The notes beneath the pieces were generated by a model that ran no database searches, was not told the origin of the DNA, and was given only the letters and a program-made list of their open reading frames with translations. A stretch of 64,000 nucleotides of DNA from Lachnospiraceae bacterium. Its GTDB lineage: Bacteria > Bacillota > Clostridia > Lachnospirales > Lachnospiraceae. A program made the translations under genes and the position numbers. The stretch covers positions 77,707 through 141,706 of the forward strand of contig JAFWLM010000015.1 of the NCBI GenBank assembly GCA_017511045.1, written 5' to 3'. Of this stretch, positions 1 to 64,000 are shown one piece after another (within the stretch, counting starts at the first letter, position 1; every line of letters begins with the position of its first letter).

Positions 1-258
1 CCAGATGGAAAGTCCTGCCTGAATCTCAGGAATTTCACTCAGGCTGACGATTCCTTTTTCCTCCGCTCTTCCCCTTAAATACTCGTCCTGGACTTCGATT
101 GTTTCTGTGTCCATGCTTTTCGGAAGACGGATATTCATAAATGAACGAAGAAGATTTTTCTTTTCTTCTTCGCCATCCGGTATTTCTATATCCTTATATT
201 GTCCGGAATCCTCCCGGAACTTTTTCACTAAAAATTCAAGTCGGTCGTTCTGGTTCAT
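1..258 (-). CDS. protein-ADP-ribose hydrolase (macro-domain family), N-terminal part; gene runs off the window edge
   Basis: Own translation from ATG at 258 on the minus strand: MNQNDRLEFLVKKFREDSGQYKDIEIPDGEEEKKNLLRSFMNIRLPKSMDTETIEVQDEYLRGRAEEKGIVSLSEIPEIQAGLSIW, open to position 1. It resembles the helical N-terminal extension that precedes the macro domain in Firmicute ADP-ribose hydrolases. It is absent from the ORF track because there is no stop codon in the window. Confidence 0.45.
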   Translation of the reverse strand, partial: MNQNDRLEFLVKKFREDSGQYKDIEIPDGEEEKKNLLRSFMNIRLPKSMDTETIEVQDEYLRGRAEEKGIVSLSEIPEIQAGLSIW

Positions 259-342
259 ATTTATTTCCTTCTGTTCTGTAATGCTGCAATCACTTATTGC
301 CTTTCGCTTATCTGTCGCATCATCAAGTATAGCATGAATAAA

Positions 343-1101
343 TCACGGCCGGGCGAAGAACGCCGGTGTTCGTTTTCCGAAGACCGGATCAACAGAAATG
401 GCAGGCTGATCGGCAGCGGCGTTTTGATCCTTCTTATAAGTGCCGGAACTGTTGAGCATCAAAGATGTATCCTCTGTCAGGATCCCGACATGGCTGATCT
501 CGGAATTGCTTTTGTATTTTCGGTCGCCTTCTGTAAAATGTCCCGGAAAGCGGAAAAAGACCAGGTCTCCGGGCTTAGCAGAAGCAGCATCCGTAAAGCA
601 TGCTCCCTGATCCAGAAAATACTGTGCGATCTTTGCGGACCAGCGGGTAACGCCGCTTCCATGGATCTTTTCAACCAGTGTCTTAAGGTCAATACCAAGT
701 TCTTCCGCCTTTTTTAAATCCAGGCCTTTCGGCCCTGCAAGCTCCGGATGACCGATGCGCTCAGCAATCGGAATATACCGCTCCGGCAGTATTGAAAAAT
801 CAACGAGTTCCGGATCTGCAATAAAAGAAGGTTCAGCATGCAGCCCTTTCACATCGCCCGTCACATAAGGACTTTTTTCGTACGGGATCCCCGAAAGAAC
901 AAGCAGCACATAGGTTGAGCAGTCAATGTTACCACGGCCGCCATACTCCTGATCATACAGATCATATCCGGCAAGAAAAGTTTTGCTCCCAAAGGAATAG
1001 ATGAGCTCATCTGCATGTTCCAAATAGGTCCCTGCAACCGCAAGCACCTCTTTGACAGTTTCTTTCTGAAATAAGTTGTTTGGATTTTTCGGTATCGTCA
1101 T
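343..1101 (-). CDS. NlpC/P60 (C40) family peptidase-like protein
   Basis: ORF 343..1164. The start was moved to MTIPKNP (ATG 1101) to remove the overlap with the upstream gene. A Cys motif (NIDCSTYVLL) and a later SHVGIL His motif match the NlpC/P60 catalytic layout. Confidence 0.5.
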   Translation of the reverse strand: MTIPKNPNNLFQKETVKEVLAVAGTYLEHADELIYSFGSKTFLAGYDLYDQEYGGRGNIDCSTYVLLVLSGIPYEKSPYVTGDVKGLHAEPSFIADPELVDFSILPERYIPIAERIGHPELAGPKGLDLKKAEELGIDLKTLVEKIHGSGVTRWSAKIAQYFLDQGACFTDAASAKPGDLVFFRFPGHFTEGDRKYKSNSEISHVGILTEDTSLMLNSSGTYKKDQNAAADQPAISVDPVFGKRTPAFFARP

Positions 1102-1108
1102 CAATGAT

Positions 1109-1987
1109 TTATTCTGCCTTCCAAAGAAGCATGTTCCGGTCAATGATATCTTTGATCCGTCCATTATCTGAAAGCCAGGTCAGATAGGATCTTACCGTGC
1201 TTCCGACTAATGCGTACTGTTCGAATGACATTTCCAAACCATATGTGTCAAACAGTTTCTTCAGGAGCTGCTCAAAGCAGACCGGTTCCCTGCAGATTTC
1301 CAGGAGCTTGTCACTGATCTCATACACTTTCTCAATATTCAGCCGGGCAATCGGCGCGATTTCCTCCGTCACATCATCATGAGAAGGAACGAAGTACTTT
1401 GCCTCTAAAGTCTGAACCAACTGAAGGGTCCCAAGATATTTTCCAACATCAACCAGGAATCCAATCGGGTGTTTTTCCAGTGCTTCCGGGCCAGAAAGAC
1501 AATCTGCAAGAAAGACGGTTCCGTCCGGAATACGGTAGCCGGCCATGTCAAAGGAATGTCCAGGAAGCGGGATGATCTCCCATCCTTCAGGAAGCACCTC
1601 TTCCGAAAGCGGCTGTGCCGGACACTCCTGTGCCATTAAAAACTTATGGCGCAATGCCTTCGGTGGGTTGGCGCCATAAAGAAACATCGGCTCTAATATG
1701 GTATGACTTGCAATAGCACTCTCGATCGCCGGCGCATAAATACTGCAGCCGGTCTGCCCAGCCAGATATTTATTTCCTCCGATATGATCTGCATGAGAGT
1801 GGGTATTATAGATCGCTTTCAGTTTCCAACCTCGCTCTTCTAAGATCCTGCGGACTTTTTTACCCGCATCTTTATCATTTCCACTGTCGATCAGACAGAC
1901 TTCTTCGTCACCGGTCTTTATGACTCCGATCTTCGCAGGGCACTGAACATAATAGCTTTGCTCCGAGAGCTGGATCAATTCGTACAT
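1109..1987 (-). CDS. MBL-fold metallo-hydrolase
   Basis: 292 aa with the HSHADHIGG metal-binding motif typical of the beta-lactamase fold. Confidence 0.8.
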   Translation of the reverse strand: MYELIQLSEQSYYVQCPAKIGVIKTGDEEVCLIDSGNDKDAGKKVRRILEERGWKLKAIYNTHSHADHIGGNKYLAGQTGCSIYAPAIESAIASHTILEPMFLYGANPPKALRHKFLMAQECPAQPLSEEVLPEGWEIIPLPGHSFDMAGYRIPDGTVFLADCLSGPEALEKHPIGFLVDVGKYLGTLQLVQTLEAKYFVPSHDDVTEEIAPIARLNIEKVYEISDKLLEICREPVCFEQLLKKLFDTYGLEMSFEQYALVGSTVRSYLTWLSDNGRIKDIIDRNMLLWKAE

Positions 1988-2041
1988 ATCTCTTACCTTA
2001 AAAATATGCGCGGCTCTTTTGAACCGCGCATGTCATCTTAC

Positions 2042-3205
2042 TTAGTTTAATTCCAACAGAAATTCCTGGATCCTGCCAAGCGCTTCTTTCAGTTCCGACA
2101 TCGAATATGCATAACTGATTCTTAAGAAGCCTTCGCCGCAGTCACCGAATGCCGTGCCAGGTACGACCGCAAGTTTCTTACTCTCTAAGAGACGCGTTGC
2201 AAATTCATCACTGGTCATGTTCAGATGCTGAATGCTCGGGAACACATAGAATGCTCCATACGGTTCAAAGCATGGAAGGCCCATATCACGCAGCGTCTTG
2301 ACGAGATAGCGGCGACGCTGGTTATAGGACTCACGCATCTTTGCAACATCGGCATCTCCGTTCCGAAGTGCTTCCACAGCTGCATACTGCGAAGTTGTCG
2401 GAGCACACATGATCGCATACTGATGCAATTTTGTCATCTGCTGGATGATCTCTTCCGGACCGACTGCATATCCAAGTCTCCATCCGGTCATTGCATATGC
2501 TTTGGAAAAGCCGTTGATCACAACTGTCCGTTCCTGCATACCCGGAAGTTCAGCGATTGTTACGTGCGGATTTCCGGTATAAGTCAGTTCTCCGTAGATC
2601 TCATCCGAGATCACGATAATATCTCTTTCCACACAGATTTTTGCGATCTTTTCCAGATCCTCTCTTTCCATGACCGCACCGGTCGGGTTGTTCGGGAACG
2701 CAAGGATCAGGACCTTTGTTTTTTCTGTAATTGCATCCAGGAGTTCTTCCGGTGTCAGGCGGAATTCATTTTTCTCCTGAAGCGGGATCGTGACCGGAAC
2801 AGCTCCGGTCAGTTTTGCACACGGCACGTAGCTGACATAACAAGGCTCCGGAATGATGACTTCATCTCCCGGATCTGCCATTGCACGAAGCGCCATATCG
2901 ATTGCTTCGCTGCCGCCGACAGTGATCAGAACTTCCGTTTTTCCATTGTAATCCAGTCCATGTTTTCTTTTGTAATAGTTAGCGATCTCCTGCCTTAATT
3001 CCAGAAGTCCGGAATTAGAGGTATAGAACGTACGTCCCTTTTCAAGGGAATAAATACCTGCTTCGCGGATATGCCACGGTGTATCAAAATCAGGTTCACC
3101 GACACCAAGAGAGATTGCTTCCGGCATCTCAGCTACAATGTCGAAGAACTTTCGGATTCCTGACGGATGCAGGTCTCTTGTAACTTTTGATATCGGATCT
3201 CTCAT
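2042..3205 (-). CDS. PLP-dependent aminotransferase, class I/II
   Basis: 387 aa with the SKAYAMTGWRLGY lysine motif, NPTG and the general AspC-like layout. It overlaps the upstream Lrp gene by 4 nt, which suggests an operon. Confidence 0.85.
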   Translation of the reverse strand: MRDPISKVTRDLHPSGIRKFFDIVAEMPEAISLGVGEPDFDTPWHIREAGIYSLEKGRTFYTSNSGLLELRQEIANYYKRKHGLDYNGKTEVLITVGGSEAIDMALRAMADPGDEVIIPEPCYVSYVPCAKLTGAVPVTIPLQEKNEFRLTPEELLDAITEKTKVLILAFPNNPTGAVMEREDLEKIAKICVERDIIVISDEIYGELTYTGNPHVTIAELPGMQERTVVINGFSKAYAMTGWRLGYAVGPEEIIQQMTKLHQYAIMCAPTTSQYAAVEALRNGDADVAKMRESYNQRRRYLVKTLRDMGLPCFEPYGAFYVFPSIQHLNMTSDEFATRLLESKKLAVVPGTAFGDCGEGFLRISYAYSMSELKEALGRIQEFLLELN

Positions 3206-3684
3206 AAAGTAATTCTCTCCCTTTCATCTATTTTTTTAGCACCGAGAACGGTTCCGTAATCTTTATAACGTTTCATGATAAAGTGAGTTGCGGTTCCGGT
3301 AACGTATTCGATCGGGCTCAGCTTGCTTGATACAAAGTTTGCGATCTCACGCATGGTCTTTCCTTCCAGCATAACAAGGAAATCGTAAGCGCCGGAGATC
3401 AGATAGCAGCTTTTCACTTCATCAAATTTATAGATGCGTTCTGCAATCGTATCGAATCCGACTTCTCTTTGTGTATTGACATTGATCTCGATCAGGGCAT
3501 CTACTTTTTCTTCATCTGTATTGTCCCAGTTGATGAGAGTATAGTATCCACTGATGGTTCCGTCCTGCTCCAGCTCCTGGAGCATATTGGCGACAGCCGC
3601 TTCCTCCGCGCCCAGGCAGGTCGCCAGGTCCTTGAGGTCAATTCTTGAGTTGTTTTCGATCAGTCTCAATAATTCTTCTTTCAT
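3202..3684 (-). CDS. Lrp/AsnC family transcriptional regulator
   Basis: N-terminal HTH (LLRLIENNSRIDLKDLA) plus an AsnC-type ligand domain. Start set at MKEELL. Confidence 0.8.
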   Translation of the reverse strand: MKEELLRLIENNSRIDLKDLATCLGAEEAAVANMLQELEQDGTISGYYTLINWDNTDEEKVDALIEINVNTQREVGFDTIAERIYKFDEVKSCYLISGAYDFLVMLEGKTMREIANFVSSKLSPIEYVTGTATHFIMKRYKDYGTVLGAKKIDERERITL

Positions 3685-3734
3685 AGCGTTGTCTCCTTTT
3701 CTTTTATTCCGGATCCGCACCATGCGGATCGTTA

Positions 3735-4355
3735 TTAGTGTTCTCCTCTGCGGTCGGCAATATCTTTTGCCTGCCTGGAAGGCGGGGTCAGAAATCTCCG
3801 GCTTTCCCCTGATATGATCACACGGTCTTTCGAATCTGTGATCATTCCAATCTCCGACAGTCCTTCTTCTGCTTCCATTTCTTCCGGAAGTGCCACCAGC
3901 CAGCTTCCTTCAGAACTGACTTCATACGGGTTTTCTTTTAATAATTCCAGGATCTCGACGATATGCTGGTCGACCGGGATCGCTTCTAGATCGATCTCAC
4001 AGCCGATGTTCTGAGGAATATCCTGTTTAGAAGGAGCCTGCTCTTTTATTTCCTCCCGCAGCTCCGACAGGTCCTCACACATCGCCCAAAGCGCTGCAAA
4101 GATCCCCCCATCTCTTATTTCACGGATATAAACTGTTCCGTCAAAATAATAGTTCTTTCTACTATAAGGTTTCTTTGTATTTTTTTCAATACATAAATTA
4201 TCCAAAAAATCTGCAGGATCAGGCCGATCTTCTGACAGATTTTCAAATTCGCGCACAAAAAACTTCGGAAAACGCGTCTCAATATCCTCCCGGTTTTCCT
4301 GATACAGCTTCTTTGCTGTCTCATATGCTATTAATCCGGTAACGTAAATCTTCAT
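3735..4355 (-). CDS. hypothetical protein (weak resemblance to an AIR-synthase-related C-terminal domain)
   Basis: 206 aa ORF tightly packed between neighbouring genes, with its stop 11 nt before the next start. The function call is not secure. Confidence 0.4.
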   Translation of the reverse strand: MKIYVTGLIAYETAKKLYQENREDIETRFPKFFVREFENLSEDRPDPADFLDNLCIEKNTKKPYSRKNYYFDGTVYIREIRDGGIFAALWAMCEDLSELREEIKEQAPSKQDIPQNIGCEIDLEAIPVDQHIVEILELLKENPYEVSSEGSWLVALPEEMEAEEGLSEIGMITDSKDRVIISGESRRFLTPPSRQAKDIADRRGEH

Positions 4356-4988
4356 TTATTTTCCTGCAGATGGGCAATATGGTGCAAGGAAGCACTCTGC
4401 GCACTTCGGGCTCCGCGCCGTACAGATCGTCCTGCCATGTGCAATGATCTGAATGTTCCAAAGGATCCAGTGATCTTTCGGGAGCGTCTTTTCCAGATCG
4501 TATTCCACTTTTGTCGGATCTTCGTTTTTTGTCAGTCCGAGCTTTCTCGAAATCCTTCCGACATGCGTATCAACAACGATACTTGGGATATCATAGATAT
4601 TTCCACGAATCACATTCGCCGTCTTCCTTCCGACTCCCGGAAGCGACGTCAGCGCATCGATATCTGAAGGAACTTCACCGCCATATTCCTTTACCAGCTT
4701 ATCTGCGCAGGCGATAATATTCTTTGCTTTGTTATGATAAAACCCCGTAGAATGAATATCCTGTTCGAGTTCTTTCAGGTCGGCATTCGCAAAGTCTTCC
4801 AGACTCTGATATTTCCGGAACAGGTCTTTTGTCACGATATTGACTCTGGCATCTGTGCACTGCGCGCTCAAAATCGTCGCGATCAGAAGATGCCAGGCAT
4901 TATCATAATCCAGCCAGCATTTTTTTTGCACACTGTAATGTTCGTCCAAAAGATCTAAGATCTTCTGCACCCGTTCTGCTTTTTTCAT
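4356..4988 (-). CDS. nth: endonuclease III
   Basis: HhH-GPD motif LPGVGRKTANV and a C-terminal 4Fe-4S loop CTARSPKCAECFLAPYC. Confidence 0.9.
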   Translation of the reverse strand: MKKAERVQKILDLLDEHYSVQKKCWLDYDNAWHLLIATILSAQCTDARVNIVTKDLFRKYQSLEDFANADLKELEQDIHSTGFYHNKAKNIIACADKLVKEYGGEVPSDIDALTSLPGVGRKTANVIRGNIYDIPSIVVDTHVGRISRKLGLTKNEDPTKVEYDLEKTLPKDHWILWNIQIIAHGRTICTARSPKCAECFLAPYCPSAGK

Positions 4989-7900
4989 GCCCGTTCCTCC
5001 TCTTGGTTTTGAATCGTCTCTGCATCCAGGATCAGTCCGGAAAGACCGTCAAAGAACTCCAACAAAACTTCCTGCATCTGATCGATCGTCTTTGGCGGGT
5101 TTGGCGGGCGGAAGACAAAATACGGCTGGGAGTCTGCAACAAAGCGCAGGATCTGTTCGGAGGTTCCCCTCCTGCCACCGGCTCCAACATAGCCCGCCGT
5201 CCGGTTTTTCAGTACTTCCGTCTTCTTTCCGTCATTGTATTCCTTCAAAAATCCGAACATCTTATAGGTATCGATCGGTGCTGTTTTAAACATACTGATC
5301 TTATACTCACTGCGGCTTCCTGAGATCTCCGTAATATAGACCGCATGTGCTTTCGCCTTCAGCAGCGCAACCTTCAGCAGGTTTTCCGTCACCTCCGGGA
5401 TCTCCCCGAAGCGGTCTTCCAGCTCATTTCGGATATCCTCCAGATCTTCAGCGGTCGTGATTGCAGAGATCTTTTTATACATGTTCAGTTTTTCAAATTC
5501 ATTTGTGATGTAAGTTGCCGGTATGAATCCGTCGATCTTTAAGTCCACCGTCGTTTCAAAATCCGCCAGAACACGTTCCCCTTTCAGGAAGGAGACCGCC
5601 TCATTGAGCATCTTGCAGTACAGCTCATATCCGACTGCTTCCATATGTCCGCTCTGCTCTGCTCCGAGAACATTGCCTGCTCCGCGGATCTCAAGATCCC
5701 GCATTGCGATCTTGATGCCGCTTCCGAGGTCTGAGAACTCCCGGATCGCTTTGAGTCTCTTCTCAGCGACTTCCCGGATCAGCTTATCTTTCCGATACAT
5801 TAAGAACGCATAAGCAGTTCGGTTCGTTCTTCCGACACGTCCGCGCAGCTGATAGAGCTGGCTTAACCCAAAGCGGTCCGCATCATGAATGATGATCGTA
5901 TTGACATTGGAAATATCCATTCCGGTCTCAATAATTGTTGTCGAAACAAGTACATCAATATCGCCGGCAGTGAAATCCTCCATGATGCCTTCGAGCGTTT
6001 TCGCCGCCATCTTTCCATGCGCATACTGGACATTCAGATCCGGTACCATGTTCTGGATCTTTGCCGCAATCGTATCAATACTATTCGTTAAATTATACAC
6101 ATAATAAACCTGGCCGCCGCGTCTTGCCTCCCTGAGGATCGCTTCGCGGACCGCATCGTCCGAATACTCCATAACATAAGTCTGAATCGGTACGCGGTCG
6201 ACCGGCGGCTCTGTTAAAAGGCTCATATCGCGGATGCCGGAAAGAGACATATGGAGCGTCCTCGGAATCGGTGTCGCGCTCAGAGTCAGTACATCAACAT
6301 TCTTCCTAAGCTGCTTGATCTTTTCCTTATGAGAAACGCCGAAGCGCTGCTCCTCATCCACGATCAGAAGTCCTAAATCCTTAAATTCAATATCTTTACT
6401 CAGCAGACGGTGCGTGCCGACCACGATATCAACCATTCCCTTTTTGATTTCCGAAACAGTCTCCTTCTGCTGCTTTCCGGATGAAAAACGCGACAGCTGT
6501 GCAACTGTGATCGGATAGCCTCTCATGCGGTTTACGATCGTATTGTAATGCTGCTGAGTTAAAATCGTTGTCGGACAAAGAAACGCGACCTGCTTTCCTT
6601 CCTGAACTGCTTTAAAAGCTGCCCGCAGCGCGACCTCTGTTTTTCCGAACCCGACGTCTCCACAGATCAGCCGGTCCATGATCTTCGTTGATTCCATATC
6701 CGCTTTGACCGCGTCAACCGCACGAAGCTGGTCATCCGTTTCCTCAAACTCAAACTGCTCTTCAAACTCCTGCTGCCAGACAGTATCCGGCATATATTTA
6801 TAGCCCTGACTGTTCTGCCGCTCCGCATAAAGTGCGACCAGTTCCGCCGCAATGTCTTTCACGGACGCGCGGACACGCGACTTTGTATTGTTCCATTCTT
6901 TACTTCCGAGTTTATGGATCTTCGGCTTTGCACCATCACTGCCGGCATATTTCTGGATCTTATCAAACTGCGTTGCCAGAACATAAAGACTGGAGTTTCC
7001 GGCATAGTCGATCTTCATATAATCTTTTTCCGTACCATCGACCGTGATACGCTCAATACCGCGATAAACACCAACACCATGCTGTTCATGTACGACATAA
7101 TCTCCAATGTTAAGATCTGTAAAATCCTTGATCGGATCCCCGGAAAAGCGTTTCCGTTTTCTCTTCTTTGCTCTGCGGACGCCGAAAATATCCACTTCGG
7201 AAATAATGGCAAACTTCTGATCCGGATATGCAAAACCTGTACGGACGGCTCCGACCTGTACATTCGGTTCTACACCCTTTTCCTGAAGTTCCTTGATCAG
7301 GCGTTCTGCACGAAGATTACTTGCGGTAAATAAAGTGACGTTCCATCCGTCCCTCCGGTACTGTTTCAGATCGTTGGCAAGGTCCTCAAAGCGTCCGTTA
7401 TAGGACGGAATATTACGGGCATTTATATGGACCGTCGTCTTCGCAGGAAGCTCTTCATATCCGCTTCCGAGCATGGAGAACTGCAGACAGTTCCTCTTCT
7501 GAAACTCCGAAAGCAAACGTTCTTCAAAAACCGCCTCGGAAAAGATCTTTGCCGGCTCATCTAATACGAACAGTGTCTTCTCATCAAAATAAACGAAGAG
7601 ATCCACCTGGTCAGTAAGCCCGTCTGCAGCTTTCTCTCCTTCTTCGGAAGGCTGCTCGCTGACTGACGGAAAGATCGTAAATTCCTCTACACTCTCAATG
7701 GAGCGCTGGCTCTCCACATCGAAGAGCTTAATGGACTCCACCTCATCGCCCCAAAGGTCGATACGGTACGGCGCGCTCTCCGTATATGGGAAAACATCAA
7801 TGATATTTCCACGGATGGAGAATTCGCCATGGGAACCCACTTGGGATTCATTTTCATATCCGAAAGAGACCAGCTTTTCTGCAAGCTCTTCTCCGTTCAG

Positions 7901-8308
7901 TTCCTCTCCCTGACGGATCGTGATCAGCTCCTTCTGTATCTCATCAAAACTTTGAAACTGTTCTGCAAACGCTTCGAGAGTCGTGATGACTGTCAGACGC
8001 TCGCCTGCAAACAGACGCTTTACGACTTCCAGCCGCTGTTCAGAAAGATAACTGCCACGGATATCCGCCTTTTCGAAAAGCGGATCTTTCGCAGGATAGT
8101 AAACAGCGGCCTTATCAAAAGCCGTATAGTTATTCAGGATCTCGAGGGCCTTCTGCTCATCAAAAGTAACGATGACTTTGCTGCCAAAGCCATCGCCCAA
8201 GTTAAAAAGCAGGTGCTCCATCTGGCTCGGAACGCAGCCGTTCACCAGAACCGGCCCGTCCTTTGCTGCTGTTGTTATTTGATTTATGTAGCCTGTGATA
8301 TCGTTCAT
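4985..8308 (-). CDS. mfd: transcription-repair coupling factor
   Basis: 1107 aa with an SF2 helicase core (GDVGFGKTEVA, DEEQRFG), a CarD-like RNAP-interaction region and a TRCF C-terminal domain. It lies in the classic pth-mfd neighbourhood. Confidence 0.95.
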   Translation of the reverse strand: MNDITGYINQITTAAKDGPVLVNGCVPSQMEHLLFNLGDGFGSKVIVTFDEQKALEILNNYTAFDKAAVYYPAKDPLFEKADIRGSYLSEQRLEVVKRLFAGERLTVITTLEAFAEQFQSFDEIQKELITIRQGEELNGEELAEKLVSFGYENESQVGSHGEFSIRGNIIDVFPYTESAPYRIDLWGDEVESIKLFDVESQRSIESVEEFTIFPSVSEQPSEEGEKAADGLTDQVDLFVYFDEKTLFVLDEPAKIFSEAVFEERLLSEFQKRNCLQFSMLGSGYEELPAKTTVHINARNIPSYNGRFEDLANDLKQYRRDGWNVTLFTASNLRAERLIKELQEKGVEPNVQVGAVRTGFAYPDQKFAIISEVDIFGVRRAKKRKRKRFSGDPIKDFTDLNIGDYVVHEQHGVGVYRGIERITVDGTEKDYMKIDYAGNSSLYVLATQFDKIQKYAGSDGAKPKIHKLGSKEWNNTKSRVRASVKDIAAELVALYAERQNSQGYKYMPDTVWQQEFEEQFEFEETDDQLRAVDAVKADMESTKIMDRLICGDVGFGKTEVALRAAFKAVQEGKQVAFLCPTTILTQQHYNTIVNRMRGYPITVAQLSRFSSGKQQKETVSEIKKGMVDIVVGTHRLLSKDIEFKDLGLLIVDEEQRFGVSHKEKIKQLRKNVDVLTLSATPIPRTLHMSLSGIRDMSLLTEPPVDRVPIQTYVMEYSDDAVREAILREARRGGQVYYVYNLTNSIDTIAAKIQNMVPDLNVQYAHGKMAAKTLEGIMEDFTAGDIDVLVSTTIIETGMDISNVNTIIIHDADRFGLSQLYQLRGRVGRTNRTAYAFLMYRKDKLIREVAEKRLKAIREFSDLGSGIKIAMRDLEIRGAGNVLGAEQSGHMEAVGYELYCKMLNEAVSFLKGERVLADFETTVDLKIDGFIPATYITNEFEKLNMYKKISAITTAEDLEDIRNELEDRFGEIPEVTENLLKVALLKAKAHAVYITEISGSRSEYKISMFKTAPIDTYKMFGFLKEYNDGKKTEVLKNRTAGYVGAGGRRGTSEQILRFVADSQPYFVFRPPNPPKTIDQMQEVLLEFFDGLSGLILDAETIQNQEEERA

Positions 8309-8337
8309 TTTTAATGTCGGTTTATATTCCTCGAACG

Positions 8338-8898
8338 CTAATTGAACTGATTCATCGCATGCTCCATGCCATGCTCCACAATATCGACCGCCGCATCAGC
8401 TGCTTTTGCAAATGCATCCTCCATGATCTTTCGCGTTTCTTTGTCATAACGGCCAAGAACATAATCTACCATATCCATCTGTTCCGGCCGTTTCCCGATC
8501 CCAACACGGATCCTGAAAAACTCTTCCGTTCCCAGACAGGAAACGATACTCTTCATGCCGTTATGGCTTCCGGCGGAGCCTTTCTTCCGAAGACGCAGAC
8601 GTCCCTCCTCCAGGTCACTGTCATCATAGATCACAACGAGTTTCTCCTTCGGATCGATCTTATAGAAGCGGCAGACAGAACGCACCGCATTTCCGCTCAG
8701 ATTCATGAACGTCAGCGGCTTCACCAGCAGCGTCTTTTCTCCGCCGATCACAGTTTTTCCGACCATGGCATTAAACACGGTCTTTTTCATTTTGACATTC
8801 AGCTTCTCAGCCAGAATATCAATCGTATCAAAACCGGCATTATGCCGGGTTTTTGCATATTTCTCTGTAGGATTTCCAAGTCCTGCGATCACAAACAT
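8338..8898 (-). CDS. pth: peptidyl-tRNA hydrolase
   Basis: 186 aa: MFVIAGLGNPTEKYAKTRHNAGF ... GSAGSHNGMKS, the canonical Pth motifs. Confidence 0.95.
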   Translation of the reverse strand: MFVIAGLGNPTEKYAKTRHNAGFDTIDILAEKLNVKMKKTVFNAMVGKTVIGGEKTLLVKPLTFMNLSGNAVRSVCRFYKIDPKEKLVVIYDDSDLEEGRLRLRKKGSAGSHNGMKSIVSCLGTEEFFRIRVGIGKRPEQMDMVDYVLGRYDKETRKIMEDAFAKAADAAVDIVEHGMEHAMNQFN

Positions 8899-8977
8899 GT
8901 TTATATCCTTTCTTCAGGCCGTTTCCATGCAAGAGTGCCGGAAATCACACACGACCCCGGCTCTATCAAGTATCTCG

Positions 8978-9006
8978 ATTATAAAGGCTATCACAATTTG
9001 TTGCAA
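8978..9006 (-). promoter_or_regulatory. sigma-A type promoter for pth-mfd: TTGCAA-17 nt-TATAAT
   Basis: On the minus strand the -35 TTGCAA is at 9006-9001, the spacer is exactly 17 nt, and the -10 TATAAT is at 8983-8978, about 80 nt upstream of the pth ATG. Confidence 0.55.
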
Positions 9007-9073
9007 GAACGGAAAGGCAAAGTACTTCTTCTCACCACGAATCTATATATACGTTATTCGTATATATCAAGGT

Positions 9074-9110
9074 AAAGAAAAAGCAAGACAAAGGCTTTCG
9101 CCCGCTTGCT
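9074..9110 (-). terminator. intrinsic terminator closing the prs-pth intergenic transcript
   Basis: Minus strand GCAAGCGGGC-GAAA-GCCUUUGUCUUGC, an imperfect stem with a GAAA loop, followed by UUUUUCUUU. Confidence 0.45.
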
Positions 9111-9568
9111 TCTTCTTCAGGCCTGTATAGCTTTCGCTATATCAAGAACTTATTTGTTTTAAATCGTATCTTCTTCCAATCTGAATCATAAAAGACTGAT
9201 CAGGAATTCTATGACCGGATCTTCGGAAAATCAGATCTGAAATTCTAACTCCGACAAAGCAGGATGATCAAGACTGATCAGGAATCAAACATCCCGGATG
9301 TGAAATTACAATTTCGGGTGGAATTGCCTCCCCACTTAGGAATTGGCCCCGGCCACTCAGAACACCGGCTTCCGATCACGAAGCTGACGCCCCGGTATTC
9401 GAGACAAAAACCTTGCGGTTTCAGTAACTCCTGGCATTTCATGACTAATAGCAACCTTTTGTGCAAATACCCCGGGTGGACACGTTAAGTGAAAATATCC
9501 GGTCAGAATAAGCCTACTAAGCTGCCTGGCCATTCAATGCATCCAAAAGGATTTTAGTCAAACCCAAC
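9075..9568 (-). ncRNA. candidate structured non-coding RNA of unknown class (about 490 nt)
   Basis: Bounded by an extended -10 promoter (9583-9575) and the terminator at 9074-9110. It has no SD-preceded ORF. There are three hairpins whose loops read GNRA only on the minus strand (9408-9421 GCAA, 9126-9141 GAAA, 9093-9103 GAAA), plus an internal 15 nt direct repeat. Confidence 0.3.
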
Positions 9569-9574
9569 AGCGGT

Positions 9575-9597
9575 ATTATACCACTTAATGCAGACAA
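9575..9597 (-). promoter_or_regulatory. extended -10 promoter (TGgTATAAT) immediately after the prs stop
   Basis: Minus strand TTGTCT (9597-9592) then TGGTATAAT (9583-9575). The -35 spacing is short (11 nt), so the call rests on the TGnTATAAT extended -10. Confidence 0.4.
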
Positions 9598-9600
9598 TTT

Positions 9601-10806
9601 CTACTCTAACTTATCAATGTCCTCATTTGAGAGCTCACCGCTATCATAACGCTGAATCAAAGACTTGATCTTCGCCGACGGATCCAGCAAATCGCTGATG
9701 GATACATCATGGTTCAGACTGTCAATAATGTAGGACATGTACTTGGACATATCAACATTAATGAAATAGTCTCTCTTCAGAAGCTCAGGATCCTGGTATG
9801 TCAGGTTAGTGCAGCAGACCCGGGTGAATAATCCCTGCTCATATGCATCATCGAACTTTTTCATACCATTCGTAAACAGACCGAAGGTTGCAAAGATATA
9901 TACGCGATTTGCGCCACGTTCTTTTACGTCCCTGGCGGTATCTATCATGCTTCCGCCGGAAGAGATCATATCATCTACGATGATCACATCTTTTCCTTTA
10001 AGGTCTGTGCCCAAATACTCATGGGCGACGATCGGGTTCTGACCATTTACAACTTGTGTATAGTCTCTCCTCTTGTAGAACATACCCATGTCTACGCCAA
10101 GCACGCTGGCAAAGTACACGGAACGGTCTAACGCGCCTTCATCCGGAGAGATCATCATCAGATGATCCTTATCAAACTTAATATCCTTTTCATATTTGCA
10201 AAGGTTCTTAAGGAATTGATAGGATGGCTTGATGTTTTCAAATCCATTTAAAGGTGCTGCCTGGATAACCCGAGGGTCGTGGGCATCAAACGTTATTAAA
10301 TTGTCGACACCCATATGATAAAGCTCTGTAAGACCCATAGCGCAGTCTAATGACTCACGTCCGGTTCTTTTGTGCTGTCTGCTCTCATATAAGAAAGGCA
10401 TAATAACGGTGATACGTTTTGCCTTGCCGCCGACGGCTCCGATAATACGCTTAAGATCCTGGAAATGATCATCCGGGCTCATGCGGTTCGGTTTGCCGGC
10501 CATACTGTACTCAAGACTGTTGTTACACACATCTACGATCAGGAAGAGATCTTTTCCGCGAACACTTTCTTTCAGAAGTCCCTTTGCTTCGCCTGAGCCG
10601 AAACGCGGAGTTTCCGCTGCGATAATGAAAGTGTCTTTTTCATAGCCGGAAAAGGCGATCGTGTTTTTCAGGTCACTTTCCCTGTTTTTACGCCAGTTGG
10701 TAATGTAACGGTCGATTTTCTGGCCCATTTCCGTGCAGCTCGACAGCGGGATGATCCCGAGCGGGCCGACAGGTATGGTATTGATAGCGATTTCTTCACG
10801 CAGCAT
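9601..10806 (-). CDS. prs: ribose-phosphate pyrophosphokinase (long form, about 80 aa C-terminal extension)
   Basis: PRPP-binding loop DVIIVDDMISSGGSMIDTA and an N-terminal Prs fold. At 401 aa it is longer than the roughly 315 aa canonical enzyme. Confidence 0.85.
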   Translation of the reverse strand: MLREEIAINTIPVGPLGIIPLSSCTEMGQKIDRYITNWRKNRESDLKNTIAFSGYEKDTFIIAAETPRFGSGEAKGLLKESVRGKDLFLIVDVCNNSLEYSMAGKPNRMSPDDHFQDLKRIIGAVGGKAKRITVIMPFLYESRQHKRTGRESLDCAMGLTELYHMGVDNLITFDAHDPRVIQAAPLNGFENIKPSYQFLKNLCKYEKDIKFDKDHLMMISPDEGALDRSVYFASVLGVDMGMFYKRRDYTQVVNGQNPIVAHEYLGTDLKGKDVIIVDDMISSGGSMIDTARDVKERGANRVYIFATFGLFTNGMKKFDDAYEQGLFTRVCCTNLTYQDPELLKRDYFINVDMSKYMSYIIDSLNHDVSISDLLDPSAKIKSLIQRYDSGELSNEDIDKLE

Positions 10807-10808
10807 TT

Positions 10809-11783
10809 TTAGTTTTCCTCCAATTTTTTCGTCATGCGTATATCGTTTCCTAGTAGTTTGATAAATGTATATTTATTAGCAATGCGGGAAAAGATTCGTT
10901 CTGAATAATTATCCTGCAGCTGCTTCAACGAAAGATTTGTTGATATGATCGTGTGTTTCTTACCCAGTATACGCTCATTGACGCAGTTAAACAGCTGTGT
11001 GGCAGTAAAGGAGTTTACCATCTCTGTACCTAAATCGTCAATGATAAGAAGATCACAATCGTAAATGTGTTTTTTTACAAATTCGCTGGATGCTCCTTCG
11101 GACCCGGTTCGGAAGGATCCGAAGGTAACATCCGACAGTATATCAAACAGCCTGATGGCTGATAGGTACACTACGAAATATCCCTGATCCAATAATTCCT
11201 TCGCGATGCAGTTGGTGAGGAATGTCTTCCCGACCCCTGCTGCACCGGTGATGAAGAGATTATCTTCTGAGCGGGAGAAATCGCGGATAAAGCTTTCGGC
11301 TTTCTGCAAAGCATTCTTTGCAGCATCCAAAGCCTCTCCTTCCGGATAATATTTGAAAGAATACGTTCCAAAGTTTTCTTCTTTCAATATCTCCTTGATG
11401 TTTGACTGGTCATAGAGAATATTGGTAACCCTCTCCTTAAAACAGGTACAGAGTTCGTTCCCGACATAACCGGTATCCCGGCATTTTTCACACTCATAGT
11501 GTGCATTCAGGTCATCCTCTGTGAATCCGGCTTCAGACAAAACTTTGTCCTTCTCTGCTCTGAGAGAAGCAAGCTGGTCTTTATACGAACCCGGCAGAGC
11601 TTTTCCTGATATCCTGGATATCGCCTCGGAAACAGAAAGGCCTGCGATCTCATCCTCTATTTCCTTCAACCTGGGAACTTCTCTTTCGATCTGTTCCCTT
11701 CGCTCCCTTAATTCCCTGGCAGCTTCGAGCTGTTTCTCATCGTATTCTTTTAAGATCTGTTCAAATGCTGTCCGGGCAATCAT
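10809..11783 (-). CDS. DnaC/DnaI-like helicase-loader ATPase
   Basis: Walker A GAAGVGKTFL, Walker B DLLIIDDLGTE, and an N-terminal Cys cluster (CEKCRDTGY ... CTCF) as in DnaI. It overlaps the DnaD-like gene by 4 nt. Confidence 0.8.
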   Translation of the reverse strand: MIARTAFEQILKEYDEKQLEAARELRERREQIEREVPRLKEIEDEIAGLSVSEAISRISGKALPGSYKDQLASLRAEKDKVLSEAGFTEDDLNAHYECEKCRDTGYVGNELCTCFKERVTNILYDQSNIKEILKEENFGTYSFKYYPEGEALDAAKNALQKAESFIRDFSRSEDNLFITGAAGVGKTFLTNCIAKELLDQGYFVVYLSAIRLFDILSDVTFGSFRTGSEGASSEFVKKHIYDCDLLIIDDLGTEMVNSFTATQLFNCVNERILGKKHTIISTNLSLKQLQDNYSERIFSRIANKYTFIKLLGNDIRMTKKLEEN

Positions 11784-12904
11784 ACGTTAAATAATTTCTC
11801 CTCCAACTCGGAATAGTCGTAGGTACGCTGATCAAAGTTATTAAACTTATTGGAAGATGCGTTTTTACTTCGTTCGTCTTTCTTTCTCTGCGCTGTTTTC
11901 ATGGATCCTGCAATCGCCTTCTCACGCTTCTCATCCAGAGCTTTCACCTCTTCCATCGAAGAAATGCCTGCGCTCTTCCATCTTTTTAAGATCGAATCCG
12001 CATATTCGAAGCTCGGCTGGTGGATCGTGTCCATGGTACGGTTGCAGGCGTCTAAGATCATCTCCATGTTAAAGCCATAAGAAAGCGTCCATCTCGAAAC
12101 GTAATCCGCCTCTCCCTTGGAAGGTTTTCTTCCGTTCAGTCCAAAGGCTTTCAGAACCGGATAACAGCTGTCTGAATAAATGCTGTTTAATGCTTTCGCA
12201 CCCTTCAGTGTGCTGATTCCCTGCTCTGCCCAGCCAATGGCTGTCTTTTCGATATACCGCATATGTTTATGCCCTTTTGAAATGCAGTATTCAAATAAAT
12301 ATTCGATCACATCTGCAGGAAGCTTCAGAGTGTCATAGAAAAATAACACTGTATTTAAATCTGCGCCCGAGAGGGCATGACCTAAATATTTCTGAATGCT
12401 GTATAAGAGCATTGTAACATCATCTTTTTCGGAGAAAGATGCAATCTCAGTCGGTGTATACTGTTTCTTGGTATAGACCGTCTTTGGCTCTTCCCCTTCT
12501 TCTGCAGAGAAGACCTCCTGTGCAGCCTCCTGCTCTTTGGCAGGCTCAGCAGGCTGTGCAGGTTTCGCAGAAACATTGACCGTGATCTTTTCGGTCTCGT
12601 CTGTCATTTCCGCAAAAGAGATCATACGTAAGGAAGTGAGGGTTCCGTCTTCAAAGGTAAGCTTTAAGAGGCCTTTCTTCTCCCAGTACTTGAGCGCCCG
12701 GATCACATCTTTTTCAGAATCTTCCAGTGCGTCCGCGATCTTTGCAATCGACAGCTCGCTGCGGTTCTCCTCTACACATTTTAATAAATAGATATATATT
12801 TTTACGAATTCACCTGCGGCCTTCGGCATGTACTTTTCAATAAAGCAGTTTGGTATGCGTGTTGCCTGAGTGAATACATCTTGCTGTAGCTTAAACTGAC
12901 TCAT
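11780..12904 (-). CDS. DnaD-domain replication initiation / helicase-loading protein (B. subtilis DnaB/DnaD-like)
   Basis: The winged-helix N-terminus and a DnaD-type repeat (YFEYCISKGHKHMRYIEKTAIGWAEQGIST) are typical of DnaD-domain proteins that pair with DnaI. Start set at ATG 12904 (MSQFKL); the ORF-track start is a TTG. Confidence 0.7.
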   Translation of the reverse strand: MSQFKLQQDVFTQATRIPNCFIEKYMPKAAGEFVKIYIYLLKCVEENRSELSIAKIADALEDSEKDVIRALKYWEKKGLLKLTFEDGTLTSLRMISFAEMTDETEKITVNVSAKPAQPAEPAKEQEAAQEVFSAEEGEEPKTVYTKKQYTPTEIASFSEKDDVTMLLYSIQKYLGHALSGADLNTVLFFYDTLKLPADVIEYLFEYCISKGHKHMRYIEKTAIGWAEQGISTLKGAKALNSIYSDSCYPVLKAFGLNGRKPSKGEADYVSRWTLSYGFNMEMILDACNRTMDTIHQPSFEYADSILKRWKSAGISSMEEVKALDEKREKAIAGSMKTAQRKKDERSKNASSNKFNNFDQRTYDYSELEEKLFNV

Positions 12905-13043
12905 GAAACAAACAAAACTCCTGTTACAAATCCCCAATCAAACGCAAATTTTGTCATTTACCATTTGAGTGTACGTGGAATATAGCATAGTTTTTTTGAT
13001 TTGAAAATAGCCCCAAAATCCCGATCCCCGTCAAACGTTTATA

Positions 13044-13070
13044 TGTGGATAATGTGGATAAAGTGGATAA
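13044..13070 (-). promoter_or_regulatory. three contiguous DnaA boxes
   Basis: Plus strand TGTGGATAA TGTGGATAA AGTGGATAA with no gaps. This is the reverse complement of TTATCCACA (two perfect copies) and TTATCCACT, about 140 nt upstream of the DnaD-like start. Confidence 0.7.
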
Positions 13071-13091
13071 AAAAAGGTTTAAAAAAAGAAC

Positions 13092-13115
13092 AAAAAAACC
13101 ACCCCGTCGGAGTGG
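13092..13115 (-). terminator. intrinsic terminator after murC
   Basis: Minus strand CCACUCCGACGGGGUGG followed by UUUUUUUG. Confidence 0.6.
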
Positions 13116-13193
13116 CTTTATTTTAAGCGTGTCAATAGTTTACCGGCCTCGTTTTTAAAAAAATACATGCTTTTTCAAGGACCCTGAAAATTT

Positions 13194-13211
13194 TGTGGAT
13201 AAAGTGGATAA
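13194..13211 (-). promoter_or_regulatory. two contiguous DnaA boxes abutting the murC stop codon
   Basis: Plus strand TGTGGATAA AGTGGATAA, in the same orientation as the 13044-13070 array. Confidence 0.65.
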
Positions 13212-14591
13212 CTATTTTCCAAGGAGCTTTTCGCCTATAATATATACATCTCCGGCTCCCATAGTTATTAACAGATCTCCGTTTACACAATTTTCTAACA
13301 AAAAATTTTCAATCTCGTCGAAAGTCGGGAAGCAATAGCACTCACGACCCGTTTTATCGATGAGTTCTTTGATATTTTCCGAAGAGATTCCAAGTGTATT
13401 TTTCTCTCTGGCTGCGTAGATCGGCGCAAGAACGACAGCGTCTGCCAGGCTTAATGCATCTGCAAATCCGTCAAGGAATGCCTTTGTGCGGGTATAGGTA
13501 TGCGGCTGGAATACGACCCAGAGTTTTCTGTGCGGATAATTTGCTGCCGCCTTCAGGGTTGCACGGATCTCATCCGGATGGTGGGCATAGTCATCTACGA
13601 TCGTAACGCCCCCTACTTCCCCTTTCAGCTGGAATCTTCTGTCAACTCCGGTAAATGCACTGATAGAGACTGCTGCTTTTTCTGCATTGATCCCCAGATG
13701 TGCCGCTGCTGCGAAGGCTGCAAGAGAATTATAGACATTATGTTCTCCCGGCAGTTTCAGGGCTGCATGCGCTGCATATGCTCCATTAATATAAAGATCA
13801 TACTCGGCACAGGCAAACTGATTGTAAGAAATGTTTTTCGCCGTATAGTCAAAATCACCATGAAGACCAAAGGTCGTTATCTCGCAGGAAAGTCCGTCAG
13901 TGAAATAAGAAAGGTCCTCGATCTCACCATTGATAATCAGAACGCCGTTATCCGGGAGCAGACGCGTGTAGGTTTTAAAGCTGTTCCGGATATCGTCCAG
14001 ATCCTTAAAAAAGTCCATATGGTCTTCCTGAACGTTCAGAATGATCTCCATCGTCGGGAAGAAGGAAAGGAAACTGTTGGTATATTCACAGGCTTCTGTC
14101 AGGAAATATCCGGAATGACCGATACGGATGTTTCCGCCGATTGCAGGAAGAATACCGCCGACAGAGATCGTCGGATCAGTTTCTGCATCCAGCAGGATCT
14201 GGGAGATTAGCGAAGTCGTTGTCGTCTTCCCGTGTGTTCCGGAAACGCAGACGGCACGTTCATAGTTCTTCATCAAAGCGCCCAGGAAATCCGCGCGGAC
14301 CATCATCGGGATGCCTGCTTCTTTAGCAGCTTTAAGCTCCGGATTGTCTTCTGAGATTGCTGCGGTATAAACGACCAGGTCGATATCATCTGTGATATTG
14401 GCAGCGGACTGTCCGATCATGATCTTAGCTCCGAGAGCTTCCAGCTCATCTGTCAATTCGCTCTGCTTGGAATCAGAGCCGGAAACTACAAAGCCCCTTG
14501 ATAAAAGGATGTGGGCAAGTCCGCTCATGCTGATTCCGCCGATGCCGATAAAATGTACATGTTTTTTGTTGTTAAAATCAAGTGTTGTCAT
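13212..14591 (-). CDS. murC: UDP-N-acetylmuramate--L-alanine ligase
   Basis: 459 aa with the Mur ligase P-loop GTHGKTTTTS and a MurC-type N-terminal Rossmann motif HFIGIGGISMSGLA. Confidence 0.95.
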   Translation of the reverse strand: MTTLDFNNKKHVHFIGIGGISMSGLAHILLSRGFVVSGSDSKQSELTDELEALGAKIMIGQSAANITDDIDLVVYTAAISEDNPELKAAKEAGIPMMVRADFLGALMKNYERAVCVSGTHGKTTTTSLISQILLDAETDPTISVGGILPAIGGNIRIGHSGYFLTEACEYTNSFLSFFPTMEIILNVQEDHMDFFKDLDDIRNSFKTYTRLLPDNGVLIINGEIEDLSYFTDGLSCEITTFGLHGDFDYTAKNISYNQFACAEYDLYINGAYAAHAALKLPGEHNVYNSLAAFAAAAHLGINAEKAAVSISAFTGVDRRFQLKGEVGGVTIVDDYAHHPDEIRATLKAAANYPHRKLWVVFQPHTYTRTKAFLDGFADALSLADAVVLAPIYAAREKNTLGISSENIKELIDKTGRECYCFPTFDEIENFLLENCVNGDLLITMGAGDVYIIGEKLLGK

Positions 14592-14611
14592 GTTAGCTGT
14601 CCTCTTTTACT

Positions 14612-14782
14612 TGTAAAGAACGTCTTGCACTGCTTCGTGCTTCGCACTCCCGCAGTGCGAAAAACATTCCGTACTCCGGGCTGCCCGCCCTGCGTACTCC
14701 ATGTTTTTCAGCTCTCGCAATCCCTGCGTGTCTGTCCGCATAAATGCGTCCATCCACACAGTCATTGCTCAAGACTTTCTTT
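14612..14782 (-). repeat. GC-rich intergenic repeat, copy A (sense on the minus strand)
   Basis: The minus-strand core CATGGAGTACGCAGGGCGGGCAGCCCGGAGTACGGAATG ... GTGCGAAGCACGAAGC aligns by eye with copy C (53885-53980, plus strand) and copy B (51879-52010, minus strand). Confidence 0.5.
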
Positions 14783-14813
14783 ACAGAATAATAGCGACAA
14801 GCCTTCTTGTCGC
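14783..14813 (-). terminator. intrinsic terminator after spoVG
   Basis: Minus strand GCGACAAG-AAGG-CUUGUCGC followed by a U-rich tail UAUUAUUCU. Confidence 0.55.
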
Positions 14814-14844
14814 CTAAATTATTCTTTTGCATTTTTTTGAGTAC

Positions 14845-15126
14845 TTAGAATTCGGTGCTTGATGGTTCCTTAGCAGCTTCTTCTTCGTATCTTTCCAGGA
14901 TGATACGCTGGATGCGGTCGCGTGTTTCTGAGTTGATTGGATGAGCAATATCGCGATACTCGCCGTCCTGAGTTTTTCTGCTAGGCATAGCAATGAATAA
15001 GCCTTTTTCACCTTCGATGACTTTGATGTCATGAACGACGAATTCTGAATCCAGGGTAATGGAAACAACGGCTTTCATCTTACCTTCCTTAGCGACCATT
15101 CGTACTCTAACATCAGTGATCTCCAT
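14845..15126 (-). CDS. spoVG: septation protein SpoVG
   Basis: [11 protein letters not shown] ... KAVVSITLD ... [11 protein letters not shown] is the canonical SpoVG N-terminus. Confidence 0.95.
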
Positions 15127-15272
15127 ATTCAGTTACTCCTTTGTTCTAAAAAAAATACAGAACGGCAGTTAGATTATATCATACACGACCAAAAAATCAA
15201 TAAAATTAACTTCATGTTTTTATCAATTTAAAGCATTAAAATGCTACGAAAAGTTAAAGCCTGTGCGCAGAA

Positions 15273-16109
15273 TCAGATCTCTAACACCTTATTCAGGAAG
15301 TCTTGAGTCCTCGGGTTCTTCGGATTTTTGAAGACCTCCTCCGGAGTTCCCTCTTCCATGATGATTCCCTGATCCATAAACAGGACACGGTCAGCAACTT
15401 CCATTGCAAATCCCATCTCGTGCGTAACGACGACCATGGTCATGCCTTCCGCCGCCAGCTCTTTCATGATCACAAGGACCTCACCGATCATTTCCGGATC
15501 GAGTGCTGAAGTCGGCTCATCAAAGAGCATGATGTCCGGCTGCATGCATAGCGCCCGCGCGATCGCAACTCTTTGCTTCTGTCCGCCGGAGAGCTGATGC
15601 GGATATGCATCCGCCTTGTCTAAAAGGCCTACCCGGTCGAGCATCTTTCTCGCAGTCTCTTCCGCTTTCTCCTTGGATTCTTTCTTAACATCCACAGGCG
15701 CCAGCGTCAGATTCCTCAGAACACTCATGTTGGCGAACAGATTAAAGTGCTGGAACACCATGCCAACGTTCTCGCGGACTTTATTGATATTGACTTTTTT
15801 ATCAGCAATATTATTTCCATCAATGATAACGGTTCCGGAGGTGATCTCCTCCAGTCCGTTTAAGCATCTGATAAAGGTGGATTTTCCGCTTCCGGAAGGT
15901 CCGATGACAACGACAACTTCTCCTTCCGTGATGTCTGTGGAAACACCTTTTAAGACCTCCAGGGTCTTGTTATAAGTTTTATGAAGATCATCGACATGGA
16001 TCTTTACGTTGTCAGAATTTCCTTGTACTTTTTTCTCTATATGATGGGACAGCAGCATTTCCATTTCAGCAGCTGTGACCTTATCTTGCTCTCTTTGCTT
16101 TTCTGCCAT
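15273..16109 (-). CDS. polar amino acid ABC transporter ATP-binding protein
   Basis: Walker [10 protein letters not shown], signature [15 protein letters not shown], Walker [19 protein letters not shown] lies 7 nt upstream of ATG 16109. Confidence 0.9.
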
Positions 16110-16767
16110 AGTTCAGCCTCCTTTCCAGGATTTTTGCGACCTGCTGTAATACCAGGATCACGATCAGATACATTACACCGACAATTGCCCAGACCTGGAA
16201 GGACTTGAAGGTAATTGCGATGACGTTCTGCGCCTTGTTTACCAGTTCCGGGAATCCGATAACGGAAAGGATCGACGTATCTTTCAACGTGATGATGAAC
16301 TGGTTGACGATGCTTGGGATCATATTTTTGATCGCCTGCGGAAGCACGACACGGAACATACTTCTCCAGTATGTAAGTCCTAAGCTTCTTGCAGCTTCCA
16401 TCTGTCCCGGGTCGATCGACTGGATACCTGCGCGAATGATCTCCGCCATATATGCGCCGCAGTTAAGTGCCAGACAGATCGTACCTGCAGTCAGTGCCGT
16501 AAGCGTAACTCCTGCATGGAAGAATTGATTCAATGCATAAGGTACGCCCAGATAGATGAAGAACGCGAGAACGATCATCGGAACGCCACGGATCAGATTG
16601 ACATAGACCAATGAGATCGCATGGCAGACTTTGCTCTTAACAACGCTCATCAAACCAAAAATAATACCCAGAATACAGCCGAAGATCAGGCCGAGCAGCG
16701 CTAAGAGCAGCGTCTGTCCCATAGCCTGAAGCAGGAGCATTCCGTATTTACCAAGAATTTGTGCCAT
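16081..16767 (-). CDS. polar amino acid ABC transporter permease
   Basis: HisM/GlnP-type permease with the EAA-like loop ([11 protein letters not shown]). Start set at ATG 16767, preceded by AGGTGG. Confidence 0.85.
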
Positions 16768-16868
16768 AAAACACACCCACCTTTAATAAGATAAGGGCAT
16801 CGGAGAAACCTCCAATGCCCCTACAAAATTTTCTAATTCAGCAAAAGCAATTCTGTTTTTCCTAAATC

Positions 16869-17681
16869 CTAGCCAAGATATTTCGCGATGATCTCATCAT
16901 ATGTGCCGTTTGCTCTGATGTTTGCAAGACCTGCATTGAAAAGATCAATCAGTTCCTGATTGTCTGCATTAAAGATTGCCATACCATACTGAGCCGGCTC
17001 ATTCTCTGTTCCTTCAACGAACTTCATGGAAAGATCGCCTGCCTGGATGCTGTATTTCAGGATCGGGGTATCATCGAAGCAAGCTGCTGCCTGTCCGCCC
17101 ATGACCTGCTGATACATATCAGGAGATGTGGAAACGCGGGTAACAGTAAATCCGATCTCCTCGCTGAGAGCAGTTGCATACTCATCGCTCATGGTTCCGT
17201 TCTTAACAACAACAGTCTTTCCTGCGAGATCCTGAACAGATGCGATCGTAGAATCAGCTGCAACAGCCATTCCCTGGGTTGCATCATAGTATCCGTCAGA
17301 GAAGATCCAGCCATTGGCCTGTCTTTCTTCTGTAATAGATGCGCCTGCGATCATTCCGTCAGCCTGTCCTGCCTGGCACTCAGCGATTGCTGCGTCCCAG
17401 CCGACATAATGAAGGTCATAGGTAAATCCCTGATCTTCTGCAACAGCTGCAAGAATATCCATATCGATACCAACGATGTTGCCGTTCTCATCTTCAAATT
17501 CGAACGGGCTGAAACCTTTATCGGTTGCAACAACAAAGTGCTTTCCGCCAGCCGGAGCTGCGTCGCCGCCGGAACCAGCCGGAGCTGCGTCATCGCCCTT
17601 AGAGCCGCCGCAAGCTGCAAGCATTCCTACTGCGAATACTGCTACGAGTACGAGTGCTAAAATTTTCTTCATATTTTTCAT
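16869..17681 (-). CDS. amino acid ABC transporter substrate-binding lipoprotein
   Basis: Lipobox LAACGG, a family-3 SBP fold and a strong SD. Confidence 0.85.
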   Translation of the reverse strand: MKNMKKILALVLVAVFAVGMLAACGGSKGDDAAPAGSGGDAAPAGGKHFVVATDKGFSPFEFEDENGNIVGIDMDILAAVAEDQGFTYDLHYVGWDAAIAECQAGQADGMIAGASITEERQANGWIFSDGYYDATQGMAVAADSTIASVQDLAGKTVVVKNGTMSDEYATALSEEIGFTVTRVSTSPDMYQQVMGGQAAACFDDTPILKYSIQAGDLSMKFVEGTENEPAQYGMAIFNADNQELIDLFNAGLANIRANGTYDEIIAKYLG

Positions 17682-17834
17682 TTCCTTTCCTCCTTCTTTT
17701 CGCTTCGGTTTTCCCTTTACTTCCTTTTATAAGCGAAAAAACATGGTGGTATTATACTAAAATCGCTATAGAGTGTCCACATTCTTTGCTAAATAGTCAA
17801 ATTTACTTTTACAAAATGTCAAAATGTAAAACTA

Positions 17835-17871
17835 AAAAAGGAGACAGAGAACCGTCCCCTGTCTCCTTTTT
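17835..17871 (-). terminator. intrinsic terminator after xth (GGAGACAG-stem hairpin, copy H1)
   Basis: GGAGACAG (17840-17847) pairs with CTGTCTCC (17859-17866), flanked by A5 and T5 runs. Confidence 0.6.
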
Positions 17872-17872
17872 C

Positions 17873-18628
17873 TTACAGATCGATATCCAGCTCCACCGGG
17901 CAATGGTCAGAACCAAAGATTTCTGTATGGATCTTTGCGTCTTTCAGCTTCTCCGCCAGCGATCCGGAACAGATAAAATAGTCGATACGCCACCCTGCGT
18001 TCCGTTCACGCGCTTTCATCCTGTAGCTCCACCAGGAATACATCTGCTCTGCATCGGGGTAGAAATAACGGAAGGTGTCGATAAATCCGGCATCCAGGAC
18101 CGCGCTCATCTTCTCCCTTTCCTCATCGGTAAACCCGGCGTTCATGTGATTCGTTTTCGGGTTTTTAAGGTCGATCTCTTTGTGAGCAACATTAAGGTCG
18201 CCGCAGTAAATAATCGGTTTTTTCTTTTCCAGTTTTTTAATATATTTTAAGAAATCATCCTCCCATCTCATCCGGTAGTCCAGTCGTTTTAACCCATCCT
18301 GGGAATTCGGAACATAGACCGTGATCATATAAAAGTCTTCAAACTCAAGAGTGATCACCCGTCCTTCGTGATCATGTTCTTCGACACCGATGCCGTAAGC
18401 AACGGAAAGCGGCTCTCTTTTCGTAAAGATCGCGGTTCCGGAATAGCCCTTTTTTTCTGCATAATTCCAGTACTGGTGATATCCCGGAAGGTCAAGGACA
18501 AGCTGTCCCTCCTGCATCTTAGTCTCCTGCAGGCAGAAGATGTCGGCATCGATATTATTAAAAAAATCCATGAATCCCTTGCCATGGCAGGCACGTATTC
18601 CATTTACATTCCATGAGATCAGTTTCAT
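17873..18628 (-). CDS. xth: exodeoxyribonuclease III
   Basis: [13 protein letters not shown] ... FCLQETK ... SDHCPV are hallmark ExoIII/APE motifs. Start set at ATG 18628. Confidence 0.9.
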
Positions 18629-18786
18629 TGTGTCCTCGCTTTTTCTGTTCTCCTGCGTTCTGCAGGCATCATTCATCAACCGTTTAAGTTTATCATACTT
18701 TATTTTGTTTTTTAAGTTCATTTAGGTTTCGCTTTTTATACTTCGTGACATAAGAGCAATCCCTATATGAATATGGAGGTAATAAA

Positions 18787-19575
18787 ATGGCTTATCAGTC
18801 CGTATTTAAAAGATTTGAGAAAAAATATCTGCTTACCCTCGAGCAGAAAGAAAAACTGATGAAGAAGATGGCAGGTCATATGAAATTAGATGAGTATGGT
18901 CAATCAACGATCCGCAATATCTATTTTGATACAGACGACTATCTGCTGATCCGCCGCTCCATCGACAAGCCGAGTTACAAAGAAAAGCTCCGCATCCGCA
19001 GTTATAAAAAAGCAACACCGGACAGCGAGACCTTTGTGGAAATAAAAAAGAAATTTGACAAGATCGTCTACAAAAGAAGGATCTCCCTTCCGGAAAAGGA
19101 AGCAATGAACTGGATCGCAGGAAAAAGGGAATGCAGTAAGGAAGGCCAGATCACAAATGAGATCAATTACTTCCTGAAACACTATAAAGGGCTGAAGCCC
19201 GCAGTGTTCCTCAGTTACGACAGAGAGGCTTACTACTGTGAAGAAAGAAAAGACTTCCGCGTCACGTTTGACCGGAACATCTTAGCCCGAACCGAAAACA
19301 TCTCCCTGCAGGAAGATCCATATGGAACTTCTCTTCTCCCGGAAGGGAAAGTACTGATGGAACTGAAATGTGCCGGCGGATACCCTATGTGGATGGTGAA
19401 GTTCCTTTCTGAAAACAAGATCTATAAAACATCCTTTTCGAAATACGGAACAGCATATCAGACAATGATCTGGCCGGAGAAGCAAAAGAATCTGCAGGCA
19501 GTGCGCAGGCAGGAAAGTGTAAGGAGCAGAAGGATACCGGCAAGAGCAAGGGTCGCAGTGCTCCAGCACGCATGA
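18787..19575 (+). CDS. VTC-domain (polyphosphate polymerase-like, CYTH-type) protein
   Basis: FEKKYLL ... IRNIYFDTDDYLLIRRS ... KLRIRSY is a typical bacterial VTC-domain pattern. GGAGG SD. Confidence 0.7.
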   Translation: MAYQSVFKRFEKKYLLTLEQKEKLMKKMAGHMKLDEYGQSTIRNIYFDTDDYLLIRRSIDKPSYKEKLRIRSYKKATPDSETFVEIKKKFDKIVYKRRISLPEKEAMNWIAGKRECSKEGQITNEINYFLKHYKGLKPAVFLSYDREAYYCEERKDFRVTFDRNILARTENISLQEDPYGTSLLPEGKVLMELKCAGGYPMWMVKFLSENKIYKTSFSKYGTAYQTMIWPEKQKNLQAVRRQESVRSRRIPARARVAVLQHA

Positions 19576-19643
19576 TCAAAGGATACAAAGGAAACATAAA
19601 AGCAGGAAACGAACACTGCGCTATTTAGAGGAGGCTTATAACA

Positions 19644-20333
19644 ATGACAAGTAACATTTTCAGCAGCATTTTTGACGCAACCACATCCGTAATATCAGTT
19701 CCGAACTTTCTGATCTGTATGGCATGTTCACTGGTTGCCGGAATCATATTGGCACTCGGATACGTATTCCGTTCCAGATACACAAAAAGTTTTGTACTGA
19801 CACTTGCACTACTACCGGTCGTTGTCTGCGTGGTCATCATGATGGTCAACGGTAACATCGGAGCCGGTGTTGCAGTTGCAGGCGCATTCAGCCTGGTCCG
19901 CTTCCGTTCCGCCCCGGGAACCGCAAAAGATATCACCATGCTCTTCCTTGCAATGGGCGCCGGTCTTTTAACCGGAATGGGATATCTTGCATACGGCATT
20001 CTGTTTGCAGTGATCATGTGCATTCTTATGATCATCCTGAACCTGATCGGATTTGGCTCCCGGGCAACTGCAAAATACCGGACCATGAGGATCTCCGTAC
20101 CGGAAGACCTTGATTACTCCGGAATGTTTGATGATCTTTTTGAGCAGTATACGACCCAGCATGAACTTGTAAAAGTGAAAACTGCTGACATGGGAAGCGT
20201 GTTCCGTCTGACCTACAATTTAAAAATGAAAGACAGTTCAAGAGAAAAAGAGTTCATCGACCAGCTGCGCTGCAGAAACGGAAACCTTGAAATCGCGATC
20301 AGTAACGAAGACGTTGCCGCTGCTGGATTATAA
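19644..20333 (+). CDS. DUF4956-family membrane protein
   Basis: Three or four TM helices followed by a soluble C-terminal domain. This is the usual partner of bacterial VTC-domain genes. Confidence 0.6.
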   Translation: MTSNIFSSIFDATTSVISVPNFLICMACSLVAGIILALGYVFRSRYTKSFVLTLALLPVVVCVVIMMVNGNIGAGVAVAGAFSLVRFRSAPGTAKDITMLFLAMGAGLLTGMGYLAYGILFAVIMCILMIILNLIGFGSRATAKYRTMRISVPEDLDYSGMFDDLFEQYTTQHELVKVKTADMGSVFRLTYNLKMKDSSREKEFIDQLRCRNGNLEIAISNEDVAAAGL

Positions 20334-20410
20334 AGCAGACCGCAGATTACGTATTGAAAAAACGGCGGCAGTATCTACGCAGCTGCCGTCTCTATTTAAC
20401 AGGAGGAAAT

Positions 20411-21346
20411 ATGTTTAAGAAAAACACGATCATCATTACAATCTTTTCCATCCTGCTTTTGGTATTCACTACCTATGTTTTAGCTGACAGCTTTTTGATC
20501 ACCAGGGTTTATTCCCAGGTCGAATACGAGACCGCAAATGAAACGACTTCTACTTTGACCGATCCAGAGGAAGATCAGTCTGAAAAGGACAGTGGAAATG
20601 AAACCGGTGAACCGGTGACCACAGAGAGCAGCTATCAGGATGATAATATACAGATCACTATTAAAGAATATGAGACCAATGATACAACCGTCTATGTCGC
20701 CGACATACAACTAAGTGACGCCAGCTATCTGCAGACAGCCCTCGCGCAGGGACTGTACGGAAAAAATGTAACTGCGGAAACATCAGAGACCGCTGAAAGT
20801 GTCGGTGCGATCCTGGCAATTAACGGGGACTACTACGGTTCACAGGAGCGGGGCTATGTTCTCAGAAACGGCGTATTATACCGCAGCTCAGCAGAATCCG
20901 GTCAGGAAGATCTGGTGATCTACGAGGATGGCTCCTTTGAGATCATAAATGAAAGTGAGATCTCTGCAGAAGAGCTGCTGGCAAACGGAGCAGTTCAGAT
21001 CCTTTCCTTCGGCCCGGCTTTGATTGAAAACAGCAGCATTGCTGTATCGGAAGACGAGGAGGTCGGAAAGGCAAAAGCCAGCAATCCCCGAACTGCGGTC
21101 GGCATCATTGACGAATTGCATTATGTGTTCGTTGTATCTGATGGAAGAACCGATGAGAGCGAAGGCCTCTCCCTTTATGAACTTGCAGAGTTTATGGAAA
21201 GCCTCGGAGTTACCACTGCTTATAACTTAGATGGCGGTGGATCATCCACAATGTATTTTAACGGCCGGATCGTTAATAACCCGACAACGACCGGAAACAG
21301 TATTAAGGAACGGGAGGTGAGTGACATTGTATACATCGGTTATTAA
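20411..21346 (+). CDS. phosphodiester glycosidase (DUF2233 / NAGPA-like) family protein, membrane-anchored
   Basis: N-terminal TM anchor and the C-terminal motifs AINGDYYG, RTAVGI and NLDGGGSSTM. Start at ATG 20411 after AGGAGG. Confidence 0.65.
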   Translation: MFKKNTIIITIFSILLLVFTTYVLADSFLITRVYSQVEYETANETTSTLTDPEEDQSEKDSGNETGEPVTTESSYQDDNIQITIKEYETNDTTVYVADIQLSDASYLQTALAQGLYGKNVTAETSETAESVGAILAINGDYYGSQERGYVLRNGVLYRSSAESGQEDLVIYEDGSFEIINESEISAEELLANGAVQILSFGPALIENSSIAVSEDEEVGKAKASNPRTAVGIIDELHYVFVVSDGRTDESEGLSLYELAEFMESLGVTTAYNLDGGGSSTMYFNGRIVNNPTTTGNSIKEREVSDIVYIGY

Positions 21347-21785
21347 AGCAAACAAAAGGAACGCCCGGAGAACAGCACTGATCTATCTTCTCACCTCCAT
21401 CTTCTGTGCAGTGTTTGGAGTCATTTATGAGATATTCAGTCACGGCGTGTATTCCGCTTTTATGCTCTTTGCGTTTGCCTTTCCGCTTGTTGGAGGTGCG
21501 CTCCCTTTTTTCTTACTATATTTAGCGGAGCGCAGCAGAGCAAAGACGGAAAGACGCAGGCCCTATTCCGGCTTATATCCGGCAATTCCGGCCAGAAGCT
21601 TCTACCACTGTGGAATCATCACCCTTACGCTTGGCAGCATCATGAACGGAATACTGGATATCTACGGAACAACAAACAGATTGCTTGTGATCTACTGGTT
21701 TTTAGGAGCTGTGCTTCTTCTTACGGCAATCAGTATTCATTTGCTCTCCCTGCTGCTTGGCAAGCGATGTCGTCTTTATCGTTGA
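21321..21785 (+). CDS. hypothetical integral membrane protein
   Basis: Four predicted TM helices. The start is uncertain (GTG 21321 or TTG 21327), and it overlaps the end of the preceding gene. Confidence 0.4.
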   Translation: MTLYTSVIKANKRNARRTALIYLLTSIFCAVFGVIYEIFSHGVYSAFMLFAFAFPLVGGALPFFLLYLAERSRAKTERRRPYSGLYPAIPARSFYHCGIITLTLGSIMNGILDIYGTTNRLLVIYWFLGAVLLLTAISIHLLSLLLGKRCRLYR

Positions 21786-21836
21786 CATAAAAACAAGATT
21801 GTTATATAAGCCCCTTGTCCGCCAAAACGGACAGAA

Positions 21837-21877
21837 CAAAGCCCGGAAAATCCTACAGATTTCCGGGCTTTGTTTTT
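21837..21877 (+). terminator. intrinsic terminator between convergent genes
   Basis: CAAAGCCCGGAAA ... TTTCCGGGCTTTG followed by TTTTT. Confidence 0.65.
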
Positions 21878-21906
21878 CAGCAATATATCAAAGAAATGAA
21901 AAAGAA

Positions 21907-22665
21907 CTACAAAATGTTTTCAAACTTTTCAAGAAGCATCTGACGTGTCAGGGACTTCTTTTCTTCTCCGCAGACATCATAGCAGATCGTACCCTCATTC
22001 ATCATGATCAGGCGGTCGCCATGATTAATTGCGTCCTGCATGTTATGCGTGATCATCAGCGTTGTCAGATTGTTGTTTGCAACGATCTGGTCTGAGATCT
22101 CAAGCACCTTCTTTGCAGTCGCAGGATCGAGGGCTGCGGTATGCTCATCTAAAAGAAGCAGTTTCGGTTTCTGAAGAGCTGCCATCAAAAGCGTTAACGC
22201 CTGTCGCTGTCCTCCGGAGAGAAGGCCGACCTTTGTCGTCATACGATCTTCAAGGCCCAATCCCAGAATCGCCAGTTTTTCCCGGAACTCTTCTTTTTCC
22301 GCTTTGGTAACGCCCCACTTCAGAGTACGTTTTTGTCCTCTGCGTTTGGCAAGTGCAAGATTCTCTTCGATCTGCATGCTGGCTGCCGTTCCCATCATCG
22401 GGTCCTGGAACACGCGGCCGATATAAGGTGCTCTTTTATATTCCGGAAGGCCGGTAATGTTTTCACCATCCAGGATAACTGCTCCGTCATCGATCGGCCA
22501 GAGTCCCGCGATAGCATTTAAGATCGTGGATTTTCCGGCACCGTTTCCACCGATAACAGTTACAAATTCACCCGGCTTGATATGAAGACTCACATCGATC
22601 AGCGCTTTCCGTTCATTGATTGTTCCCGGATTGAAGGTTTTAGAAACATGCTCTACGTATAACAT
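21907..22665 (-). CDS. ABC transporter ATP-binding protein (partner of the ABC_sub_bind system)
   Basis: Walker A GGNGAGKST, signature LSGGQRQALTL, Walker B LLLDEHTAALD. Confidence 0.9.
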   Translation of the reverse strand: MLYVEHVSKTFNPGTINERKALIDVSLHIKPGEFVTVIGGNGAGKSTILNAIAGLWPIDDGAVILDGENITGLPEYKRAPYIGRVFQDPMMGTAASMQIEENLALAKRRGQKRTLKWGVTKAEKEEFREKLAILGLGLEDRMTTKVGLLSGGQRQALTLLMAALQKPKLLLLDEHTAALDPATAKKVLEISDQIVANNNLTTLMITHNMQDAINHGDRLIMMNEGTICYDVCGEEKKSLTRQMLLEKFENIL

Positions 22666-23654
22666 TACTGTACCTCCTTTCCGCTCTTAAAACTGTTCTT
22701 AACCGCTTCCACATACGGCAGGCTTCGTTTCCCTGCCCAGCTGAAAGAGTTTTTCGCTTTGCCCCGGAAATAAGGAACAGCAAGGAAGATCGTAACGATC
22801 AACGCAGTAAACAGCTTCAGATCATTCGGATCAAGTTTCAGCCAGAGAACGATGATCATGACCAGATAGTAGATGATGCCGCCTAGTACGACAAAGGCCA
22901 TCCTGATCCAGAAAGTACATCCCTTCTTGAAGATCGCATCACATAAGATCTCGCCGATAATAATTGCTGCAAGACCGATAACGATCGCGCCACGGCCCAT
23001 ATTGACATCAGAGAATCCCTGATACTGAGCCATCAGACCGCCTGCAAAGGCAACGACTCCGTTGGAGATCGCAAGACCGATGATCTTCATATTAGAAGTA
23101 TTGATGCCGAGCGCCGTGCTCATTTCGCCGTTATTACCTGTTGCACGAAGCGCAGACCCCTGTTCTGTACCGAAATACCAGTACAGGATCGCAATAATGA
23201 TCGCCGCAAAGATCACACCTTCCAAGATTGCGATCGGGATGTTCCGCATACTGATCACCAGCTTGTACATCGCCGGATTGATCGACTGGTTTGCAGCCAT
23301 GCCCATGATCCGCAAGTTAATGGAATACAGCGCAAACTGCGTTAAGATTCCGGCAAGGATCGCCGGGATTCCGAGTTTCGCATGCAGGAGTCCGGTAATG
23401 ATTCCCGCGATGATCCCCGCAAGCAGCGCGCAGATCGTAGCCACCCAGGTCGGAACGCCGGCCAAAGACAGCATAACAGCGACCGCACCTCCGGTCGCAA
23501 AACTTCCATCAACAGATAAGTCGGCAATATCAAGCACCCGGAAGGTAATAAAGACCCCGAGTGCCATAATGCCCCAGATGAGTCCCTGGGAAATACCGCC
23601 AGGGACTCGTCCGATTAAATTCACAAAACTTAAACCTGCAAGTAACATATTCAT
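22665..23654 (-). CDS. ABC transporter permease
   Basis: 329 aa polytopic membrane protein. Its stop overlaps the ATPase start by 1 nt. Confidence 0.85.
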   Translation of the reverse strand: MNMLLAGLSFVNLIGRVPGGISQGLIWGIMALGVFITFRVLDIADLSVDGSFATGGAVAVMLSLAGVPTWVATICALLAGIIAGIITGLLHAKLGIPAILAGILTQFALYSINLRIMGMAANQSINPAMYKLVISMRNIPIAILEGVIFAAIIIAILYWYFGTEQGSALRATGNNGEMSTALGINTSNMKIIGLAISNGVVAFAGGLMAQYQGFSDVNMGRGAIVIGLAAIIIGEILCDAIFKKGCTFWIRMAFVVLGGIIYYLVMIIVLWLKLDPNDLKLFTALIVTIFLAVPYFRGKAKNSFSWAGKRSLPYVEAVKNSFKSGKEVQ

Positions 23655-23678
23655 GATAATAATACCTGGTTTTCTTTA

Positions 23679-24701
23679 TTATTCTTCTGTTTCAATAGCA
23701 ACATAGTCATCCGGAATTGTCAGTCCGTAGAACTCTGCGTTAGCAGTATTGACTTTCTTTGTTGTGTTAGGGAAGTATTCGATCGGCATTGTGCTGATAT
23801 CTGCTTCGCCTTTCAGGATCTTAGCTGCCATCTGTCCGGTGATCCGGCCAAGTTCATAATAATCAATGGTCAGAGTAACGATTCCACATCCTGTGCAAAG
23901 GCCTTCTTCACCTGCTACGATCGGAGTTTTAGCCTGCTTAGCAACTGCGTCGATAGCATCTGTGCAGCTTGCTGCGGTATTGTCGGTCGGGATGTAAAGA
24001 ACATCGTTTCCGTCACATGCTTCCTGGGTAACCAGTGAAACATCATTGGAATCTGAGAATGTGTATCTGTTAACGGTCATTCCCATATCTGTCAGATATT
24101 TTTCCATCTCATCTGCCTGATATACAGAGTTTGCTTCACTGGAGCAGTACATGATACCTACTGTTTTTGCATCCGGGAAGATCTCCTTAACCATTGCTGC
24201 CTGCTGATCCAGCGGTGCAAGGTCGGATGTTCCGGAAATGTTTCCGCCGACTGTTCCGTCAAAATTATCAATGTTCAGAGCAGCTCCGTATGTGGAGATG
24301 GATGTTCCGAGGATCGGAATTGTTGCAGTAGAAGCTGCAGCTGCCTGAAGTGCCGGAGTTGCATTTGCCATGATGAGGTCAACGTTGTCAGATGCAAAAC
24401 CATTGCAGATCGTTGCACAGGTTGCGCTGTCGCCGGATGCGTTCTGCTCATCAAATTCCACTACGCCTTCACCCATTTCCTCAGTAAGTGCATCACGGAA
24501 TCCCTGAGTTGCGCTGTCAAGTGCCGGGTGCTGTACCAGCTGGCAGATACCGACCGTAAAGGTCTGTCCTGCTGCGCCGGAATCTGCTGCGCTTCCTGCA
24601 GGAGCGTCAGATCCGCCGGAGCTTCCGCAAGCAGCAAGTGCACCGACGATAAGGGCACAAGTTGCAAGTAATGCCATCAGTTTCATCATTTTCTTCTTCA
24701 T
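23679..24701 (-). CDS. ABC transporter substrate-binding lipoprotein, ABC_sub_bind family
   Basis: Lipobox LAACGSSGG. FTVGICQLVQHPALD ... is typical of the ABC_sub_bind (COG2984-like) family. AGGAGG SD. Confidence 0.8.
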   Translation of the reverse strand: MKKKMMKLMALLATCALIVGALAACGSSGGSDAPAGSAADSGAAGQTFTVGICQLVQHPALDSATQGFRDALTEEMGEGVVEFDEQNASGDSATCATICNGFASDNVDLIMANATPALQAAAASTATIPILGTSISTYGAALNIDNFDGTVGGNISGTSDLAPLDQQAAMVKEIFPDAKTVGIMYCSSEANSVYQADEMEKYLTDMGMTVNRYTFSDSNDVSLVTQEACDGNDVLYIPTDNTAASCTDAIDAVAKQAKTPIVAGEEGLCTGCGIVTLTIDYYELGRITGQMAAKILKGEADISTMPIEYFPNTTKKVNTANAEFYGLTIPDDYVAIETEE

Positions 24702-24785
24702 TGGTTTTCCTCCTGTTTGAACAGCTTCTGTTCTTTTTTTGAAATGTATATAAAGACTACCGATACCGGACCGTCCTTATTGCAA

Positions 24786-24815
24786 TGAAAAAGGCTGCAC
24801 GTTGTTCGTGCAGCC
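24786..24815 (-). terminator. attenuator terminator in the leader of the ABC_sub_bind operon
   Basis: Minus strand GGCUGCACG-AACAA-CGUGCAGCC followed by UUUUU, 85 nt upstream of the SBP start codon. Confidence 0.65.
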
Positions 24816-24840
24816 TGCAAAGTCATTCTACTTAGCACAA

Positions 24841-24930
24841 TTACGCATGGCACAAACAACGATCTCCCTTGGAGCCGCTAAAATAAAACCAATATGCGTA
24901 ATAAAAGTTATTTAAGTTTTTTGCCTTCAT
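24841..24930 (-). CDS. candidate attenuation leader peptide MKAKNLNNFYYAYWFYFSGSKGDRCLCHA
   Basis: Own translation: 29 codons, with 8 of 9 consecutive residues aromatic. The ATG lies 8 nt after a -10 hexamer, so the message would be leaderless or nearly so. The ORF overlaps the alternative RNA pairings. Confidence 0.5.
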   Translation of the reverse strand: MKAKNLNNFYYAYWFYFSGSKGDRCLCHA

Positions 24931-24938
24931 AGTTCGGT

Positions 24939-24967
24939 AGTTTAACGCTTTAAAGTGTAAATGTCAA
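24939..24967 (-). promoter_or_regulatory. promoter TTGACA-17 nt-TAAACT driving the leader
   Basis: On the minus strand the -35 TTGACA is at 24967-24962, the spacer is 17 nt, and the -10 TAAACT is at 24944-24939. Confidence 0.55.
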
Positions 24968-25018
24968 CACTGAATTCCTAAAATGTTGTTTTTTTGACTT
25001 CGTTCGCACCCTTTATTT

Positions 25019-25768
25019 CTAGTTTTCCCCCAAAAAATCTGCAATCGTCTTTACAGCAATATCGGAATCCTCTGTCCAAAGGTGATCAGCGTTTGGAGCG
25101 GAAACCGTCTTGAGATTATTGATGTAGTTTTTATAGTCCAGCGTCATCTCCCTCGGAACATATTCATCCTTTTCACCGTAGACAAGCAATGTTTCCCGGT
25201 CATAATCTTTCAGATGTTCATAAACTTCGACCTTCTGCGCGCTCAGGAAATATGGCCTTCCAATGTGGAACAGCTCTGTCTCCATGAGTTCCGGAGGATC
25301 TGCAGGGTCATAAAGATTGCCAAAGAAAAAGCCGCTCTCAGCCCTCATCCGGATATCTGCAGCCGGAGATAAGAGTACCAGTTTTTCGATCCGGTCTCTG
25401 TGGTCTACTGCCAGATGGCTGGCAATGATACCGCCTAAGGAATACCCGATCAGATAGATTCTGCTGACAAAGTCCAGTGATATGGCATATTGATAAAACG
25501 CCTCCGCATCGGCTCTTAATCCTTCCACCGTCATATCAGCCATATCGCCTTCACTTCTTCCATGGCAGCTGAAGTCAAAACGGAGGGTTGCGATCCCCTG
25601 ATCCCAAAGAGCTCTCGTCAGATCATAAAATGGATGCTGGCGGCTGTTGGTATTAAAGCCATGCATAATAATTGCCAGCGGGATCTTTTCTCCTTCTTTG
25701 ATCTCCGGGGTTTCCAGCAGCCCGTATAATGTCAGATTGTCGCGTTTTAAACTTAGTTTTTCTTTCAT
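25019..25768 (-). CDS. alpha/beta hydrolase
   Basis: Nucleophile elbow GYSLGG and a C-terminal His region. Confidence 0.75.
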   Translation of the reverse strand: MKEKLSLKRDNLTLYGLLETPEIKEGEKIPLAIIMHGFNTNSRQHPFYDLTRALWDQGIATLRFDFSCHGRSEGDMADMTVEGLRADAEAFYQYAISLDFVSRIYLIGYSLGGIIASHLAVDHRDRIEKLVLLSPAADIRMRAESGFFFGNLYDPADPPELMETELFHIGRPYFLSAQKVEVYEHLKDYDRETLLVYGEKDEYVPREMTLDYKNYINNLKTVSAPNADHLWTEDSDIAVKTIADFLGEN

Positions 25769-25837
25769 GTTTCTGTCCTGTAAAAAATGTTTCTTACTAT
25801 ATAAATACTAATGATCTGTGCAGTCAGGTCCCGTCCT

Positions 25838-26725
25838 TCAGTTTGCCGATGCCAGATATGCCTTCATGTGATTTAATACGTGCTTCTTATCAGCGCTCCA
25901 CATCGGCGCAACAAGGATCTTCTTATCCCCATCCCCGGTCAGGCGATGGATCACGATATCCTTTGGAATGTGTTTCAAAAGATCCGCAACGAGTTCAATA
26001 TACTCCTCTTCTTCTATGACCGGAACTTTTCCGGCCAGATATTCTTTTTCCAGATCAGTGCCTTTCAATATATGAAGCAGCTGGAGTTTGATTCCTGTCG
26101 CGCCACTTTTGCAGACATAATCCACTGTTGCTTCCATATCTGCTTTTGTCTCTCCCGGAAGACCCAGGATCACGTGTGTGATAACTTCAATATTTCGATC
26201 CCGCAGTTTCTTCACCGCTTCGTCATAGACCTCAAGCGGATACCCTCTTCGGATATACTCCGCCGATCTCTCATGGATCGTCTGAAGTCCCAGTTCCACC
26301 CAAACCGGCTTTATCCGGTTCAGCCCGTCCAAAAGTTGAAGGACTTCCCCAGGAAGACAGTCAGGCCGTGTTGCAAGGGAGAGCGCCACAATATCGGGAT
26401 GATTCACCGCCTGCATGTAAAGACTTCTCAGTTTTTCCACTGGGGCATAAGTGTTCGTGTATGCCTGAAAATACGCAATGTACTTTCCGTCTTTGATTTT
26501 TGATGCGACCAGCTGTTTTCCTTCCTCGATCTGTTCCGTAATACTTTTTCCGGGATCACCGGCAAACTCGCCGCTGCCGCCTGCAGAACAAAAAACACAG
26601 CCCCTCGTATCGATCTTGCCGTCCCTGTTCGGGCAGGTAAAACCGCCGTTTACTGCAATCTTATAAACCTTACATCCAAAGGTATCTTTCAAATATTGAT
26701 TTAAAGAATAATAATGAATGCCCAT
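25838..26725 (-). CDS. radical SAM protein, TIGR01212 (YhcC-like) family
   Basis: FTCPNRDGKIDTRGCVFCS cluster motif and family-typical length. Start set at MGIHYYSL. Confidence 0.8.
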   Translation of the reverse strand: MGIHYYSLNQYLKDTFGCKVYKIAVNGGFTCPNRDGKIDTRGCVFCSAGGSGEFAGDPGKSITEQIEEGKQLVASKIKDGKYIAYFQAYTNTYAPVEKLRSLYMQAVNHPDIVALSLATRPDCLPGEVLQLLDGLNRIKPVWVELGLQTIHERSAEYIRRGYPLEVYDEAVKKLRDRNIEVITHVILGLPGETKADMEATVDYVCKSGATGIKLQLLHILKGTDLEKEYLAGKVPVIEEEEYIELVADLLKHIPKDIVIHRLTGDGDKKILVAPMWSADKKHVLNHMKAYLASAN

Positions 26726-26827
26726 GATTATTTGCTCCGAAACGAGTCTACGGGCATGGAAAAGAAAAGTCAAGATAATACAGCAGTCACAAGATGCGTC
26801 ACAAAAACGCCTTTTGAGGGGTAATAG

Positions 26828-27007
26828 TTAACTGGCAGTGAATATTTCCCGCTGAATGAATCCCAGCGTCCGCATCCGATACATCGGATCAGCTTCCCAC
26901 GAAGGATCCTTCATCAATTCATCGATGATCTCCGTCACCGTGTATTCGTCTTGTTGAATGTTATCTATTTCCTGTTTCTGATTATTATTGATTTGTTTCT
27001 CACTCAT
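26828..27007 (-). CDS. small hypothetical protein (59 aa)
   Basis: GGAGG lies 6 nt before ATG 27007. The gene sits directly downstream of the URO-D-family gene. No recognisable domain. Confidence 0.4.
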   Translation of the reverse strand: MSEKQINNNQKQEIDNIQQDEYTVTEIIDELMKDPSWEADPMYRMRTLGFIQREIFTAS

Positions 27008-27047
27008 TATCGACCTCCGTTCTATTAGCAGGAATAACTTGCCCGAA

Positions 27048-28319
27048 TCATTTTTTCGTGCCGTATTCATTCACAAAGTTCAACACTTCCATTGCGACTT
27101 CCGGCTCCACATCCGTCGGAAAGCCACACGGAACATTGAACAGAAAACCGCCACCCGGAGCGCATTCATCGATGATCTTTTTGACACGGTCAAAAACTTT
27201 ATCTTTATGATAATGGAAAAGCTGTGCCGGTATTAACCCGCCATATACAGTCTGTGATCCTGCAAGATGTTTTTTTGCTTCGACGGGATCATCCAGATCC
27301 ATCTGGATAATGATCGTCCCGGTCGGAAATTCCTTAAACCGGTCTATGATATGTAAAAAGGCACCTTCTCCTTTTATGAAGATCTTTAGCCCTTTCTCAG
27401 CATACGGAAGCATCTGTCTCTTAAACTCCCGGAACCAGTATTTGTCATATTGTTCCGGATTCAAAAAAGCGGCAATGTGATAGACGCCTGCGCCAAATGG
27501 AAGCGGAGCCTGCGTATAATCAAAATCGAGTGGCATCGGCGGCATCGGATCCGGCTGATTTAAAATCGTCTCGCAGGCTTTTTCCAACACCTCTTCGTTA
27601 TTCATAAGATCCTCAAAGGTATCCATCATTCCGCGGTAGCTGTCAAAGAGCAGATCGATCGGCGCATAAAACATTTTTGTAAAGGGGCGGAAATTATAGG
27701 CTTCCTTCACACTGGCATAGCCCTGTGCCCGAACCCTTGCTTCATCCTCCTCCGTCGGGATCGGAGCCGGAACCGCAACCGGAACGATCTGATGTTCAAA
27801 GACTGCTTTTCTGGAAGCGATATCAAGCATCTTCTCATGACGGACAATGCATTCCGCTGATTTCTTCATCATCTCATAGGCTTCCCTTTTCGACTTTTTA
27901 AAAGCCGGAACTGTTTTTTTCGGAAAGTATTCATTTGCAAAATAGGAGTAATCATTGATCAGTATCTCGTACTCTTCATCTGTAATAAAATGCTGATTCG
28001 CCTGATTGTGCTGGACCGTGGTATTGTCTGTGTGCAGTTTATAGCCCTCTGATCCTACGGCAAGAAATGCGTCATAAGGAACATAGTTGCCTGCACCCAG
28101 CGCAAAGTCATACTCGTAATCCGCCATATATCTGCAATATGCTTCCGCATTCTTTACCGGATCATCGATCACATCCTTTAAAGTGGTTCCTGCATACCGG
28201 TACGGCCAGGTCAAGACTTCAAGACTCACTGGGATCTTTTCCGGTTCCCGCATCGATGTCGCATCGAGCAGATTCTTTGCTCTCCACCTGAATAATTCAA
28301 CTCCCTTTCGATTGCTCAT
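27048..28319 (-). CDS. uroporphyrinogen decarboxylase (URO-D) family protein, divergent
   Basis: 423 aa TIM-barrel-like protein with general resemblance to the URO-D/MtaA-CmuA superfamily. The call is weaker than for its neighbour. Confidence 0.5.
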   Translation of the reverse strand: MSNRKGVELFRWRAKNLLDATSMREPEKIPVSLEVLTWPYRYAGTTLKDVIDDPVKNAEAYCRYMADYEYDFALGAGNYVPYDAFLAVGSEGYKLHTDNTTVQHNQANQHFITDEEYEILINDYSYFANEYFPKKTVPAFKKSKREAYEMMKKSAECIVRHEKMLDIASRKAVFEHQIVPVAVPAPIPTEEDEARVRAQGYASVKEAYNFRPFTKMFYAPIDLLFDSYRGMMDTFEDLMNNEEVLEKACETILNQPDPMPPMPLDFDYTQAPLPFGAGVYHIAAFLNPEQYDKYWFREFKRQMLPYAEKGLKIFIKGEGAFLHIIDRFKEFPTGTIIIQMDLDDPVEAKKHLAGSQTVYGGLIPAQLFHYHKDKVFDRVKKIIDECAPGGGFLFNVPCGFPTDVEPEVAMEVLNFVNEYGTKK

Positions 28320-28367
28320 CTTTTCATTTTCCTTTTTAATATTTCAAAATACTTAATCAGTTCGTAC

Positions 28368-29471
28368 TCATGCCCATGGGCCAAGCTGATGGTTCTTATA
28401 AAACGGCACATCGTATGCAAAATACTGGCCCATCACGATCGGCATTCTCGAGTGATCCGCAATACTCGGAAGAGCAATATAGCTTCCCTGTGGTGCCAGA
28501 TTATCTGTGGTTCCTTTTAACGACGCGATGATCTTTTCCGGAGTTGCATCTGGCTGATCGATCACCTTCTGGTTATCCATGCCTCCAACCAGTGTGATGC
28601 GGCTTTGGTATTTTGCCGGATCTTTATGGACATTCACATTGCCGGTCTGAACCGGATCCCAGGCATCGACCCCGATCTCGATCAGATCCTCTACGATCGG
28701 ATCGATGCATCCGCAGGAATGGTGCTGATAGATCAGTCCCATATCATGGACAGCTTCCACCATCCGCTTCAGGTTCGGCTTAATAATGCGGCGCCAGGTA
28801 TCCGGGCTCATCAGCATGCGGTCTGAAGAGCCATAATCATCATGTGCGTTGATGATATCCACCGGATAGTTTTCTCCAACCTTTTGGAAGAATTTGATTT
28901 TATAGTCAGCTGCTTTTTCAAAATATGCATATGCTGCGTCTTCATCTTCGGCTAGCGCGATCAATGCATTATCAAATCCCATCATGGCGTGAAGACGTTC
29001 GAACATTCCGTTCAGGATCATGGCCATTCCCATTTTGTTTGGGTCATAAATACTCTGCCCGTCTTTCATATAAGTTTTCTGGCCTGTAGCGCCTGTTACC
29101 ATCATATCGATACGCATATCATCCTCGGCCCGCGCTTTCCAGTCAATCGCATCTAGATCAGGAAATCTCACGTGCGATTCCCAGTCCGCAATGTCTTCAA
29201 AAAGATGTTTGCCCGGAGTCGGCATCGGTGCGCCCATTTCTTCAACATAGGTCCACTCTACGCCCCAGGCATCTTCCCCTTTATCATGTCCAAAATAACG
29301 TTCTACTTCCATCACCGGCTGAACGGTCCAAAGATCTAAAAAGATATTCGGAATCCAATACGGAATCTTATGGTCGTAAGCCATCTTGGCATTTTCCCGT
29401 GGTGTAATACCCGCTTCTTTCTGCAGCATAAATGCAGCTTTACCTGCTTCATTCATCATTGGTCCCGGCAT
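28368..29471 (-). CDS. URO-D family protein (MtaA/CmuA-type methyltransferase-like)
   Basis: A HHSCG motif plus downstream acidic and His residues, as in the zinc-dependent MtaA-like branch. Start moved to MPGPMM (ATG 29471), which is preceded by GAGGAGG. Confidence 0.6.
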   Translation of the reverse strand: MPGPMMNEAGKAAFMLQKEAGITPRENAKMAYDHKIPYWIPNIFLDLWTVQPVMEVERYFGHDKGEDAWGVEWTYVEEMGAPMPTPGKHLFEDIADWESHVRFPDLDAIDWKARAEDDMRIDMMVTGATGQKTYMKDGQSIYDPNKMGMAMILNGMFERLHAMMGFDNALIALAEDEDAAYAYFEKAADYKIKFFQKVGENYPVDIINAHDDYGSSDRMLMSPDTWRRIIKPNLKRMVEAVHDMGLIYQHHSCGCIDPIVEDLIEIGVDAWDPVQTGNVNVHKDPAKYQSRITLVGGMDNQKVIDQPDATPEKIIASLKGTTDNLAPQGSYIALPSIADHSRMPIVMGQYFAYDVPFYKNHQLGPWA

Positions 29472-29546
29472 TTCCATCCTCCTCTGCCTGTTATCCATTT
29501 TTCATTATGGAGACAAAGAACTGTCCCCTGTCTCCTTGTTCGATAT

Positions 29547-29586
29547 AAAAAACCCCCTCACCATCATTGTATTTGACGGTGAGAGG
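29547..29586 (-). terminator. intrinsic terminator after the LysR gene
   Basis: Minus strand CCUCUCACC ... GGUGAGGGG followed by U6. Confidence 0.6.
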
Positions 29587-29612
29587 AATGTTAAATTACG
29601 AGAGTGCAATAG

Positions 29613-30542
29613 CTATTGCGCTTTAAACATATCTTCTTTTCTTTCACTGATAAAGCGGAAAAACTGTTTTGCCGGGCTGTCAGGGGCATCGTCCTTACGC
29701 GACAGGATACATAGCTCATACCTTGGTTCACCGATCTCCCGGGCACAGTAAAGCGGATTAAAACGCTCCGGATGATATCTTCCGCTCAGGGCGATCTCAT
29801 CATCCTCCTGCAGATTGATGACGATGTCTCCAACTTCATGAAAAACTGTTTTCATGCGTGGAGAAATGTGGTTTTCTTCGAAGAAATTCCGTGTGAATTC
29901 CGCATGGCTTAAGACTGCATCTGTCGAATAAACCACAATATTCTGTGCTTTCAGATCATCAATTAAAAGCGGTTCTTTTTGGGAAAGCGGATTGGTGCGC
30001 AGCATATATAAAACCATAGGGGAAAGCGTTAATAGCTCTTTTTCCATTCCCTGATCTGAAGCCTCCGGAGCAAAATACTGGAAGAGGATATCCACCTCCT
30101 TACTGTTCAGCATTTTTTCCGAATCATTATCGTCTGTCCTTGAGATCGTGATTTCGATCTGCGGATGGCTTTCTTTAAATTCTCTGAGAATCGGATGAAG
30201 TTCCGGCATGATGTTTATAATCCTGCTCATCCCGATCTGGAGCTGGTCCATCTTTCCTTCCTGTATCCGGGCGCCCTTATAGACCGCTTCTTCCATATAC
30301 TGATAAAAGTTTTTCCAATCGGAATAAATACTGCGGCCCGCCGGAGTCAGGCTTACCTTATTGGTGCTTCGGATAAAGAGCTGGATTCCAAGTGCATCCT
30401 CAAGAGACTTGATATTCCGGCTCATCGCAGACTGAGTCACCCCGCAAAGTTCTGCAGCTTTAGTAAAAGAAAGCGTCTCTGCCAGCTTCAAAAATAATTT
30501 CACCTGAAATAAGTTGAAACTCAAGAAATCAACATAACGCAT
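29613..30542 (-). CDS. LysR family transcriptional regulator
   Basis: N-terminal HTH (FTKAAELCGVTQSAMSRNIKSLE) plus a LysR substrate domain. Confidence 0.85.
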   Translation of the reverse strand: MRYVDFLSFNLFQVKLFLKLAETLSFTKAAELCGVTQSAMSRNIKSLEDALGIQLFIRSTNKVSLTPAGRSIYSDWKNFYQYMEEAVYKGARIQEGKMDQLQIGMSRIINIMPELHPILREFKESHPQIEITISRTDDNDSEKMLNSKEVDILFQYFAPEASDQGMEKELLTLSPMVLYMLRTNPLSQKEPLLIDDLKAQNIVVYSTDAVLSHAEFTRNFFEENHISPRMKTVFHEVGDIVINLQEDDEIALSGRYHPERFNPLYCAREIGEPRYELCILSRKDDAPDSPAKQFFRFISERKEDMFKAQ

Positions 30543-30546
30543 AGAC

Positions 30547-31065
30547 TCAGTTCCTCAGTTTTCCGGCAAGGATCTGTAACAAAACTCCAAATACGATCAA
30601 GCCGAGCAGGAAAAGCTTTCCTCCAAGAGTGGAAAAGAAAGCCATGAGATTACCAACCCCTCCGAAATGGTGAGTCATTAATCCGACAAGCCCGGTATAA
30701 GAAACCGGTTCCAGATCTTCCATCTCGTTTGCATCGCCCTTCGTAATAAACTGCCGTGTTTCAGACTGGTTCTCCACCACTCTGTGAGTGACCACCGTTC
30801 CGTTTTTACGGAATGCGATGATATCTCCTGCCTGAATCTTCAGCGGATCTGCCTTTTTTATGATCACAAGGCTTCCCACCGGCACCTCCGGCTCCATACT
30901 TCCGGAAACAACCGTAAAGACTTCCCGACCCATAAGTTTCGGAACAAATACCGGAAGCAGGCAGGCGATCACAAAGAGGATCAGAAGGATCCCTACAATA
31001 TTGGAAATAGCAGCAACTGCGTTCACTTTGTTTTTATTCAGTTTATTCTTCGTCCTGGCTACCAT
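30547..31065 (-). CDS. signal peptidase I (SipW / archaeal-type)
   Basis: TM anchor, SGSMEP catalytic Ser box and the TKGDAN box. Confidence 0.8.
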   Translation of the reverse strand: MVARTKNKLNKNKVNAVAAISNIVGILLILFVIACLLPVFVPKLMGREVFTVVSGSMEPEVPVGSLVIIKKADPLKIQAGDIIAFRKNGTVVTHRVVENQSETRQFITKGDANEMEDLEPVSYTGLVGLMTHHFGGVGNLMAFFSTLGGKLFLLGLIVFGVLLQILAGKLRN

Positions 31066-31133
31066 AAAATATATTATAGTGGAATTCCATTTACTTTAAA
31101 ACCCATGAATGTCTTTCATTTCCAAACTTTTTC

Positions 31134-31162
31134 TTTACATTATATCTAACGAATGTTAGAAT
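31134..31162 (+). promoter_or_regulatory. promoter TTTACA-17 nt-TAGAAT for the lysA leader
   Basis: -35 at 31134-31139, 17 nt spacer, -10 at 31157-31162. Confidence 0.5.
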
Positions 31163-31184
31163 CTCTGCAATTGAACAACGAAAT

Positions 31185-31345
31185 TAAAGGATAGAGGCGC
31201 AGTTGTCATAAGTAGTTGATGCGTGAAAGCTGAGCAAGGCGATGCTGATACGAAAGGGGCCGCTGCCGAAGGAAAGGGGATTGCATCCCGATCCTGGGCA
31301 AAGGGAGAACATCTCTTTGACTGTCGCATTTGCGGGGAGCTATGG
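31185..31345 (+). promoter_or_regulatory. lysine riboswitch (L-box) aptamer
   Basis: The conserved L-box blocks occur in order: AGAGGCGC, AGTA, GAAAGGGG, GCCGAAGG, CCTGGG, CTGTC, GGGGAGCTA. It lies directly upstream of lysA. Confidence 0.85.
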
Positions 31346-31373
31346 ATTAATGGACGATTATTTTAGTTCTGTT

Positions 31374-31399
31374 CCGGTGCAAATGCGTACCGGTTTTTT
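31374..31399 (+). terminator. riboswitch expression-platform terminator
   Basis: CCGGUGC-AAAUGC-GUACCGG stem followed by U6, 17 nt before the lysA ATG. Confidence 0.7.
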
Positions 31400-31416
31400 A
31401 TTGAAAGGATTTCAAA

Positions 31417-32742
31417 ATGACAAACGAAACAAATACGAATTTCATTTGTGACAACATTAATGTCAACGAGCAGGGGCACCTGACCTTTGCGGGTCTTGAT
31501 ACTGTTGATCTCGCAAAAGAGTTCAAGACTCCTGCGTACATCATGGATGAGGCACGTATCCGTCACAACTGCCGTGTCTATACCGATGCGTTTAAAGAGC
31601 ATTTCGGCGGCGAATCCCGTCCGCTTTATGCCAGCAAAGCAAACTCATTCAAGTATATCTATAAAATAATGAAAGAAGAAGGCATGGGCATCGACGTTGT
31701 ATCCAGCGGCGAGATTCTCTGTGCTTATAAGGCCGGCTATGATCTCAGCATGGCTTATTTCCACAGCAACAACAAAACTGACGATGACATTTCCTTCGCG
31801 ATGGAACTCGGCATCGGCTACTTTGTCGTTGACGGATTCGAAGAACTCCATGCAATTGAAGAGGAAGCCGCAAGAAGAGGCATCATTCAGAATATCCTTC
31901 TTCGTATCACTCCGGGTATTGACCCGCATACCTATGTCCAGGTCAATACCGGTACAGTCGACTCCAAGTTCGGAACCGCAATCGAAACCGGCCAGGCGGA
32001 CGAGATCATCCAGGAAGCATTGAATCTTCCTCATATCAATCTGATCGGTTATCACTGCCATGTCGGCTCCCAGGTCTTTGCAGAAGATGTCTTTGAACGT
32101 GCGGCAGTTGTTATGGTCCGCTATATTGCTCACATTTACAGAGAGTACGGCTACATGGTAAAACAGCTCAATATGGGCGGTGGCTTTGGCGTCCGCTATG
32201 TGGATACCGATCCGTATCTGAATGTCAGTGAAAAAATCGCCGATCTTGCAGATGCGATCCACGCAACCTGCGCAAAAGAAAAGATCCCGGTACCGACGAT
32301 CGTAATGGAGCCCGGCCGCAGCATTGTTGCAGATGCCGGCATGACGCTCTATACTGTCGGTTCCGTAAAGAGAATTCCGTATTACAAGAACTATGTTTCT
32401 GTTGATGGAGGAATGACCGACAACCCGCGTTTCGCACTTTATGGTTCCAAGTATACCTGCTATACCGCGAACCGAATGAATGAGGCCCGTGACATGAATG
32501 CAAACGTTGTCGGCCGCTGCTGCGAAAGTGGTGACATCATCCAGAAGGATGTGGCGCTCCCTGTAAGCACCGAGCGCGGTGACATCGTAGCGGTCTGCAC
32601 GACCGGTGCCTACAACTACTCCATGGCTTCTCACTATAACAAGATCCCGAACCCGCCGATCGTTATGATCACAGACGGCAAGGCACGCGAAGTTGTACGC
32701 CGCCAGACTTATGAAGATCTGATCAGCTTAGATGTTGAATAA
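31417..32742 (+). CDS. lysA: diaminopimelate decarboxylase
   Basis: 441 aa with a fold-III PLP decarboxylase pattern (YASKAN lysine motif, GGGFG, CESGD). Confidence 0.95.
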   Translation: MTNETNTNFICDNINVNEQGHLTFAGLDTVDLAKEFKTPAYIMDEARIRHNCRVYTDAFKEHFGGESRPLYASKANSFKYIYKIMKEEGMGIDVVSSGEILCAYKAGYDLSMAYFHSNNKTDDDISFAMELGIGYFVVDGFEELHAIEEEAARRGIIQNILLRITPGIDPHTYVQVNTGTVDSKFGTAIETGQADEIIQEALNLPHINLIGYHCHVGSQVFAEDVFERAAVVMVRYIAHIYREYGYMVKQLNMGGGFGVRYVDTDPYLNVSEKIADLADAIHATCAKEKIPVPTIVMEPGRSIVADAGMTLYTVGSVKRIPYYKNYVSVDGGMTDNPRFALYGSKYTCYTANRMNEARDMNANVVGRCCESGDIIQKDVALPVSTERGDIVAVCTTGAYNYSMASHYNKIPNPPIVMITDGKAREVVRRQTYEDLISLDVE

Positions 32743-32769
32743 GCTTTTCGTAAATCCCCTAGACGAAGC

Positions 32770-32806
32770 AAAATCCGGACAACGAAATGTCCGGATTTTG
32801 TTTTTT
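32770..32806 (+). terminator. intrinsic terminator after lysA
   Basis: AAAATCCGGACA-ACGAAA-TGTCCGGATTTT followed by GTTTTTT. Confidence 0.75.
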
Positions 32807-33028
32807 CTTGTTTGCAACATCACAAACACTATGGTTCACAAGAAAAGTTGAAAAACGCCCTGTTTTTCTCTATGAAAACAAGGTATTTTGAATGGTTTTT
32901 CTAATAATTCTTGTTTCGTGCCCTATAAACACTAAGGAAAACAAGAAAGTTCAGGTATGTTCTTGTTAGGTATAGCCTTCACCAAGCCAGAAACAAGAAA
33001 ACAACAGATCTATCGTTTTCTTGTGTGA
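32803..33028. repeat. inverted-repeat array, locus 1 (TTTCTTGTT / AACAAGAAA half-sites)
   Basis: CTTGT cores at 32807, 32910, 32962 and 33020. ACAAG cores at 32838, 32878, 32941 and 32993. The core spacing 31-72-31-21-31 is identical to locus 2. Confidence 0.7.
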
Positions 33029-33049
33029 AACGAATAAGTTTTATACTTC

Positions 33050-35203
33050 TTAGTTTCCGCTGTTAAAGAGCGCTGAAAGTGTATCCCCCTTCTCTTCGAA
33101 GACGTTCAGCACATATTTATTCCAATGGCGCGCATCTTTCGTGCGGCTGCCGAAAACATAATCTTCCTGACCATAGTCCATAACATCAAAGCCCGGGATT
33201 GCTTTGCTGGCACCGGCAGTTCTGTACGCTGCAATATCTGCCAGGGAAAAACTTGCTCCGTTGTTTGCATCATAGCTGACCCAGTCTGAAATATCCGTAC
33301 CGCCGGCTTCTGTCGCTTCTCCGTTCGCAGTTTGCTCGGTCGGTGCAGCTTTCGTAATTTCCACTGCTCCTTCCACATGTTTTCCATACATGGTATCCAC
33401 ATAAAGCGCAAAGGAATCTCCCAAAATTTCAGATGGCACATGTCCGCCGTCCCACTGCCACTCGATATCCGCATCCGTTCCGGCATTCAGCCATGCGATC
33501 TGCAGATTTAGAGAATTGAACATTGAAATGTCCCCTTCTGACGCGCCCATCAGGATCCGCGTCCACGCAGGGTTTTCTGTGCCTTCTGCTCCGATATAAT
33601 TCATCGGGTCGTAAAGCTCTACAATATTATTTCCATAGTCATCGCCGGCCTCAACCTCTGCGATGTCTTCTTTATAAGCTTTAACCATCTCATCAAAGGA
33701 AGCATAATTTGCAGAGTCCTTTTGACTGCTTGCGGACTGTGTCGTTCCGGCATCCGGGGTTCCGACCATTGGTGCTCCACCGCTCGGAGGCCCTCCGTTG
33801 GCGAAATCCGGCGGGAACCTACCACCAGGACCTCCCATAATATTGCCGGAGCTTCCTTTTGCATAACGCCCTTCCAGAAACGCCTGGATTTTATCGGTTT
33901 TGGAAAGCAACGCAGCTTCGCCATCAGAATACTTCGCCCCGTTTGAGCCGAACCAGGTCCAGTCTTCCGCATATGCAAGACGGTCCAGATAGTCTGTCAG
34001 GCTCTGTTCAAATTCTGCCAGATAGAGATTCAGATAGGTGCCGCCATAGCCGTTTGTTTCCGTGCCATAAGCGTCTGTACTCTTTTGAATGGAAAGATCA
34101 ACAACATCGGTCTTGCTTCCATTCCCATTAATATCAAATCCAAGTTTCGCCTCATCGACCGACCATCCCTGCTCATAAATATACTGTGCATATTCTTCCG
34201 CCAGGTATTCTGCCAACTGCTTTTGGAACGGTGTGTTAAAACTATACGTGCCGTCCAGATAGTATTCAAATGCCATCGCCATATCGGCCTGCGCTAAAGA
34301 GGTGATCGCACTATATGCCATGCATCCCCACATGCCATCAGAAATCTCTACATCCTGACCGTCAATCGTCACTGCTGTGGAATAGCTGCCGTCATCATTC
34401 TTATAAACGCCGACTGCACCGGCTTTGATTTCATAATCATAGAAATCCGGATGATTAGATGTCGCTGCCAGCATTGTTGCATGTGCGCCGCCACCGGAAC
34501 CACCGGTTGAGACAAAATAGTCCACACAGCCCGGAAGATTTCCAAGCAGAATATTATATTTTACGAAACGGACCGCATTTTTCTGATCGACCAGACAGCA
34601 AGGCGCATCACCGGTGTATACGGTATCTCCGTTTGCATCGGTCATTGTACTCTGCTTCCCACGGTTTCCACAGGCCACATTGATATAACCCTCCGCCGCA
34701 TAAGTGGAGCCTGCATTCTGGTTCTGCTGCTCGCTGTATCCTGCCGCTCCCGTGTTGATAATGACAGGTGCGGTAGCAGCTGTATAGACCTGCCCATTAG
34801 TGCTGGTAATACTTGCATCATAATCAATGATCAGATCGCCTTTATCCTTTCCTTCAAATGTATCCTCTTTTCCGTCGCTATTCGTATCAAGCCCTTTCAC
34901 ATAAGCACCTGGAACACAGACGGAAACACCCTGTTCATTTTCAATCTCCGGCAGGACAACTGCCGTAACCGGACTCAGTGTCCAGGAATCAGTGTTTGCA
35001 GAATAGGTCCACTCTGAATCCATGTTAGTCAGGTTCAGCTCCTCTTCAATTGCTTGCTTCCCGGGATACTCTCTGGCAACCGCCGGAGCAGGTGCAACAG
35101 CACTGCCTGAAGATCCGTTTCCTCCGCTTGCAGTGCCGCCACAGGCACTAAGTCCGGTGCATAGAGTTATTGCTAATACCGGTACAATCAATTTTATTTT
35201 CAT
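33050..35203 (-). CDS. secreted lipoprotein, putative tannase-like alpha/beta hydrolase
   Basis: Lipobox LSACGG. The STGGSGGGAHATMLAATSN segment resembles the GxSxGG nucleophile region of bacterial tannases. The call is made by resemblance only. Confidence 0.4.
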   Translation of the reverse strand: MKIKLIVPVLAITLCTGLSACGGTASGGNGSSGSAVAPAPAVAREYPGKQAIEEELNLTNMDSEWTYSANTDSWTLSPVTAVVLPEIENEQGVSVCVPGAYVKGLDTNSDGKEDTFEGKDKGDLIIDYDASITSTNGQVYTAATAPVIINTGAAGYSEQQNQNAGSTYAAEGYINVACGNRGKQSTMTDANGDTVYTGDAPCCLVDQKNAVRFVKYNILLGNLPGCVDYFVSTGGSGGGAHATMLAATSNHPDFYDYEIKAGAVGVYKNDDGSYSTAVTIDGQDVEISDGMWGCMAYSAITSLAQADMAMAFEYYLDGTYSFNTPFQKQLAEYLAEEYAQYIYEQGWSVDEAKLGFDINGNGSKTDVVDLSIQKSTDAYGTETNGYGGTYLNLYLAEFEQSLTDYLDRLAYAEDWTWFGSNGAKYSDGEAALLSKTDKIQAFLEGRYAKGSSGNIMGGPGGRFPPDFANGGPPSGGAPMVGTPDAGTTQSASSQKDSANYASFDEMVKAYKEDIAEVEAGDDYGNNIVELYDPMNYIGAEGTENPAWTRILMGASEGDISMFNSLNLQIAWLNAGTDADIEWQWDGGHVPSEILGDSFALYVDTMYGKHVEGAVEITKAAPTEQTANGEATEAGGTDISDWVSYDANNGASFSLADIAAYRTAGASKAIPGFDVMDYGQEDYVFGSRTKDARHWNKYVLNVFEEKGDTLSALFNSGN

Positions 35204-35315
35204 TTCTTCCTCCTGATTTATGCACGAAAGAGAGACAAAACAGCCTTTGTCTCTCTTTAATATAATAGAATCTGATAGCCCCGTATATTCGTTTTTATGT
35301 TGTCGCTTTACAACA

Positions 35316-35639
35316 TCAGACCGACAACAGGTAGGCCTTGATCTGCGTTAAGATTTCCTCCACGCCCTTCCGGTCGCTGAGCAGGTTATATATCCCATCT
35401 TCGGAGAGTGCACCGCGGTCAATATCCTCCGGAATCAGTCCGGCCTCATCATCCGCAAAATCTTTCAGCCAGTCTTCGCTGTCATAATACGCAGACAACT
35501 CATCCATGTTATCGATCTCGCCCTCATATTTTTCGAGAGCTTCCGCCAGCTGGTTCATTGCAGTTTCCAAGTCCGTACACGCCTCCTGTGACGACTTCAG
35601 CATAGCACTCATTTTTTTGATTCGTTCAATCTGGTTCAT
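35316..35639 (-). CDS. DUF4298-like small helical protein
   Basis: 107 aa acidic helical protein. Start set at MNQIERI. The family assignment is from memory of the sequence pattern. Confidence 0.4.
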   Translation of the reverse strand: MNQIERIKKMSAMLKSSQEACTDLETAMNQLAEALEKYEGEIDNMDELSAYYDSEDWLKDFADDEAGLIPEDIDRGALSEDGIYNLLSDRKGVEEILTQIKAYLLSV

Positions 35640-35650
35640 ATCTTTTCTCT

Positions 35651-35884
35651 CTAGTTCTGACTCTTCTGTCTCTCTTCCACCTGTGCCTTGATCCAATCCA
35701 GGATTTCCTCCGGAGAAAGATCAGCCTTTTTTGCAAGATCTTCAATCGTGGATTTTTTAATAAAAGCTTTTCCAATCGGATTATTCAGCACTTTAAATTT
35801 CGGATCCAGCTTGACTGCCTCATCCATCAGCCATGGAAATGCCTGCATCAGTTCTGATAGTTTCGTGCTCTTACTTATTATCAT
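35651..35884 (-). CDS. DUF1858-domain protein
   Basis: 77 aa. The motifs KSTKLSELMQAFPWL and STIEDLAKKADLSPEEIL are typical of DUF1858 (ScdA_N-like). Confidence 0.55.
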   Translation of the reverse strand: MIISKSTKLSELMQAFPWLMDEAVKLDPKFKVLNNPIGKAFIKKSTIEDLAKKADLSPEEILDWIKAQVEERQKSQN

Positions 35885-35971
35885 TTTGACACCTCACATA
35901 ATTGCTTTTCTTTGTTTTTTCCATATGATTCTATTATAAAAATCCGGTCATCTGTTACGGTGAATCATCGT

Positions 35972-36853
35972 TCAGTTTTTGTATTGTTTCATTAACCCTG
36001 TTACATACTTATTACTCTTTTTCCATACCGCAACCACTTCCAATCCCAACTCTTCCGGCAGCTCATAAGCCCGAAGCCCGGGAACAGATTCGGCCGCCAG
36101 TTTTGAAAGCGGGCTGAATCCCAGTCCCAGTTTCACGTTCGAGATCAAAGTCGCAAAGTTGTCGACTTCTTCAATCTTGACTTTTTCTAATCCCAACCTT
36201 TTTAATGTCCGTATTCCATTTTCTGCCAAAAGATCATTCTCTTTGTCAGTGAGTTTAAAAAACGTTTCCTTTTCAAAATCTTTCAATGACAGTTTTTTCT
36301 TCCCTGCAAGCGGGGAAGAATCTGAGTAGATCAACGCACCGTCACGTTTTATCAGGCTCTTAACAATACACTCTTTATGGAATGCATCCTGCTTACCGTC
36401 CGGAAACCTGAGTTCAATCAGCATATCGATGGAATCTTCCATCAGCGCTTCCCTGTTCTCCCGGAAGGTATGGCGGCCCAGTTTAATATTCAGGCCTGGG
36501 GCAGTATTCCTAAGATAAGCATACAGGCGGGGAAGAAAATCCTCTGTCACGGCACCATCAAAACAACCGATCCGTAATGTGTCCGGACTTTTCTTTCCTG
36601 CGTTTACAGCTTTCGTAATCGCCTTTTTCAAATCTTCCAACACTATCCTGCAGTCCTTTTCAAATTCTTCTCCGGTCTTAGTCAGTTTAATTCCCGAAGC
36701 CGTCCTTGTTAGAAGATCCACGCCCAGTTCTTCTTCAAGCTGGTTCATCTGTTTGCTGAGCGCAGGCTGTGAAACAAAAAGCTGCTCTGCCGCCTTTGTT
36801 ATGCTCTTACATTCTGCTACAGTCAGAAAGTATTGAATCTGTATCAGCTTCAT
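35972..36853 (-). CDS. LysR family transcriptional regulator
   Basis: HTH (ITKAAEQLFVSQPALSKQMNQLE) plus a LysR effector domain. ATG at 36853. Confidence 0.85.
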   Translation of the reverse strand: MKLIQIQYFLTVAECKSITKAAEQLFVSQPALSKQMNQLEEELGVDLLTRTASGIKLTKTGEEFEKDCRIVLEDLKKAITKAVNAGKKSPDTLRIGCFDGAVTEDFLPRLYAYLRNTAPGLNIKLGRHTFRENREALMEDSIDMLIELRFPDGKQDAFHKECIVKSLIKRDGALIYSDSSPLAGKKKLSLKDFEKETFFKLTDKENDLLAENGIRTLKRLGLEKVKIEEVDNFATLISNVKLGLGFSPLSKLAAESVPGLRAYELPEELGLEVVAVWKKSNKYVTGLMKQYKN

Positions 36854-36952
36854 ATTTATTATCCTATCTTCATTGCTCAATAATACCCTGCATCTGAGCC
36901 TGAGTAATTCGTATGATTAGTATAACATACTCGAAGATAAAGTTGAGAAGAT

Positions 36953-36987
36953 AAAAAGAAGGAGAAGGCCCATATGAGCCTTCTCCT
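36953..36987 (-). terminator. intrinsic terminator after the arylsulfotransferase-like gene
   Basis: Minus strand GGAGAAGGC ... GCCUUCUCC followed by UUCUUUUU. Confidence 0.6.
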
Positions 36988-37021
36988 GAAGTTATGAAAA
37001 GAATCTTAAAGCACTTGGCAA

Positions 37022-38953
37022 TTATTTTGCCGTCTTATACGTCCGATAGGAGAAGAATGCTTCAGAATTCACTTCATTCGGATTTCTTGTTGCACTCAGC
37101 TCGAATGTGACACTGTCATTTGCCAAATCGTATTCAGTAACAATTGGTCTGCTGCCCTGACGAAGATCATCAAAGCCTGCATCCTTCATTGTTCCTTCAG
37201 GAACCATCGGTCCAAAGTTATCGACAACACCATGGAGACCCCATCCAATGACAACTGAGTTTTCATTATCATACTGTACACTGCCACAGTGGCTTGCATT
37301 ATGGTATTTTCCGGTCTTCTCATTCAGGTATGTTCCATCAACTACATCAGAGATCGCTGCAGTACCAGCTTCTTCATCTATCGTAGCTTTGAAGACTCTG
37401 GTCAGCGTTGCCGGATCCATTACCGTAAGGAACGGAGCAACACCTGTATGGTTATCAAATACACTGATTTCTGTATTTCCGGAAATGGTTCCGTCTTCAG
37501 CCTTATTCGTGTATCTTGCAAAGTGCTGGCCAAATGTCAGCGCCTGGAAAGCCGCGCCGTTATCATCAGTGCGTGTTCCTGCATACTCTTCATATCCGCC
37601 AAGTGTGCTTGCTTTTCCACCAAGGATCCACTCCAGCGCTCCGGTGTCGATATCAAACTGGAAGACTGCGGACTGGTCTCTCATGGAAACTAAGATCTTG
37701 TCAGCTGTTCCATCCGGGTCTGCTGTATAGTCAATGCTGTTTACATGTACATAATCCTGAATACCATCTGCGAGGGAGAACACTTCATTCTGTCCAACGA
37801 CAACATTCACGCCCTGATCTGTGCTTCCTGCATAATCGATCTTCTCAACTGCCGATTCATAAAGAAGCGGATAATCAGCTGTGTTTACTTCACTTACAAC
37901 TTTGCCGTCCTGAACTTCCTGCATAATGCCTGCCCAGACATAAGCGCTGTTTCCGCCATCGATTCCCTTGAGGCTTGCCGGAAGGTTTTCGATCAGAAGC
38001 GGGGTGTAGCTTAAGAGCATATAGTGATTATCACCCATTACCAGAAATTCGTGCTGGTCAAGATAGCCTGCACCATGCTTATGGTTTTCTTCTTCGTTCG
38101 CTGCCAGAGTAACCTGATCGATATCCTGATAGTTCTCATTCATTACCAGATAGAAACCTGATGAATATCCACCCTGTGCATTTCTAAAATCAGGATGAAG
38201 CTCTACAAATGCTGAATAGTACTGTTTATCTGACATTGTCTGCGGAGCAAAGTTTTCTACCATCAGTTCTTCGCCAACCTGGCTCATGTTTCTGTAATAG
38301 ATAAGTTCGCCAGCTGTATTAACACGGACAAAGAATTTATCCAATGCGAAGGAATATACGCCTGCGTTGTCAGCTGCCACGCCGTCACCGATGATTTCAA
38401 ATGCCGGGAAGGTTTCCGGGATCATGTGGACTTTATAAACAGCTCCGCTTGCCATTGTAAAGGTAATAACTTCGTCCGCTAATGTTTTGCCGTCGATTGC
38501 TGCAGGAACATATGCAAGTGCTCCGCCTGCAACCGGAAGAGCTCCGTTCACGCTGCTTTCTGCAGAAGCGATTCCACCTGCAAAATTAATCGTGTTTCCT
38601 GCTACATAGGCATTCATGTAATAATCTGTGGTGTTTGCAGCATCAATAGATGGGATGATCATAACACCAGTGGCTCCATTGGCGTCTGCTGCAGTAAGTT
38701 CAATTGCTGCTGCCTGCGGCACCATAGCTACAGCTGCCATCTCCGAAGCGATCTGATCTGTGTAATCAAAAAAGATATTTGCATAATCAATATCATCGAT
38801 ACTGCAGGTGATCACTGCGGTCGGTGCCACAGCTGCACTGCCTGCACTTCCTGCACTGCCTGCAGGCTGCTGGGAACCGCATCCAACCAGAACGCCAGCC
38901 AGAGCTGTCGCTGCTACTGTTGCTGCTGCGTAACGTAAAAATCTGTTTTTCAT
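37022..38953 (-). CDS. arylsulfotransferase (ASST)-family-like lipoprotein
   Basis: Lipobox LVGCGS, a beta-propeller-like repeat pattern, and DYVHVNSIDY, which resembles the ASST D-x-x-H-x-N-S motif. ATG 38953 follows AGGAGG. Confidence 0.45.
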   Translation of the reverse strand: MKNRFLRYAAATVAATALAGVLVGCGSQQPAGSAGSAGSAAVAPTAVITCSIDDIDYANIFFDYTDQIASEMAAVAMVPQAAAIELTAADANGATGVMIIPSIDAANTTDYYMNAYVAGNTINFAGGIASAESSVNGALPVAGGALAYVPAAIDGKTLADEVITFTMASGAVYKVHMIPETFPAFEIIGDGVAADNAGVYSFALDKFFVRVNTAGELIYYRNMSQVGEELMVENFAPQTMSDKQYYSAFVELHPDFRNAQGGYSSGFYLVMNENYQDIDQVTLAANEEENHKHGAGYLDQHEFLVMGDNHYMLLSYTPLLIENLPASLKGIDGGNSAYVWAGIMQEVQDGKVVSEVNTADYPLLYESAVEKIDYAGSTDQGVNVVVGQNEVFSLADGIQDYVHVNSIDYTADPDGTADKILVSMRDQSAVFQFDIDTGALEWILGGKASTLGGYEEYAGTRTDDNGAAFQALTFGQHFARYTNKAEDGTISGNTEISVFDNHTGVAPFLTVMDPATLTRVFKATIDEEAGTAAISDVVDGTYLNEKTGKYHNASHCGSVQYDNENSVVIGWGLHGVVDNFGPMVPEGTMKDAGFDDLRQGSRPIVTEYDLANDSVTFELSATRNPNEVNSEAFFSYRTYKTAK

Positions 38954-39042
38954 TTTTCTCCTCCTGATTAATGATTTAAAAACATCGGACATACTTTGTT
39001 TATGCTTTGATTGTATTTGTAAAAGAAGGATTCCGCCAATAC

Positions 39043-39082
39043 ATAAAAATTACCAGGGCATAACCAAAAGTTATGCCCTGGT
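39043..39082 (-). terminator. intrinsic terminator after the XRE-family gene
   Basis: 13 bp stem ACCAGGGCAUAAC / GUUAUGCCCUGGU followed by AAUUUUUAU. Confidence 0.6.
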
Positions 39083-39115
39083 ATTCAGAGTTGTTCCTGC
39101 TATCTGTTTTTGATC

Positions 39116-39553
39116 TTATTTTGTGAAATACTCGATCGCGCTTCCGAGCAGAGTCCCGATGCCGTCGCTCAGTTCATCGATCGTCGCACTCTTTTGCAGA
39201 AGCTCCATCGCTTTTTTCTTGGTGGAGGCATCTGCCTTGCGATACAGTTCAACGAGTTTCCTTTCAGTAGAAGATACTTTCATGCTTCCTTTGGTTGTTG
39301 TTCCGGAGGAACCGCTTGAAGAAGAACTGTTTTTGTAGCTGCTGGAAGCTGCGGCATCTGTTAAAGATTTCTGCGTCACTCCTGTGGCTTTAGCAATCTG
39401 TTTTAACTGTTCGTTGGTAAGTCGAATCTCTCCGCGCTCTGCTTTTCCGATATCGGATGTGCTGCAGTTTTTCACTTTCCGGGCAAGCTGCTCCTGAGTT
39501 AGACCCGCATCTGTTCTCGCTTTTTTAATCAAATTCCCAACTTTATTTGCCAT
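39116..39553 (-). CDS. XRE-family helix-turn-helix protein with Ser-rich linker and helical C-terminal domain
   Basis: HTH: IKKARTDAGLTQEQLARKV. AGGAG lies 8 nt upstream of ATG 39553. Confidence 0.7.
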   Translation of the reverse strand: MANKVGNLIKKARTDAGLTQEQLARKVKNCSTSDIGKAERGEIRLTNEQLKQIAKATGVTQKSLTDAAASSSYKNSSSSSGSSGTTTKGSMKVSSTERKLVELYRKADASTKKKAMELLQKSATIDELSDGIGTLLGSAIEYFTK

Positions 39554-39668
39554 AATGATCACTCCTGATTAATACACTTTTCGCATCACTTCTCTGTGGA
39601 GGCAACAAACAGCCCATGCTGCCTTCTCGCCCGGAAGGGCTCACCCTGCCGTTCCCTGTTTCCTTTTA

Positions 39669-40082
39669 CTACTCCGCTTTTTTATACTGCATCATCGTCT
39701 CGCAGAATTCCGGACAAGCTTTATCTGCGCGGATCGGCTTCCCTTCCATATTCACAAAGCAATGCGAAGACTGCCCGACACAGACCACTGTTCCGTCTTC
39801 TTTGCTCATTTCATATTCAAAGATCATCCGGACACCGTCAAAACTTGCAACGCAGGTTTTAATAAAGATTTCGTCTGAAAACGTCGTCGGCTTGATGTAT
39901 TTGCATTCCACATTAATGACAGGGGAAGCAAAGCCCTGTTTTTCCAGCTTAGCAAACGGCCATCCTGCCTGATCCAAAAAATTCACTCTCGCCTCTTCCA
40001 TCCAGCGGATGTAGTTGGAGTGATGTGTGATTCCCATTTTATCAGTCTCATAATACTGCACAAGATGTTTGTACGGTTCCAT
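39669..40082 (-). CDS. acyl-CoA thioesterase (hotdog fold, YbgC/4HBT-like)
   Basis: YYETDKMGITHHSNY is the typical 4HBT catalytic-region motif. Start at ATG 40082 after AAGGAG. Confidence 0.75.
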   Translation of the reverse strand: MEPYKHLVQYYETDKMGITHHSNYIRWMEEARVNFLDQAGWPFAKLEKQGFASPVINVECKYIKPTTFSDEIFIKTCVASFDGVRMIFEYEMSKEDGTVVCVGQSSHCFVNMEGKPIRADKACPEFCETMMQYKKAE

Positions 40083-40083
40083 A

Positions 40084-42501
40084 TCATTCTCCTTTATTGT
40101 CCCCATTATAACATAACAGTGTTTTGTTCGTCTTCCATTCACGGATTCTTTGTTTCAATCCTTCGAGATCCAGCACGCCGTAAGCAAAGCCTTTTTTCAT
40201 CAGACTGTCCGGAACATAGTCATCATACTTATCAAAGATCGGAACTTCATTTGGATAAACCAGTTCCAGCGGATCGATCGGTTTTTCTATCTCTTCGAAG
40301 ATCACCCGGAAGAATGTCTCTTTGTCCGCCTTCATACTGAACTGAATGTAAAACGGCCGGGAAGGATCAAGGTTTCGAAGTCCAAGCCGTGCCGCACATT
40401 TAATTCTAAGAAACCGCTCCATTGCAAGAAAGGCATAGGTTCCAAGCCATGGAAGCAGGCACCACATATCTCCGCCTAAATGAATCAGCACCTCTCTGTC
40501 TGTTCCTGCGCTGCGCGCTGTATAACGTGCCTGTTTCAATCTGGAGACAGCGTTGTTCATCATGTACGGATAGTTCTTATCTTCCTGCAGGACTTTCCGC
40601 ATGCGCTCCACGACTTTGGTATGAAGGTCTCCGGCACACTGTCCGAAGTAAGCCGGCACATTACCTTTCACCGGTTCGCAGTAGACCAGATGCTTTTTCC
40701 GGTCCACATCCAGCACCGTCCAGACACAGCCTGCGATCGCGATCTTTTCGCCCGGAGGCGGCGGAAGCACGATCGTTCCAAGTTCCTGTGATTCATTACG
40801 CACAGTAAATTCCTCATCTTCCCGGAACACTCCATAGAACTTGAAGGAATTGATCACCTGCTCTCCTGCAAGGCCGACGATCAGGCCTCCCCGTTCTGTC
40901 CGTTCGATATGATCGATCTCAATCAAATGAAGAAGCAGTTCTTTAAAGTCTTCCTGTGAAATACGGTGGAAGTATTTTAAGGTGAGCACCCTCTCTGCCA
41001 AAGCGGCTGGAGAAAGTTCTCCGGAAGAAGCCAGAATACTCATTGTCTGATGATACAGAAGGCTGAACGGAAGCCGGTCAAGTCTCGGAGGCTCTACCCA
41101 GCGTTCCTCTAAATACAGCTGTACAACCGCAATTGCCTGCAGCATTTTCCACGGGATCGTCGACGGAAGCATCGCCCGCATTTCCGGTTCATCCTCACGG
41201 ATAACAAACCACATCTCCGGCAGAAGCTCCCTTCTTCCAGTCCTTCCAAGCCTCTGCAAAAATGCAGAAACGGTCCACGGCGCATCGATCTGAAAAGCTC
41301 TTTCCAGGCGACCAATATCAATGCCCAGTTCCAGTGTCGCTGTCGTAACAGTTGTCTGCAGCTGGGAGTCATCTTTCATGATCCATTCTGCCGTTTCCCG
41401 AAAAGATGCAGACAGATTACCATGATGGATCAGAAAGCGGTCCGGCTCATGATTCCGTTCACAGTAGTGACGGAGACTCGTCGTTACCGCCTCGCACTCT
41501 TCTCTGGAATTCACAAAGACCAGACATTTCTTTCCTCTTGTATGTTCAAAAATATAGCCGATTCCCGGATCTGCATTTTCCGGTGCCGGGGGAACGACCT
41601 CATATTCATAATCAGCAGGCCCGTCCTCAAGAATCTCAGATGAAGGTACAAGGCTTGTACTATTCTGTGCCAGAACTTGATCTTCCGCCTTTGGCTCCCT
41701 CACAAATTTCTCTTCCGCATCCGGCATGATCAGCACCGGCTTCTGCGTTGCGACGATCTCGTCTTTTCCTTCTCCGGCCTGCATATCCTTGATATAGAAA
41801 TGTTCCATGGAAATCCGCCATTTCGTGCCTTTGGCATCGATCTTCGGAACGATGGTTTTTCGTCCGGTTCCGAGAGAAAGAAACTCTCCCACCATCTCCG
41901 GATCACCGATCGTGGCAGAAAGGCCGATCCTTCTCGGGTTCACCCCTGCAAGTCTTGAAAGGCGCTCGATCAGACAGATCGTCTGGCCTCCGCGGTCGCC
42001 CCTTAAAAGCGAATGCACCTCATCAATTACGATATAGCGAAGGTCTCCGAAAAGCTCCGGAAGCGCAGAATGCTTATGCAGCAGGATCGCCTCCAAAGAC
42101 TCCGGTGTGATCTGCAGAATCCCGGAAGGGTTCCTCATCAGTTTTTCTTTATGATTTTGCGAGACATCTCCATGCCAGTGCCAGACAGGGATCTCTGCCT
42201 CTTCGCACAGCTCAGTCAGGCGGTAAAACTGGTCATTGATCAAGGCCTTTAACGGACTGATATAAATGCAGCCCACAGATGCCGGTGGGTCTTCATAAAA
42301 CTCTGTAATGATCGGAAAGAAGGCCGCCTCCGTTTTTCCGGAAGCTGTCGATGCTGTCAGCAAAAGGTTCTCATCTGTATTAAAGATCACATCCCCTGCT
42401 GCCACCTGGATTGCCCTTAAGTTGTCCCAGTGATTCCGATATATAAAATCCTGCACGAATGGTGCATACCTGCTGAAAATGTCCATTGTTGATCCTTCCA
42501 T
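40084..42501 (-). CDS. sngC: Lhr/BrxHI-like DEAD/DEAH-box SF2 helicase (Shango SngC-like)
   Basis: Motif I TASGKTEAAF and motif II VIDEVHSLL (DEVH), followed by a long C-terminal domain. Start set at MEGSTMDIF (ATG 42501, with GGAG 8 nt upstream). Confidence 0.7.
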   Translation of the reverse strand: MEGSTMDIFSRYAPFVQDFIYRNHWDNLRAIQVAAGDVIFNTDENLLLTASTASGKTEAAFFPIITEFYEDPPASVGCIYISPLKALINDQFYRLTELCEEAEIPVWHWHGDVSQNHKEKLMRNPSGILQITPESLEAILLHKHSALPELFGDLRYIVIDEVHSLLRGDRGGQTICLIERLSRLAGVNPRRIGLSATIGDPEMVGEFLSLGTGRKTIVPKIDAKGTKWRISMEHFYIKDMQAGEGKDEIVATQKPVLIMPDAEEKFVREPKAEDQVLAQNSTSLVPSSEILEDGPADYEYEVVPPAPENADPGIGYIFEHTRGKKCLVFVNSREECEAVTTSLRHYCERNHEPDRFLIHHGNLSASFRETAEWIMKDDSQLQTTVTTATLELGIDIGRLERAFQIDAPWTVSAFLQRLGRTGRRELLPEMWFVIREDEPEMRAMLPSTIPWKMLQAIAVVQLYLEERWVEPPRLDRLPFSLLYHQTMSILASSGELSPAALAERVLTLKYFHRISQEDFKELLLHLIEIDHIERTERGGLIVGLAGEQVINSFKFYGVFREDEEFTVRNESQELGTIVLPPPPGEKIAIAGCVWTVLDVDRKKHLVYCEPVKGNVPAYFGQCAGDLHTKVVERMRKVLQEDKNYPYMMNNAVSRLKQARYTARSAGTDREVLIHLGGDMWCLLPWLGTYAFLAMERFLRIKCAARLGLRNLDPSRPFYIQFSMKADKETFFRVIFEEIEKPIDPLELVYPNEVPIFDKYDDYVPDSLMKKGFAYGVLDLEGLKQRIREWKTNKTLLCYNGDNKGE

Positions 42502-42529
42502 TTTATAAACTCCGGGATGCTTCGCAGCA

Positions 42530-43843
42530 CTACAGTGTGAACTCTGCAAACTCTTCCGCAGTCTCCTGCTCTGAGATCTCATCCTTTGCATAGGTAAATG
42601 CATCGGAGCCTAAAAGTTCCGCCACTTTGATATTCGGATTCTGCATTACGATATCCAGCACTTCAATAAAATCTCTGGTCACCTCCCGCGGTGTTATATG
42701 GGCATCCGCCCCGATCCGTCCGAATTCGATTTTGATAAAGTCCACCATATCCTGTTGGGTGACGATCTGTTCATAGTCATAAAGCTGTGCATGAATGTCA
42801 GCCAGCTTTTCCGTCAACACCAGCATCTCCTCATAAGTCAGCGGCACCAGGCGGATGACCGGAGACAAGAGGTCTTTATGTTCCCCACTGAAATGTCCCT
42901 GCGCAAGGCGCGATCTTAACGCTTCATAGCTATAGACTCCGCGTCTGGTATCCTCCATGCTCTGAGGAGTTCCGCACATGATCACTCCGAGATAAGAAGC
43001 CTTACCCTGAAGCGCATCATTATACATTGTCAGTATTTTTTCATAGTTATACTGCCGCGTGATCGCATTCGGGATCTTGTAGATATTCACGAGCTCATCG
43101 ATCAGGATCAGCATCCCCGCATAGCCGGCCTGACGGAGGAAATATGCAAAGATCTTCAGATACTCATACCAGTCGTCATCCGTAATAATAATGTTAACGC
43201 CAAGTTCCGCTTTCGCCTCGGTCTTTGTACTGTATTCGCCGCGGAACCATTTAACGACCTGCGCTTTTTTTTCTTCATCCCCCGTCATATATGATCTATA
43301 GTAGAGGGATAGAAGCTTTGCAAAATCAAAGCCATGAACCAGTTCGTTCAAGGAGAAAATGACCTCATTGATTTTCTTTTCTACAGCTCCGCCCAAAGCA
43401 GGATCGTCTGCGGAAAGGCCGGCCTCCTGCATGGTCTGCTGCTGGATATTACTGATCCAGCGGTCAAGGATCAAGGTCAGTGCGCCGCCCTCCGGTTTTG
43501 TTTTCGTTGACATATTCCGAACCAGCTCTTTATAGGTTGCCAGCCCCTGTCCGCGGGTTCCCTGAAGACGCCGCTCCGGAGAAAGGTCTGCATCTACAAC
43601 GACAAAGTTTTTCGCCATAACATAGTTCCGGATCGTTTGAAGAAGAAAGCTTTTGCCGCTTCCGTATTTTCCCATAATGAAGCGGAATGTCGCACCGCCT
43701 TCTTCGATCATATCCACATCTTTCAGAAGAGCATCGATCTCCGCTTTCCTGCCAACCGTTACATACGGCAGTCCGACACGCGGCACTACGCCGCCCTTCA
43801 AAGAGTTGATCAATATCTGTGCAATTCGTTTTGGTATTTTCAT
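42530..43843 (-). CDS. sngB: DUF2791 / BrxD-like P-loop ATPase (Shango SngB-like)
   Basis: Walker A GKYGSGKSFLL, Walker B-like LILIDELV. ATGA overlap with the upstream gene. Confidence 0.7.
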   Translation of the reverse strand: MKIPKRIAQILINSLKGGVVPRVGLPYVTVGRKAEIDALLKDVDMIEEGGATFRFIMGKYGSGKSFLLQTIRNYVMAKNFVVVDADLSPERRLQGTRGQGLATYKELVRNMSTKTKPEGGALTLILDRWISNIQQQTMQEAGLSADDPALGGAVEKKINEVIFSLNELVHGFDFAKLLSLYYRSYMTGDEEKKAQVVKWFRGEYSTKTEAKAELGVNIIITDDDWYEYLKIFAYFLRQAGYAGMLILIDELVNIYKIPNAITRQYNYEKILTMYNDALQGKASYLGVIMCGTPQSMEDTRRGVYSYEALRSRLAQGHFSGEHKDLLSPVIRLVPLTYEEMLVLTEKLADIHAQLYDYEQIVTQQDMVDFIKIEFGRIGADAHITPREVTRDFIEVLDIVMQNPNIKVAELLGSDAFTYAKDEISEQETAEEFAEFTL

Positions 43844-45393
43844 GAAATAAGTCCTTTCAATTCCTCTGCATAGTCCTCCACCAATGTCGGAGGATTCCCA
43901 TTTTCAATAACAATATCTCCAATCTCATCAAAGAGCTTCTCATTAACGCTGTCCACGATAACGGACATTATTTTTCCATTCAGATTTACATGTTGCGGAT
44001 CTTCTTTATCCAGCAAACATCGGACAAGTGCATCTTCTTCCGGACTCAGCCATTCCGGATGGTCTTCTTCAGTCACTGGCTCATATACTTCCTCCAGATC
44101 CAGCTCATCCTCCGTCATCAGTTTTTCCATGGTATTCGCTGCATCACTTCGAATATGTTCAAGAGATGAAAAATCGATCTCGACCCTTCTGGCCTTTTCT
44201 TCTTCCAGTCTCTGCCTGCAGTCCCTGACAGCTTTACAGATCAGTTTCCGTATCCACTTGGTCTGAAGCCCTGCAAGTGCTGCTTCCTTATCTCCCTCTT
44301 CTTCCCGTATCACCGCGTCGATCGTTTTCAGAAGATCTGCAAATTTCCGGTTTCTGTAATCACGCGGATACATCTTTACCGACCACCTGCCATGTTCATA
44401 GTGATATGTCGTGATATCACTTAGCTTCACTTCTTTGACCGGATCATTTTTATTATCTGTCAGTAATTCGTTTACCCATCGATACTTGCTGCGGAAATCA
44501 GGTCTTAAGTCTGTGTTCCTGTTATTTCTTTCCTGCTTATCATGAAAGACTGCTCCTGCAAAAAAACGAACCGGTTGATTGATCGGAAGACCCACATAAT
44601 CCTCTAAAAAACTTGTCTTTCGATGAGCTTTATAATATCCGCACATCTCTTGAAAAACATCTTCCGTTACACGCCGGAACAGTTCCGCATCTGCTGAATA
44701 GGCAGGCAATTCTTTCGCATCGATTCCGGAAATAAAAAAGACAGCTTTAAGAAACGAGGACCCACGTTGTAGCGTCTCCTGCGATTTCAGCAGTATCTCT
44801 AATGCCTGATCATAAAGAACGGATTTTCTCCCACTGAGCAGTTCCGGGTCCAGGTCATAATATAGAACATAATCGATCAGCCACTGTTCTGCATGGGGTA
44901 TGATAGAAGTATCCAGTTTTCCATAGCGTTCCGTAAAGACCAGCAGCCGGTAGAATCCTTGCAGCGGGGTCTTCACACCTATCAGGTTGATCAGTTCATA
45001 CATATAAATAAATGCGAATGCCTGCGGCGCTTTCTGGTACTCTCCCATCCGGATCTTCGTCCTCCATCCGAAGTATCCCCGAAGCTGTTCATCTGTCAGT
45101 GATTCATATGTCGGCTGATATGCCGGAATATCCCAAGTATAGTCATAATCATCTTCATAGTCTTCCATCAACTTTGCCTGCTGCCTGAAAATAACTTCTC
45201 TTGGCTGACGATATGCAGATACGCCACGTCCCAGTGAACGTATCGAACGGATACGTTCCGGAATAAAGACCACTTCTCTTCCTGCCTGTGGCGAAATGGG
45301 CTGATCCTCATAAATCAGAGACATGATTCGGTTGTAGTCGCTGTGATATCTTTTCATCTTCTTAATAAGCAGCTTAACATGTGGCTTTTGCAC
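43840..45393 (-). CDS. sngA: TerB-N / TerB-C domain protein (Shango SngA-like)
   Basis: TerB_N-like block YQPTYESLTDEQLRGYFGWRTKIRMGEYQKAPQAFAFIYMYELINLIG and an acidic TerB_C-like tail ending in VNEKLFDEIGDIVIENG. The start is uncertain (GTG 45393, ATG 45357 or ATG 45324), and none has an SD. Confidence 0.65.
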   Translation of the reverse strand: MQKPHVKLLIKKMKRYHSDYNRIMSLIYEDQPISPQAGREVVFIPERIRSIRSLGRGVSAYRQPREVIFRQQAKLMEDYEDDYDYTWDIPAYQPTYESLTDEQLRGYFGWRTKIRMGEYQKAPQAFAFIYMYELINLIGVKTPLQGFYRLLVFTERYGKLDTSIIPHAEQWLIDYVLYYDLDPELLSGRKSVLYDQALEILLKSQETLQRGSSFLKAVFFISGIDAKELPAYSADAELFRRVTEDVFQEMCGYYKAHRKTSFLEDYVGLPINQPVRFFAGAVFHDKQERNNRNTDLRPDFRSKYRWVNELLTDNKNDPVKEVKLSDITTYHYEHGRWSVKMYPRDYRNRKFADLLKTIDAVIREEEGDKEAALAGLQTKWIRKLICKAVRDCRQRLEEEKARRVEIDFSSLEHIRSDAANTMEKLMTEDELDLEEVYEPVTEEDHPEWLSPEEDALVRCLLDKEDPQHVNLNGKIMSVIVDSVNEKLFDEIGDIVIENGNPPTLVEDYAEELKGLIS

Positions 45394-45593
45394 ATTTGTT
45401 TCATCTATCCGTTTAGCCCATCGTTCTCTTCTATAGTCTTATCCATTATACATCTCCTCCTTAGTATAAGCAAACATTTGTTCGGCAAATATATGTTCGT
45501 TTTTTCCGCTCCTTCCTCTTTTCCAAAGGTGCCATTTTCCGAATTATTTGATATAGTAAATAAAAACTGACTTCATGAAAAAAGGGGCTGTTT

Positions 45594-46148
45594 ATGAACC
45601 ATTCTCCGAGACAGTTATCTCACTTAGACGGTGTGGAACAGGATTCCAAAAGACGCCGCGAGAGGAATAAAAAAAAGAACCCTGAAGAATCACTCAATCA
45701 GGGCCCAAAGACCATGAAATATATCCAGACAAAGCGCGAGCGAAGCATGTACCGGATCATTTACATAGTTTTCAGTATTGTAAGTTTTCTTTTGTCTGTT
45801 CTGGTTTATTTTCTGTCAGATATGACAGACGGATTATTAGGCTTGATCACGATCTGGGCTGCGATGGTCGTCGGAATTGCACACATCTATCGTACGACAA
45901 CCCAGCTCGTCATAGATGACGCCATGACAGAAGCAATGTATCTTCTGGCTGTTCGGAATTTCCAGCTGGTCAATCTCATCTATGCTGTCATCATGACAGC
46001 GGCTTCAGTAATCACGATCCTTCTGACAACTTCAGCATCCCCGCAAAAAACGATCAGCATCATTGCGATCATCCTCGCCTGCGTTCTCGCATGGATCATG
46101 CCGGTCTTGGAATTCCGGAGAAAGATCGAACCTTGTATTGAAAAGTAA
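45594..46148 (+). CDS. hypothetical membrane protein
   Basis: A charged N-terminus followed by four TM helices. An alternative start is ATG 45714. Confidence 0.4.
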   Translation: MNHSPRQLSHLDGVEQDSKRRRERNKKKNPEESLNQGPKTMKYIQTKRERSMYRIIYIVFSIVSFLLSVLVYFLSDMTDGLLGLITIWAAMVVGIAHIYRTTTQLVIDDAMTEAMYLLAVRNFQLVNLIYAVIMTAASVITILLTTSASPQKTISIIAIILACVLAWIMPVLEFRRKIEPCIEK

Positions 46149-46171
46149 TTTCATGACGTCTATGATTGCTC

Positions 46172-46657
46172 TTACTTCGACTCAAAAGCCTGCGGGCTGA
46201 TCTCAACATCCGGACCATGCTGAAAGTCTGTCAACTGATCGCATCCGCCGAAAGCCCAGGAATAGATTTTCTTAAGCCCTTTATTGCAGATAAATCTTTT
46301 CAAATTCTTACAGTCTTTAAAGGTAAAAGAGACAATACTATTGACCTTCTCCGGAAGCTCGATTTCTTCAATACCGCTTCTTACAAAAGCGTATCCCCAC
46401 ATATCCGTAAGATTCTCAGGAAGTTCGATTTGATGCAGGTTTTCGCAGCCGTCAAAAACAAAGCCTCCGATCTGTGTCACCGTATCCGGAATTGTCACAG
46501 ATATGATCTCACTATGCCCGGCAAACAGATTATCCAGAAGGATCGTGACCGGCTTCCCGCAGTAAACAGCCGGGATCTCAACCTCTGCCTCGTCCCCCTC
46601 ATAGCTTTGCACACAATATGTTCCATCTTCCGCATATTTAAAATAGAATTCCTGCAT
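46172..46657 (-). CDS. leucine-rich repeat (BspA-type LRR_5) protein
   Basis: Repeating units IPDTVTQIGGFVFDGCENL and LPEKVNSIVSFTFKDCKNL. Confidence 0.65.
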   Translation of the reverse strand: MQEFYFKYAEDGTYCVQSYEGDEAEVEIPAVYCGKPVTILLDNLFAGHSEIISVTIPDTVTQIGGFVFDGCENLHQIELPENLTDMWGYAFVRSGIEEIELPEKVNSIVSFTFKDCKNLKRFICNKGLKKIYSWAFGGCDQLTDFQHGPDVEISPQAFESK

Positions 46658-46765
46658 TGTCTTTCTTCCTGTCAGCTTTTATATTTAAAATAATCATAGC
46701 ATAGCCGTCCGGTGCAAACAACGATACGCTTGCCTTACGTTATTAAAAAAGGTATTCTTTATAAC

Positions 46766-47596
46766 ATGATACAGGATATAGCTCCACATAGATTTCATAA
46801 TGAATACAGAAAAGAAGCAGCGCCGTTCAATGAGTCGCCGGTTCTTTGTTTTGACGAGCGAAAACTGCTTGTAAAGGTCTCTGATGATAAGATCATCTAT
46901 CCGACTTTTGAGATGCTGGATCATCCGGAAAAGACCATTTATGCTTTCGCGATTGACGAAACTGAATTCTTTCTGGACAATAGCCAGTCCGCAAGAACGC
47001 TTGAAGGGTTTGAATATCTGGATGTGTTCTCATTGATCGGATTCGCAACGAATGTTGATGGCATGATCCTTTTTACAGGTTATCATCTTGCGTCCTGGTA
47101 TAACGACAATCGTTTTTGCGGAAGATGCGGCAACAAGAATGAACACAATGATTATGAGCGCGCTATGCATTGTCCAAAGTGTAAGCGCAACAGCTACCCG
47201 CGCATTATGCCGGCCGTCATTGTCGGGGTGACAGATGGCTGTCGTCTTTTGCTTACGCAATACAGGGAAGGTTATGGACATAATGCACTCGTTGCAGGTT
47301 TTGCAGAGATTGGAGAAACTCTGGAAGAGACTGTTGCCAGAGAAGTAATGGAAGAGACCGGACTGAAAGTTAAAAATATCACATATTACAAATCCCAGCC
47401 GTGGGGTATCGCCAACGATATTTTAGCCGGCTTTTACTGTGAAGCTGATGGAAGCACCGAGATCGTCATGGACAAAACAGAGTTAAGGCTTGCACAGTGG
47501 AAACTGCCCGCTGAGATCGAACTTCAGCCAAACTCATTCAGCCTGACAAATGAAATGATGAAAATGTTCAAGGAACATGGTGTTTTCTGGAAATAA
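46766..47596 (+). CDS. nudC: NAD(+) diphosphatase (Nudix, NudC-type)
   Basis: Zinc ribbon CGRCGNKNEH ... CPKCKRNSYPR followed by a Nudix box (GFAEIGETLEETVAREVMEETG). The start is uncertain (GTG 46712 or ATG 46766). Confidence 0.8.
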   Translation: MIQDIAPHRFHNEYRKEAAPFNESPVLCFDERKLLVKVSDDKIIYPTFEMLDHPEKTIYAFAIDETEFFLDNSQSARTLEGFEYLDVFSLIGFATNVDGMILFTGYHLASWYNDNRFCGRCGNKNEHNDYERAMHCPKCKRNSYPRIMPAVIVGVTDGCRLLLTQYREGYGHNALVAGFAEIGETLEETVAREVMEETGLKVKNITYYKSQPWGIANDILAGFYCEADGSTEIVMDKTELRLAQWKLPAEIELQPNSFSLTNEMMKMFKEHGVFWK

Positions 47597-47648
47597 CGAC
47601 AAAGCAGCCACCGTGCAAAACAGTATTGAACACAAAAGCCTATGATGT

Positions 47649-47812
47649 CTGCAAAAAAAATCGATTGGTGACCCCTTCTTCAACGTCATCAATCGAGTTT
47701 TTCTGCATTTCTAACATCACAACTCGAGTTTTTCTGCAATCATAGACATCATGAGTCGAGTTTTCCTGCAGCATGCCCTTAAAAGAAACATCACGAATCG
47801 GGTTATTATGCA
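47649..47812. repeat. degenerate tandem repeats, consensus ACATCA-N3-5-TCGAGTTTTTCTGCA
   Basis: Units start at 47687, 47715, 47747 and 47789, with an inverted partial copy at 47649-47663. They lie in the convergent nudC/tuf spacer. Confidence 0.55.
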
Positions 47813-47850
47813 CCATTCTAATAAACAGTTCCAAGTGCAATTCCCATTAC

Positions 47851-47886
47851 ATAAAAATAAGGCTTCCCAATCACTTGGGAAGCCTT
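47851..47886 (-). terminator. intrinsic terminator after tuf
   Basis: Minus strand AAGGCUUCCCA ... UGGGAAGCCUU followed by AUUUUUAU. Confidence 0.7.
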
Positions 47887-47909
47887 GATTTTATTAGCTT
47901 ACCTATTGT

Positions 47910-49103
47910 TTATTCAATAATTGTAGCAACTTTTCCGGAACCAACTGTACGTCCGCCTTCACGGATAGCGAATCCAAGACCCTGCTCCATAGCGATCGGG
48001 TGGATCAGCTCTACAGTGATTTCTACGTTGTCACCAGGCATGCACATTTCTGTGCCAGCAGGAAGGTTGCAAACACCAGTTACGTCAGTTGTTCTGAAAT
48101 AGAACTGCGGACGATAGTTGTTGAAGAACGGTGTATGACGTCCACCTTCATCTTTGGTTAATACGTAAACCTGACCAGTGAATTTCTTGTGGCATGTTAC
48201 AGTACCCGGCTTGCAGATAACCTGTCCACGCTCGATCTCTGTACGATCAACACCACGAAGAAGAACACCAATGTTATCACCAGCTACACCTTCATCAAGA
48301 AGTTTTCTGAACATCTCGATACCTGTGCAGACTGTCTTTCTAGCTTCTTCCTTGATACCAAGGATTTCAACTTCTTCCTGAACATGGAGAACACCACGCT
48401 CTACTCTACCTGTTGCAACAGTACCACGACCTGTGATTGTGAATACGTCCTCAACTGGCATCAGGAACGGTTTGTCAGTGTCACGAACCGGATCCGGAAT
48501 GTACTCATCTACAGCGTCCATAAGTTCCATGATCTTGTCGCCCCACTCGCCGGAAGCATCTTCAAGAGCTTTAAGAGCAGAACCCTGGATGATCGGAATG
48601 TCATCTCCCGGGAAGTCATACTCGTTAAGAAGTTCTCTGATGTCCATTTCAACGAGCTCAAGAAGTTCTGGGTCGTCAACCATATCGCATTTGTTCATGA
48701 ATACTACGATGTACGGTACACCTACCTGACGAGCAAGCAGGATGTGCTCTTTTGTCTGAGCCATAACACCGTCAGTTGCAGCAACAACGAGGATAGCACC
48801 ATCCATCTGTGCAGCACCAGTGATCATGTTCTTTACATAGTCAGCATGGCCAGGGCAGTCAACGTGTGCATAGTGACGTTTTGCTGTCTCATACTCAACG
48901 TGTGCTGTGGAGATCGTTATACCACGTGCTCTCTCTTCCGGAGCCTTGTCGATGTTGTCGAATGCTACGAACTCACCAAGACCAAGTCTTTCATGGAGAG
49001 TTTTTGTGATTGCAGCTGTCAAAGTTGTTTTACCATGGTCTACGTGGCCGATGGTACCAATATTGCAGTGCGCTTTTGTTCTTTCGAATTTAGCTTTTGC
49101 CAT
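47910..49103 (-). CDS. tuf: elongation factor Tu
   Basis: [32 protein letters not shown] ... is canonical EF-Tu. Confidence 0.98.
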
Positions 49104-49248
49104 TTTGTAAATCCTCCTTGATTTTCTACCCCAATGGGCTAATTTTCCTTTAGCCCTAATGGGCCAGGTTCTTAAAAAGGCTACAGTAGATTATATTGTA
49201 TCAACCCTTGATTTTCAAGCGTTTTCTACTATAACTGATTGACTTTTT

Positions 49249-51363
49249 TTAGTTTTTGTTACTGATGATCTTATCCTGTACGTTCTTCGGAACTTTTTCG
49301 TATTTCTCAAAGAACATGGAATAGTTTCCACGGCCCTGTGTCTTAGAACGAAGGTCTGTGGAGTAGCCGAACATTTCTGCCAGCGGAACGAATCCCTTGA
49401 TCATCTTGCCGCCGCCGATATCTTCCATACCTTCGATACGGCCTCTTCTGGAGTTGATGTCACCGATAACGTCACCCATGTAATCCTCCGGAGTGGTAAC
49501 TTCAACCTTCATGATAGGCTCAAGAAGTACCGGATCGGATTTCGCCATAGCATCCTTGAATGCAAGAGATCCTGCAATGTGGAATGCCATTTCTGAGGAG
49601 TCGACCTCGTGGTAGGATCCATCGTAAACTGTAGCTTTGATTCCGAGTACCGGGAAGCCAGCCAGGATACCTGATTTTGCTGCTTCTTCGATACCTTCGC
49701 CGACTGCCGGGATGTATTCCTTCGGAATAGCACCACCAACGATCTCGGAAACAAACTCGAATGTCTTCTCTGCGTTTGCATCCATCGGCTCGAAACGAAC
49801 TTTACAATGTCCGTACTGCCCACGACCACCGGACTGTTTAGCATATTTGCTGTCAACATCAACTGCTTTGGTAAAGGACTCTTTGTAAGCAACCTGAGGT
49901 GCACCTACATTTGCCTCAACCTTGAATTCACGAAGAAGTCGGTCAACGATGATCTCTAAGTGGAGCTCGCCCATTCCGGCGATGATCGTCTGTCCTGTTT
50001 CTTCATTTGTATAAGCGCGGAAAGTCGGATCTTCCTCTGCCAGTTTTGCAAGAGCTTCGCTCATCTTGCCCTGACCTGCTTTGGTCTTAGGCTCGATTGC
50101 AACTTCGATAACCGGCTCAGGGAATTCCATAGACTCAAGGATAACCGGATGCTTCTCATCACAGATCGTATCACCTGTCGTTGTATTCTTGAATCCTACA
50201 ACAGCAGCGATATCACCGGAATATACCTTATCCAGCTCTGCTCTGTGGTTTGCATGCATCTGCAGGATACGTCCTGCACGCTCTTTTTTACCCTTTGTTG
50301 CATTCAGGATATAGGAACCGGAATTCATTGTTCCTGAATAAACTCTGATGTATGCCAGTTTACCAACGAACGGGTCAGTCATGATCTTGAATGCCAGAGC
50401 GGAGAACGGCTCTTCGTCAGAAGAATGACGAACAACATCTTTTCCGTCTTCATCAACACCTTCGATTGCCGGAACGTCTGTCGGAGCCGGCATGAATTCG
50501 ATGACAGCATCCAGTAATTTCTGAACACCTTTGTTTCTGTAAGCTGTTCCGCAGCATACAGGAACGATCGTTGATTCACAGGTACCTTTTCTCATTGCAG
50601 CCTTCAGTTCTTCTGTTGTCGGGATCTCGTCCTCTAAGAACTTCAGTGTCAGCTCTTCATCAAGCTCACAGATCTTTTCAATCATGTCAGCACGATAAAG
50701 TTCAGCTTCATCCTGCATTTCTTCCGGGATCGGAACGATGGAGATGTCCTCACCCTTCTCATCATTGTAAATGTATGCCTGCATTTCAAACAGGTCGATA
50801 ATGCCTTTGAATTCATCTTCTTTTCCGATCGGCAGCTGAATCGGTACAGCATTTTTGCCGAGACGGGTCTTGATCATATCAACTGCATTGTAGAAGTCTG
50901 CACCCATGATATCCATCTTGTTGATGAATGCCATACGAGGTACATTGTACTTATCAGCCTGGCGCCATACATTCTCTGACTGCGGCTCAACACCGCCTTT
51001 TGCGCAGAAAACACCTACAGCTCCGTCGAGTACACGAAGTGAACGCTCAACCTCAACTGTGAAGTCAACATGTCCCGGAGTATCAATGATATTGATACGG
51101 TGCTCTAATGCACCCGGTGCCGGTTTGTTCTCTTTCTGAAGAGTCCAGTGGCATGTTGTGGCTGCGGAAGTGATCGTGATACCTCTTTCCTGTTCCTGCT
51201 CCATCCAGTCCATGGTGGCAGTACCTTCGTGTGTATCACCGATCTTGTAATTTACTCCGGTATAATAAAGGATACGCTCGGTAAGAGTGGTCTTTCCGGC
51301 ATCGATATGAGCCATAATACCAATGTTACGTGTGCGCTCCAGTGGATATTCTCTTCCTGCCAA
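49249..51363 (-). CDS. fusA: elongation factor G
   Basis: [20 protein letters not shown] ... 704 aa, canonical EF-G. Confidence 0.98.
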
Positions 51364-51378
51364 AGTATTTCCTCCTTG

Positions 51379-51849
51379 TTAGAATCTGTAATGTGCAAAG
51401 GCTTTGTTAGCTTCTGCCATTCTATGCATGTCTTCTTTTCTCTTAACGGATGCACCGGTTTCGTTCATCGCGTCAAGAATCTCGTTTGCTAATCTTTCTT
51501 CCATGGTCTTTTCAGATCTTGCACGGGAGAAATTGGTCAGCCAACGAAGGCCTAAAGCCTGACGTCTGTCAGCACGGACTTCGATCGGTACCTGATAGGT
51601 AGCACCACCGATACGTCTTGCTTTAACCTCTAATGTAGGCATGATGTTATTCAGTGCTGTCTCGAACACTTCAAGAGCCGGCTTACCGGTCTTTTCTTCA
51701 ATGCGAGCAAATGCACCGTAAACGATCTTCTGCGCTACGCCCTTCTTACCATCTAACATAATGTTATTGATAAGCTTAGTTACTACTACGCTGCCGTACA
51801 GCGGATCCGCTAATACGTCTCTTTTTGGGGTATGTCCTTTACGTGGCAC
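51379..51849 (-). CDS. rpsG: 30S ribosomal protein S7
   Basis: (M)[20 protein letters not shown] start at 51849, preceded by AAGGAGGG. Confidence 0.95.
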
Positions 51850-51878
51850 GTTACTTCCCTCCTTAATCAAACAAATTT

Positions 51879-52010
51879 ATGAAAGTCTTCGTGTGACTTC
51901 GTCACACTGCAGTCAATTCGCACTTCGTGCTCATGTCTGCTGCCCGTCCGATGTCTTCGCCTATCAGGATGCAAGCATCCTGCCGGCTCGCCGCCGTCCG
52001 GGACTTTCAT
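51879..52010 (-). repeat. GC-rich intergenic repeat, copy B, inside the rpsL-rpsG spacer
   Basis: Closed by a 9 bp stem, ATGAAAGTC (51879-51887) with GACTTTCAT (52002-52010). Internal hairpins at 51891-51907 and 51965-51982. The minus-strand core ATGAGCACGAAG ... CGAATTGACTGCAG matches copy C. Confidence 0.55.
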
Positions 52011-52142
52011 ATCAAATTAATTCATCGGTACTCACTTTTCGTGTCGGTGCCATCGGACATAATAGATATTAGAATAGAATAATATGACTATGCCTTTTGG
52101 CAACCATCATTCAATTGTAAGTAAAACTTTTACCAGAGTGGC

Positions 52143-52559
52143 TTATTTCTTCTTCGGTCTCTTAGCGCCGTATTTGGAACGAGCCTGCTTACGATCTGCA
52201 ACACCTGCAGTATCCAGCGTACCTCTGATAACATGGTATCTTGTTCCCGGAAGGTCTTTTACTCTTCCGCCGCGAACCAGAACAACGCTATGCTCCTGAA
52301 GGTTGTGTCCTTCGCCCGGGATATAGCTTGTTACTTCGATACCGTTAGAAAGACGAACTCTCGCGATTTTTCTAAGAGCTGAATTAGGCTTCTTAGGAGT
52401 CGCTGTCTTTACTGCTGTGCAAACACCACGCTTCTGCGGTGACGGTGCATCAGTGGTCTTCTTGCGAAGAGAGTTGAAGTTCTTCTGAAGAGCCGGTGCA
52501 GTAGACTTTTTAACAGATGTCTGTCTTCCTTTTCTGACTAACTGATTAAATGTCGGCAT
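52143..52559 (-). CDS. rpsL: 30S ribosomal protein S12
   Basis: [12 protein letters not shown] ... is canonical S12. Start at ATG 52559 after AAAGGAG. Confidence 0.97.
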
Positions 52560-52666
52560 ATTATTCTCCTTTCTTAATTTTATTTGGAAGATTTCTCTTC
52601 CTGTCCTCCTGTGCATTTTGTTTTTCACACAGAAAGAACATCGCGTTTCGACAAACGCGCTCGATT

Positions 52667-52695
52667 ATTGTATGAAATTGAAACGGGAAAGTCAA
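52667..52695 (-). promoter_or_regulatory. str-operon promoter TTGACT-17 nt-TACAAT
   Basis: On the minus strand the -35 is at 52695-52690, the spacer is 17 nt, and the -10 is at 52672-52667. Confidence 0.6.
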
Positions 52696-52801
52696 GAAAA
52701 AACTTGCGAAAAACTTTGAAATAACAGCGTTTTTTGCTTGCTGCGCCCCTGCGCGCCGAATGTTTGCATATGCAAGCCGGGGCACCGACTTGAGCCTGTC
52801 A

Positions 52802-52837
52802 CAAAAATAGCTGCCGGCAGTATAACCACCGGCAGCT
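52802..52837 (-). terminator. intrinsic terminator after the phosphotransacylase gene
   Basis: Minus strand AGCUGCCGG ... CCGGCAGCU followed by AUUUUUG. Confidence 0.65.
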
Positions 52838-52864
52838 TGAAAGTCGATTCTGATGATTATTTGA

Positions 52865-53770
52865 TCAGTCTGCAACTGCGCATGCAAGAAGCAGGGAATC
52901 AAATTTTTCTTCAGCTGAAGAACCACGGGAGTTGATGACGATCGGGCATTTTGCTCCGATAACAACACCTGCCATTTTTCCGTTACCGAACTGCAGCATA
53001 GATTTGTGAGCAACGTTTCCGACCTGGATATTCGGAACAAGGATAACGTCTGCATCACCTGCAACCGGGCTGTCATATTTTTTGCGTTTTGCGCTGTCTG
53101 CATTAACAGCAAGGTCTAAGGAGATCGGTCCTTCTACGATGCAGTCTTTGATGATGCCTTCTTCATTCATTTTCTTAAGCTCTGCAGCATCAACTGTTTC
53201 CGGCATCTTCGGATTCACTTTTTCTACAGCAGCTACACATGCGATCTTCGGGTTTTCAATACCCAGCTTTTTATAGCAGTCAACCGCATTTTTGATGATG
53301 CCGGCCTTCTGCTCAACGGTCGGATAAGTCATCATTCCGCCGTCAGTTACAACAAGCAGTTTATGATATGCAGGAAGCTCGGTGAAAGCAACGATAGACA
53401 TAACGCCGCCAAGACCGATTCCTGTTTCTTTATTAACGACAGGTTTTAAAACATCTTTTGTCTCTAAAAGACCTTTTAAAATAACGTTTGCTCTGCCTTC
53501 TTTTACCAGTTCAACTGCAATCTGTCCGCACTCTTCCGGAGTTTCTGCATTGATGATCTCATAATCAGCTGGATTCTTGCCAAGCTCTGTCAGAACCTTT
53601 TTTACTTCCTCTTCTTTGTCGATCAGGATCGCTTTGATCAGGCCCATGCCTTCTGCTTCAAAAACAGCCTCTAATACGTGGTCGTCTGCTGCACCCGGAA
53701 CTGCAACGCTTTTTACTACTTTTTTCCCTTTTACGATCTCAAGGAAATCCTGCATACTTGTTAATGCCAT
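52865..53770 (-). CDS. phosphate butyryltransferase / phosphotransacylase family protein
   Basis: 301 aa with a Ptb-like N-terminus (VAVPGAADDHVLEAV) and the PTA_PTB fold. No butyrate kinase gene is adjacent. Confidence 0.75.
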   Translation of the reverse strand: MALTSMQDFLEIVKGKKVVKSVAVPGAADDHVLEAVFEAEGMGLIKAILIDKEEEVKKVLTELGKNPADYEIINAETPEECGQIAVELVKEGRANVILKGLLETKDVLKPVVNKETGIGLGGVMSIVAFTELPAYHKLLVVTDGGMMTYPTVEQKAGIIKNAVDCYKKLGIENPKIACVAAVEKVNPKMPETVDAAELKKMNEEGIIKDCIVEGPISLDLAVNADSAKRKKYDSPVAGDADVILVPNIQVGNVAHKSMLQFGNGKMAGVVIGAKCPIVINSRGSSAEEKFDSLLLACAVAD

Positions 53771-53830
53771 AATAATAAACCTTTCCTTTCTGTGTATCTG
53801 TCATCTTCATTTTAATAATCTGCTGCTCTT

Positions 53831-53858
53831 ATTATATAGAAAAAATCTTTATTTGCAA
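53831..53858 (-). promoter_or_regulatory. promoter TTGCAA-16 nt-TATAAT for the phosphotransacylase gene
   Basis: On the minus strand the -35 is at 53858-53853 and the -10 is at 53836-53831. Confidence 0.5.
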
Positions 53859-53884
53859 TTAAAATTTGTCGACAAGTTGACAAA

Positions 53885-53980
53885 GGATGCCGGACGACAG
53901 GTATGAGCACGCAGGCGAAAGCCGGGAGCACGAATGACTGTCAGCGAGGCGAGAGTGCATGAGCGAAGCATCGCGGGGCT
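53885..53980 (+). repeat. GC-rich intergenic repeat, copy C (sense on the plus strand, upstream of recD2)
   Basis: GGACGACAGGTATGAGCACGCAGGCGAAAGCCGGGAGCACGAATGACTGTCAGCGAGG ... aligns with the reverse complements of copies A and B. Confidence 0.5.
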
Positions 53981-54038
53981 TTTATCTGCATAGGAACGTT
54001 GAAAAAAAAGCCCTGCCACTTTATAATTGAGCACGATT

Positions 54039-56360
54039 ATGGAATCTTTCAAAGCATATGTTGAACGAATCATATACAGAAATGCTGATAACGGCTATAC
54101 AGTTTTGAGCGCCGAAGAGAACGGCTGCGAGACGATCTGTGTGGGCGTTTTCCGTTTTATTGAACCGGGAGAATATCTGGAATTTTCCGGTGACTTTGTC
54201 TTCCATCCGACATACGGCGAGCAGTTTAAGGTCGACCACTACGAGACGATCGTACCTGATGACATCTTCGCGATCGGCCGTTACTTAAGCAGCGGCGCCA
54301 TCAAGGGGATCGGTCAGGTAACCGCCCAGAGGATCATTGACAAATTCGGCGAAGATACGCTGCGGATCATAGATGAAGAACCGGAGCGGCTGGCCGAGAT
54401 CAAGGGGATCTCCCGCAAAAAGGCGCAGGAGATCGCGGCCCAGCAGGAAGAAAAAAAAGATCTCCGGAAAGCATTGATGTTTCTCGGTGGTTTTGGCATC
54501 TCAAATGCCATGGCTGTTAAAATCTATAATCAATATCAGAACGCGGTTTACGATATCATCCGTGAAAATCCGTATCAGCTTGCCGACGATATCTTAGGCA
54601 TCGGGTTCCGAAAAGCAGATGAAATTGCTTTTCAGGCAGGTATCGCTGCAGATTCCGATTTCCGTATCCGCAGCTGCATTCTTTATGAATTGGTGCAGGC
54701 TGCTTCCGATGGGCATGTCTATCTTCCGGACAAAGTGCTGATTCGGAAAACTCTAGAGGAACTCCGTCCGATCAGTGTGGATGATGTTCCGAGCATCACC
54801 GAAGCAGACATTGAACGATGCATGATGGATCTGGCGATCGAAAGCCGCCTGATCATTAAAACCGCTTCTTCTGATAATGCCATGGAAGAACCATCTCTTT
54901 CTGACAACACGGCCGACGACAATGAACCCCGTTCAGGAAATTACCGGCAGGTCTACCACTCCCTCTATTATTACACAGAGCTGGGAATTGCTAAGATGCT
55001 TCATGAGATCGATCTGAAAGGCCGCGTTCCGGAAGAAAAGATCCTGGAGCGGATCCACAAGGTTGAAAAGAAATCCGGTATCACTCTGGATGAAATGCAA
55101 AAGGAAGCTGTGATCCAGGCTGCAAACTCCGGCATTCTGGTCATCACCGGTGGTCCCGGTACAGGTAAGACAACAACGATCAATGCGATCATCAAATACT
55201 TTGAACAGGATTATAAAGAGATCCTTTTAGCCGCTCCTACAGGGCGTGCCGCAAAGCGCATGACAGAGGCAACCGGCTGGGAAGCAAAGACAATTCACCG
55301 GATGCTGGATCTTTCAGGCGAATTGGAAGATACCTCTGCCGGTGCACGTTTTGACAGAAACGAAGATAATCCGCTGGAGGCTGACGTCGTCATCATTGAC
55401 GAGATGTCAATGGTCGATATGTTTTTGATGAGTGCTCTTCTCCGTGCGATCGAACCCGGCACGAGACTGATACTGGTCGGAGATGTTGACCAGCTTCCAA
55501 GTGTGGGACCGGGCAATGTCCTTCGCGACATTATTGACAGCGATTGTTTTAAAACAGTAAAGCTGACCAAGATCTTCCGCCAGGCGGAAGAAAGCGATAT
55601 TGTTGTGAATGCACATAAGATCAACCGCGGGGAGCAGATCGCCCTCCGCCCGGACAGCCGTGATTTTATTTTTATCAAAAGAGAAACGGCTCAGGCTGTC
55701 CTGTCCGCTGTCTTAGGTCTTGTGCGTGATAAACTGCCGGGATATGTTGATACCGATGCAAGCGAGATCCAGGTTTTATCGCCTGTTAAAAAAGGTCCGC
55801 TTGGTGTTGAACACATCAATCAGTTTTTACAGGAGAGCCTGAATCCTTCTGCTCCCGGAAAAGAGGAGATTCCGGTTGGCGCCGTCACCTTCCGTGAAGG
55901 CGATAAAGTTATGCATATCAAAAATAACTACGAGCTGGAATGGGAGATGCGCACAAACAGCGGTTTTGTTTACGAGCAGGGAAAAGGAATCTTTAACGGC
56001 GACATCGGTGTGATTCAAAAGATCAATCCACACACCCGCCTGATGGAGGTTCGTTTTGATGATGGAAAGTTTGTCATCTACGATTTTGAACAATTAGAGG
56101 AAGTCGTTCTGGCATACGCTACCACGATCCACAAAGCACAGGGAAGCGAGTATCCTGCGGTCGTGCTTCCGCTGCTTTCCGGCCCTGAACTTCTGATGAA
56201 CCGCAACATCTTATATACGGCGGTGACCCGCGCCAAAAAATGCGTCTGCATTACCGGCTCAGATGCCGCTGTCACACGCATGATCAATAACGTCCGCGAG
56301 CAGAAACGCTACTCCGGTCTTAAAGAGCGGATCCTGGAATTCAAAGGCCGGGTGTTGTAG
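54039..56360 (+). CDS. recD2: RecD2-type ATP-dependent DNA helicase
   Basis: Walker A GGPGTGKTT, DEMSMVD, SF1B motifs (LVGDVDQLPSVGPG, TIHKAQGSE) and an N-terminal HhH region. ATG at 54039. Confidence 0.9.
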   Translation: MESFKAYVERIIYRNADNGYTVLSAEENGCETICVGVFRFIEPGEYLEFSGDFVFHPTYGEQFKVDHYETIVPDDIFAIGRYLSSGAIKGIGQVTAQRIIDKFGEDTLRIIDEEPERLAEIKGISRKKAQEIAAQQEEKKDLRKALMFLGGFGISNAMAVKIYNQYQNAVYDIIRENPYQLADDILGIGFRKADEIAFQAGIAADSDFRIRSCILYELVQAASDGHVYLPDKVLIRKTLEELRPISVDDVPSITEADIERCMMDLAIESRLIIKTASSDNAMEEPSLSDNTADDNEPRSGNYRQVYHSLYYYTELGIAKMLHEIDLKGRVPEEKILERIHKVEKKSGITLDEMQKEAVIQAANSGILVITGGPGTGKTTTINAIIKYFEQDYKEILLAAPTGRAAKRMTEATGWEAKTIHRMLDLSGELEDTSAGARFDRNEDNPLEADVVIIDEMSMVDMFLMSALLRAIEPGTRLILVGDVDQLPSVGPGNVLRDIIDSDCFKTVKLTKIFRQAEESDIVVNAHKINRGEQIALRPDSRDFIFIKRETAQAVLSAVLGLVRDKLPGYVDTDASEIQVLSPVKKGPLGVEHINQFLQESLNPSAPGKEEIPVGAVTFREGDKVMHIKNNYELEWEMRTNSGFVYEQGKGIFNGDIGVIQKINPHTRLMEVRFDDGKFVIYDFEQLEEVVLAYATTIHKAQGSEYPAVVLPLLSGPELLMNRNILYTAVTRAKKCVCITGSDAAVTRMINNVREQKRYSGLKERILEFKGRVL

Positions 56361-56549
56361 TCATGCGCCGAGACTTATCCTATTCTTATACGAGACATTG
56401 ATATCTCTCGAAACCAAAGCATTCTTTTCGTTCATGTAGACTTCACAAACATCATTTATATTTTTGACCGTTGAATCAAAACCCCATCCCGACATATGAA
56501 TCGTCCGCGATTGGGATTATTTCTCTTTTCATGTACTGAATCACATCAT

Positions 56550-57509
56550 ATGAAACGCAAGTCTGTACACAGGTTCTCTCAGAGAACTTTCTTTTCGCCG
56601 CTCTTCTTGGCGAAACTTCAAACAGTAAAAGAACATTGTCTGCAGCTTCTCTTTCCGCGGGTCTGTCCGGTTTGCGGAAAGATACTAAAACTGCCAAAAG
56701 GCTGGGCTACGCTTCTCTCACCGGAGTTCACGAATCGCGTTTACTCAGCGCAATGCTCAAAGCGAACTGCAGAAAACAGATCATTTCTTCCGCATCGACC
56801 ATCATTATCGGGTCCTGATACTTCTCTCCCCCTTAAACCATCTCTATCTTACTGTCGCTCCATCCTGATCTGCCCGGACTGCTGCTCTTCACTTCCTCTT
56901 GTAGAGGGACCGGTGTGCCAAAAATGTTCGAAGCCGCTTATCTTACAGGATGACTGTTTTTGCGAAAGTTGCCGGAATGGCACCCGTTATTTCAAGCAGG
57001 GAAAGTCGCTCTGGATCCACGATGACAGCGCACGAAAAATTGTCTATGATCTGAAATTTCATAATAAAAGAGACAACGCCGATCTTATCGCTTTTGAAAT
57101 GGCGGTACAGATGAAGTCGATCATTTCTGAGTGGAATGCTGAAGTCATGCTTCCTGTCCCTTTACATAAAAAGCGCTTTCGAGAGCGCGGTTTTAACCAG
57201 GCACAGCTGATCGCTGAAAGAATATCATTCTGGCTTTCAAAATTATTCGGTATTGTGCTTCCTGTAGATTCAGACTATCTGCTGCGTACCGAAAACACCA
57301 AACCTCAGCGCATTCTCGATGTATCCGCCCGCGCTCAAAATGTAAAAAAAGCATTTGTTGTTTCTACGAGAAATGGCCAATACGCGAAGCGCTCGGTTAT
57401 CCTCATTGATGATATTTATACCAGCGGAGCCACACTCAATGCCTGCGCAAAAACTCTGAAAGAAGCCGGAACAGAAGAAGTCTTCTTCCTCACCGCTACC
57501 GTGGTATAA
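56550..57509 (+). CDS. comFC: ComF-family phosphoribosyltransferase-domain protein
   Basis: N-terminal CPVCG and CQKC zinc-finger motifs and a C-terminal PRT motif VILIDDIYTSGATL. An unusual low-complexity insert of about 60 aa lies between the first and second Cys pairs. The start has no SD. Confidence 0.75.
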   Translation: MKRKSVHRFSQRTFFSPLFLAKLQTVKEHCLQLLFPRVCPVCGKILKLPKGWATLLSPEFTNRVYSAQCSKRTAENRSFLPHRPSLSGPDTSLPLKPSLSYCRSILICPDCCSSLPLVEGPVCQKCSKPLILQDDCFCESCRNGTRYFKQGKSLWIHDDSARKIVYDLKFHNKRDNADLIAFEMAVQMKSIISEWNAEVMLPVPLHKKRFRERGFNQAQLIAERISFWLSKLFGIVLPVDSDYLLRTENTKPQRILDVSARAQNVKKAFVVSTRNGQYAKRSVILIDDIYTSGATLNACAKTLKEAGTEEVFFLTATVV

Positions 57510-57676
57510 CTCTTTCTTTTGTCCCACTATGACGCATGCCCCACTCATTTACCTTATTATGACGCAAGCCTTTTTTTATATGTTCCACTAGTTGCATATG
57601 AAGAGATGTCCGCTATTGAACTCCCCAACTGCTGCCCAGATTACTTTTTGGGTGCGCGAATTTTACTAATTTTGGA

Positions 57677-57900
57677 TTTTCTTGTTTACCAGTGCGTAAA
57701 ACCTATAGTTAACAAGAAAACGCCAAAAATCCACCTCAATAATGCCTTTTTTATATGTTAAAAAGCCCTCTATTTCACATTTTCTTGTTTGCTGATTCGG
57801 AAACCCTATGCATGACAAGAAAGCCTATGAGGTTTCTTGTTAACATGCGGCTTTGAGAGACTTGAAACAAGAAAACTGCATTTTCTATTATGAAAGGACT
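57677..57900. repeat. inverted-repeat array, locus 2 (TTTCTTGTT / AACAAGAAA half-sites)
   Basis: CTTGT cores at 57681, 57784 and 57836. ACAAG cores at 57712, 57815 and 57867. The spacing is 31-72-31-21-31. A degenerate half-site (TTTTCTATT) follows near 57890, where locus 1 has a full extra half-site 27 nt after its last core (33020). Confidence 0.7.
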
Positions 57901-57903
57901 ACT

Positions 57904-58725
57904 ATGATGACTGAATCACAGGGATTAGAACATTTTATTAATAACATCAAGATTGAAAGAGACTCTTTGTCTCAACAAATTAATTATCTTCCACCAGGAG
58001 TCATCCGATGGTGGCGTCAGTTCAAGAATGGAAAAGAATATTTAGTATTCAGTCAGATTATCAATAATAATGATTCCCGCTTCATAACGAAAAATAAACA
58101 GCTCCTATCTCAACTCGCTGCAAAACACTTTTTGGAGCATCAAATGGAAAACATAGACAATTACATTGCCGCTTTAGAAATTGCCCAAAAAGAATCTCTA
58201 CGTATTACATCCGAAGCAGTCCTTAAAGAATTACCTCCGGAAATTGCAGATATCTGTCATGCAAACGATGCAGGTATAATATACAGGAAAGAAGATGGTC
58301 TGCTAAACGAAGAACAGGAATGGCGCAGACACGACTATATAAAGTCTGACAGTTTTTCACAGTTTTTAACCCACCGGACCAGCACAGGCGAATTTGTGAG
58401 AAGCAAATCAGAAGTAATCATTTACGAAGTGCTTCTTAAGTATGATCTCGCTTTTCGTTATGAATGCCAGAAATACATTGATGGTTATCCTGTTCATCCG
58501 GATTTTACAATTTACAGAAAAGATGGAAAGATCTTTTACTGGGAACACTGTGGGCTGATGAATCAGCAGGATTATATTGACCGCTATCATTGGAAACTGA
58601 ACAAGTTTGAAAAAGAAGGAATTGTTCCCTGGGATAATCTGATCCTTACCTATGATGACCCTTTCGGAAATATTGATGTGAATATTATTGAAAGTGAAAT
58701 ACAAAATAAACTTCTCATTTATTAA
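57904..58725 (+). CDS. hypothetical protein with a C-terminal PD-(D/E)xK-like nuclease signature
   Basis: RSKSEVIIYEVLL ... YPVHPDFTIYRKDGKIFYWEHCGLM fits an E ... D ... E-x-(K/H) restriction-endonuclease-fold pattern. The N-terminal 170 aa have no recognisable domain. ATG at 57904. Confidence 0.45.
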   Translation: MMTESQGLEHFINNIKIERDSLSQQINYLPPGVIRWWRQFKNGKEYLVFSQIINNNDSRFITKNKQLLSQLAAKHFLEHQMENIDNYIAALEIAQKESLRITSEAVLKELPPEIADICHANDAGIIYRKEDGLLNEEQEWRRHDYIKSDSFSQFLTHRTSTGEFVRSKSEVIIYEVLLKYDLAFRYECQKYIDGYPVHPDFTIYRKDGKIFYWEHCGLMNQQDYIDRYHWKLNKFEKEGIVPWDNLILTYDDPFGNIDVNIIESEIQNKLLIY

Positions 58726-58754
58726 AAAGGCGGCGGCGTTTATCGGCGTCAAAT

Positions 58755-58786
58755 AAAAAGGAGACAGAGTTTCCTGTCTCCTTTTT
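58755..58786. terminator. bidirectional intrinsic terminator (GGAGACAG-stem hairpin, copy H3)
   Basis: A5-GGAGACAG-AGTTTC-CTGTCTCC-T5, between convergent genes. Confidence 0.65.
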
Positions 58787-58807
58787 CTATCGTTAAGAAT
58801 TCAAATT

Positions 58808-60856
58808 TTATTTGAATAAGAACTCTAAGAGGCTTGAGCTGCCAAGTGCGTTGAATACGCTGATGAATGCCGGTACGAATACGAGAGATACGACAGTCAT
58901 AAGTTTGATCAGGATGTTAATAGACGGTCCTGATGTATCTTTGAACGGATCACCTACGGTATCACCAACAACTGCTGCTGCGTGAGCCGGGCTTCCTTTT
59001 CCGCCGTGCTTTCCGCCTTCGATGTATTTCTTAGCGTTATCCCATGCACCACCGGAGTTACTCATGAAGATTGCCATGAGAACACCGCTGACCAGCGCGC
59101 CTGCAAGAAGACCGCCGAGTGCCTGAACACCAAGAAGGAAACCAACAAGGATCGGAGCAACGATAGCGATGATAGCCGGAACGACCATCTGCTTCAGAGC
59201 TGCGCCTGTGGAGATTGCTACGCACTTCTTATAGTCCGGAGTAGCATTTCCTTCAAGGAGACCCGGGATCTCTCTGAACTGACGGCGAACTTCTTCGATC
59301 ATGTGGTTAGCTGCTTTGGAAACAGAAGACATGGTCAGTGCGGAGAAGATGAATGTTAACATACCACCGATCAGAAGACCGATAACAACGTTTGCATTCA
59401 GGATATCGATCGTCAGTGCTTCAGCTGTGCTGGAGTCAACCTTATCTGCAAAGGAAGTGAACAGTGCCAGAGCGGTAAGAGCTGCAGAACCGATTGCAAA
59501 TCCTTTTCCGATAGCTGCGGTTGTGTTACCAACAGAGTCTAACTGGTCTGTGATCTCACGAACGCTCTCATCAAGTCCGCTCATCTCAGCGATACCGCCG
59601 GCATTATCAGCGATCGGGCCATAAGCGTCGACTGCAACTGTGATACCGGTTGTAGAAAGCATACCGACTGCTGCAAGAGCAATTCCGAATACGCCCATCA
59701 GCATGTAGGAAACAAAGATTCCGATGCAGATCATGATGATCGGAAGAACAGTGGATCTCATACCAACGGAAAGACCGCTGATGATCGTTGTAGCTGCACC
59801 TGTCTCAGACTGATCAGCAATTTCTTTAACTGATTTAAATCTGTCAGATGTATAAACCTCTGTCAGGGTACCGATCAGAAGACCGACTACAATACCTGCC
59901 AGAACTGCGATTGCCGGTTTCACATTTCCAAGGAAGAAGATGGAAACCAGGAATGCTACGATGACAACGACTGCTGCGGAAATATATGTTCCGATATTAA
60001 GAGCTGTCTGCGGGTTAGATCCTTCTTTTGTACGGACGAAAAGTGTTCCGATAATGGAAGCGATCAGACCAACTGCAGAGATCAGGACAGGGAACATTAC
60101 ATACGGGCTGAATGCAGCATCAGCGCCGCCGCCTGCATAAACAACACCAAGAGTCAGAGCAGAGATCAGAGATCCTACATAAGACTCGAAAAGGTCAGCA
60201 CCCATACCAGCAACGTCACCTACGTTATCACCTACGTTATCTGCGATAACGGCCGGGTTACGAGGATCGTCTTCCGGGATACCAGCCTCAACCTTACCAA
60301 CAAGGTCAGCTCCTACGTCTGCAGCTTTGGTGTAGATACCACCGCCGACACGAGCGAACAGAGCGATTGAAGATGCGCCCAGTGAGAAACCGAACATTAC
60401 ATCAACATTGCCTGTGATAAAGTAGATTGCGCTAACACCAAGGCATCCAAGACCTGCAACGCACATACCCATAACTGCGCCGCCTTTGAATGCTACGCCA
60501 AGAGCTCCGTTCATTCCGGAAGTTCTTGCTGCGTTAGCTGTTCTTACGTTTGCCTTTGTTGCAACGCTCATTCCAAAGTAACCAGCCAGTACTGAGAAGA
60601 CTGCGCCGATCAGGAAGCAAAGAGCGGTTACCCAGCTGATCGCAAATCCAAGGATCAGACCGAGTACAACAACAAAGATAACCAGAATTTTGTACTCTGA
60701 AAAAAGAAATGCCTTAGCACCATCAGCGATTGCGCTTGCAATCTCTTTCATCTTATCTGTGCCGGCATCTTTCTTAGAAACGACAACTGCAAGAATTATT
60801 GCATAGATCAGGGCAATAACACCAGCGCCGATTCCGCACCACATTAATGCGTTCAT
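58808..60856 (-). CDS. hppA: membrane-bound proton/sodium-translocating pyrophosphatase
   Basis: 682 aa polytopic protein with [26 protein letters not shown] and [13 protein letters not shown] motifs. Confidence 0.95.
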
Positions 60857-60991
60857 GATGAATTCTCTCCTTACTAATTATTATGCAAATCTTTAACCAC
60901 TAAATTTTAAGTCATTCTATTGAAATGTCAACCTTTTTTACTTTTATTATTGTTTTTAATACAATTCATTTTAAGCAACACCGTGTTTATT

Positions 60992-61012
60992 ATTGTACTA
61001 AATTTGTACAAT
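60992..61012. promoter_or_regulatory. palindromic operator-like site ATTGTAC-N7-GTACAAT
   Basis: Perfect 7 bp arms in the divergent hppA / hydrogenase intergenic region. A related copy lies at 61124-61145. Confidence 0.35.
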
Positions 61013-61123
61013 CACCCAACTTCTTCAATAAAATTTTCGAATTTGTCGTTTATCCGCACAAATCTCACGTTAAAAAAATAACGATGGTAGCATTGAATTT
61101 TATGATTTGTTACATTTATTATT

Positions 61124-61145
61124 GATGTACACAAATCCGTACAAT
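61124..61145. promoter_or_regulatory. second operator-like site GATGTAC-N8-GTACAAT
   Basis: Shares the upstream context TTTATTATTG with the first site and lies about 35 nt before the hydrogenase operon start. Confidence 0.3.
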
Positions 61146-61179
61146 TCATGCTTACAAAATACAATTGAAGGAGGAACGT

Positions 61180-61674
61180 ATGGCAACAGCACAAACTTCC
61201 GTACCGTTCAATGACGATCCGAAGCTGCGCGAACAGTTAATGACCGTTATTGAAAAGTACAAAGGCGAACAAGGTGCGCTCATACCTGTTCTGCAGCAGG
61301 CTCAGGACATCTATGGATATCTTCCAATTGAAGTTCAGAAGATCATTGCAGAAGAAATGGGCACCCCATTGGAAAAGATTTTCGGCGTAATCACATTCTA
61401 TTCGTTCTTTAATCTTTATCCGAAGGGATCTTACAAGATCTCTGTATGTCTTGGAACCGCCTGCTATGTAAAAGGCTCCAGAAAAGTTCTGGACCGTCTG
61501 CAGGATGAACTTGGAATTGAGCCGGGACAATGCACTACCGACAGGGCCTTCTCTCTGGATACCTGCCGCTGCATTGGTGCCTGCGGACTCGCACCGGTAA
61601 TGCTGGTAAATGACGATGTATACGGTCGTATGAACCCGACAGAAGTTCCGGGCATTTTAGCAAAATATGAATAA
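61180..61674 (+). CDS. NuoE-like 2Fe-2S subunit of a bifurcating [FeFe] hydrogenase (HydC-type)
   Basis: Thioredoxin-like [2Fe-2S] motifs CLGTACYVKG and CIGACGLAP. GAAGGAGG SD. Confidence 0.85.
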   Translation: MATAQTSVPFNDDPKLREQLMTVIEKYKGEQGALIPVLQQAQDIYGYLPIEVQKIIAEEMGTPLEKIFGVITFYSFFNLYPKGSYKISVCLGTACYVKGSRKVLDRLQDELGIEPGQCTTDRAFSLDTCRCIGACGLAPVMLVNDDVYGRMNPTEVPGILAKYE

Positions 61675-61686
61675 GGAGGAGATTCG

Positions 61687-63546
61687 ATGAACTTGCAAGA
61701 TTTAAGTAGCATCAAAGAACGTATCTTGGCAGACGTTTTAGAACCGGCTGAGAAGACCCGCGTTCTTGTTGGATTAGCTACATGCGGAATTGCCAGCGGA
61801 GCTGCTCCTGTTATGGATAAGTTTAAAGCTCTTGCTGAAGGAAACGACAAAGTATTCGTTTCCCAGACAGGCTGCGTCGGCATTTGCCAGTATGAGCCTG
61901 TAGTCGAGGTTATTACACCTGACAAAAAGAAAACATTATATGTAAAAGTAACTCCGGAAAAAGCGGAGCAGATCTACAACGAGCATGTCCTCGGTGGAAA
62001 ACCGGTAGAAAGCATGGTCGTTGGTACAGTTCTTCCTTCAGGCAGCGAAGAAGTCGCTATGTCCCTGGAAGAAACTGTATTCTTAAAGAAACAGACCCGT
62101 GTTGCTCTTCGCAACTGCGGACATATCGATCCGGAAGAGATCGATCAGTATATTGCAACCGATGGATACCAGGCACTGAACAAAGTCCTTACAACAATGA
62201 GCCCGGATGATGTCATCCAGACAATGCTCGATTCCGGTTTAAGAGGACGTGGTGGTGCAGGTTTCCCGACCGGCCTCAAATGGAAATTCGCAAGCGGAAA
62301 CCGCGGCAACGTACAGAAATATGTATGCTGCAACGCTGACGAAGGTGACCCGGGCGCATTCATGGACCGTTCCGTTCTGGAAGGCGATCCGCATGCAGTT
62401 CTTGAAGCTATGGCAATTGCAGGCTATGCAATCGGCGCTTCAATGGGTTACATCTACGTCCGTGCTGAGTACCCGCTCGCTATCACACGTCTGCGCATCG
62501 CAATTGAGCAGGCAAAAGAAAAAGGCGTCTTAGGAGATAACATCTTCGGAACAGACTTCAGTTTCGATATTGACTTAAGACTCGGATCCGGCGCATTCGT
62601 CTGCGGTGAGGAAACAGCCCTCATGACCTCTATCGAAGGCAACCGTGGTGAGCCGAGACCTCGTCCGCCATTCCCGGCAGTCAAAGGTCTTTTCCAGAAG
62701 CCGACTATTTTAAATAACGTAGAAACATGGGCAAACATCCCGCGTATCATCATGAAAGGTGCTGACTGGTTCTCCGGTATGGGAACTGAAAAGTCCAAAG
62801 GAACCAAGGTCTTCTGTTTAGGCGGCAAGATCAATAATACCGGCCTTGTTGAGATCGAAATGGGAACCACTCTTCGCGAAGTAATCGAAGAAATCGGCGG
62901 CGGCATCCCGAATGGAAAAGCATTCAAAGCTGCTCAGACTGGTGGTCCTTCAGGCGGATGTATTTCCACTGTCAACTACGATGTTCCGATCGACTATGAC
63001 AACCTCATCTCGATCGGTTCCATGATGGGATCTGGTGGTCTGATCGTTATGGATGAAGACAACTGCATGGTCGACATCGCGAAATTCTTCCTTGATTTCA
63101 CAGTCGATGAGTCTTGCGGAAAATGTACTCCATGCCGTATCGGTACCAAACGTCTCTATGAGATCATGGAAAAGATCACCAAGGGTGAAGCAAACATGAA
63201 AGACTTAGAGCACCTTGATGAGCTCGCTCATTATATTAAGGAAGATGCTCTCTGCGGTCTGGGCCAGACAGCTCCGAACCCGGTTCTTTCCACCCTCCGC
63301 TATTTCCACGATGAGTATGAAGCACATATCAAACAGAGAAAATGTCCTGCAGGCGTCTGCAAGGAACTGCTTCACTACAACATCAATCCTCATAAATGCG
63401 TTGGCTGCGGTCTTTGCAAGAGCAAATGTCCTGCAGATGCAATCATCGGTATGCTGAGGAAGCCGCATGTTATTAACCCGGAAATCTGCATCCGCTGTGG
63501 CACGTGTATTACCGTCTGCAAGCAGAATGCGGTAGAAATAGTCTAG
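61687..63546 (+). CDS. NuoF-like NADH/FMN-binding Fe-S subunit (HydB-type)
   Basis: GRGGAGFPTGLKW, the SLBB region, the CGKCTPCR cluster, and C-terminal 2x[4Fe-4S] ferredoxin motifs CVGCGLCKSKCP and CIRCGTCITVC. Confidence 0.9.
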   Translation: MNLQDLSSIKERILADVLEPAEKTRVLVGLATCGIASGAAPVMDKFKALAEGNDKVFVSQTGCVGICQYEPVVEVITPDKKKTLYVKVTPEKAEQIYNEHVLGGKPVESMVVGTVLPSGSEEVAMSLEETVFLKKQTRVALRNCGHIDPEEIDQYIATDGYQALNKVLTTMSPDDVIQTMLDSGLRGRGGAGFPTGLKWKFASGNRGNVQKYVCCNADEGDPGAFMDRSVLEGDPHAVLEAMAIAGYAIGASMGYIYVRAEYPLAITRLRIAIEQAKEKGVLGDNIFGTDFSFDIDLRLGSGAFVCGEETALMTSIEGNRGEPRPRPPFPAVKGLFQKPTILNNVETWANIPRIIMKGADWFSGMGTEKSKGTKVFCLGGKINNTGLVEIEMGTTLREVIEEIGGGIPNGKAFKAAQTGGPSGGCISTVNYDVPIDYDNLISIGSMMGSGGLIVMDEDNCMVDIAKFFLDFTVDESCGKCTPCRIGTKRLYEIMEKITKGEANMKDLEHLDELAHYIKEDALCGLGQTAPNPVLSTLRYFHDEYEAHIKQRKCPAGVCKELLHYNINPHKCVGCGLCKSKCPADAIIGMLRKPHVINPEICIRCGTCITVCKQNAVEIV

Positions 63547-63565
63547 GAAAGGAGGAAGAGATAAA

Positions 63566-64000
63566 ATGGCTGATGTTAATATTAAAATCAATGGAAAAGA
63601 TTATCAGGTACCGGAAGGAATTACCGTACTTGAAGCTGCACGCATGGCAAACATTCACATCCCGACTCTCTGCTTCCTGAAAGAGATCAACGAGATCGGC
63701 GCATGCCGTATGTGCGTTGTGGAAGTTAAAGGCGCAAAAGGCCTTGTTACTTCCTGCGTATACCCTGTTGCTGAGGGTATGGAAATTTTCACCCAGACCA
63801 AGCGCGTTATTGAATCACGTGTTAAGAACCTGCAGCTGCTTCTCTCCAACCACAACAGAGAATGCCTTTCCTGCGTACGAAGCGGAAACTGCGAGCTTCA
63901 GGCTCTCTGCCGTCTGTATGATATCCGCGAGGATTCCATCTATGACGGTGAAAAACCGAAGTACGCGCTGGACGGCTCTGCTGTTCATCTGGTCCGTGAC
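63566..64000 (+). CDS. [FeFe] hydrogenase catalytic subunit (HydA / NuoG-like N-terminus), 5' partial
   Basis: Own translation: MADVNIKINGKDYQVPEGITVLEAARMANIHIPTLCFLKEINEIGACRMCVVEVKG ... NHNRECLSCVRSGNCELQ, open to the window end. AGGAGG SD. Confidence 0.8.
   Translation, partial: MADVNIKINGKDYQVPEGITVLEAARMANIHIPTLCFLKEINEIGACRMCVVEVKGAKGLVTSCVYPVAEGMEIFTQTKRVIESRVKNLQLLLSNHNRECLSCVRSGNCELQALCRLYDIREDSIYDGEKPKYALDGSAVHLVRD

Follow-up and report, generated by a model that had tools for sequence, protein, structure and literature searches.

The leader of an ABC importer operon in a Lachnospiraceae bacterium is probably a ribosome-mediated (leader-peptide) transcription attenuator, which would make expression of a tyrosine-type importer dependent on how much tRNA-Tyr and tRNA-Phe is charged. 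Ribosome-mediated attenuation of the trp/phe type was the core of the original prediction, made from the 64,000-nucleotide stretch of DNA analyzed here (to be referred to as the window). This reading is supported by the presence of Tyr/Phe codon runs in homologous, diverged and unrelated leaders of orthologous operons, and by Tyr T-boxes that replace such leaders at two Erysipelotrichaceae loci.

The operon is located on the minus strand, as are the elements of its leader described below. It encodes a substrate-binding lipoprotein of 340 residues (PF04392, E = 6e-59; 23679..24714 together with its SD), an ABC permease (PF02653; 22665..23654) and an ABC ATPase (PF00005; 21907..22665). The SD of the binding-protein gene, AGGAGG, is at 24714-24709, and its ATG is at 24701. 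The leader promoter is formed by a TTGACA -35 hexamer (24962..24967) and a TAAACT -10 hexamer (24939..24944) with a 17-nt spacer. It matches 10 of the 12 consensus positions, and its score is the joint best within 21500-26000. The leader ORF (24841..24930) starts with an ATG 8 nt after the -10 hexamer, has 29 codons followed by UAA, is not preceded by an SD, and translates as MKAKNLNNFYYAYWFYFSGSKGDRCLCHA. Judged solely from the promoter-to-ATG spacing, initiation at the ATG at 24930 would be leaderless or near-leaderless.

The putative regulatory codons (24880..24906) read UUU UAU UAC GCA UAU UGG UUU UAU UUU and encode FYYAYWFYF, with eight of the nine codons specifying Tyr, Phe or Trp. No other stretch of eight aromatic codons in nine is found in the six frames of the 64 kb, and none of 20,000 shuffles of the leader contains one. 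Another aromatic run, at 53708-53737 on the plus strand, lies antisense inside a 301-aa ORF of the minus strand and is therefore ascribed to chance. The positions originally given on the minus strand for the promoter, the 29-codon ORF, the 9-bp and 12-nt complementarities and the terminator are all correct, as are the absence of an SD and the count of aromatic codons.

The leader RNA has two sets of competing pairings. In the minimum-free-energy fold, the first helix (P1) is based on AUUACGCAU (24902-24894), which is complementary over 9 bp to AUGCGUAAU (24848-24840). Its 5′ strand (24902-24895, with an extension at 24891-24888; 24888..24902 overall) is inside the aromatic codons, and its 3′ strand with the extension (24840..24851) includes the stop codon (24843-24841). 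A second hairpin (H2, 24857..24880) is present in the same fold, and it sequesters the 5′ half of the antiterminator, which constitutes its 3′ strand (UCGUUG). The antiterminator strand itself, CGUUGUUUGUGC (24861-24850), can pair with GCACGAACAACG (24811-24800) through 12 base pairs, one of them G-U. This partner is the 5′ arm and loop of an intrinsic terminator (24788..24816), with a stem of 10 base pairs (24816-24792, seven of them G-C), an AACAA loop and U5. The original prediction had identified the two complementarities and the terminator, and had missed H2. The folding energy of the leader is -47.1 kcal/mol, compared to -34.3 ± 3.3 kcal/mol for shuffled sequences (z = -3.87), and none of 200 shuffles is as good.

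There are two more hairpins between the terminator and the SD of the binding-protein gene. The first, followed by AUAUA(C/A)AUU (24742..24778 together), is seen by inspection in seven of the eight homologous leaders, with covarying stems. The second (24719..24733) is directly 5′ of the SD. The relatives have a hairpin at the same position, with no conservation of its sequence, and it might possibly be a stabilizer of the mRNA 5′ end.

These elements suggest the following mechanism. The transcription start would coincide with the ATG at 24930 or be only a few nucleotides away, and the message on which the ribosome initiates would therefore be leaderless or nearly so. With an ample supply of Tyr and Phe, the ribosome would reach the UAA at 24843-24841 and cover CGUUGUUUGUGC, allowing the terminator to form and transcription to stop before the binding-protein gene. 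Under a shortage of charged tRNA-Tyr or tRNA-Phe, a ribosome would instead stall within 24906-24880, melting P1 and the 5′ strand of H2, while CGUUGUUUGUGC, located about 20 nt downstream, would stay free. It could then pair with the 5′ arm and loop of the emerging terminator, giving read-through into the operon. With no ribosome on the message, P1 and H2 would sequester the antiterminator of the window, so that the default state here would also be termination. We infer translation of the ORF, coupling between the ribosome and the polymerase, and a response to amino-acid supply.

The geometry of this mechanism was assessed by partition-function folding with a masked ribosome, for 10 leaders of the family and four footprint offsets, as an equilibrium proxy. 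For all 10 leaders, the antiterminator is blocked once the ribosome has come within about eight codons of the stop, and only stalls inside the aromatic run or directly after it set the antiterminator free. In the full-length model of the window, the terminator probability drops from 0.96 to 0.02–0.03 only with the A site on codons 15–17, for the four footprint offsets. According to this model, antitermination would thus require a stall on one of the last three or four aromatic codons. The full-length model of one homologous leader (L002) keeps the terminator at every ribosome position, and six of the 10 leaders favor the antiterminator even without a ribosome in the equilibrium models. In B. 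subtilis and other species with 'runaway transcription', RNA polymerase is reported to outpace the translating ribosome (PMC13323073, PMC7858274). If this applied here, it would be difficult for a ribosome to time the decision.

Seven homologs of the leader come from other Lachnospiraceae-type contigs (L001-L004 and L015-L017), for a total of eight leaders with that of the window. Further loci were gathered by exact-protein look-ups, and every sequence in the comparison is a metagenome-assembled or metagenomic contig. A covariance model gives scores of 117–164 bits for the seven homologous leaders. It was built from these same sequences, and the scores therefore only confirm the alignment. Matches to the model in L009 (about 7967-8193) correspond to an ordinary bidirectional terminator at the end of a gene.

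The ORF, its frame and its Tyr/Phe run are present in all seven homologs, so that the synteny comparison proposed with the original prediction supports it. The -10 hexamer is invariant, and the ATG is exactly 8 nt after TAAACT in all eight leaders. The -35 hexamer, TTGAC[AT], is kept at its position in the eight leaders and in two diverged relatives (L020 and L021), and by inspection also in L018, L019, L022 and L024. The frame is open for 29 or 31 codons in every homologous leader, and each of the three inferred indels has a length divisible by 3; the other two frames contain stops in nearly all eight. The N-termini of the peptides drift freely (MKAKNLNN, MKSESSVNK, MEAEMLHKNS, MNTKFRNTS and MKPEKYGKK), and the Tyr and Phe codons are maintained, with synonymous exchanges between TAT and TAC and between TTT and TTC. 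L015 and L017 have a weak run, with four aromatic codons in a nine-codon window. The codons UAU UAC GCA UAU double as the 5′ strand of P1, and part of their conservation could therefore be structural. In L015, several of the P1 pairs are lost and the Tyr codons there are still kept.

The pairings are also conserved among the eight leaders. P1 is paired in 90.6% of the cells of the alignment, and the stop-codon variants UAA, UGA and UAG all maintain its pairing through G-U. The base of H2 is conserved, and its apical register varies (CCC-GAGA-GGG in most of the relatives). For the off-state structure, 87.5% of the cells are paired, six pairs are changed on both sides, and the covariation score is reached by none of 500 shuffles. 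The terminator is paired in 97.2% of the cells and has two pairs with compensatory changes on both sides. For the antiterminator, the paired fraction is 99% of the cells, with one compensatory change (U-A to G-C, in L015). Its covariation score is equaled by 62 of 500 shuffles, and the covariation support is thin here because most of the columns are invariant.

The two diverged relatives, L020 (MNKRAFGFYFRFYFFYHNDR, with an SD) and L021 (MRNIIRSDYFRFFNYAFYFYFFDKD), are both rich in Tyr and Phe and retain the core of the antiterminator, UUGUUUGUG / CACAAACAA. In both of them, the ORF ends before the conserved UUGUUUGUG. The C-terminus of the leader peptide in the homologs, RCLC(H/F/Y/C)A, therefore appears to be constrained as RNA rather than as peptide. 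L024 and L025 have kept the promoter, the palindrome within it (see below) and the terminator, and have lost the ORF and the antiterminator together, a point against the attenuator reading. Loss of the ORF with retention of the alternative hairpins, which would have argued against the original prediction, is not seen.

Tyr/Phe runs are found in 15 leaders of orthologous operons. At least four Tyr/Phe-rich leaders, followed by terminators, are located upstream of orthologous binding-protein genes and have no recognizable homology to the leader of the window. The runs are AYFYYYF in L008, NYYYYYYS in L012a, AYFYFFFFYF in L012b and SFYYF...LYYRAY in L022. An SD is present in the leaders of L020, L012a, L012b, L008 and L005. 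L012a and L012b are paralogs, with 81% mean column identity, and differ mainly by changes from TAC to TTC in the run. Six or more aromatic codons in nine are found in 11 of 150 regions upstream of long ORFs, and 10 of these 11 precede binding-protein genes. The upstream neighbors are different in every locus (decarboxylase, rubrerythrin, ThiF, FolC or methyltransferase), and the importer is the only constant neighbor. The orthologous operons in two Erysipelotrichaceae loci (L010 and L013) have T-boxes instead, with scores of 113.7 and 120.6 bits and the specifier GAA-UAC-A, which reads Tyr.

The closest solved relative of the binding protein is C. difficile CD0873 (PDB 6HNI). This protein binds tyrosine, with Glu263 hydrogen-bonded to the Tyr hydroxyl and Tyr279 excluding Trp (PMC6816091). 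The equivalent residues in the window, E265 and Y281, are invariant in all 22 orthologs, and Y281 occupies the position of the indole-admitting Gln284 of the Trp-binding SP1069. The score against the TrpX family (NCBIfam NF041285) is 246.7 bits, under the equivalog cutoff of 390. A Phe-type pocket, with Ala in place of Glu, was considered as a match for the Phe-rich leader of L012b; the two L012 binding proteins do not have it and retain Glu and Tyr. The Glu in the pocket could also suit His.

The leader codons, the UAC T-boxes and the pocket residues agree with each other, and the amino acid sensed is therefore suggested to be Tyr plus Phe, not Trp. Tryptophan, raised in the original prediction through a proposed tryptophan/aromatic importer, is set aside on these grounds, as the UGG codon is present in only four of the eight leaders, the specifier is UAC, the TrpX score is below its cutoff, and Tyr rather than Gln is found in the pocket. 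The predicted substrate of the importer is tyrosine, perhaps also phenylalanine.

The original description of the promoter gave the correct hexamers and spacer, and overlooked a palindrome inside it. This element, CACTTTA-AAGCGT-TAAACTA (24938..24957), spans the spacer and the -10 hexamer and is kept across loci with different flanks, including two without an attenuator (L018 and L019). It is a candidate operator for a repressor of the TrpR/HisR family. The 20-bp palindrome, CACTTTAAAGCGTTAAACTA (24957-24938), has two mismatches to the published HisR consensus cacTTTAnnnnnnTAAAgtg and resembles the B. crossotus hisR site tgctttaaagtgttaaactg (PMC9413887); its exact sequence is not among the site lists of that paper. 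A search with E. coli TrpR and a motif pattern found no gene for a TrpR/HisR-family protein in the window or at any of the loci. The number of operator matches in the window with three or fewer mismatches is about that expected by chance, and a looser degenerate pattern gives eight matches compared to 2.35 expected. A further operator-like match, at 15224-15243, precedes a 93-aa ORF, read as spoVG-like, by about 100 nt. A HisR-like operator in the promoter is a poor fit with a purely Tyr/Phe regulon.

The palindrome raises the possibility that regulation is essentially transcriptional, with such a repressor acting on the promoter, the terminator serving as a constitutive damper, and the mini-ORF being untranslated or without effect. 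It is the most widely conserved element and fits the HisR consensus; L018 and L019 have kept only the promoter and the palindrome, and L024 and L025 these and the terminator without the ORF. Regulation by the repressor only is nonetheless unlikely, as it leaves unexplained the antiterminator complementarity, the in-frame conservation and the recurrent Tyr/Phe runs. The two modes of control are not exclusive, and dual control by repressor and attenuator, as at the E. coli trp operon, would be the simpler reading.

The conserved, partly covarying hairpins could also belong to a terminator/antiterminator switch operated by a small-molecule riboswitch, by a tRNA, or by a protein that binds UAU/UAC/UUU, with the ORF being incidental. 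The aromatic codons do overlap a strand of P1. T-boxes, TRAP and riboswitches are moreover the norm in Firmicutes, and T-boxes control the orthologs described above. However, the leader matches no Rfam family at the gathering threshold or at E ≤ 10 apart from a sub-threshold match to Phe_leader (RF01859; 17.4 bits, E = 2.4, gathering score 55), a likeness in layout only and to what is itself a leader-peptide family. The T-box family (RF00230) has no match in the window at the gathering threshold or at E ≤ 10, and a conserved aptamer-like core of several helices is not observed. The frame, the ATG and its spacing from the promoter are kept while the N-terminal codons drift and the indels stay in frame, and the unrelated leaders have in common only their codon content, start signal and terminator. 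A switch of this kind is quite improbable for this leader. It is very improbable that the product of the ORF is a functional small peptide (for example a membrane micropeptide, or the precursor of a modified peptide) with its aromatic/Cys sequence selected as protein, despite the conserved RCLCxA C-terminus and a radical-SAM gene about 1 kb upstream (25838-26773), since the L020 and L021 peptides end before the RCLC-encoding nucleotides, themselves conserved, lengths and sequences vary among the lineages save for the Tyr/Phe content, and only the importer is a constant neighbor.

Ribosome-mediated attenuation, the preferred reading, has a close parallel in layout in the E. coli pheA (pheL) and pheST attenuators. 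As in those systems, a short ORF with aromatic codons is followed by an antiterminator that overlaps an intrinsic terminator, a protector hairpin includes the codons, and a ribosome terminating at the stop would mask the antiterminator. The targets of pheA/pheST are a biosynthetic or a tRNA-synthetase gene, and the codons are for Phe alone. In comparison, the leader in the window has mainly Tyr codons with Phe, lacks an SD, is located in Clostridia, and precedes an importer.

Leader ORFs in actinobacteria of the kind found at aroR are often leaderless. The aroR leader peptide of C. glutamicum (Phe-Tyr-Phe), upstream of aroF, is also a mixed Phe/Tyr peptide that uses ribosome stalling to control an aromatic amino-acid gene, and it responds to Phe and not to Tyr according to the summary of Neshat et al. 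2014 in PMC11802643. That system is actinobacterial, with a biosynthetic target and three regulatory codons, whereas the leaders here have 4–11 aromatic codons, only Tyr in the case of L012a. Leaderless polycysteine short ORFs in mycobacteria are Cys-responsive attenuators of operonic gene expression, as outlined in bioRxiv 10.1101/834739. They share with the window leader, apparently leaderless as well, a short ORF rich in the codons of one amino acid, and differ from it in being actinobacterial and sensing Cys.

The original prediction considered leader-peptide attenuation to be uncommon in Firmicutes. It has already been described there for the his operons, for the hisS/hisZ paralogs of B. 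cereus, and for ilv-leu of S. aureus with a leucine-rich peptide, going by the available parts of PMC9413887, PMC2965389 and PMC5794164, so that the taxon alone is less novel than was implied. His leader-peptide attenuators are predicted in the B. cereus group, Peptostreptococcaceae and Erysipelotrichales (PMC9413887, PMC2965389, in the same parts). The His/Leu attenuators are similar to the leader here in alternating phylogenetically with T-boxes and a TrpR-family repressor on the same target genes. On the other hand, as presented there, they sense His and Leu and have biosynthetic targets, and leaderless leader ORFs are not mentioned in the available parts of these papers. In PMC9413887, the operons tabulated as attenuator-controlled, as far as available, are all his operons, and the discussion refers to the his operon 'and/or' the hisZ*YX transporter.

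Among T-box systems, the nearest are the Tyr T-boxes (RF00230) and the streptococcal trpXYZ importer, which is under T-box control (PMC9382623). The transporter family (PF04392, PF02653 and ATPase) is the same, and tRNA charging likewise decides whether the terminator is opened. The sensor proposed in the window is a translating ribosome, in place of the RNA-bound uncharged tRNA of these systems, and the binding protein is of the Tyr type, not the Trp type. A search of the literature found no published Tyr leader peptide and no attenuator of this transporter family.

At the level of the family, the chances appear even that Tyr/Phe leader attenuators, here on a leaderless AUG, emerged or diversified more than once ahead of a single tyrosine importer in Lachnospiraceae, Oscillospiraceae-like bacteria and Erysipelotrichia, interchanging with Tyr T-boxes and stacked on a TrpR-family operator. 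Few amino acids are known or predicted to be signals for leader peptides, and such attenuators would make tyrosine one of them; aroR, the nearest case found, is unresponsive to Tyr in the summary cited above. They would place an uptake system, rather than biosynthesis, under leader-peptide control in Clostridia of the gut and rumen, in which T-box control would be expected. The concurrence of the leader, the orthologous T-boxes and the pocket residues provides a substrate prediction for a widespread and poorly annotated importer family, whose C. difficile member matters for p-cresol production and colonization. If the leaders work as proposed, coupling between the ribosome and the polymerase in these Clostridia would be tight enough to time a termination decision. 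A leaderless start together with this required coupling would make the leader a compact test case for coupling in Firmicutes, and the leaders would be natural reporters for whether 'runaway transcription' is general in this phylum.

All elements of the leader are located on the minus strand of the window. The promoter consists of a -35 element TTGACA (24967-24962) and, after a 17-nt spacer, a -10 element TAAACT (24944-24939). It matches 10 of 12 consensus positions, the joint best score in a consensus scan of 21500-26000. The 8 nt of ACCGAACT separate the -10 element from an ATG at 24930, which opens a 29-codon ORF, MKAKNLNNFYYAYWFYFSGSKGDRCLCHA, with its UAA stop codon at 24843-24841. The run FYYAYWFYF (24906-24880) in this ORF has eight aromatic codons in nine, a density matched nowhere else in the 64 kb in any of the six frames; none of 20,000 shuffles reached it. 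The second-best run, AFYYFFPFYD (7 of 9; 53708-53737, plus strand), is antisense inside a 301-aa ORF (52865-53770, minus strand) and is therefore a by-product of gene sequence.

Segment AUUACGCAU (24902-24894), in the aromatic codons, is paired with AUGCGUAAU (24848-24840), at the stop codon, in a helix referred to here as P1. The antiterminator is formed by CGUUGUUUGUGC (24861-24850) and GCACGAACAACG (24811-24800), the latter being the 5' arm and loop of the terminator GGCUGCACG-AACAA-CGUGCAGCC-U5 (24815-24788), with a stem of 10 pairs, 7 of them G-C. Promoter, ORF, pairing segments and terminator are all present where the original prediction placed them. The leader folds more stably than dinucleotide shuffles, by 3.9 standard deviations, and its fold contains one further hairpin, H2 (24880-24857), absent from that prediction; the 3' strand of H2 supplies the antiterminator's first six bases. 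No Rfam family was found in the leader at threshold, and with permissive settings the only match was Phe_leader (17.4 bits, versus a gathering score of 55). Elsewhere in the window, a Clostridiales-1 RNA (14614-14783, minus strand; 80.4 bits) and a lysine riboswitch (31184-31350, plus strand; 76.2 bits) exceed their Rfam gathering scores.

The leader is followed by genes for a PF04392 (ABC_sub_bind) lipoprotein (24701-23679), a PF02653 permease (23654-22665) and an ABC ATPase (22665-21907), all on the minus strand. Between the terminator and the SD of the first gene is a hairpin (24742-24778), followed by AUAUA(C/A)AUU; it recurs in 7 of the 8 homologous leaders, and its stems covary among them. 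Another hairpin (24719-24733), directly 5' of the SD, has a counterpart in every homologous leader; on the plus strand it is terminator-like, with T7.

Related loci were collected from a scan at one genome per species (13 loci) and from exact-protein look-ups (12 further places). Seven leaders (L001-L004 and L015-L017) can be aligned with that of the window over the full length; their covariance model scores (117-164 bits) simply confirm the alignment, because the same sequences built the model. The ATG is exactly 8 nt past TAAACT in all seven. The ORFs are 29 or 31 codons long, each of the three indels inferred is a multiple of three, and stops are found in the other two frames of nearly all leaders. 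The N-terminal third of the peptide varies freely, and 4-8 Tyr/Phe codons are kept in the run, with synonymous TAT/TAC and TTT/TTC exchanges.

Across the eight leaders, pairing in the off-state structure (P1 with its extension, plus H2 and the terminator) amounts to 87.5%, with six pairs altered on both sides, and its covariation score was reached by none of 500 shuffles. Pairing falls to 25-42% once the partners are slid out of register. The stop codon may be UAA, UGA or UAG and is always paired in P1. The antiterminator is paired in 99% of cells, with one compensatory change from U-A to G-C (L015) and one G-U variant; covariation support is modest here, as most columns are invariant.

Two diverged leaders, L020 and L021, have the promoter, the UUGUUUGUG/CACAAACAA pairing and the terminator in common with the window. 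The covariance model detects L020 (E = 7e-4), while the match to L021 is not significant (E = 3.7). Each has an SD, unlike the leader ORF of the window, and a richer aromatic run (FGFYFRFYFFY and DYFRFFNYAFYFYFF). Their ORFs stop 5' of the antiterminator, which argues that the conserved nucleotides encoding RCLCxA in the window are constrained as RNA and not as peptide.

Leaders that cannot be aligned with this family also carry Tyr/Phe-rich peptides followed by terminators: L008 (MNRSFGIAYFYYYFPMRKKQG), L022 (...SFYYF...LYYRAY...) and L012 (MKTVLTYNANYYYYYYSKR), where a second, tandem binding-protein gene has its own leader peptide (MKTALFNNAYFYFFFFYFKSKMF) and terminator. As a control, 150 regions upstream of ORFs with 200 aa or more, from the window and the related loci, were searched for mini-ORFs in which 6 or more of 9 codons are aromatic. 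Eleven regions have one; ten precede binding-protein genes, and the eleventh mini-ORF lies inside a membrane-protein gene. The synteny check on the original prediction finds aromatic mini-ORFs at orthologous operons.

The effect of a ribosome was modeled by folding ten leaders with the covered nucleotides kept unpaired, taking each A-site position in turn and four footprint offsets, and again with transcripts ending before the 3' arm of the terminator. In the full-length window leader, the terminator has a probability of 0.96 when the RNA is free or a ribosome is at codons 2-13; this drops to 0.02-0.03 with the A site at codons 15-17 and recovers to at least 0.85 between codon 18 and the stop codon. 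In the truncated transcript, the antiterminator forms when a ribosome is at codons 8-19, but not on free RNA, nor with an early ribosome or one anywhere between codon 21 and the stop codon. All ten leaders allow the antiterminator while a ribosome is in the aromatic run and lose it once the ribosome has come to within about eight codons of the stop. Two results do not fit this model: the antiterminator is favored at equilibrium without a ribosome in six of the ten leaders, and L002 retains the terminator at every ribosome position in the full-length model.

The anatomy is conserved, the codon bias recurs at orthologous loci, and the geometry is compatible with the model; classical ribosome-mediated attenuation is the best explanation, and a quite probable one. 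We infer where transcription starts, which would make initiation leaderless; that the ORF is translated, that translation is coupled to transcription and that the operon responds physiologically are likewise predictions. Coupling is a genuine concern: RNA polymerase is reported to run ahead of the ribosome in B. subtilis and in further species with 'runaway transcription' (PMC13323073, PMC7858274).

In the literature searched, mostly outside subscription journals, no leader peptide rich in Tyr is described, and no transporter of the PF04392 type is described as controlled by a leader peptide. In Firmicutes, his operons and the hisS/hisZ paralogues of B. cereus are predicted targets of leader-peptide attenuation (PMC9413887, PMC2965389), which is described for S. 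aureus ilv-leu (PMC5794164). Mycobacteria have leaderless Cys-rich attenuator ORFs (bioRxiv 10.1101/834739), and C. glutamicum has a Phe-Tyr-Phe leader peptide, aroR (PMC11802643).

No attenuator is evident at L006, L007, L009, L011, L023 and L026, and L018 and L019 keep only the promoter with its palindrome. At L024/L025 (~1046-1157), identical in two samples, the promoter, operator and terminator hairpin are kept, and the leader ORF, P1, H2 and antiterminator are gone. The terminator sits directly after the promoter, and this apparent deletion should lock the operon off.

The palindrome, CACTTTA-AAGCGT-TAAACTA (24938-24957), spans the promoter spacer and the -10 element and is kept at L001-L004 and L015-L024, with or without the attenuator (L018 and L019 lack the attenuator). 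The palindrome fits the operator consensus of the HisR/TrpR family in PMC9413887, where HisR is a His-responsive TrpR-family repressor whose Lachnospiraceae regulon is reported to include PF04392-family transporters (hisXYZ*). This hints at additional control through a protein, which may respond to histidine. The site may serve a HisR paralogue that answers to a different effector; alternatively, the operon may be under both His and Tyr/Phe control, or the importer may accept a wider range of substrates. No TrpR-family gene was found in the window and related loci sequences. An operator-like site, CAATTTAAAGCATTAAAATG (15224-15243), with 2 mismatches to the HisR consensus, a stringency at which hit counts are near chance, is located about 100 nt upstream of a 93-aa ORF (14845-15126, minus strand) read as spoVG-like.

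The codons of the run point mainly to tyrosine, which in 7 of 8 homologous leaders has as many codons as any other aromatic residue, or more; phenylalanine predominates in L015 and in some diverged or unrelated leaders (L020, L021, L012b, L005). The two L012 leaders (3716-3928 and 4964-5188), each with its own promoter and terminator, are paralogous (81% mean column identity). One peptide contains a stretch of six Tyr; the other, with YFYFFFFYF, is rich in Phe. The main differences, TAC to TTC in the run, are those expected if codon identity determines specificity; both binding proteins retain the Glu/Tyr pocket residues.

T-boxes precede the orthologous binding-protein gene at L010 (611-842, plus strand; 113.7 bits) and L013 (3643-3871, plus strand; 120.6 bits), and their specifier loop, GAA-UAC-A, reads tyrosine. 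A T-box on the opposite strand at L011 (571-761, minus strand), with a GCU specifier, serves a divergent gene.

Among solved structures, the closest to the binding protein is that of C. difficile CD0873, a tyrosine binder (6HNI, E = 1.8e-49). Its Glu263 bonds the Tyr hydroxyl and is Ala in Phe and Trp binders, and its Tyr279 excludes Trp and is Gln in a Trp binder (PMC6816091). The equivalent residues, E265 and Y281, are invariant in 22 of 22 orthologues. Tryptophan, earlier suggested as signal or substrate, is unsupported, because these three readouts give tyrosine and the NCBIfam TrpX score (246.7 bits) is under the cutoff of 390; a Trp codon is found in only 4 of the 8 leaders. The three independent readouts agree on tyrosine as the probable sensed amino acid, with phenylalanine a likely second input in most leaders.

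What the first reader, a model, noticed from the sequence alone, without database searches (positions are those of the whole stretch)
57677..57900. Array of alternately oriented TTTCTTGTT / AACAAGAAA half-sites with exact spacing conservation, directly upstream of a nuclease-like orphan gene (locus 2)
Six half-sites alternate in orientation: CTTGT cores at 57681, 57784 and 57836, and ACAAG cores at 57712, 57815 and 57867. They form three units of a 9-10 bp inverted repeat separated by about 22-24 nt. The core-to-core distances are 31, 72, 31, 21 and 31 nt. Locus 1 (32803-33028) has the same motif with exactly the same five distances, although the intervening sequence has diverged to roughly 60 percent identity by eye. 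Some loops share AAAC(A/C)CTAT. Conservation of motif and spacing without conservation of the filler points to selection on geometry. That could be a cooperative DNA-binding array or a three-hairpin RNA. The alternating orientation also allows a second register of hairpins (ACAAGAAA-N10-12-TTTCTTGT), giving two exclusive folds. Locus 2 ends about 30 nt before the start of the 57904-58725 gene and sits just after comFC/recD2. No annotated element type I know fits: it is not CRISPR, REP, a T-box or an attC site.
Basis: seen in the sequence. Interest (0 to 1): 0.65.

Follow-up and report, generated by a model that had tools for sequence, protein, structure and literature searches.

The report
Phased palindrome arrays beside swappable nuclease
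A 205-bp module of three helically phased 44-bp palindromic sites recurs at seven or more intergenic places per genome in a clade of ruminant-gut Lachnospiraceae, and it is most likely the DNA docking site of the uncharacterised nuclease encoded next to one copy; this site-enzyme pair is undescribed and is exchanged as one cassette between strains.

Summary
Both loci carry six exact TTCTTGT/ACAAGAA sites with identical spacing. The same three-unit, about 205-bp architecture occurs in 18 distinct copies in related MAGs and metagenomes. Arms and a central (C)AAA(G/C)CC motif are near-invariant, while the filler is randomised. There is no Rfam match, no stem covariation, and no evidence that the array is transcribed.

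The key to the array is the neighbouring gene, 57904-58725. It is not an orphan but a member of a large unannotated family with a Vsr/TnsA/VRR-NUC-like PD-(D/E)xK nuclease domain. In all nine lineages examined, homologues carry an inverted-repeat array directly upstream, with lineage-specific arms. Unit-to-unit distances (50-53, 62, 83, 103, 113 bp) are multiples of 10.3 bp, which points to same-face binding on DNA.

A near-identical strain (flanks 96-99% identical) has exchanged array and nuclease together. Its arms differ, and its nuclease N-terminal half is 34% identical against 72% for the C-terminal half.

My best reading (confidence 0.5) is that the arrays are cognate DNA sites of this nuclease. 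The gene-proximal array would act as operator. The solo arrays would be dispersed satellite sites that are gained, lost and in one case inverted. Binding and cleavage are untested.

The parts
57677..57720 (+). Locus 2, unit U1: arm TTTTCTTGTTT (57677-57687), 22-nt interior with a degenerate centre motif (AAAACC; the family consensus is (C)AAA(G/C)CC), arm TAACAAGAAAA (57710-57720)
57721..57779 (.). Locus 2, U1-U2 spacer. It is unconstrained in sequence and holds no strong hairpin in this copy (z = 0.05)
57780..57823 (+). Locus 2, unit U2, same polarity as U1: TTTTCTTGTTT ... GAAACCC ... GACAAGAAAG
57832..57875 (-). Locus 2, unit U3, inverted polarity (centre motif reads GGCTTTG on the + strand). 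It lies 8 nt after U2, and the U2-U3 pair is a roughly 95-bp pseudo-palindrome
   Evidence: (the model matches its own reverse complement over U2-U3, E 1e-19)
57862..57891 (+). Promoter-like site TTGAAA-18-TATTAT overlapping the right arm of U3. In the close orthologue L039 the equivalent site is TTGAGA-18-TATAAT (11 of 12), with the arm inside the promoter spacer
57904..58725 (+). Gene for a 273-aa protein. The N-terminal half is fast-evolving: helix 4-27, three-stranded beta sheet 33-60, long helix 65-100. The C-terminal part (150-273) is a PD-(D/E)xK nuclease domain with motifs RSKSE, FRYE, PDF and WEHxG. This protein is the proposed cognate binder of the arrays
57508..58754 (+). Strain-variable cassette (upstream leader, array and nuclease gene), replaced as a block by a different allele in near-identical strains
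32803..32846 (+). Locus 1, unit U1. It starts at the T-run of the lysA terminator (32765-32804)
32847..32905 (.). Locus 1, U1-U2 spacer. It holds a terminator-like hairpin at 32858-32883, read on the - strand and placed to end the tannase-like transcript
32906..32949 (+). Locus 1, unit U2
32958..33001 (-). Locus 1, unit U3 (inverted polarity)
33016..33026 (+). Extra, partnerless half-site TTTTCTTGTGT. It is degenerate in the orthologue L019 and is possibly a relic of a fourth unit

Best explanation
The array is a DNA-level protein-binding module. Each 44-bp unit has two inverted 11-bp arms whose centres are 33 bp apart, plus an asymmetric centre motif. I propose that each unit is one docking site for a dimer, or higher oligomer, of the PD-(D/E)xK nuclease encoded at 57904-58725.

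In this model the fast-evolving N-terminal half of the protein reads the arms. The conserved nuclease domain would sit over the centre motif. Units lie on one face of the helix, at 5 and 10 turns apart, so bound proteins could cooperate.

At locus 2 the last unit overlaps the gene's promoter, so the array would act as an autoregulatory operator. Array and gene form one cassette that is exchanged between strains.

Locus 1, and at least 7 further copies per related genome, are solo satellite arrays bearing the same arms. They are kept intact by selection or by continued action of the enzyme. They are gained and lost between close relatives and can invert between U1 and U3.

What is shown: the family, its geometry and conservation, the phasing, the nuclease fold, the universal array-gene linkage, and the cassette swap. 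What is inferred: that this protein is the binder, the autoregulation, and any cutting or recombination at the centre motif.
For: 1. Linkage. All nine lineages of the nuclease gene that I fetched have an inverted-repeat array directly upstream, ending next to the RBS or promoter. This holds in unrelated genomic contexts: comFC/H+-PPase, the dnaK-prmA operon, the ornithine ord/ora operon, between uppS and cdsA, and upstream of rimP.

2. Co-variation. The arms are lineage-specific: TTTTCTTGTTT, TTTTCTGAC, TTTTCCAAC, TTTTGTCCGC, TTTCCGCCAAAT, AATGTCGTATG, TTTTGTCAAC and TTTTGCCAAC. Close protein pairs have the same or similar arms.

3. Cassette swap. A strain 96-99% identical in both flanks has replaced exactly 57508-58754 with another allele that has different arms. 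Its nuclease N-terminal half is 34% identical and its C-terminal half 72%. Both alleles coexist in three sheep-gut runs.

4. Helical phasing. Unit-to-unit distances of 50-53, 62, 83, 103 and 113 bp fit a 10.3-bp period (mean cosine 0.88). In a shuffle test, 0.01% of random distance sets reached this value.

5. Sequence-specific constraint. The seven core positions of each arm are invariant in 54 units, the filler is random, and there are no compensatory changes.

6. Protein. The AF2 model has pLDDT 92.6. The C-terminal domain matches VRR-NUC (probability 0.99), the R2 endonuclease and McrC. It also matches phage Vsr/TnsA-type homing endonucleases and the C-terminus of the PADLOC candidate PDC-S68 (E 2e-32). 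The acidic catalytic-type residues E170, D200 and E214 are invariant, and K168 is nearly invariant.

7. Promoter overlap at the gene-proximal arrays.

8. Dynamics. There are empty sites at locus 1 in relatives about 92% identical. One in-place inversion of the interior lies between MAGs whose flanking genes are 94% identical in protein sequence.
Against: - No binding or cleavage data exist. The protein-site link rests on co-occurrence and co-variation.
- The N-terminal half matches no recognised DNA-binding fold in PDB searches. The hits are coiled coils, and the Pfam hits are only weak and single (Arm-DNA-bind_3).
- Solo arrays are shown only in the window's own clade.
- In strains carrying the other allele, the solo arrays would presumably no longer match the nuclease. 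I could not test this.
- In L050 a strong promoter lies upstream of the whole array. There the array would be transcribed as a leader, which keeps an RNA-level role possible.
- Conserving intact sites for an apparently active nuclease is paradoxical unless cutting is restrained.
Confidence: 0.5

Rival explanations
1. The arrays are bound by a different chromosomally encoded factor, such as a nucleoid-associated, segregation or replication-related protein or a global regulator. On this view the nuclease gene is only one member of that factor's regulon.
For: The solo arrays are intergenic, number seven or more per MAG, are conserved at orthologous sites across genus-level divergence, and are helically phased. 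This pattern resembles Ter, parS or operator sets. The Tus/TerB and RTP/TerI precedents (from my own knowledge) also show one site beside the binder's gene.
Against: The arms change together with the nuclease allele inside one species while both flanks stay 96-99% identical. A separate factor would have to change in step. Every nuclease homologue carries its own array in unrelated contexts. Array orientation relative to local GC skew is mixed, with 12 negative and 7 positive, which argues against a polar fork trap.
Confidence: 0.15
2. The array is a structured RNA of three hairpins, with 9-11-bp stems and loops of about 22 nt. It would act in 5' or 3' untranslated regions, for example as a stability element, a processing element or a protein-binding leader.
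For: Arms differ between lineages while staying complementary. Both strands fold better than shuffles, with z = -3.1 and -3.0. In L050 the array lies between a strong promoter and the RBS. Several solo arrays abut stop codons, as REP elements do.
Against: No Rfam family matches. Within the clade, 21 of 33 pairs never vary, the rest mostly break, and covariation equals the shuffles. All 54 stems share one sequence, which structure alone does not require. A spacing quantised at 10.3 bp is a property of duplex DNA. Arrays occur in both orientations relative to flanking transcription and between terminators. In L039 the predicted start site is downstream of the array. RNA contigs stop before locus 1, though at low depth.
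Confidence: 0.1
3. The array is a site-specific inversion switch. U1 and U3 would be inverted recombination sites, and flipping the interior (spacer plus U2) would change the expression of neighbours.
For: L016 and L024 share a flanking gene (94% protein identity), but the interior of the element lies in opposite orientation between conserved outer ends. Each unit has an asymmetric centre, like a crossover region.
Against: Only 1 of 4 orthologous pairs differs in orientation. All assembled contigs of the same strain agree in orientation. No serine or tyrosine recombinase gene is adjacent. The distal flank also differs in that pair. The spacer hairpins are symmetric terminators, so their effect would not change on flipping.
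Confidence: 0.1
4. The solo arrays are decaying non-autonomous mobile elements (MITE-like) with no host or enzyme function.
For: The copies are dispersed. There is presence/absence polymorphism at locus 1. The outer arms resemble terminal inverted repeats. A two-unit variant exists (L022).
Against: Copies within one genome are random outside the motifs, yet the motifs are invariant. Neutral decay would erode both. No target-site duplication was seen. Orthologous copies persist across genus-level divergence.
Confidence: 0.1

Closest known systems
REP/BIME elements with their REP-associated transposase (RAYT) in Proteobacteria (from my own knowledge)
   Same: Short palindromic units sit in intergenic regions and are clustered in alternating orientation with fixed linkers. 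One single-copy enzyme gene lies beside a copy. Each enzyme lineage has its own repeat sequence. Units often abut stop codons and terminators.
   Different: The linked enzyme here is a PD-(D/E)xK (Vsr/TnsA/VRR-NUC-like) nuclease, not an HUH Y1 transposase. Repeats lie on one side of the gene only. The genome scan recovered 5-7 copies per MAG, not hundreds. The units are 44 bp with 22-nt unconstrained interiors. Only the motifs are conserved between copies.
Tus-TerB (E. coli) and RTP-TerI/II (B. subtilis) (from my own knowledge)
   Same: There are about ten dispersed, polar sites per chromosome. One of them overlaps the promoter of the binder's own gene, giving autoregulation. In B. subtilis there is an inverted pair of composite sites just upstream of the gene.
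   Different: The protein fold is a nuclease with conserved catalytic-type residues, not Tus or a winged-helix RTP. Array orientation does not track local GC skew. The cassette is swapped between strains, which is not expected for a core replication function.
I-Bth0305I and other Vsr-like (EDxHD) homing endonucleases (PMC3239194)
   Same: The architecture is multidomain, with an N-terminal DNA-recognition part and a C-terminal Vsr-like nuclease domain. The enzyme is a homodimer with a long footprint of about 60 bp and a pseudo-palindromic target (PMC3239194 abstract). BFVD fold hits to phage 'homing endonuclease' and 'VSR homing endonuclease' entries were found. The gene sits between conserved operon genes.
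   Different: There is no detectable sequence match to the solved chain. The gene is not in an intron or intein. The recognised-looking sites are kept intact, multiplied and placed upstream of the gene, rather than being destroyed by insertion.
Tn3-family res sites (from my own knowledge)
   Same: There are three subsites, each an inverted pair of half-sites, with one long and one short gap, next to the gene of the protein that binds them.
   Different: There is no serine recombinase. The subsites are 44 bp rather than 25-34 bp. The copies are chromosomal and dispersed rather than within a transposon.

Membership tests
Rfam RNA families (any) | Match to a curated covariance model | tested here: not met
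   cmscan at gathering thresholds found only Clostridiales-1 and a lysine riboswitch elsewhere in the window. An E-value scan of both loci gave only sub-threshold noise.
Structured RNA (generic) | Compensatory base changes in the stems | tested here: not met
   Of 33 pairs, 21 never vary. The covariation score is 0.032 against 0.028 for shuffles, with 122 of 500 shuffles as high.
REP/BIME-RAYT | Dispersed intergenic palindromic units in alternating orientation with fixed linkers | tested here: met
   18 distinct arrays with identical spacing, 5-7 per MAG.
REP/BIME-RAYT | Associated HUH Y1 transposase (RAYT) flanked by repeats on both sides | tested here: not met
   The adjacent gene has a PD-(D/E)xK fold and no Pfam hit. 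There are no half-sites downstream of the gene.
MITE | Terminal inverted repeats plus a target-site duplication, with copies similar along their whole length | tested here: not met
   The outer arms are inverted, but no duplication is seen at the ends. Interiors are about 40-45% identical between copies.
CRISPR | Direct repeats with unique spacers | tested here: not met
   The arms are inverted, the interiors carry a conserved centre motif, and there are three units only.
Invertible promoter (inverton) | Both orientations present in a population, with a recombinase in cis or in trans | tested here: inconclusive
   One fixed inversion lies between two MAGs. No orientation polymorphism appears in contigs of four runs or in near-identical metagenome copies. 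Only assembled contigs were available, and these hide minor forms.
Replication terminator system (Tus-Ter, RTP-Ter) | Sites co-oriented with the direction of replication | tested here: not met
   GC skew relative to element orientation is negative at 12 loci and positive at 7. The caveat is that these are short MAG windows, not whole chromosomes.
Replication terminator system (Tus-Ter, RTP-Ter) | Tus or RTP protein fold | tested here: not met
   Fold and profile searches give PD-(D/E)xK nucleases.
PD-(D/E)xK nuclease superfamily (for the gene) | Core alpha-beta fold with conserved acidic residues and a lysine | tested here: met
   Foldseek gives VRR_NUC 4qbn at probability 0.99, the R2 endonuclease and McrC. 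E170, D200 and E214 are invariant and K168 is nearly invariant. PADLOC matches the C-terminus of PDC-S68 at E 2e-32.
Vsr-like (EDxHD) homing endonucleases | The enzyme cleaves the empty allele at the insertion point of its own gene | not testable with these tools
   The fold resembles phage VSR and homing endonucleases, and the gene sits between conserved operon genes. No cleavage data exist, and no empty alleles of the gene site were recovered.
Tn3-family res site | Adjacent serine resolvase | tested here: not met
   The neighbours are recD2, comFC, the nuclease and H+-PPase. No recombinase domain is present.

The most novel reading that the evidence does not exclude
This is an undescribed class of site-enzyme system. 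A hypervariable PD-(D/E)xK nuclease, whose N-terminal half sets its specificity, would recognise helically phased arrays of 44-bp palindromes. It would regulate itself through the copy at its own promoter. It would also act on dispersed satellite arrays by nicking or recombination at the centre motif, so driving their insertion, loss and inversion. This would be a functional analogue of REP/RAYT built on a different enzyme fold, widespread in Clostridia (more than 3000 protein clusters).
Probability: 0.3. Interest if true: 0.8.

Novelty: new variant of a known kind. Interest (0 to 1): 0.68.

Why it matters
If the pairing holds, it assigns a role to a large unannotated protein family: more than 3000 clusters at 50% identity, with no Pfam model. 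It would also define a new kind of dispersed chromosomal repeat in Gram-positive gut anaerobes, where no REP/RAYT-like system is described.

The two alleles in one species, with different arms and different N-terminal halves, are a natural specificity-swap experiment for reading a protein-DNA recognition code.

The arrays also mark points of genome rearrangement and of gain and loss between close strains. That is useful for strain typing and for understanding genome plasticity in rumen Lachnospiraceae.

Tried and rejected
- Sigma-70 promoter reading of each unit (TTGTTT-N16-TATAGT in U1). It holds in a few copies only, and the '-10' column is not conserved across the 39 units.
- Recalled regulator boxes (SpoIIID, SinR, Rex, BirA, NrdR, LexA). 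None fits the arm sequence or the 33-bp half-site distance. These came from memory and were not pursued.
- Long-range pairing or concerted evolution between units. Similarity of unit interiors within an element is only slightly above that between elements (0.49 against 0.43) and is absent for U2 versus U3.
- Viral origin. A scan of viral contigs gave 13 hits, all chance and none with the full architecture.
- Transcription evidence. Only Logan contigs of low-depth metatranscriptomes were available. They end at the lysA terminator and are silent on the array.
- Inversion polymorphism in reads. Only contigs were available and no joints were seen.
- Fork-trap polarity. Orientation relative to GC skew is mixed.
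- Literature. Searches for the motif words, PDC-S68, TnsA-like standalone nucleases and Lachnospiraceae repeats found nothing relevant.
- Finding runs that hold the other allele.
- Arrays downstream of lysA in relatives with 85-90% protein identity. The neighbouring genes differ and there is no array.

Full report
**Observation**

Reading both loci and searching the 7-mer confirms six exact half-sites at each place. TTCTTGT lies at 57679, 57782 and 57834, and ACAAGAA at 57712, 57815 and 57867. At locus 1 the same pattern lies at 32805/32838/32908/32941/32960/32993. The start-to-start distances are 33, 70, 33, 19 and 33 in both. Thirteen of the 19 occurrences of the 7-mer in 64 kb fall in these two clusters. 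Locus 1 has a seventh, partnerless half-site at 33018. The two loci align at 75% column identity overall, but almost all of the identity sits in the arms.

**Context**

Locus 2 lies between a comF-family gene (56496-57509), itself preceded by recD2 (54027-56360), and a 273-aa gene (57904-58725) with no Pfam or NCBIfam hit.

Locus 1 lies between convergent genes. These are lysA (31417-32742, behind a lysine riboswitch) and a tannase-like gene (33050-35203, - strand). The array starts at the T-run of the lysA terminator. Locus 1 therefore cannot be an upstream operator of any gene.

**A family**

One scan of species-representative genomes, using a pattern built from U2 plus the left arm of U3, returned 14 loci. 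Twelve of them came from two MAGs: a Lachnospiraceae bacterium (JAZQCK01, 7 loci) and an uncultured Clostridia bacterium (CAMODY01, 5 loci). In these loci the parts of the array that were not in the pattern (U1 and the right arm of U3) are present at the expected distances, 33 / 69-70 / 33 / 19 / 33, in either orientation. One metagenome scan added 10 more. A looser pattern found only chance matches in viral contigs.

After removing near-identical copies there are 18 distinct arrays. Stacking the 39 units of the first 13 arrays gives the unit consensus TTTTCTTGTTT-N9-(C)AAA(G/C)CC-N8-(A)ACAAGAAA(A). The unit has polarity: U1 and U2 are direct and U3 is inverted. The interiors are otherwise about 40-45% identical, which is effectively random. 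Units of one element are only marginally more alike than units of different elements.

Four arrays sit at orthologous positions in different genomes:
- window locus 1 and L019 (lysA / tannase-like gene)
- window locus 2 and L026/L039
- L014 and L027
- L016 and L024

The motifs and spacing have therefore been held while neutral positions saturated. Gene contexts are convergent, tandem and divergent.

**RNA or DNA?**

Rfam has no match at gathering thresholds or in permissive scans. On the 18-sequence alignment, 21 of the 33 arm pairs never vary. The outer pairs mostly break rather than compensate, and covariation does not exceed the shuffles. Both strands fold better than shuffles (z about -3), which is trivially expected of inverted repeats.

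The U1-U2 spacer holds a strong hairpin with an A-run, a GC stem and a T-run in 6-8 of the 18 arrays. Each has a different sequence, and there is none at locus 2. I read these as ordinary bidirectional terminators lodged in the only unconstrained stretch of the array. At locus 1 the hairpin at 32858-32883 would end the tannase-like transcript.

Metatranscriptome contigs reach the lysA terminator (32777, 32790) and give nothing over 32872-33015. Their depth is too low to count as absence.

**The neighbouring gene is the key**

The 273-aa protein has 347 homologues in the word-indexed search. In the exhaustive search it matches 3027 clusters at 50% identity with E<=1e-30. It is therefore a large unannotated family and not an orphan.

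The alignment shows invariant residues G162, R166, S167, E170, D200, F201, E214, H215 and others. The motifs are RSKSE, FRYE, PDF and WEHxG.

The AlphaFold model (pLDDT 92.6) has two parts:
- an N-terminal half with helix 4-27, a three-stranded sheet at 33-60 and a long helix at 65-100
- a C-terminal alpha/beta domain

Matches to the C-terminal domain:
- Foldseek against PDB: VRR-NUC (4qbn, probability 0.99), the R2 retrotransposon endonuclease, McrC and NucS.
- Foldseek against BFVD: phage entries named homing endonuclease, Holliday junction resolvase, group I intron-associated VSR homing endonuclease and TnsA N-terminal domain protein.
- PADLOC: the C-terminus of the candidate defence protein PDC-S68 (E 2e-32).
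- Pfam: only weak hits, to DUF790/Bax1 and TnsA_N.

'Nuclease-like' is therefore confirmed: this is a PD-(D/E)xK domain of the Vsr/TnsA/VRR-NUC kind.

**Array and gene travel together**

I fetched the DNA around homologues from nine lineages. Every one has an array of two to five inverted-repeat units directly upstream, ending beside the RBS or promoter. The arms are lineage-specific:

| Locus | Protein identity to window | Arm sequence |
|---|---|---|
| L026/L039 | 80% | TTTTCTTGTTT |
| L042 | 53% | TTTTCTGAC |
| L043 | 38% | TTTTCCAAC |
| L047 | – | TTTTGTCCGC |
| L049 | – | TTTCCGCCAAAT |
| L050 | – | AATGTCGTATG |
| L051 | – | TTTTGTCAAC |
| L045 | – | TTTTGCCAAC |
| L048 | – | a related GGCCAAC form |

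The genomic contexts are unrelated: comFC/H+-PPase, after prmA in the dnaK operon, inside the ornithine ord/ora operon, between uppS and cdsA, and upstream of rimP. There are no half-sites downstream of the gene. In three lineages half-sites continue into the first 70 nt of the coding sequence.

Promoter-like sites overlap or abut the arrays:
- L039: TTGAGA-18-TATAAT, with the right arm of U3 in the promoter spacer.
- Window: TTGAAA-18-TATTAT at 57862-57891.
- L051: a TATAAT followed at once by a half-site.
- L047: an arm serving as the -35 element.
- L050: a strong promoter just upstream of the whole array.

**Helical phasing**

Distances between equivalent half-sites of successive units are 103 and 52 in the window family. 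In the other lineages they are 113, 53, 103; 51, 50, 51; 52, 50, 51; 83, 62, 83; 83, 52; and 53. They fit a period of 10.3 bp with a mean cosine of 0.88. Random distance sets reach this value in about 0.01% of trials, even when each distinct distance is counted once. A quantum of one helical turn is a property of duplex DNA with proteins bound on one face, and it has no meaning for RNA.

**Cassette swap within a species**

L042 is 96% identical to the window through comFC and 99% identical over 2.7 kb on the H+-PPase side. Between 57508 and 58754, however, the array and the gene are replaced. The array has different arms, and only the 3' part of the gene aligns, at 71% nucleotide identity.

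Against that allele the N-terminal half of the protein is 34% identical and the C-terminal half 72%. The same imbalance holds across the family, at 15-25% against about 50%.

Logan contigs from three sheep-gut runs hold both alleles. One shows a joint from 57507 to 58755. Others show loose ends after 57507 that read into the L042 sequence. Arms and the N-terminal half thus change together as a unit, which is what a cognate protein-site pair predicts.

**Dynamics of the solo arrays**

At locus 1, relatives about 92% identical in lysA join 32801 to 33078 with 58 other letters between, or 32742 to 33093 with 134 letters. They therefore have no array. More distant lysA relatives (85-90% protein identity; the closest is named Parasporobacterium sp.) have other neighbouring genes and no array.

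L016 and L024 share two flanking genes at 94-95% protein identity. BLAST shows the interior of the element in opposite orientation between conserved outer ends, which indicates an in-place inversion across U1 and U3. The gene beyond the far end also differs between the two. L022 is a two-unit variant.

No inversion is visible in contigs of the window's own strain. Array orientation does not track local GC skew.

**Interpretation**

The best-supported reading is a DNA-level binding module for the adjacent nuclease. The arms would be read by its variable N-terminal half, the centre motif would lie under the nuclease domain, and the units would be phased for cooperation. The gene-proximal copy would double as the operator. 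The solo copies would be satellites that the enzyme, or selection, keeps intact.

The steps from co-variation to 'this protein binds here' and to 'it cuts or recombines here' are inference. A homodimeric, multidomain Vsr-like homing endonuclease with a footprint of about 60 bp (I-Bth0305I, PMC3239194) shows that such an architecture is plausible.

The closest functional analogue is REP/BIME with RAYT. The arrangement of one site at the binder's own promoter also recalls Tus-TerB and RTP-TerI. The array fails defining tests for each of these families, namely enzyme type, repeats on both sides of the gene, and polarity relative to replication. I therefore file it as a new variant of the kind 'dispersed palindromic repeat with a cognate enzyme gene', and not as a member of any known family.

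Noticed in passing
window 57508-58754; L042; runs X17, X18, X20: The array plus nuclease gene is an allelic cassette. A strain 96-99% identical in both flanks carries a different array (arms TTTTCTGAC) and a nuclease only 53% identical. Both alleles coexist in three sheep-gut metagenomes.
   Followed up: yes
window 32742-33093 (locus 1) in runs X17, X18, X20: Relatives about 92% identical in lysA lack the locus 1 array (joints 32801->33078 and 32742->33093). A third contig form matches only the first 10 nt of U1 and then diverges (32811->33044). The contig sequences themselves could not be read.
   Followed up: partly
L016:2048-2251 versus L024:1645-1852: The interior of an orthologous array is inverted between two MAGs whose flanking thrH-like gene is 94% identical in protein sequence. 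The gene beyond the far end also differs, so the array marks a rearrangement point.
   Followed up: partly
L043:3028-3071; L045:10024-10061; L050:10062-10072: In three other lineages, half-sites of the upstream array continue into the first 20-70 nt of the nuclease coding sequence. In L043 this forms a complete unit with the canonical 33-bp offset.
   Followed up: no
L045/L048 (ornithine ord/ora operon), L051 (between uppS and cdsA), L047/L049 (after prmA in the dnaK operon): The nuclease gene with its array sits as a compact insert between genes of highly conserved operons, as free-standing homing endonuclease genes do in phages.
   Followed up: partly
window 14614-14783 (-): A Clostridiales-1 RNA (RF01699, 80.4 bits) lies just upstream of the gene at 13212-14591 on the same strand. 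A lone TTCTTGT at 14804 nearby appears unrelated to the arrays.
   Followed up: no
window 31184-31350 (+): A lysine riboswitch (RF00168, 76.2 bits) lies ahead of lysA.
   Followed up: no
window 56496-57509: The comF-family ORF is 337 aa from its first ATG, but the orthologues are 291 aa (L026, L039). The N-terminal 46 residues may come from a wrongly chosen start codon.
   Followed up: no
L022:2017-2126: A two-unit version of the array (a U2-U3-like pair only) lies directly after a stop codon in the JAZQCK01 MAG.
   Followed up: no
window 52000-64000: GC skew rises from about -0.1 to about 0 after roughly 52 kb, where gene orientation also becomes mixed. There is no clear origin or terminus signature.
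   Followed up: no
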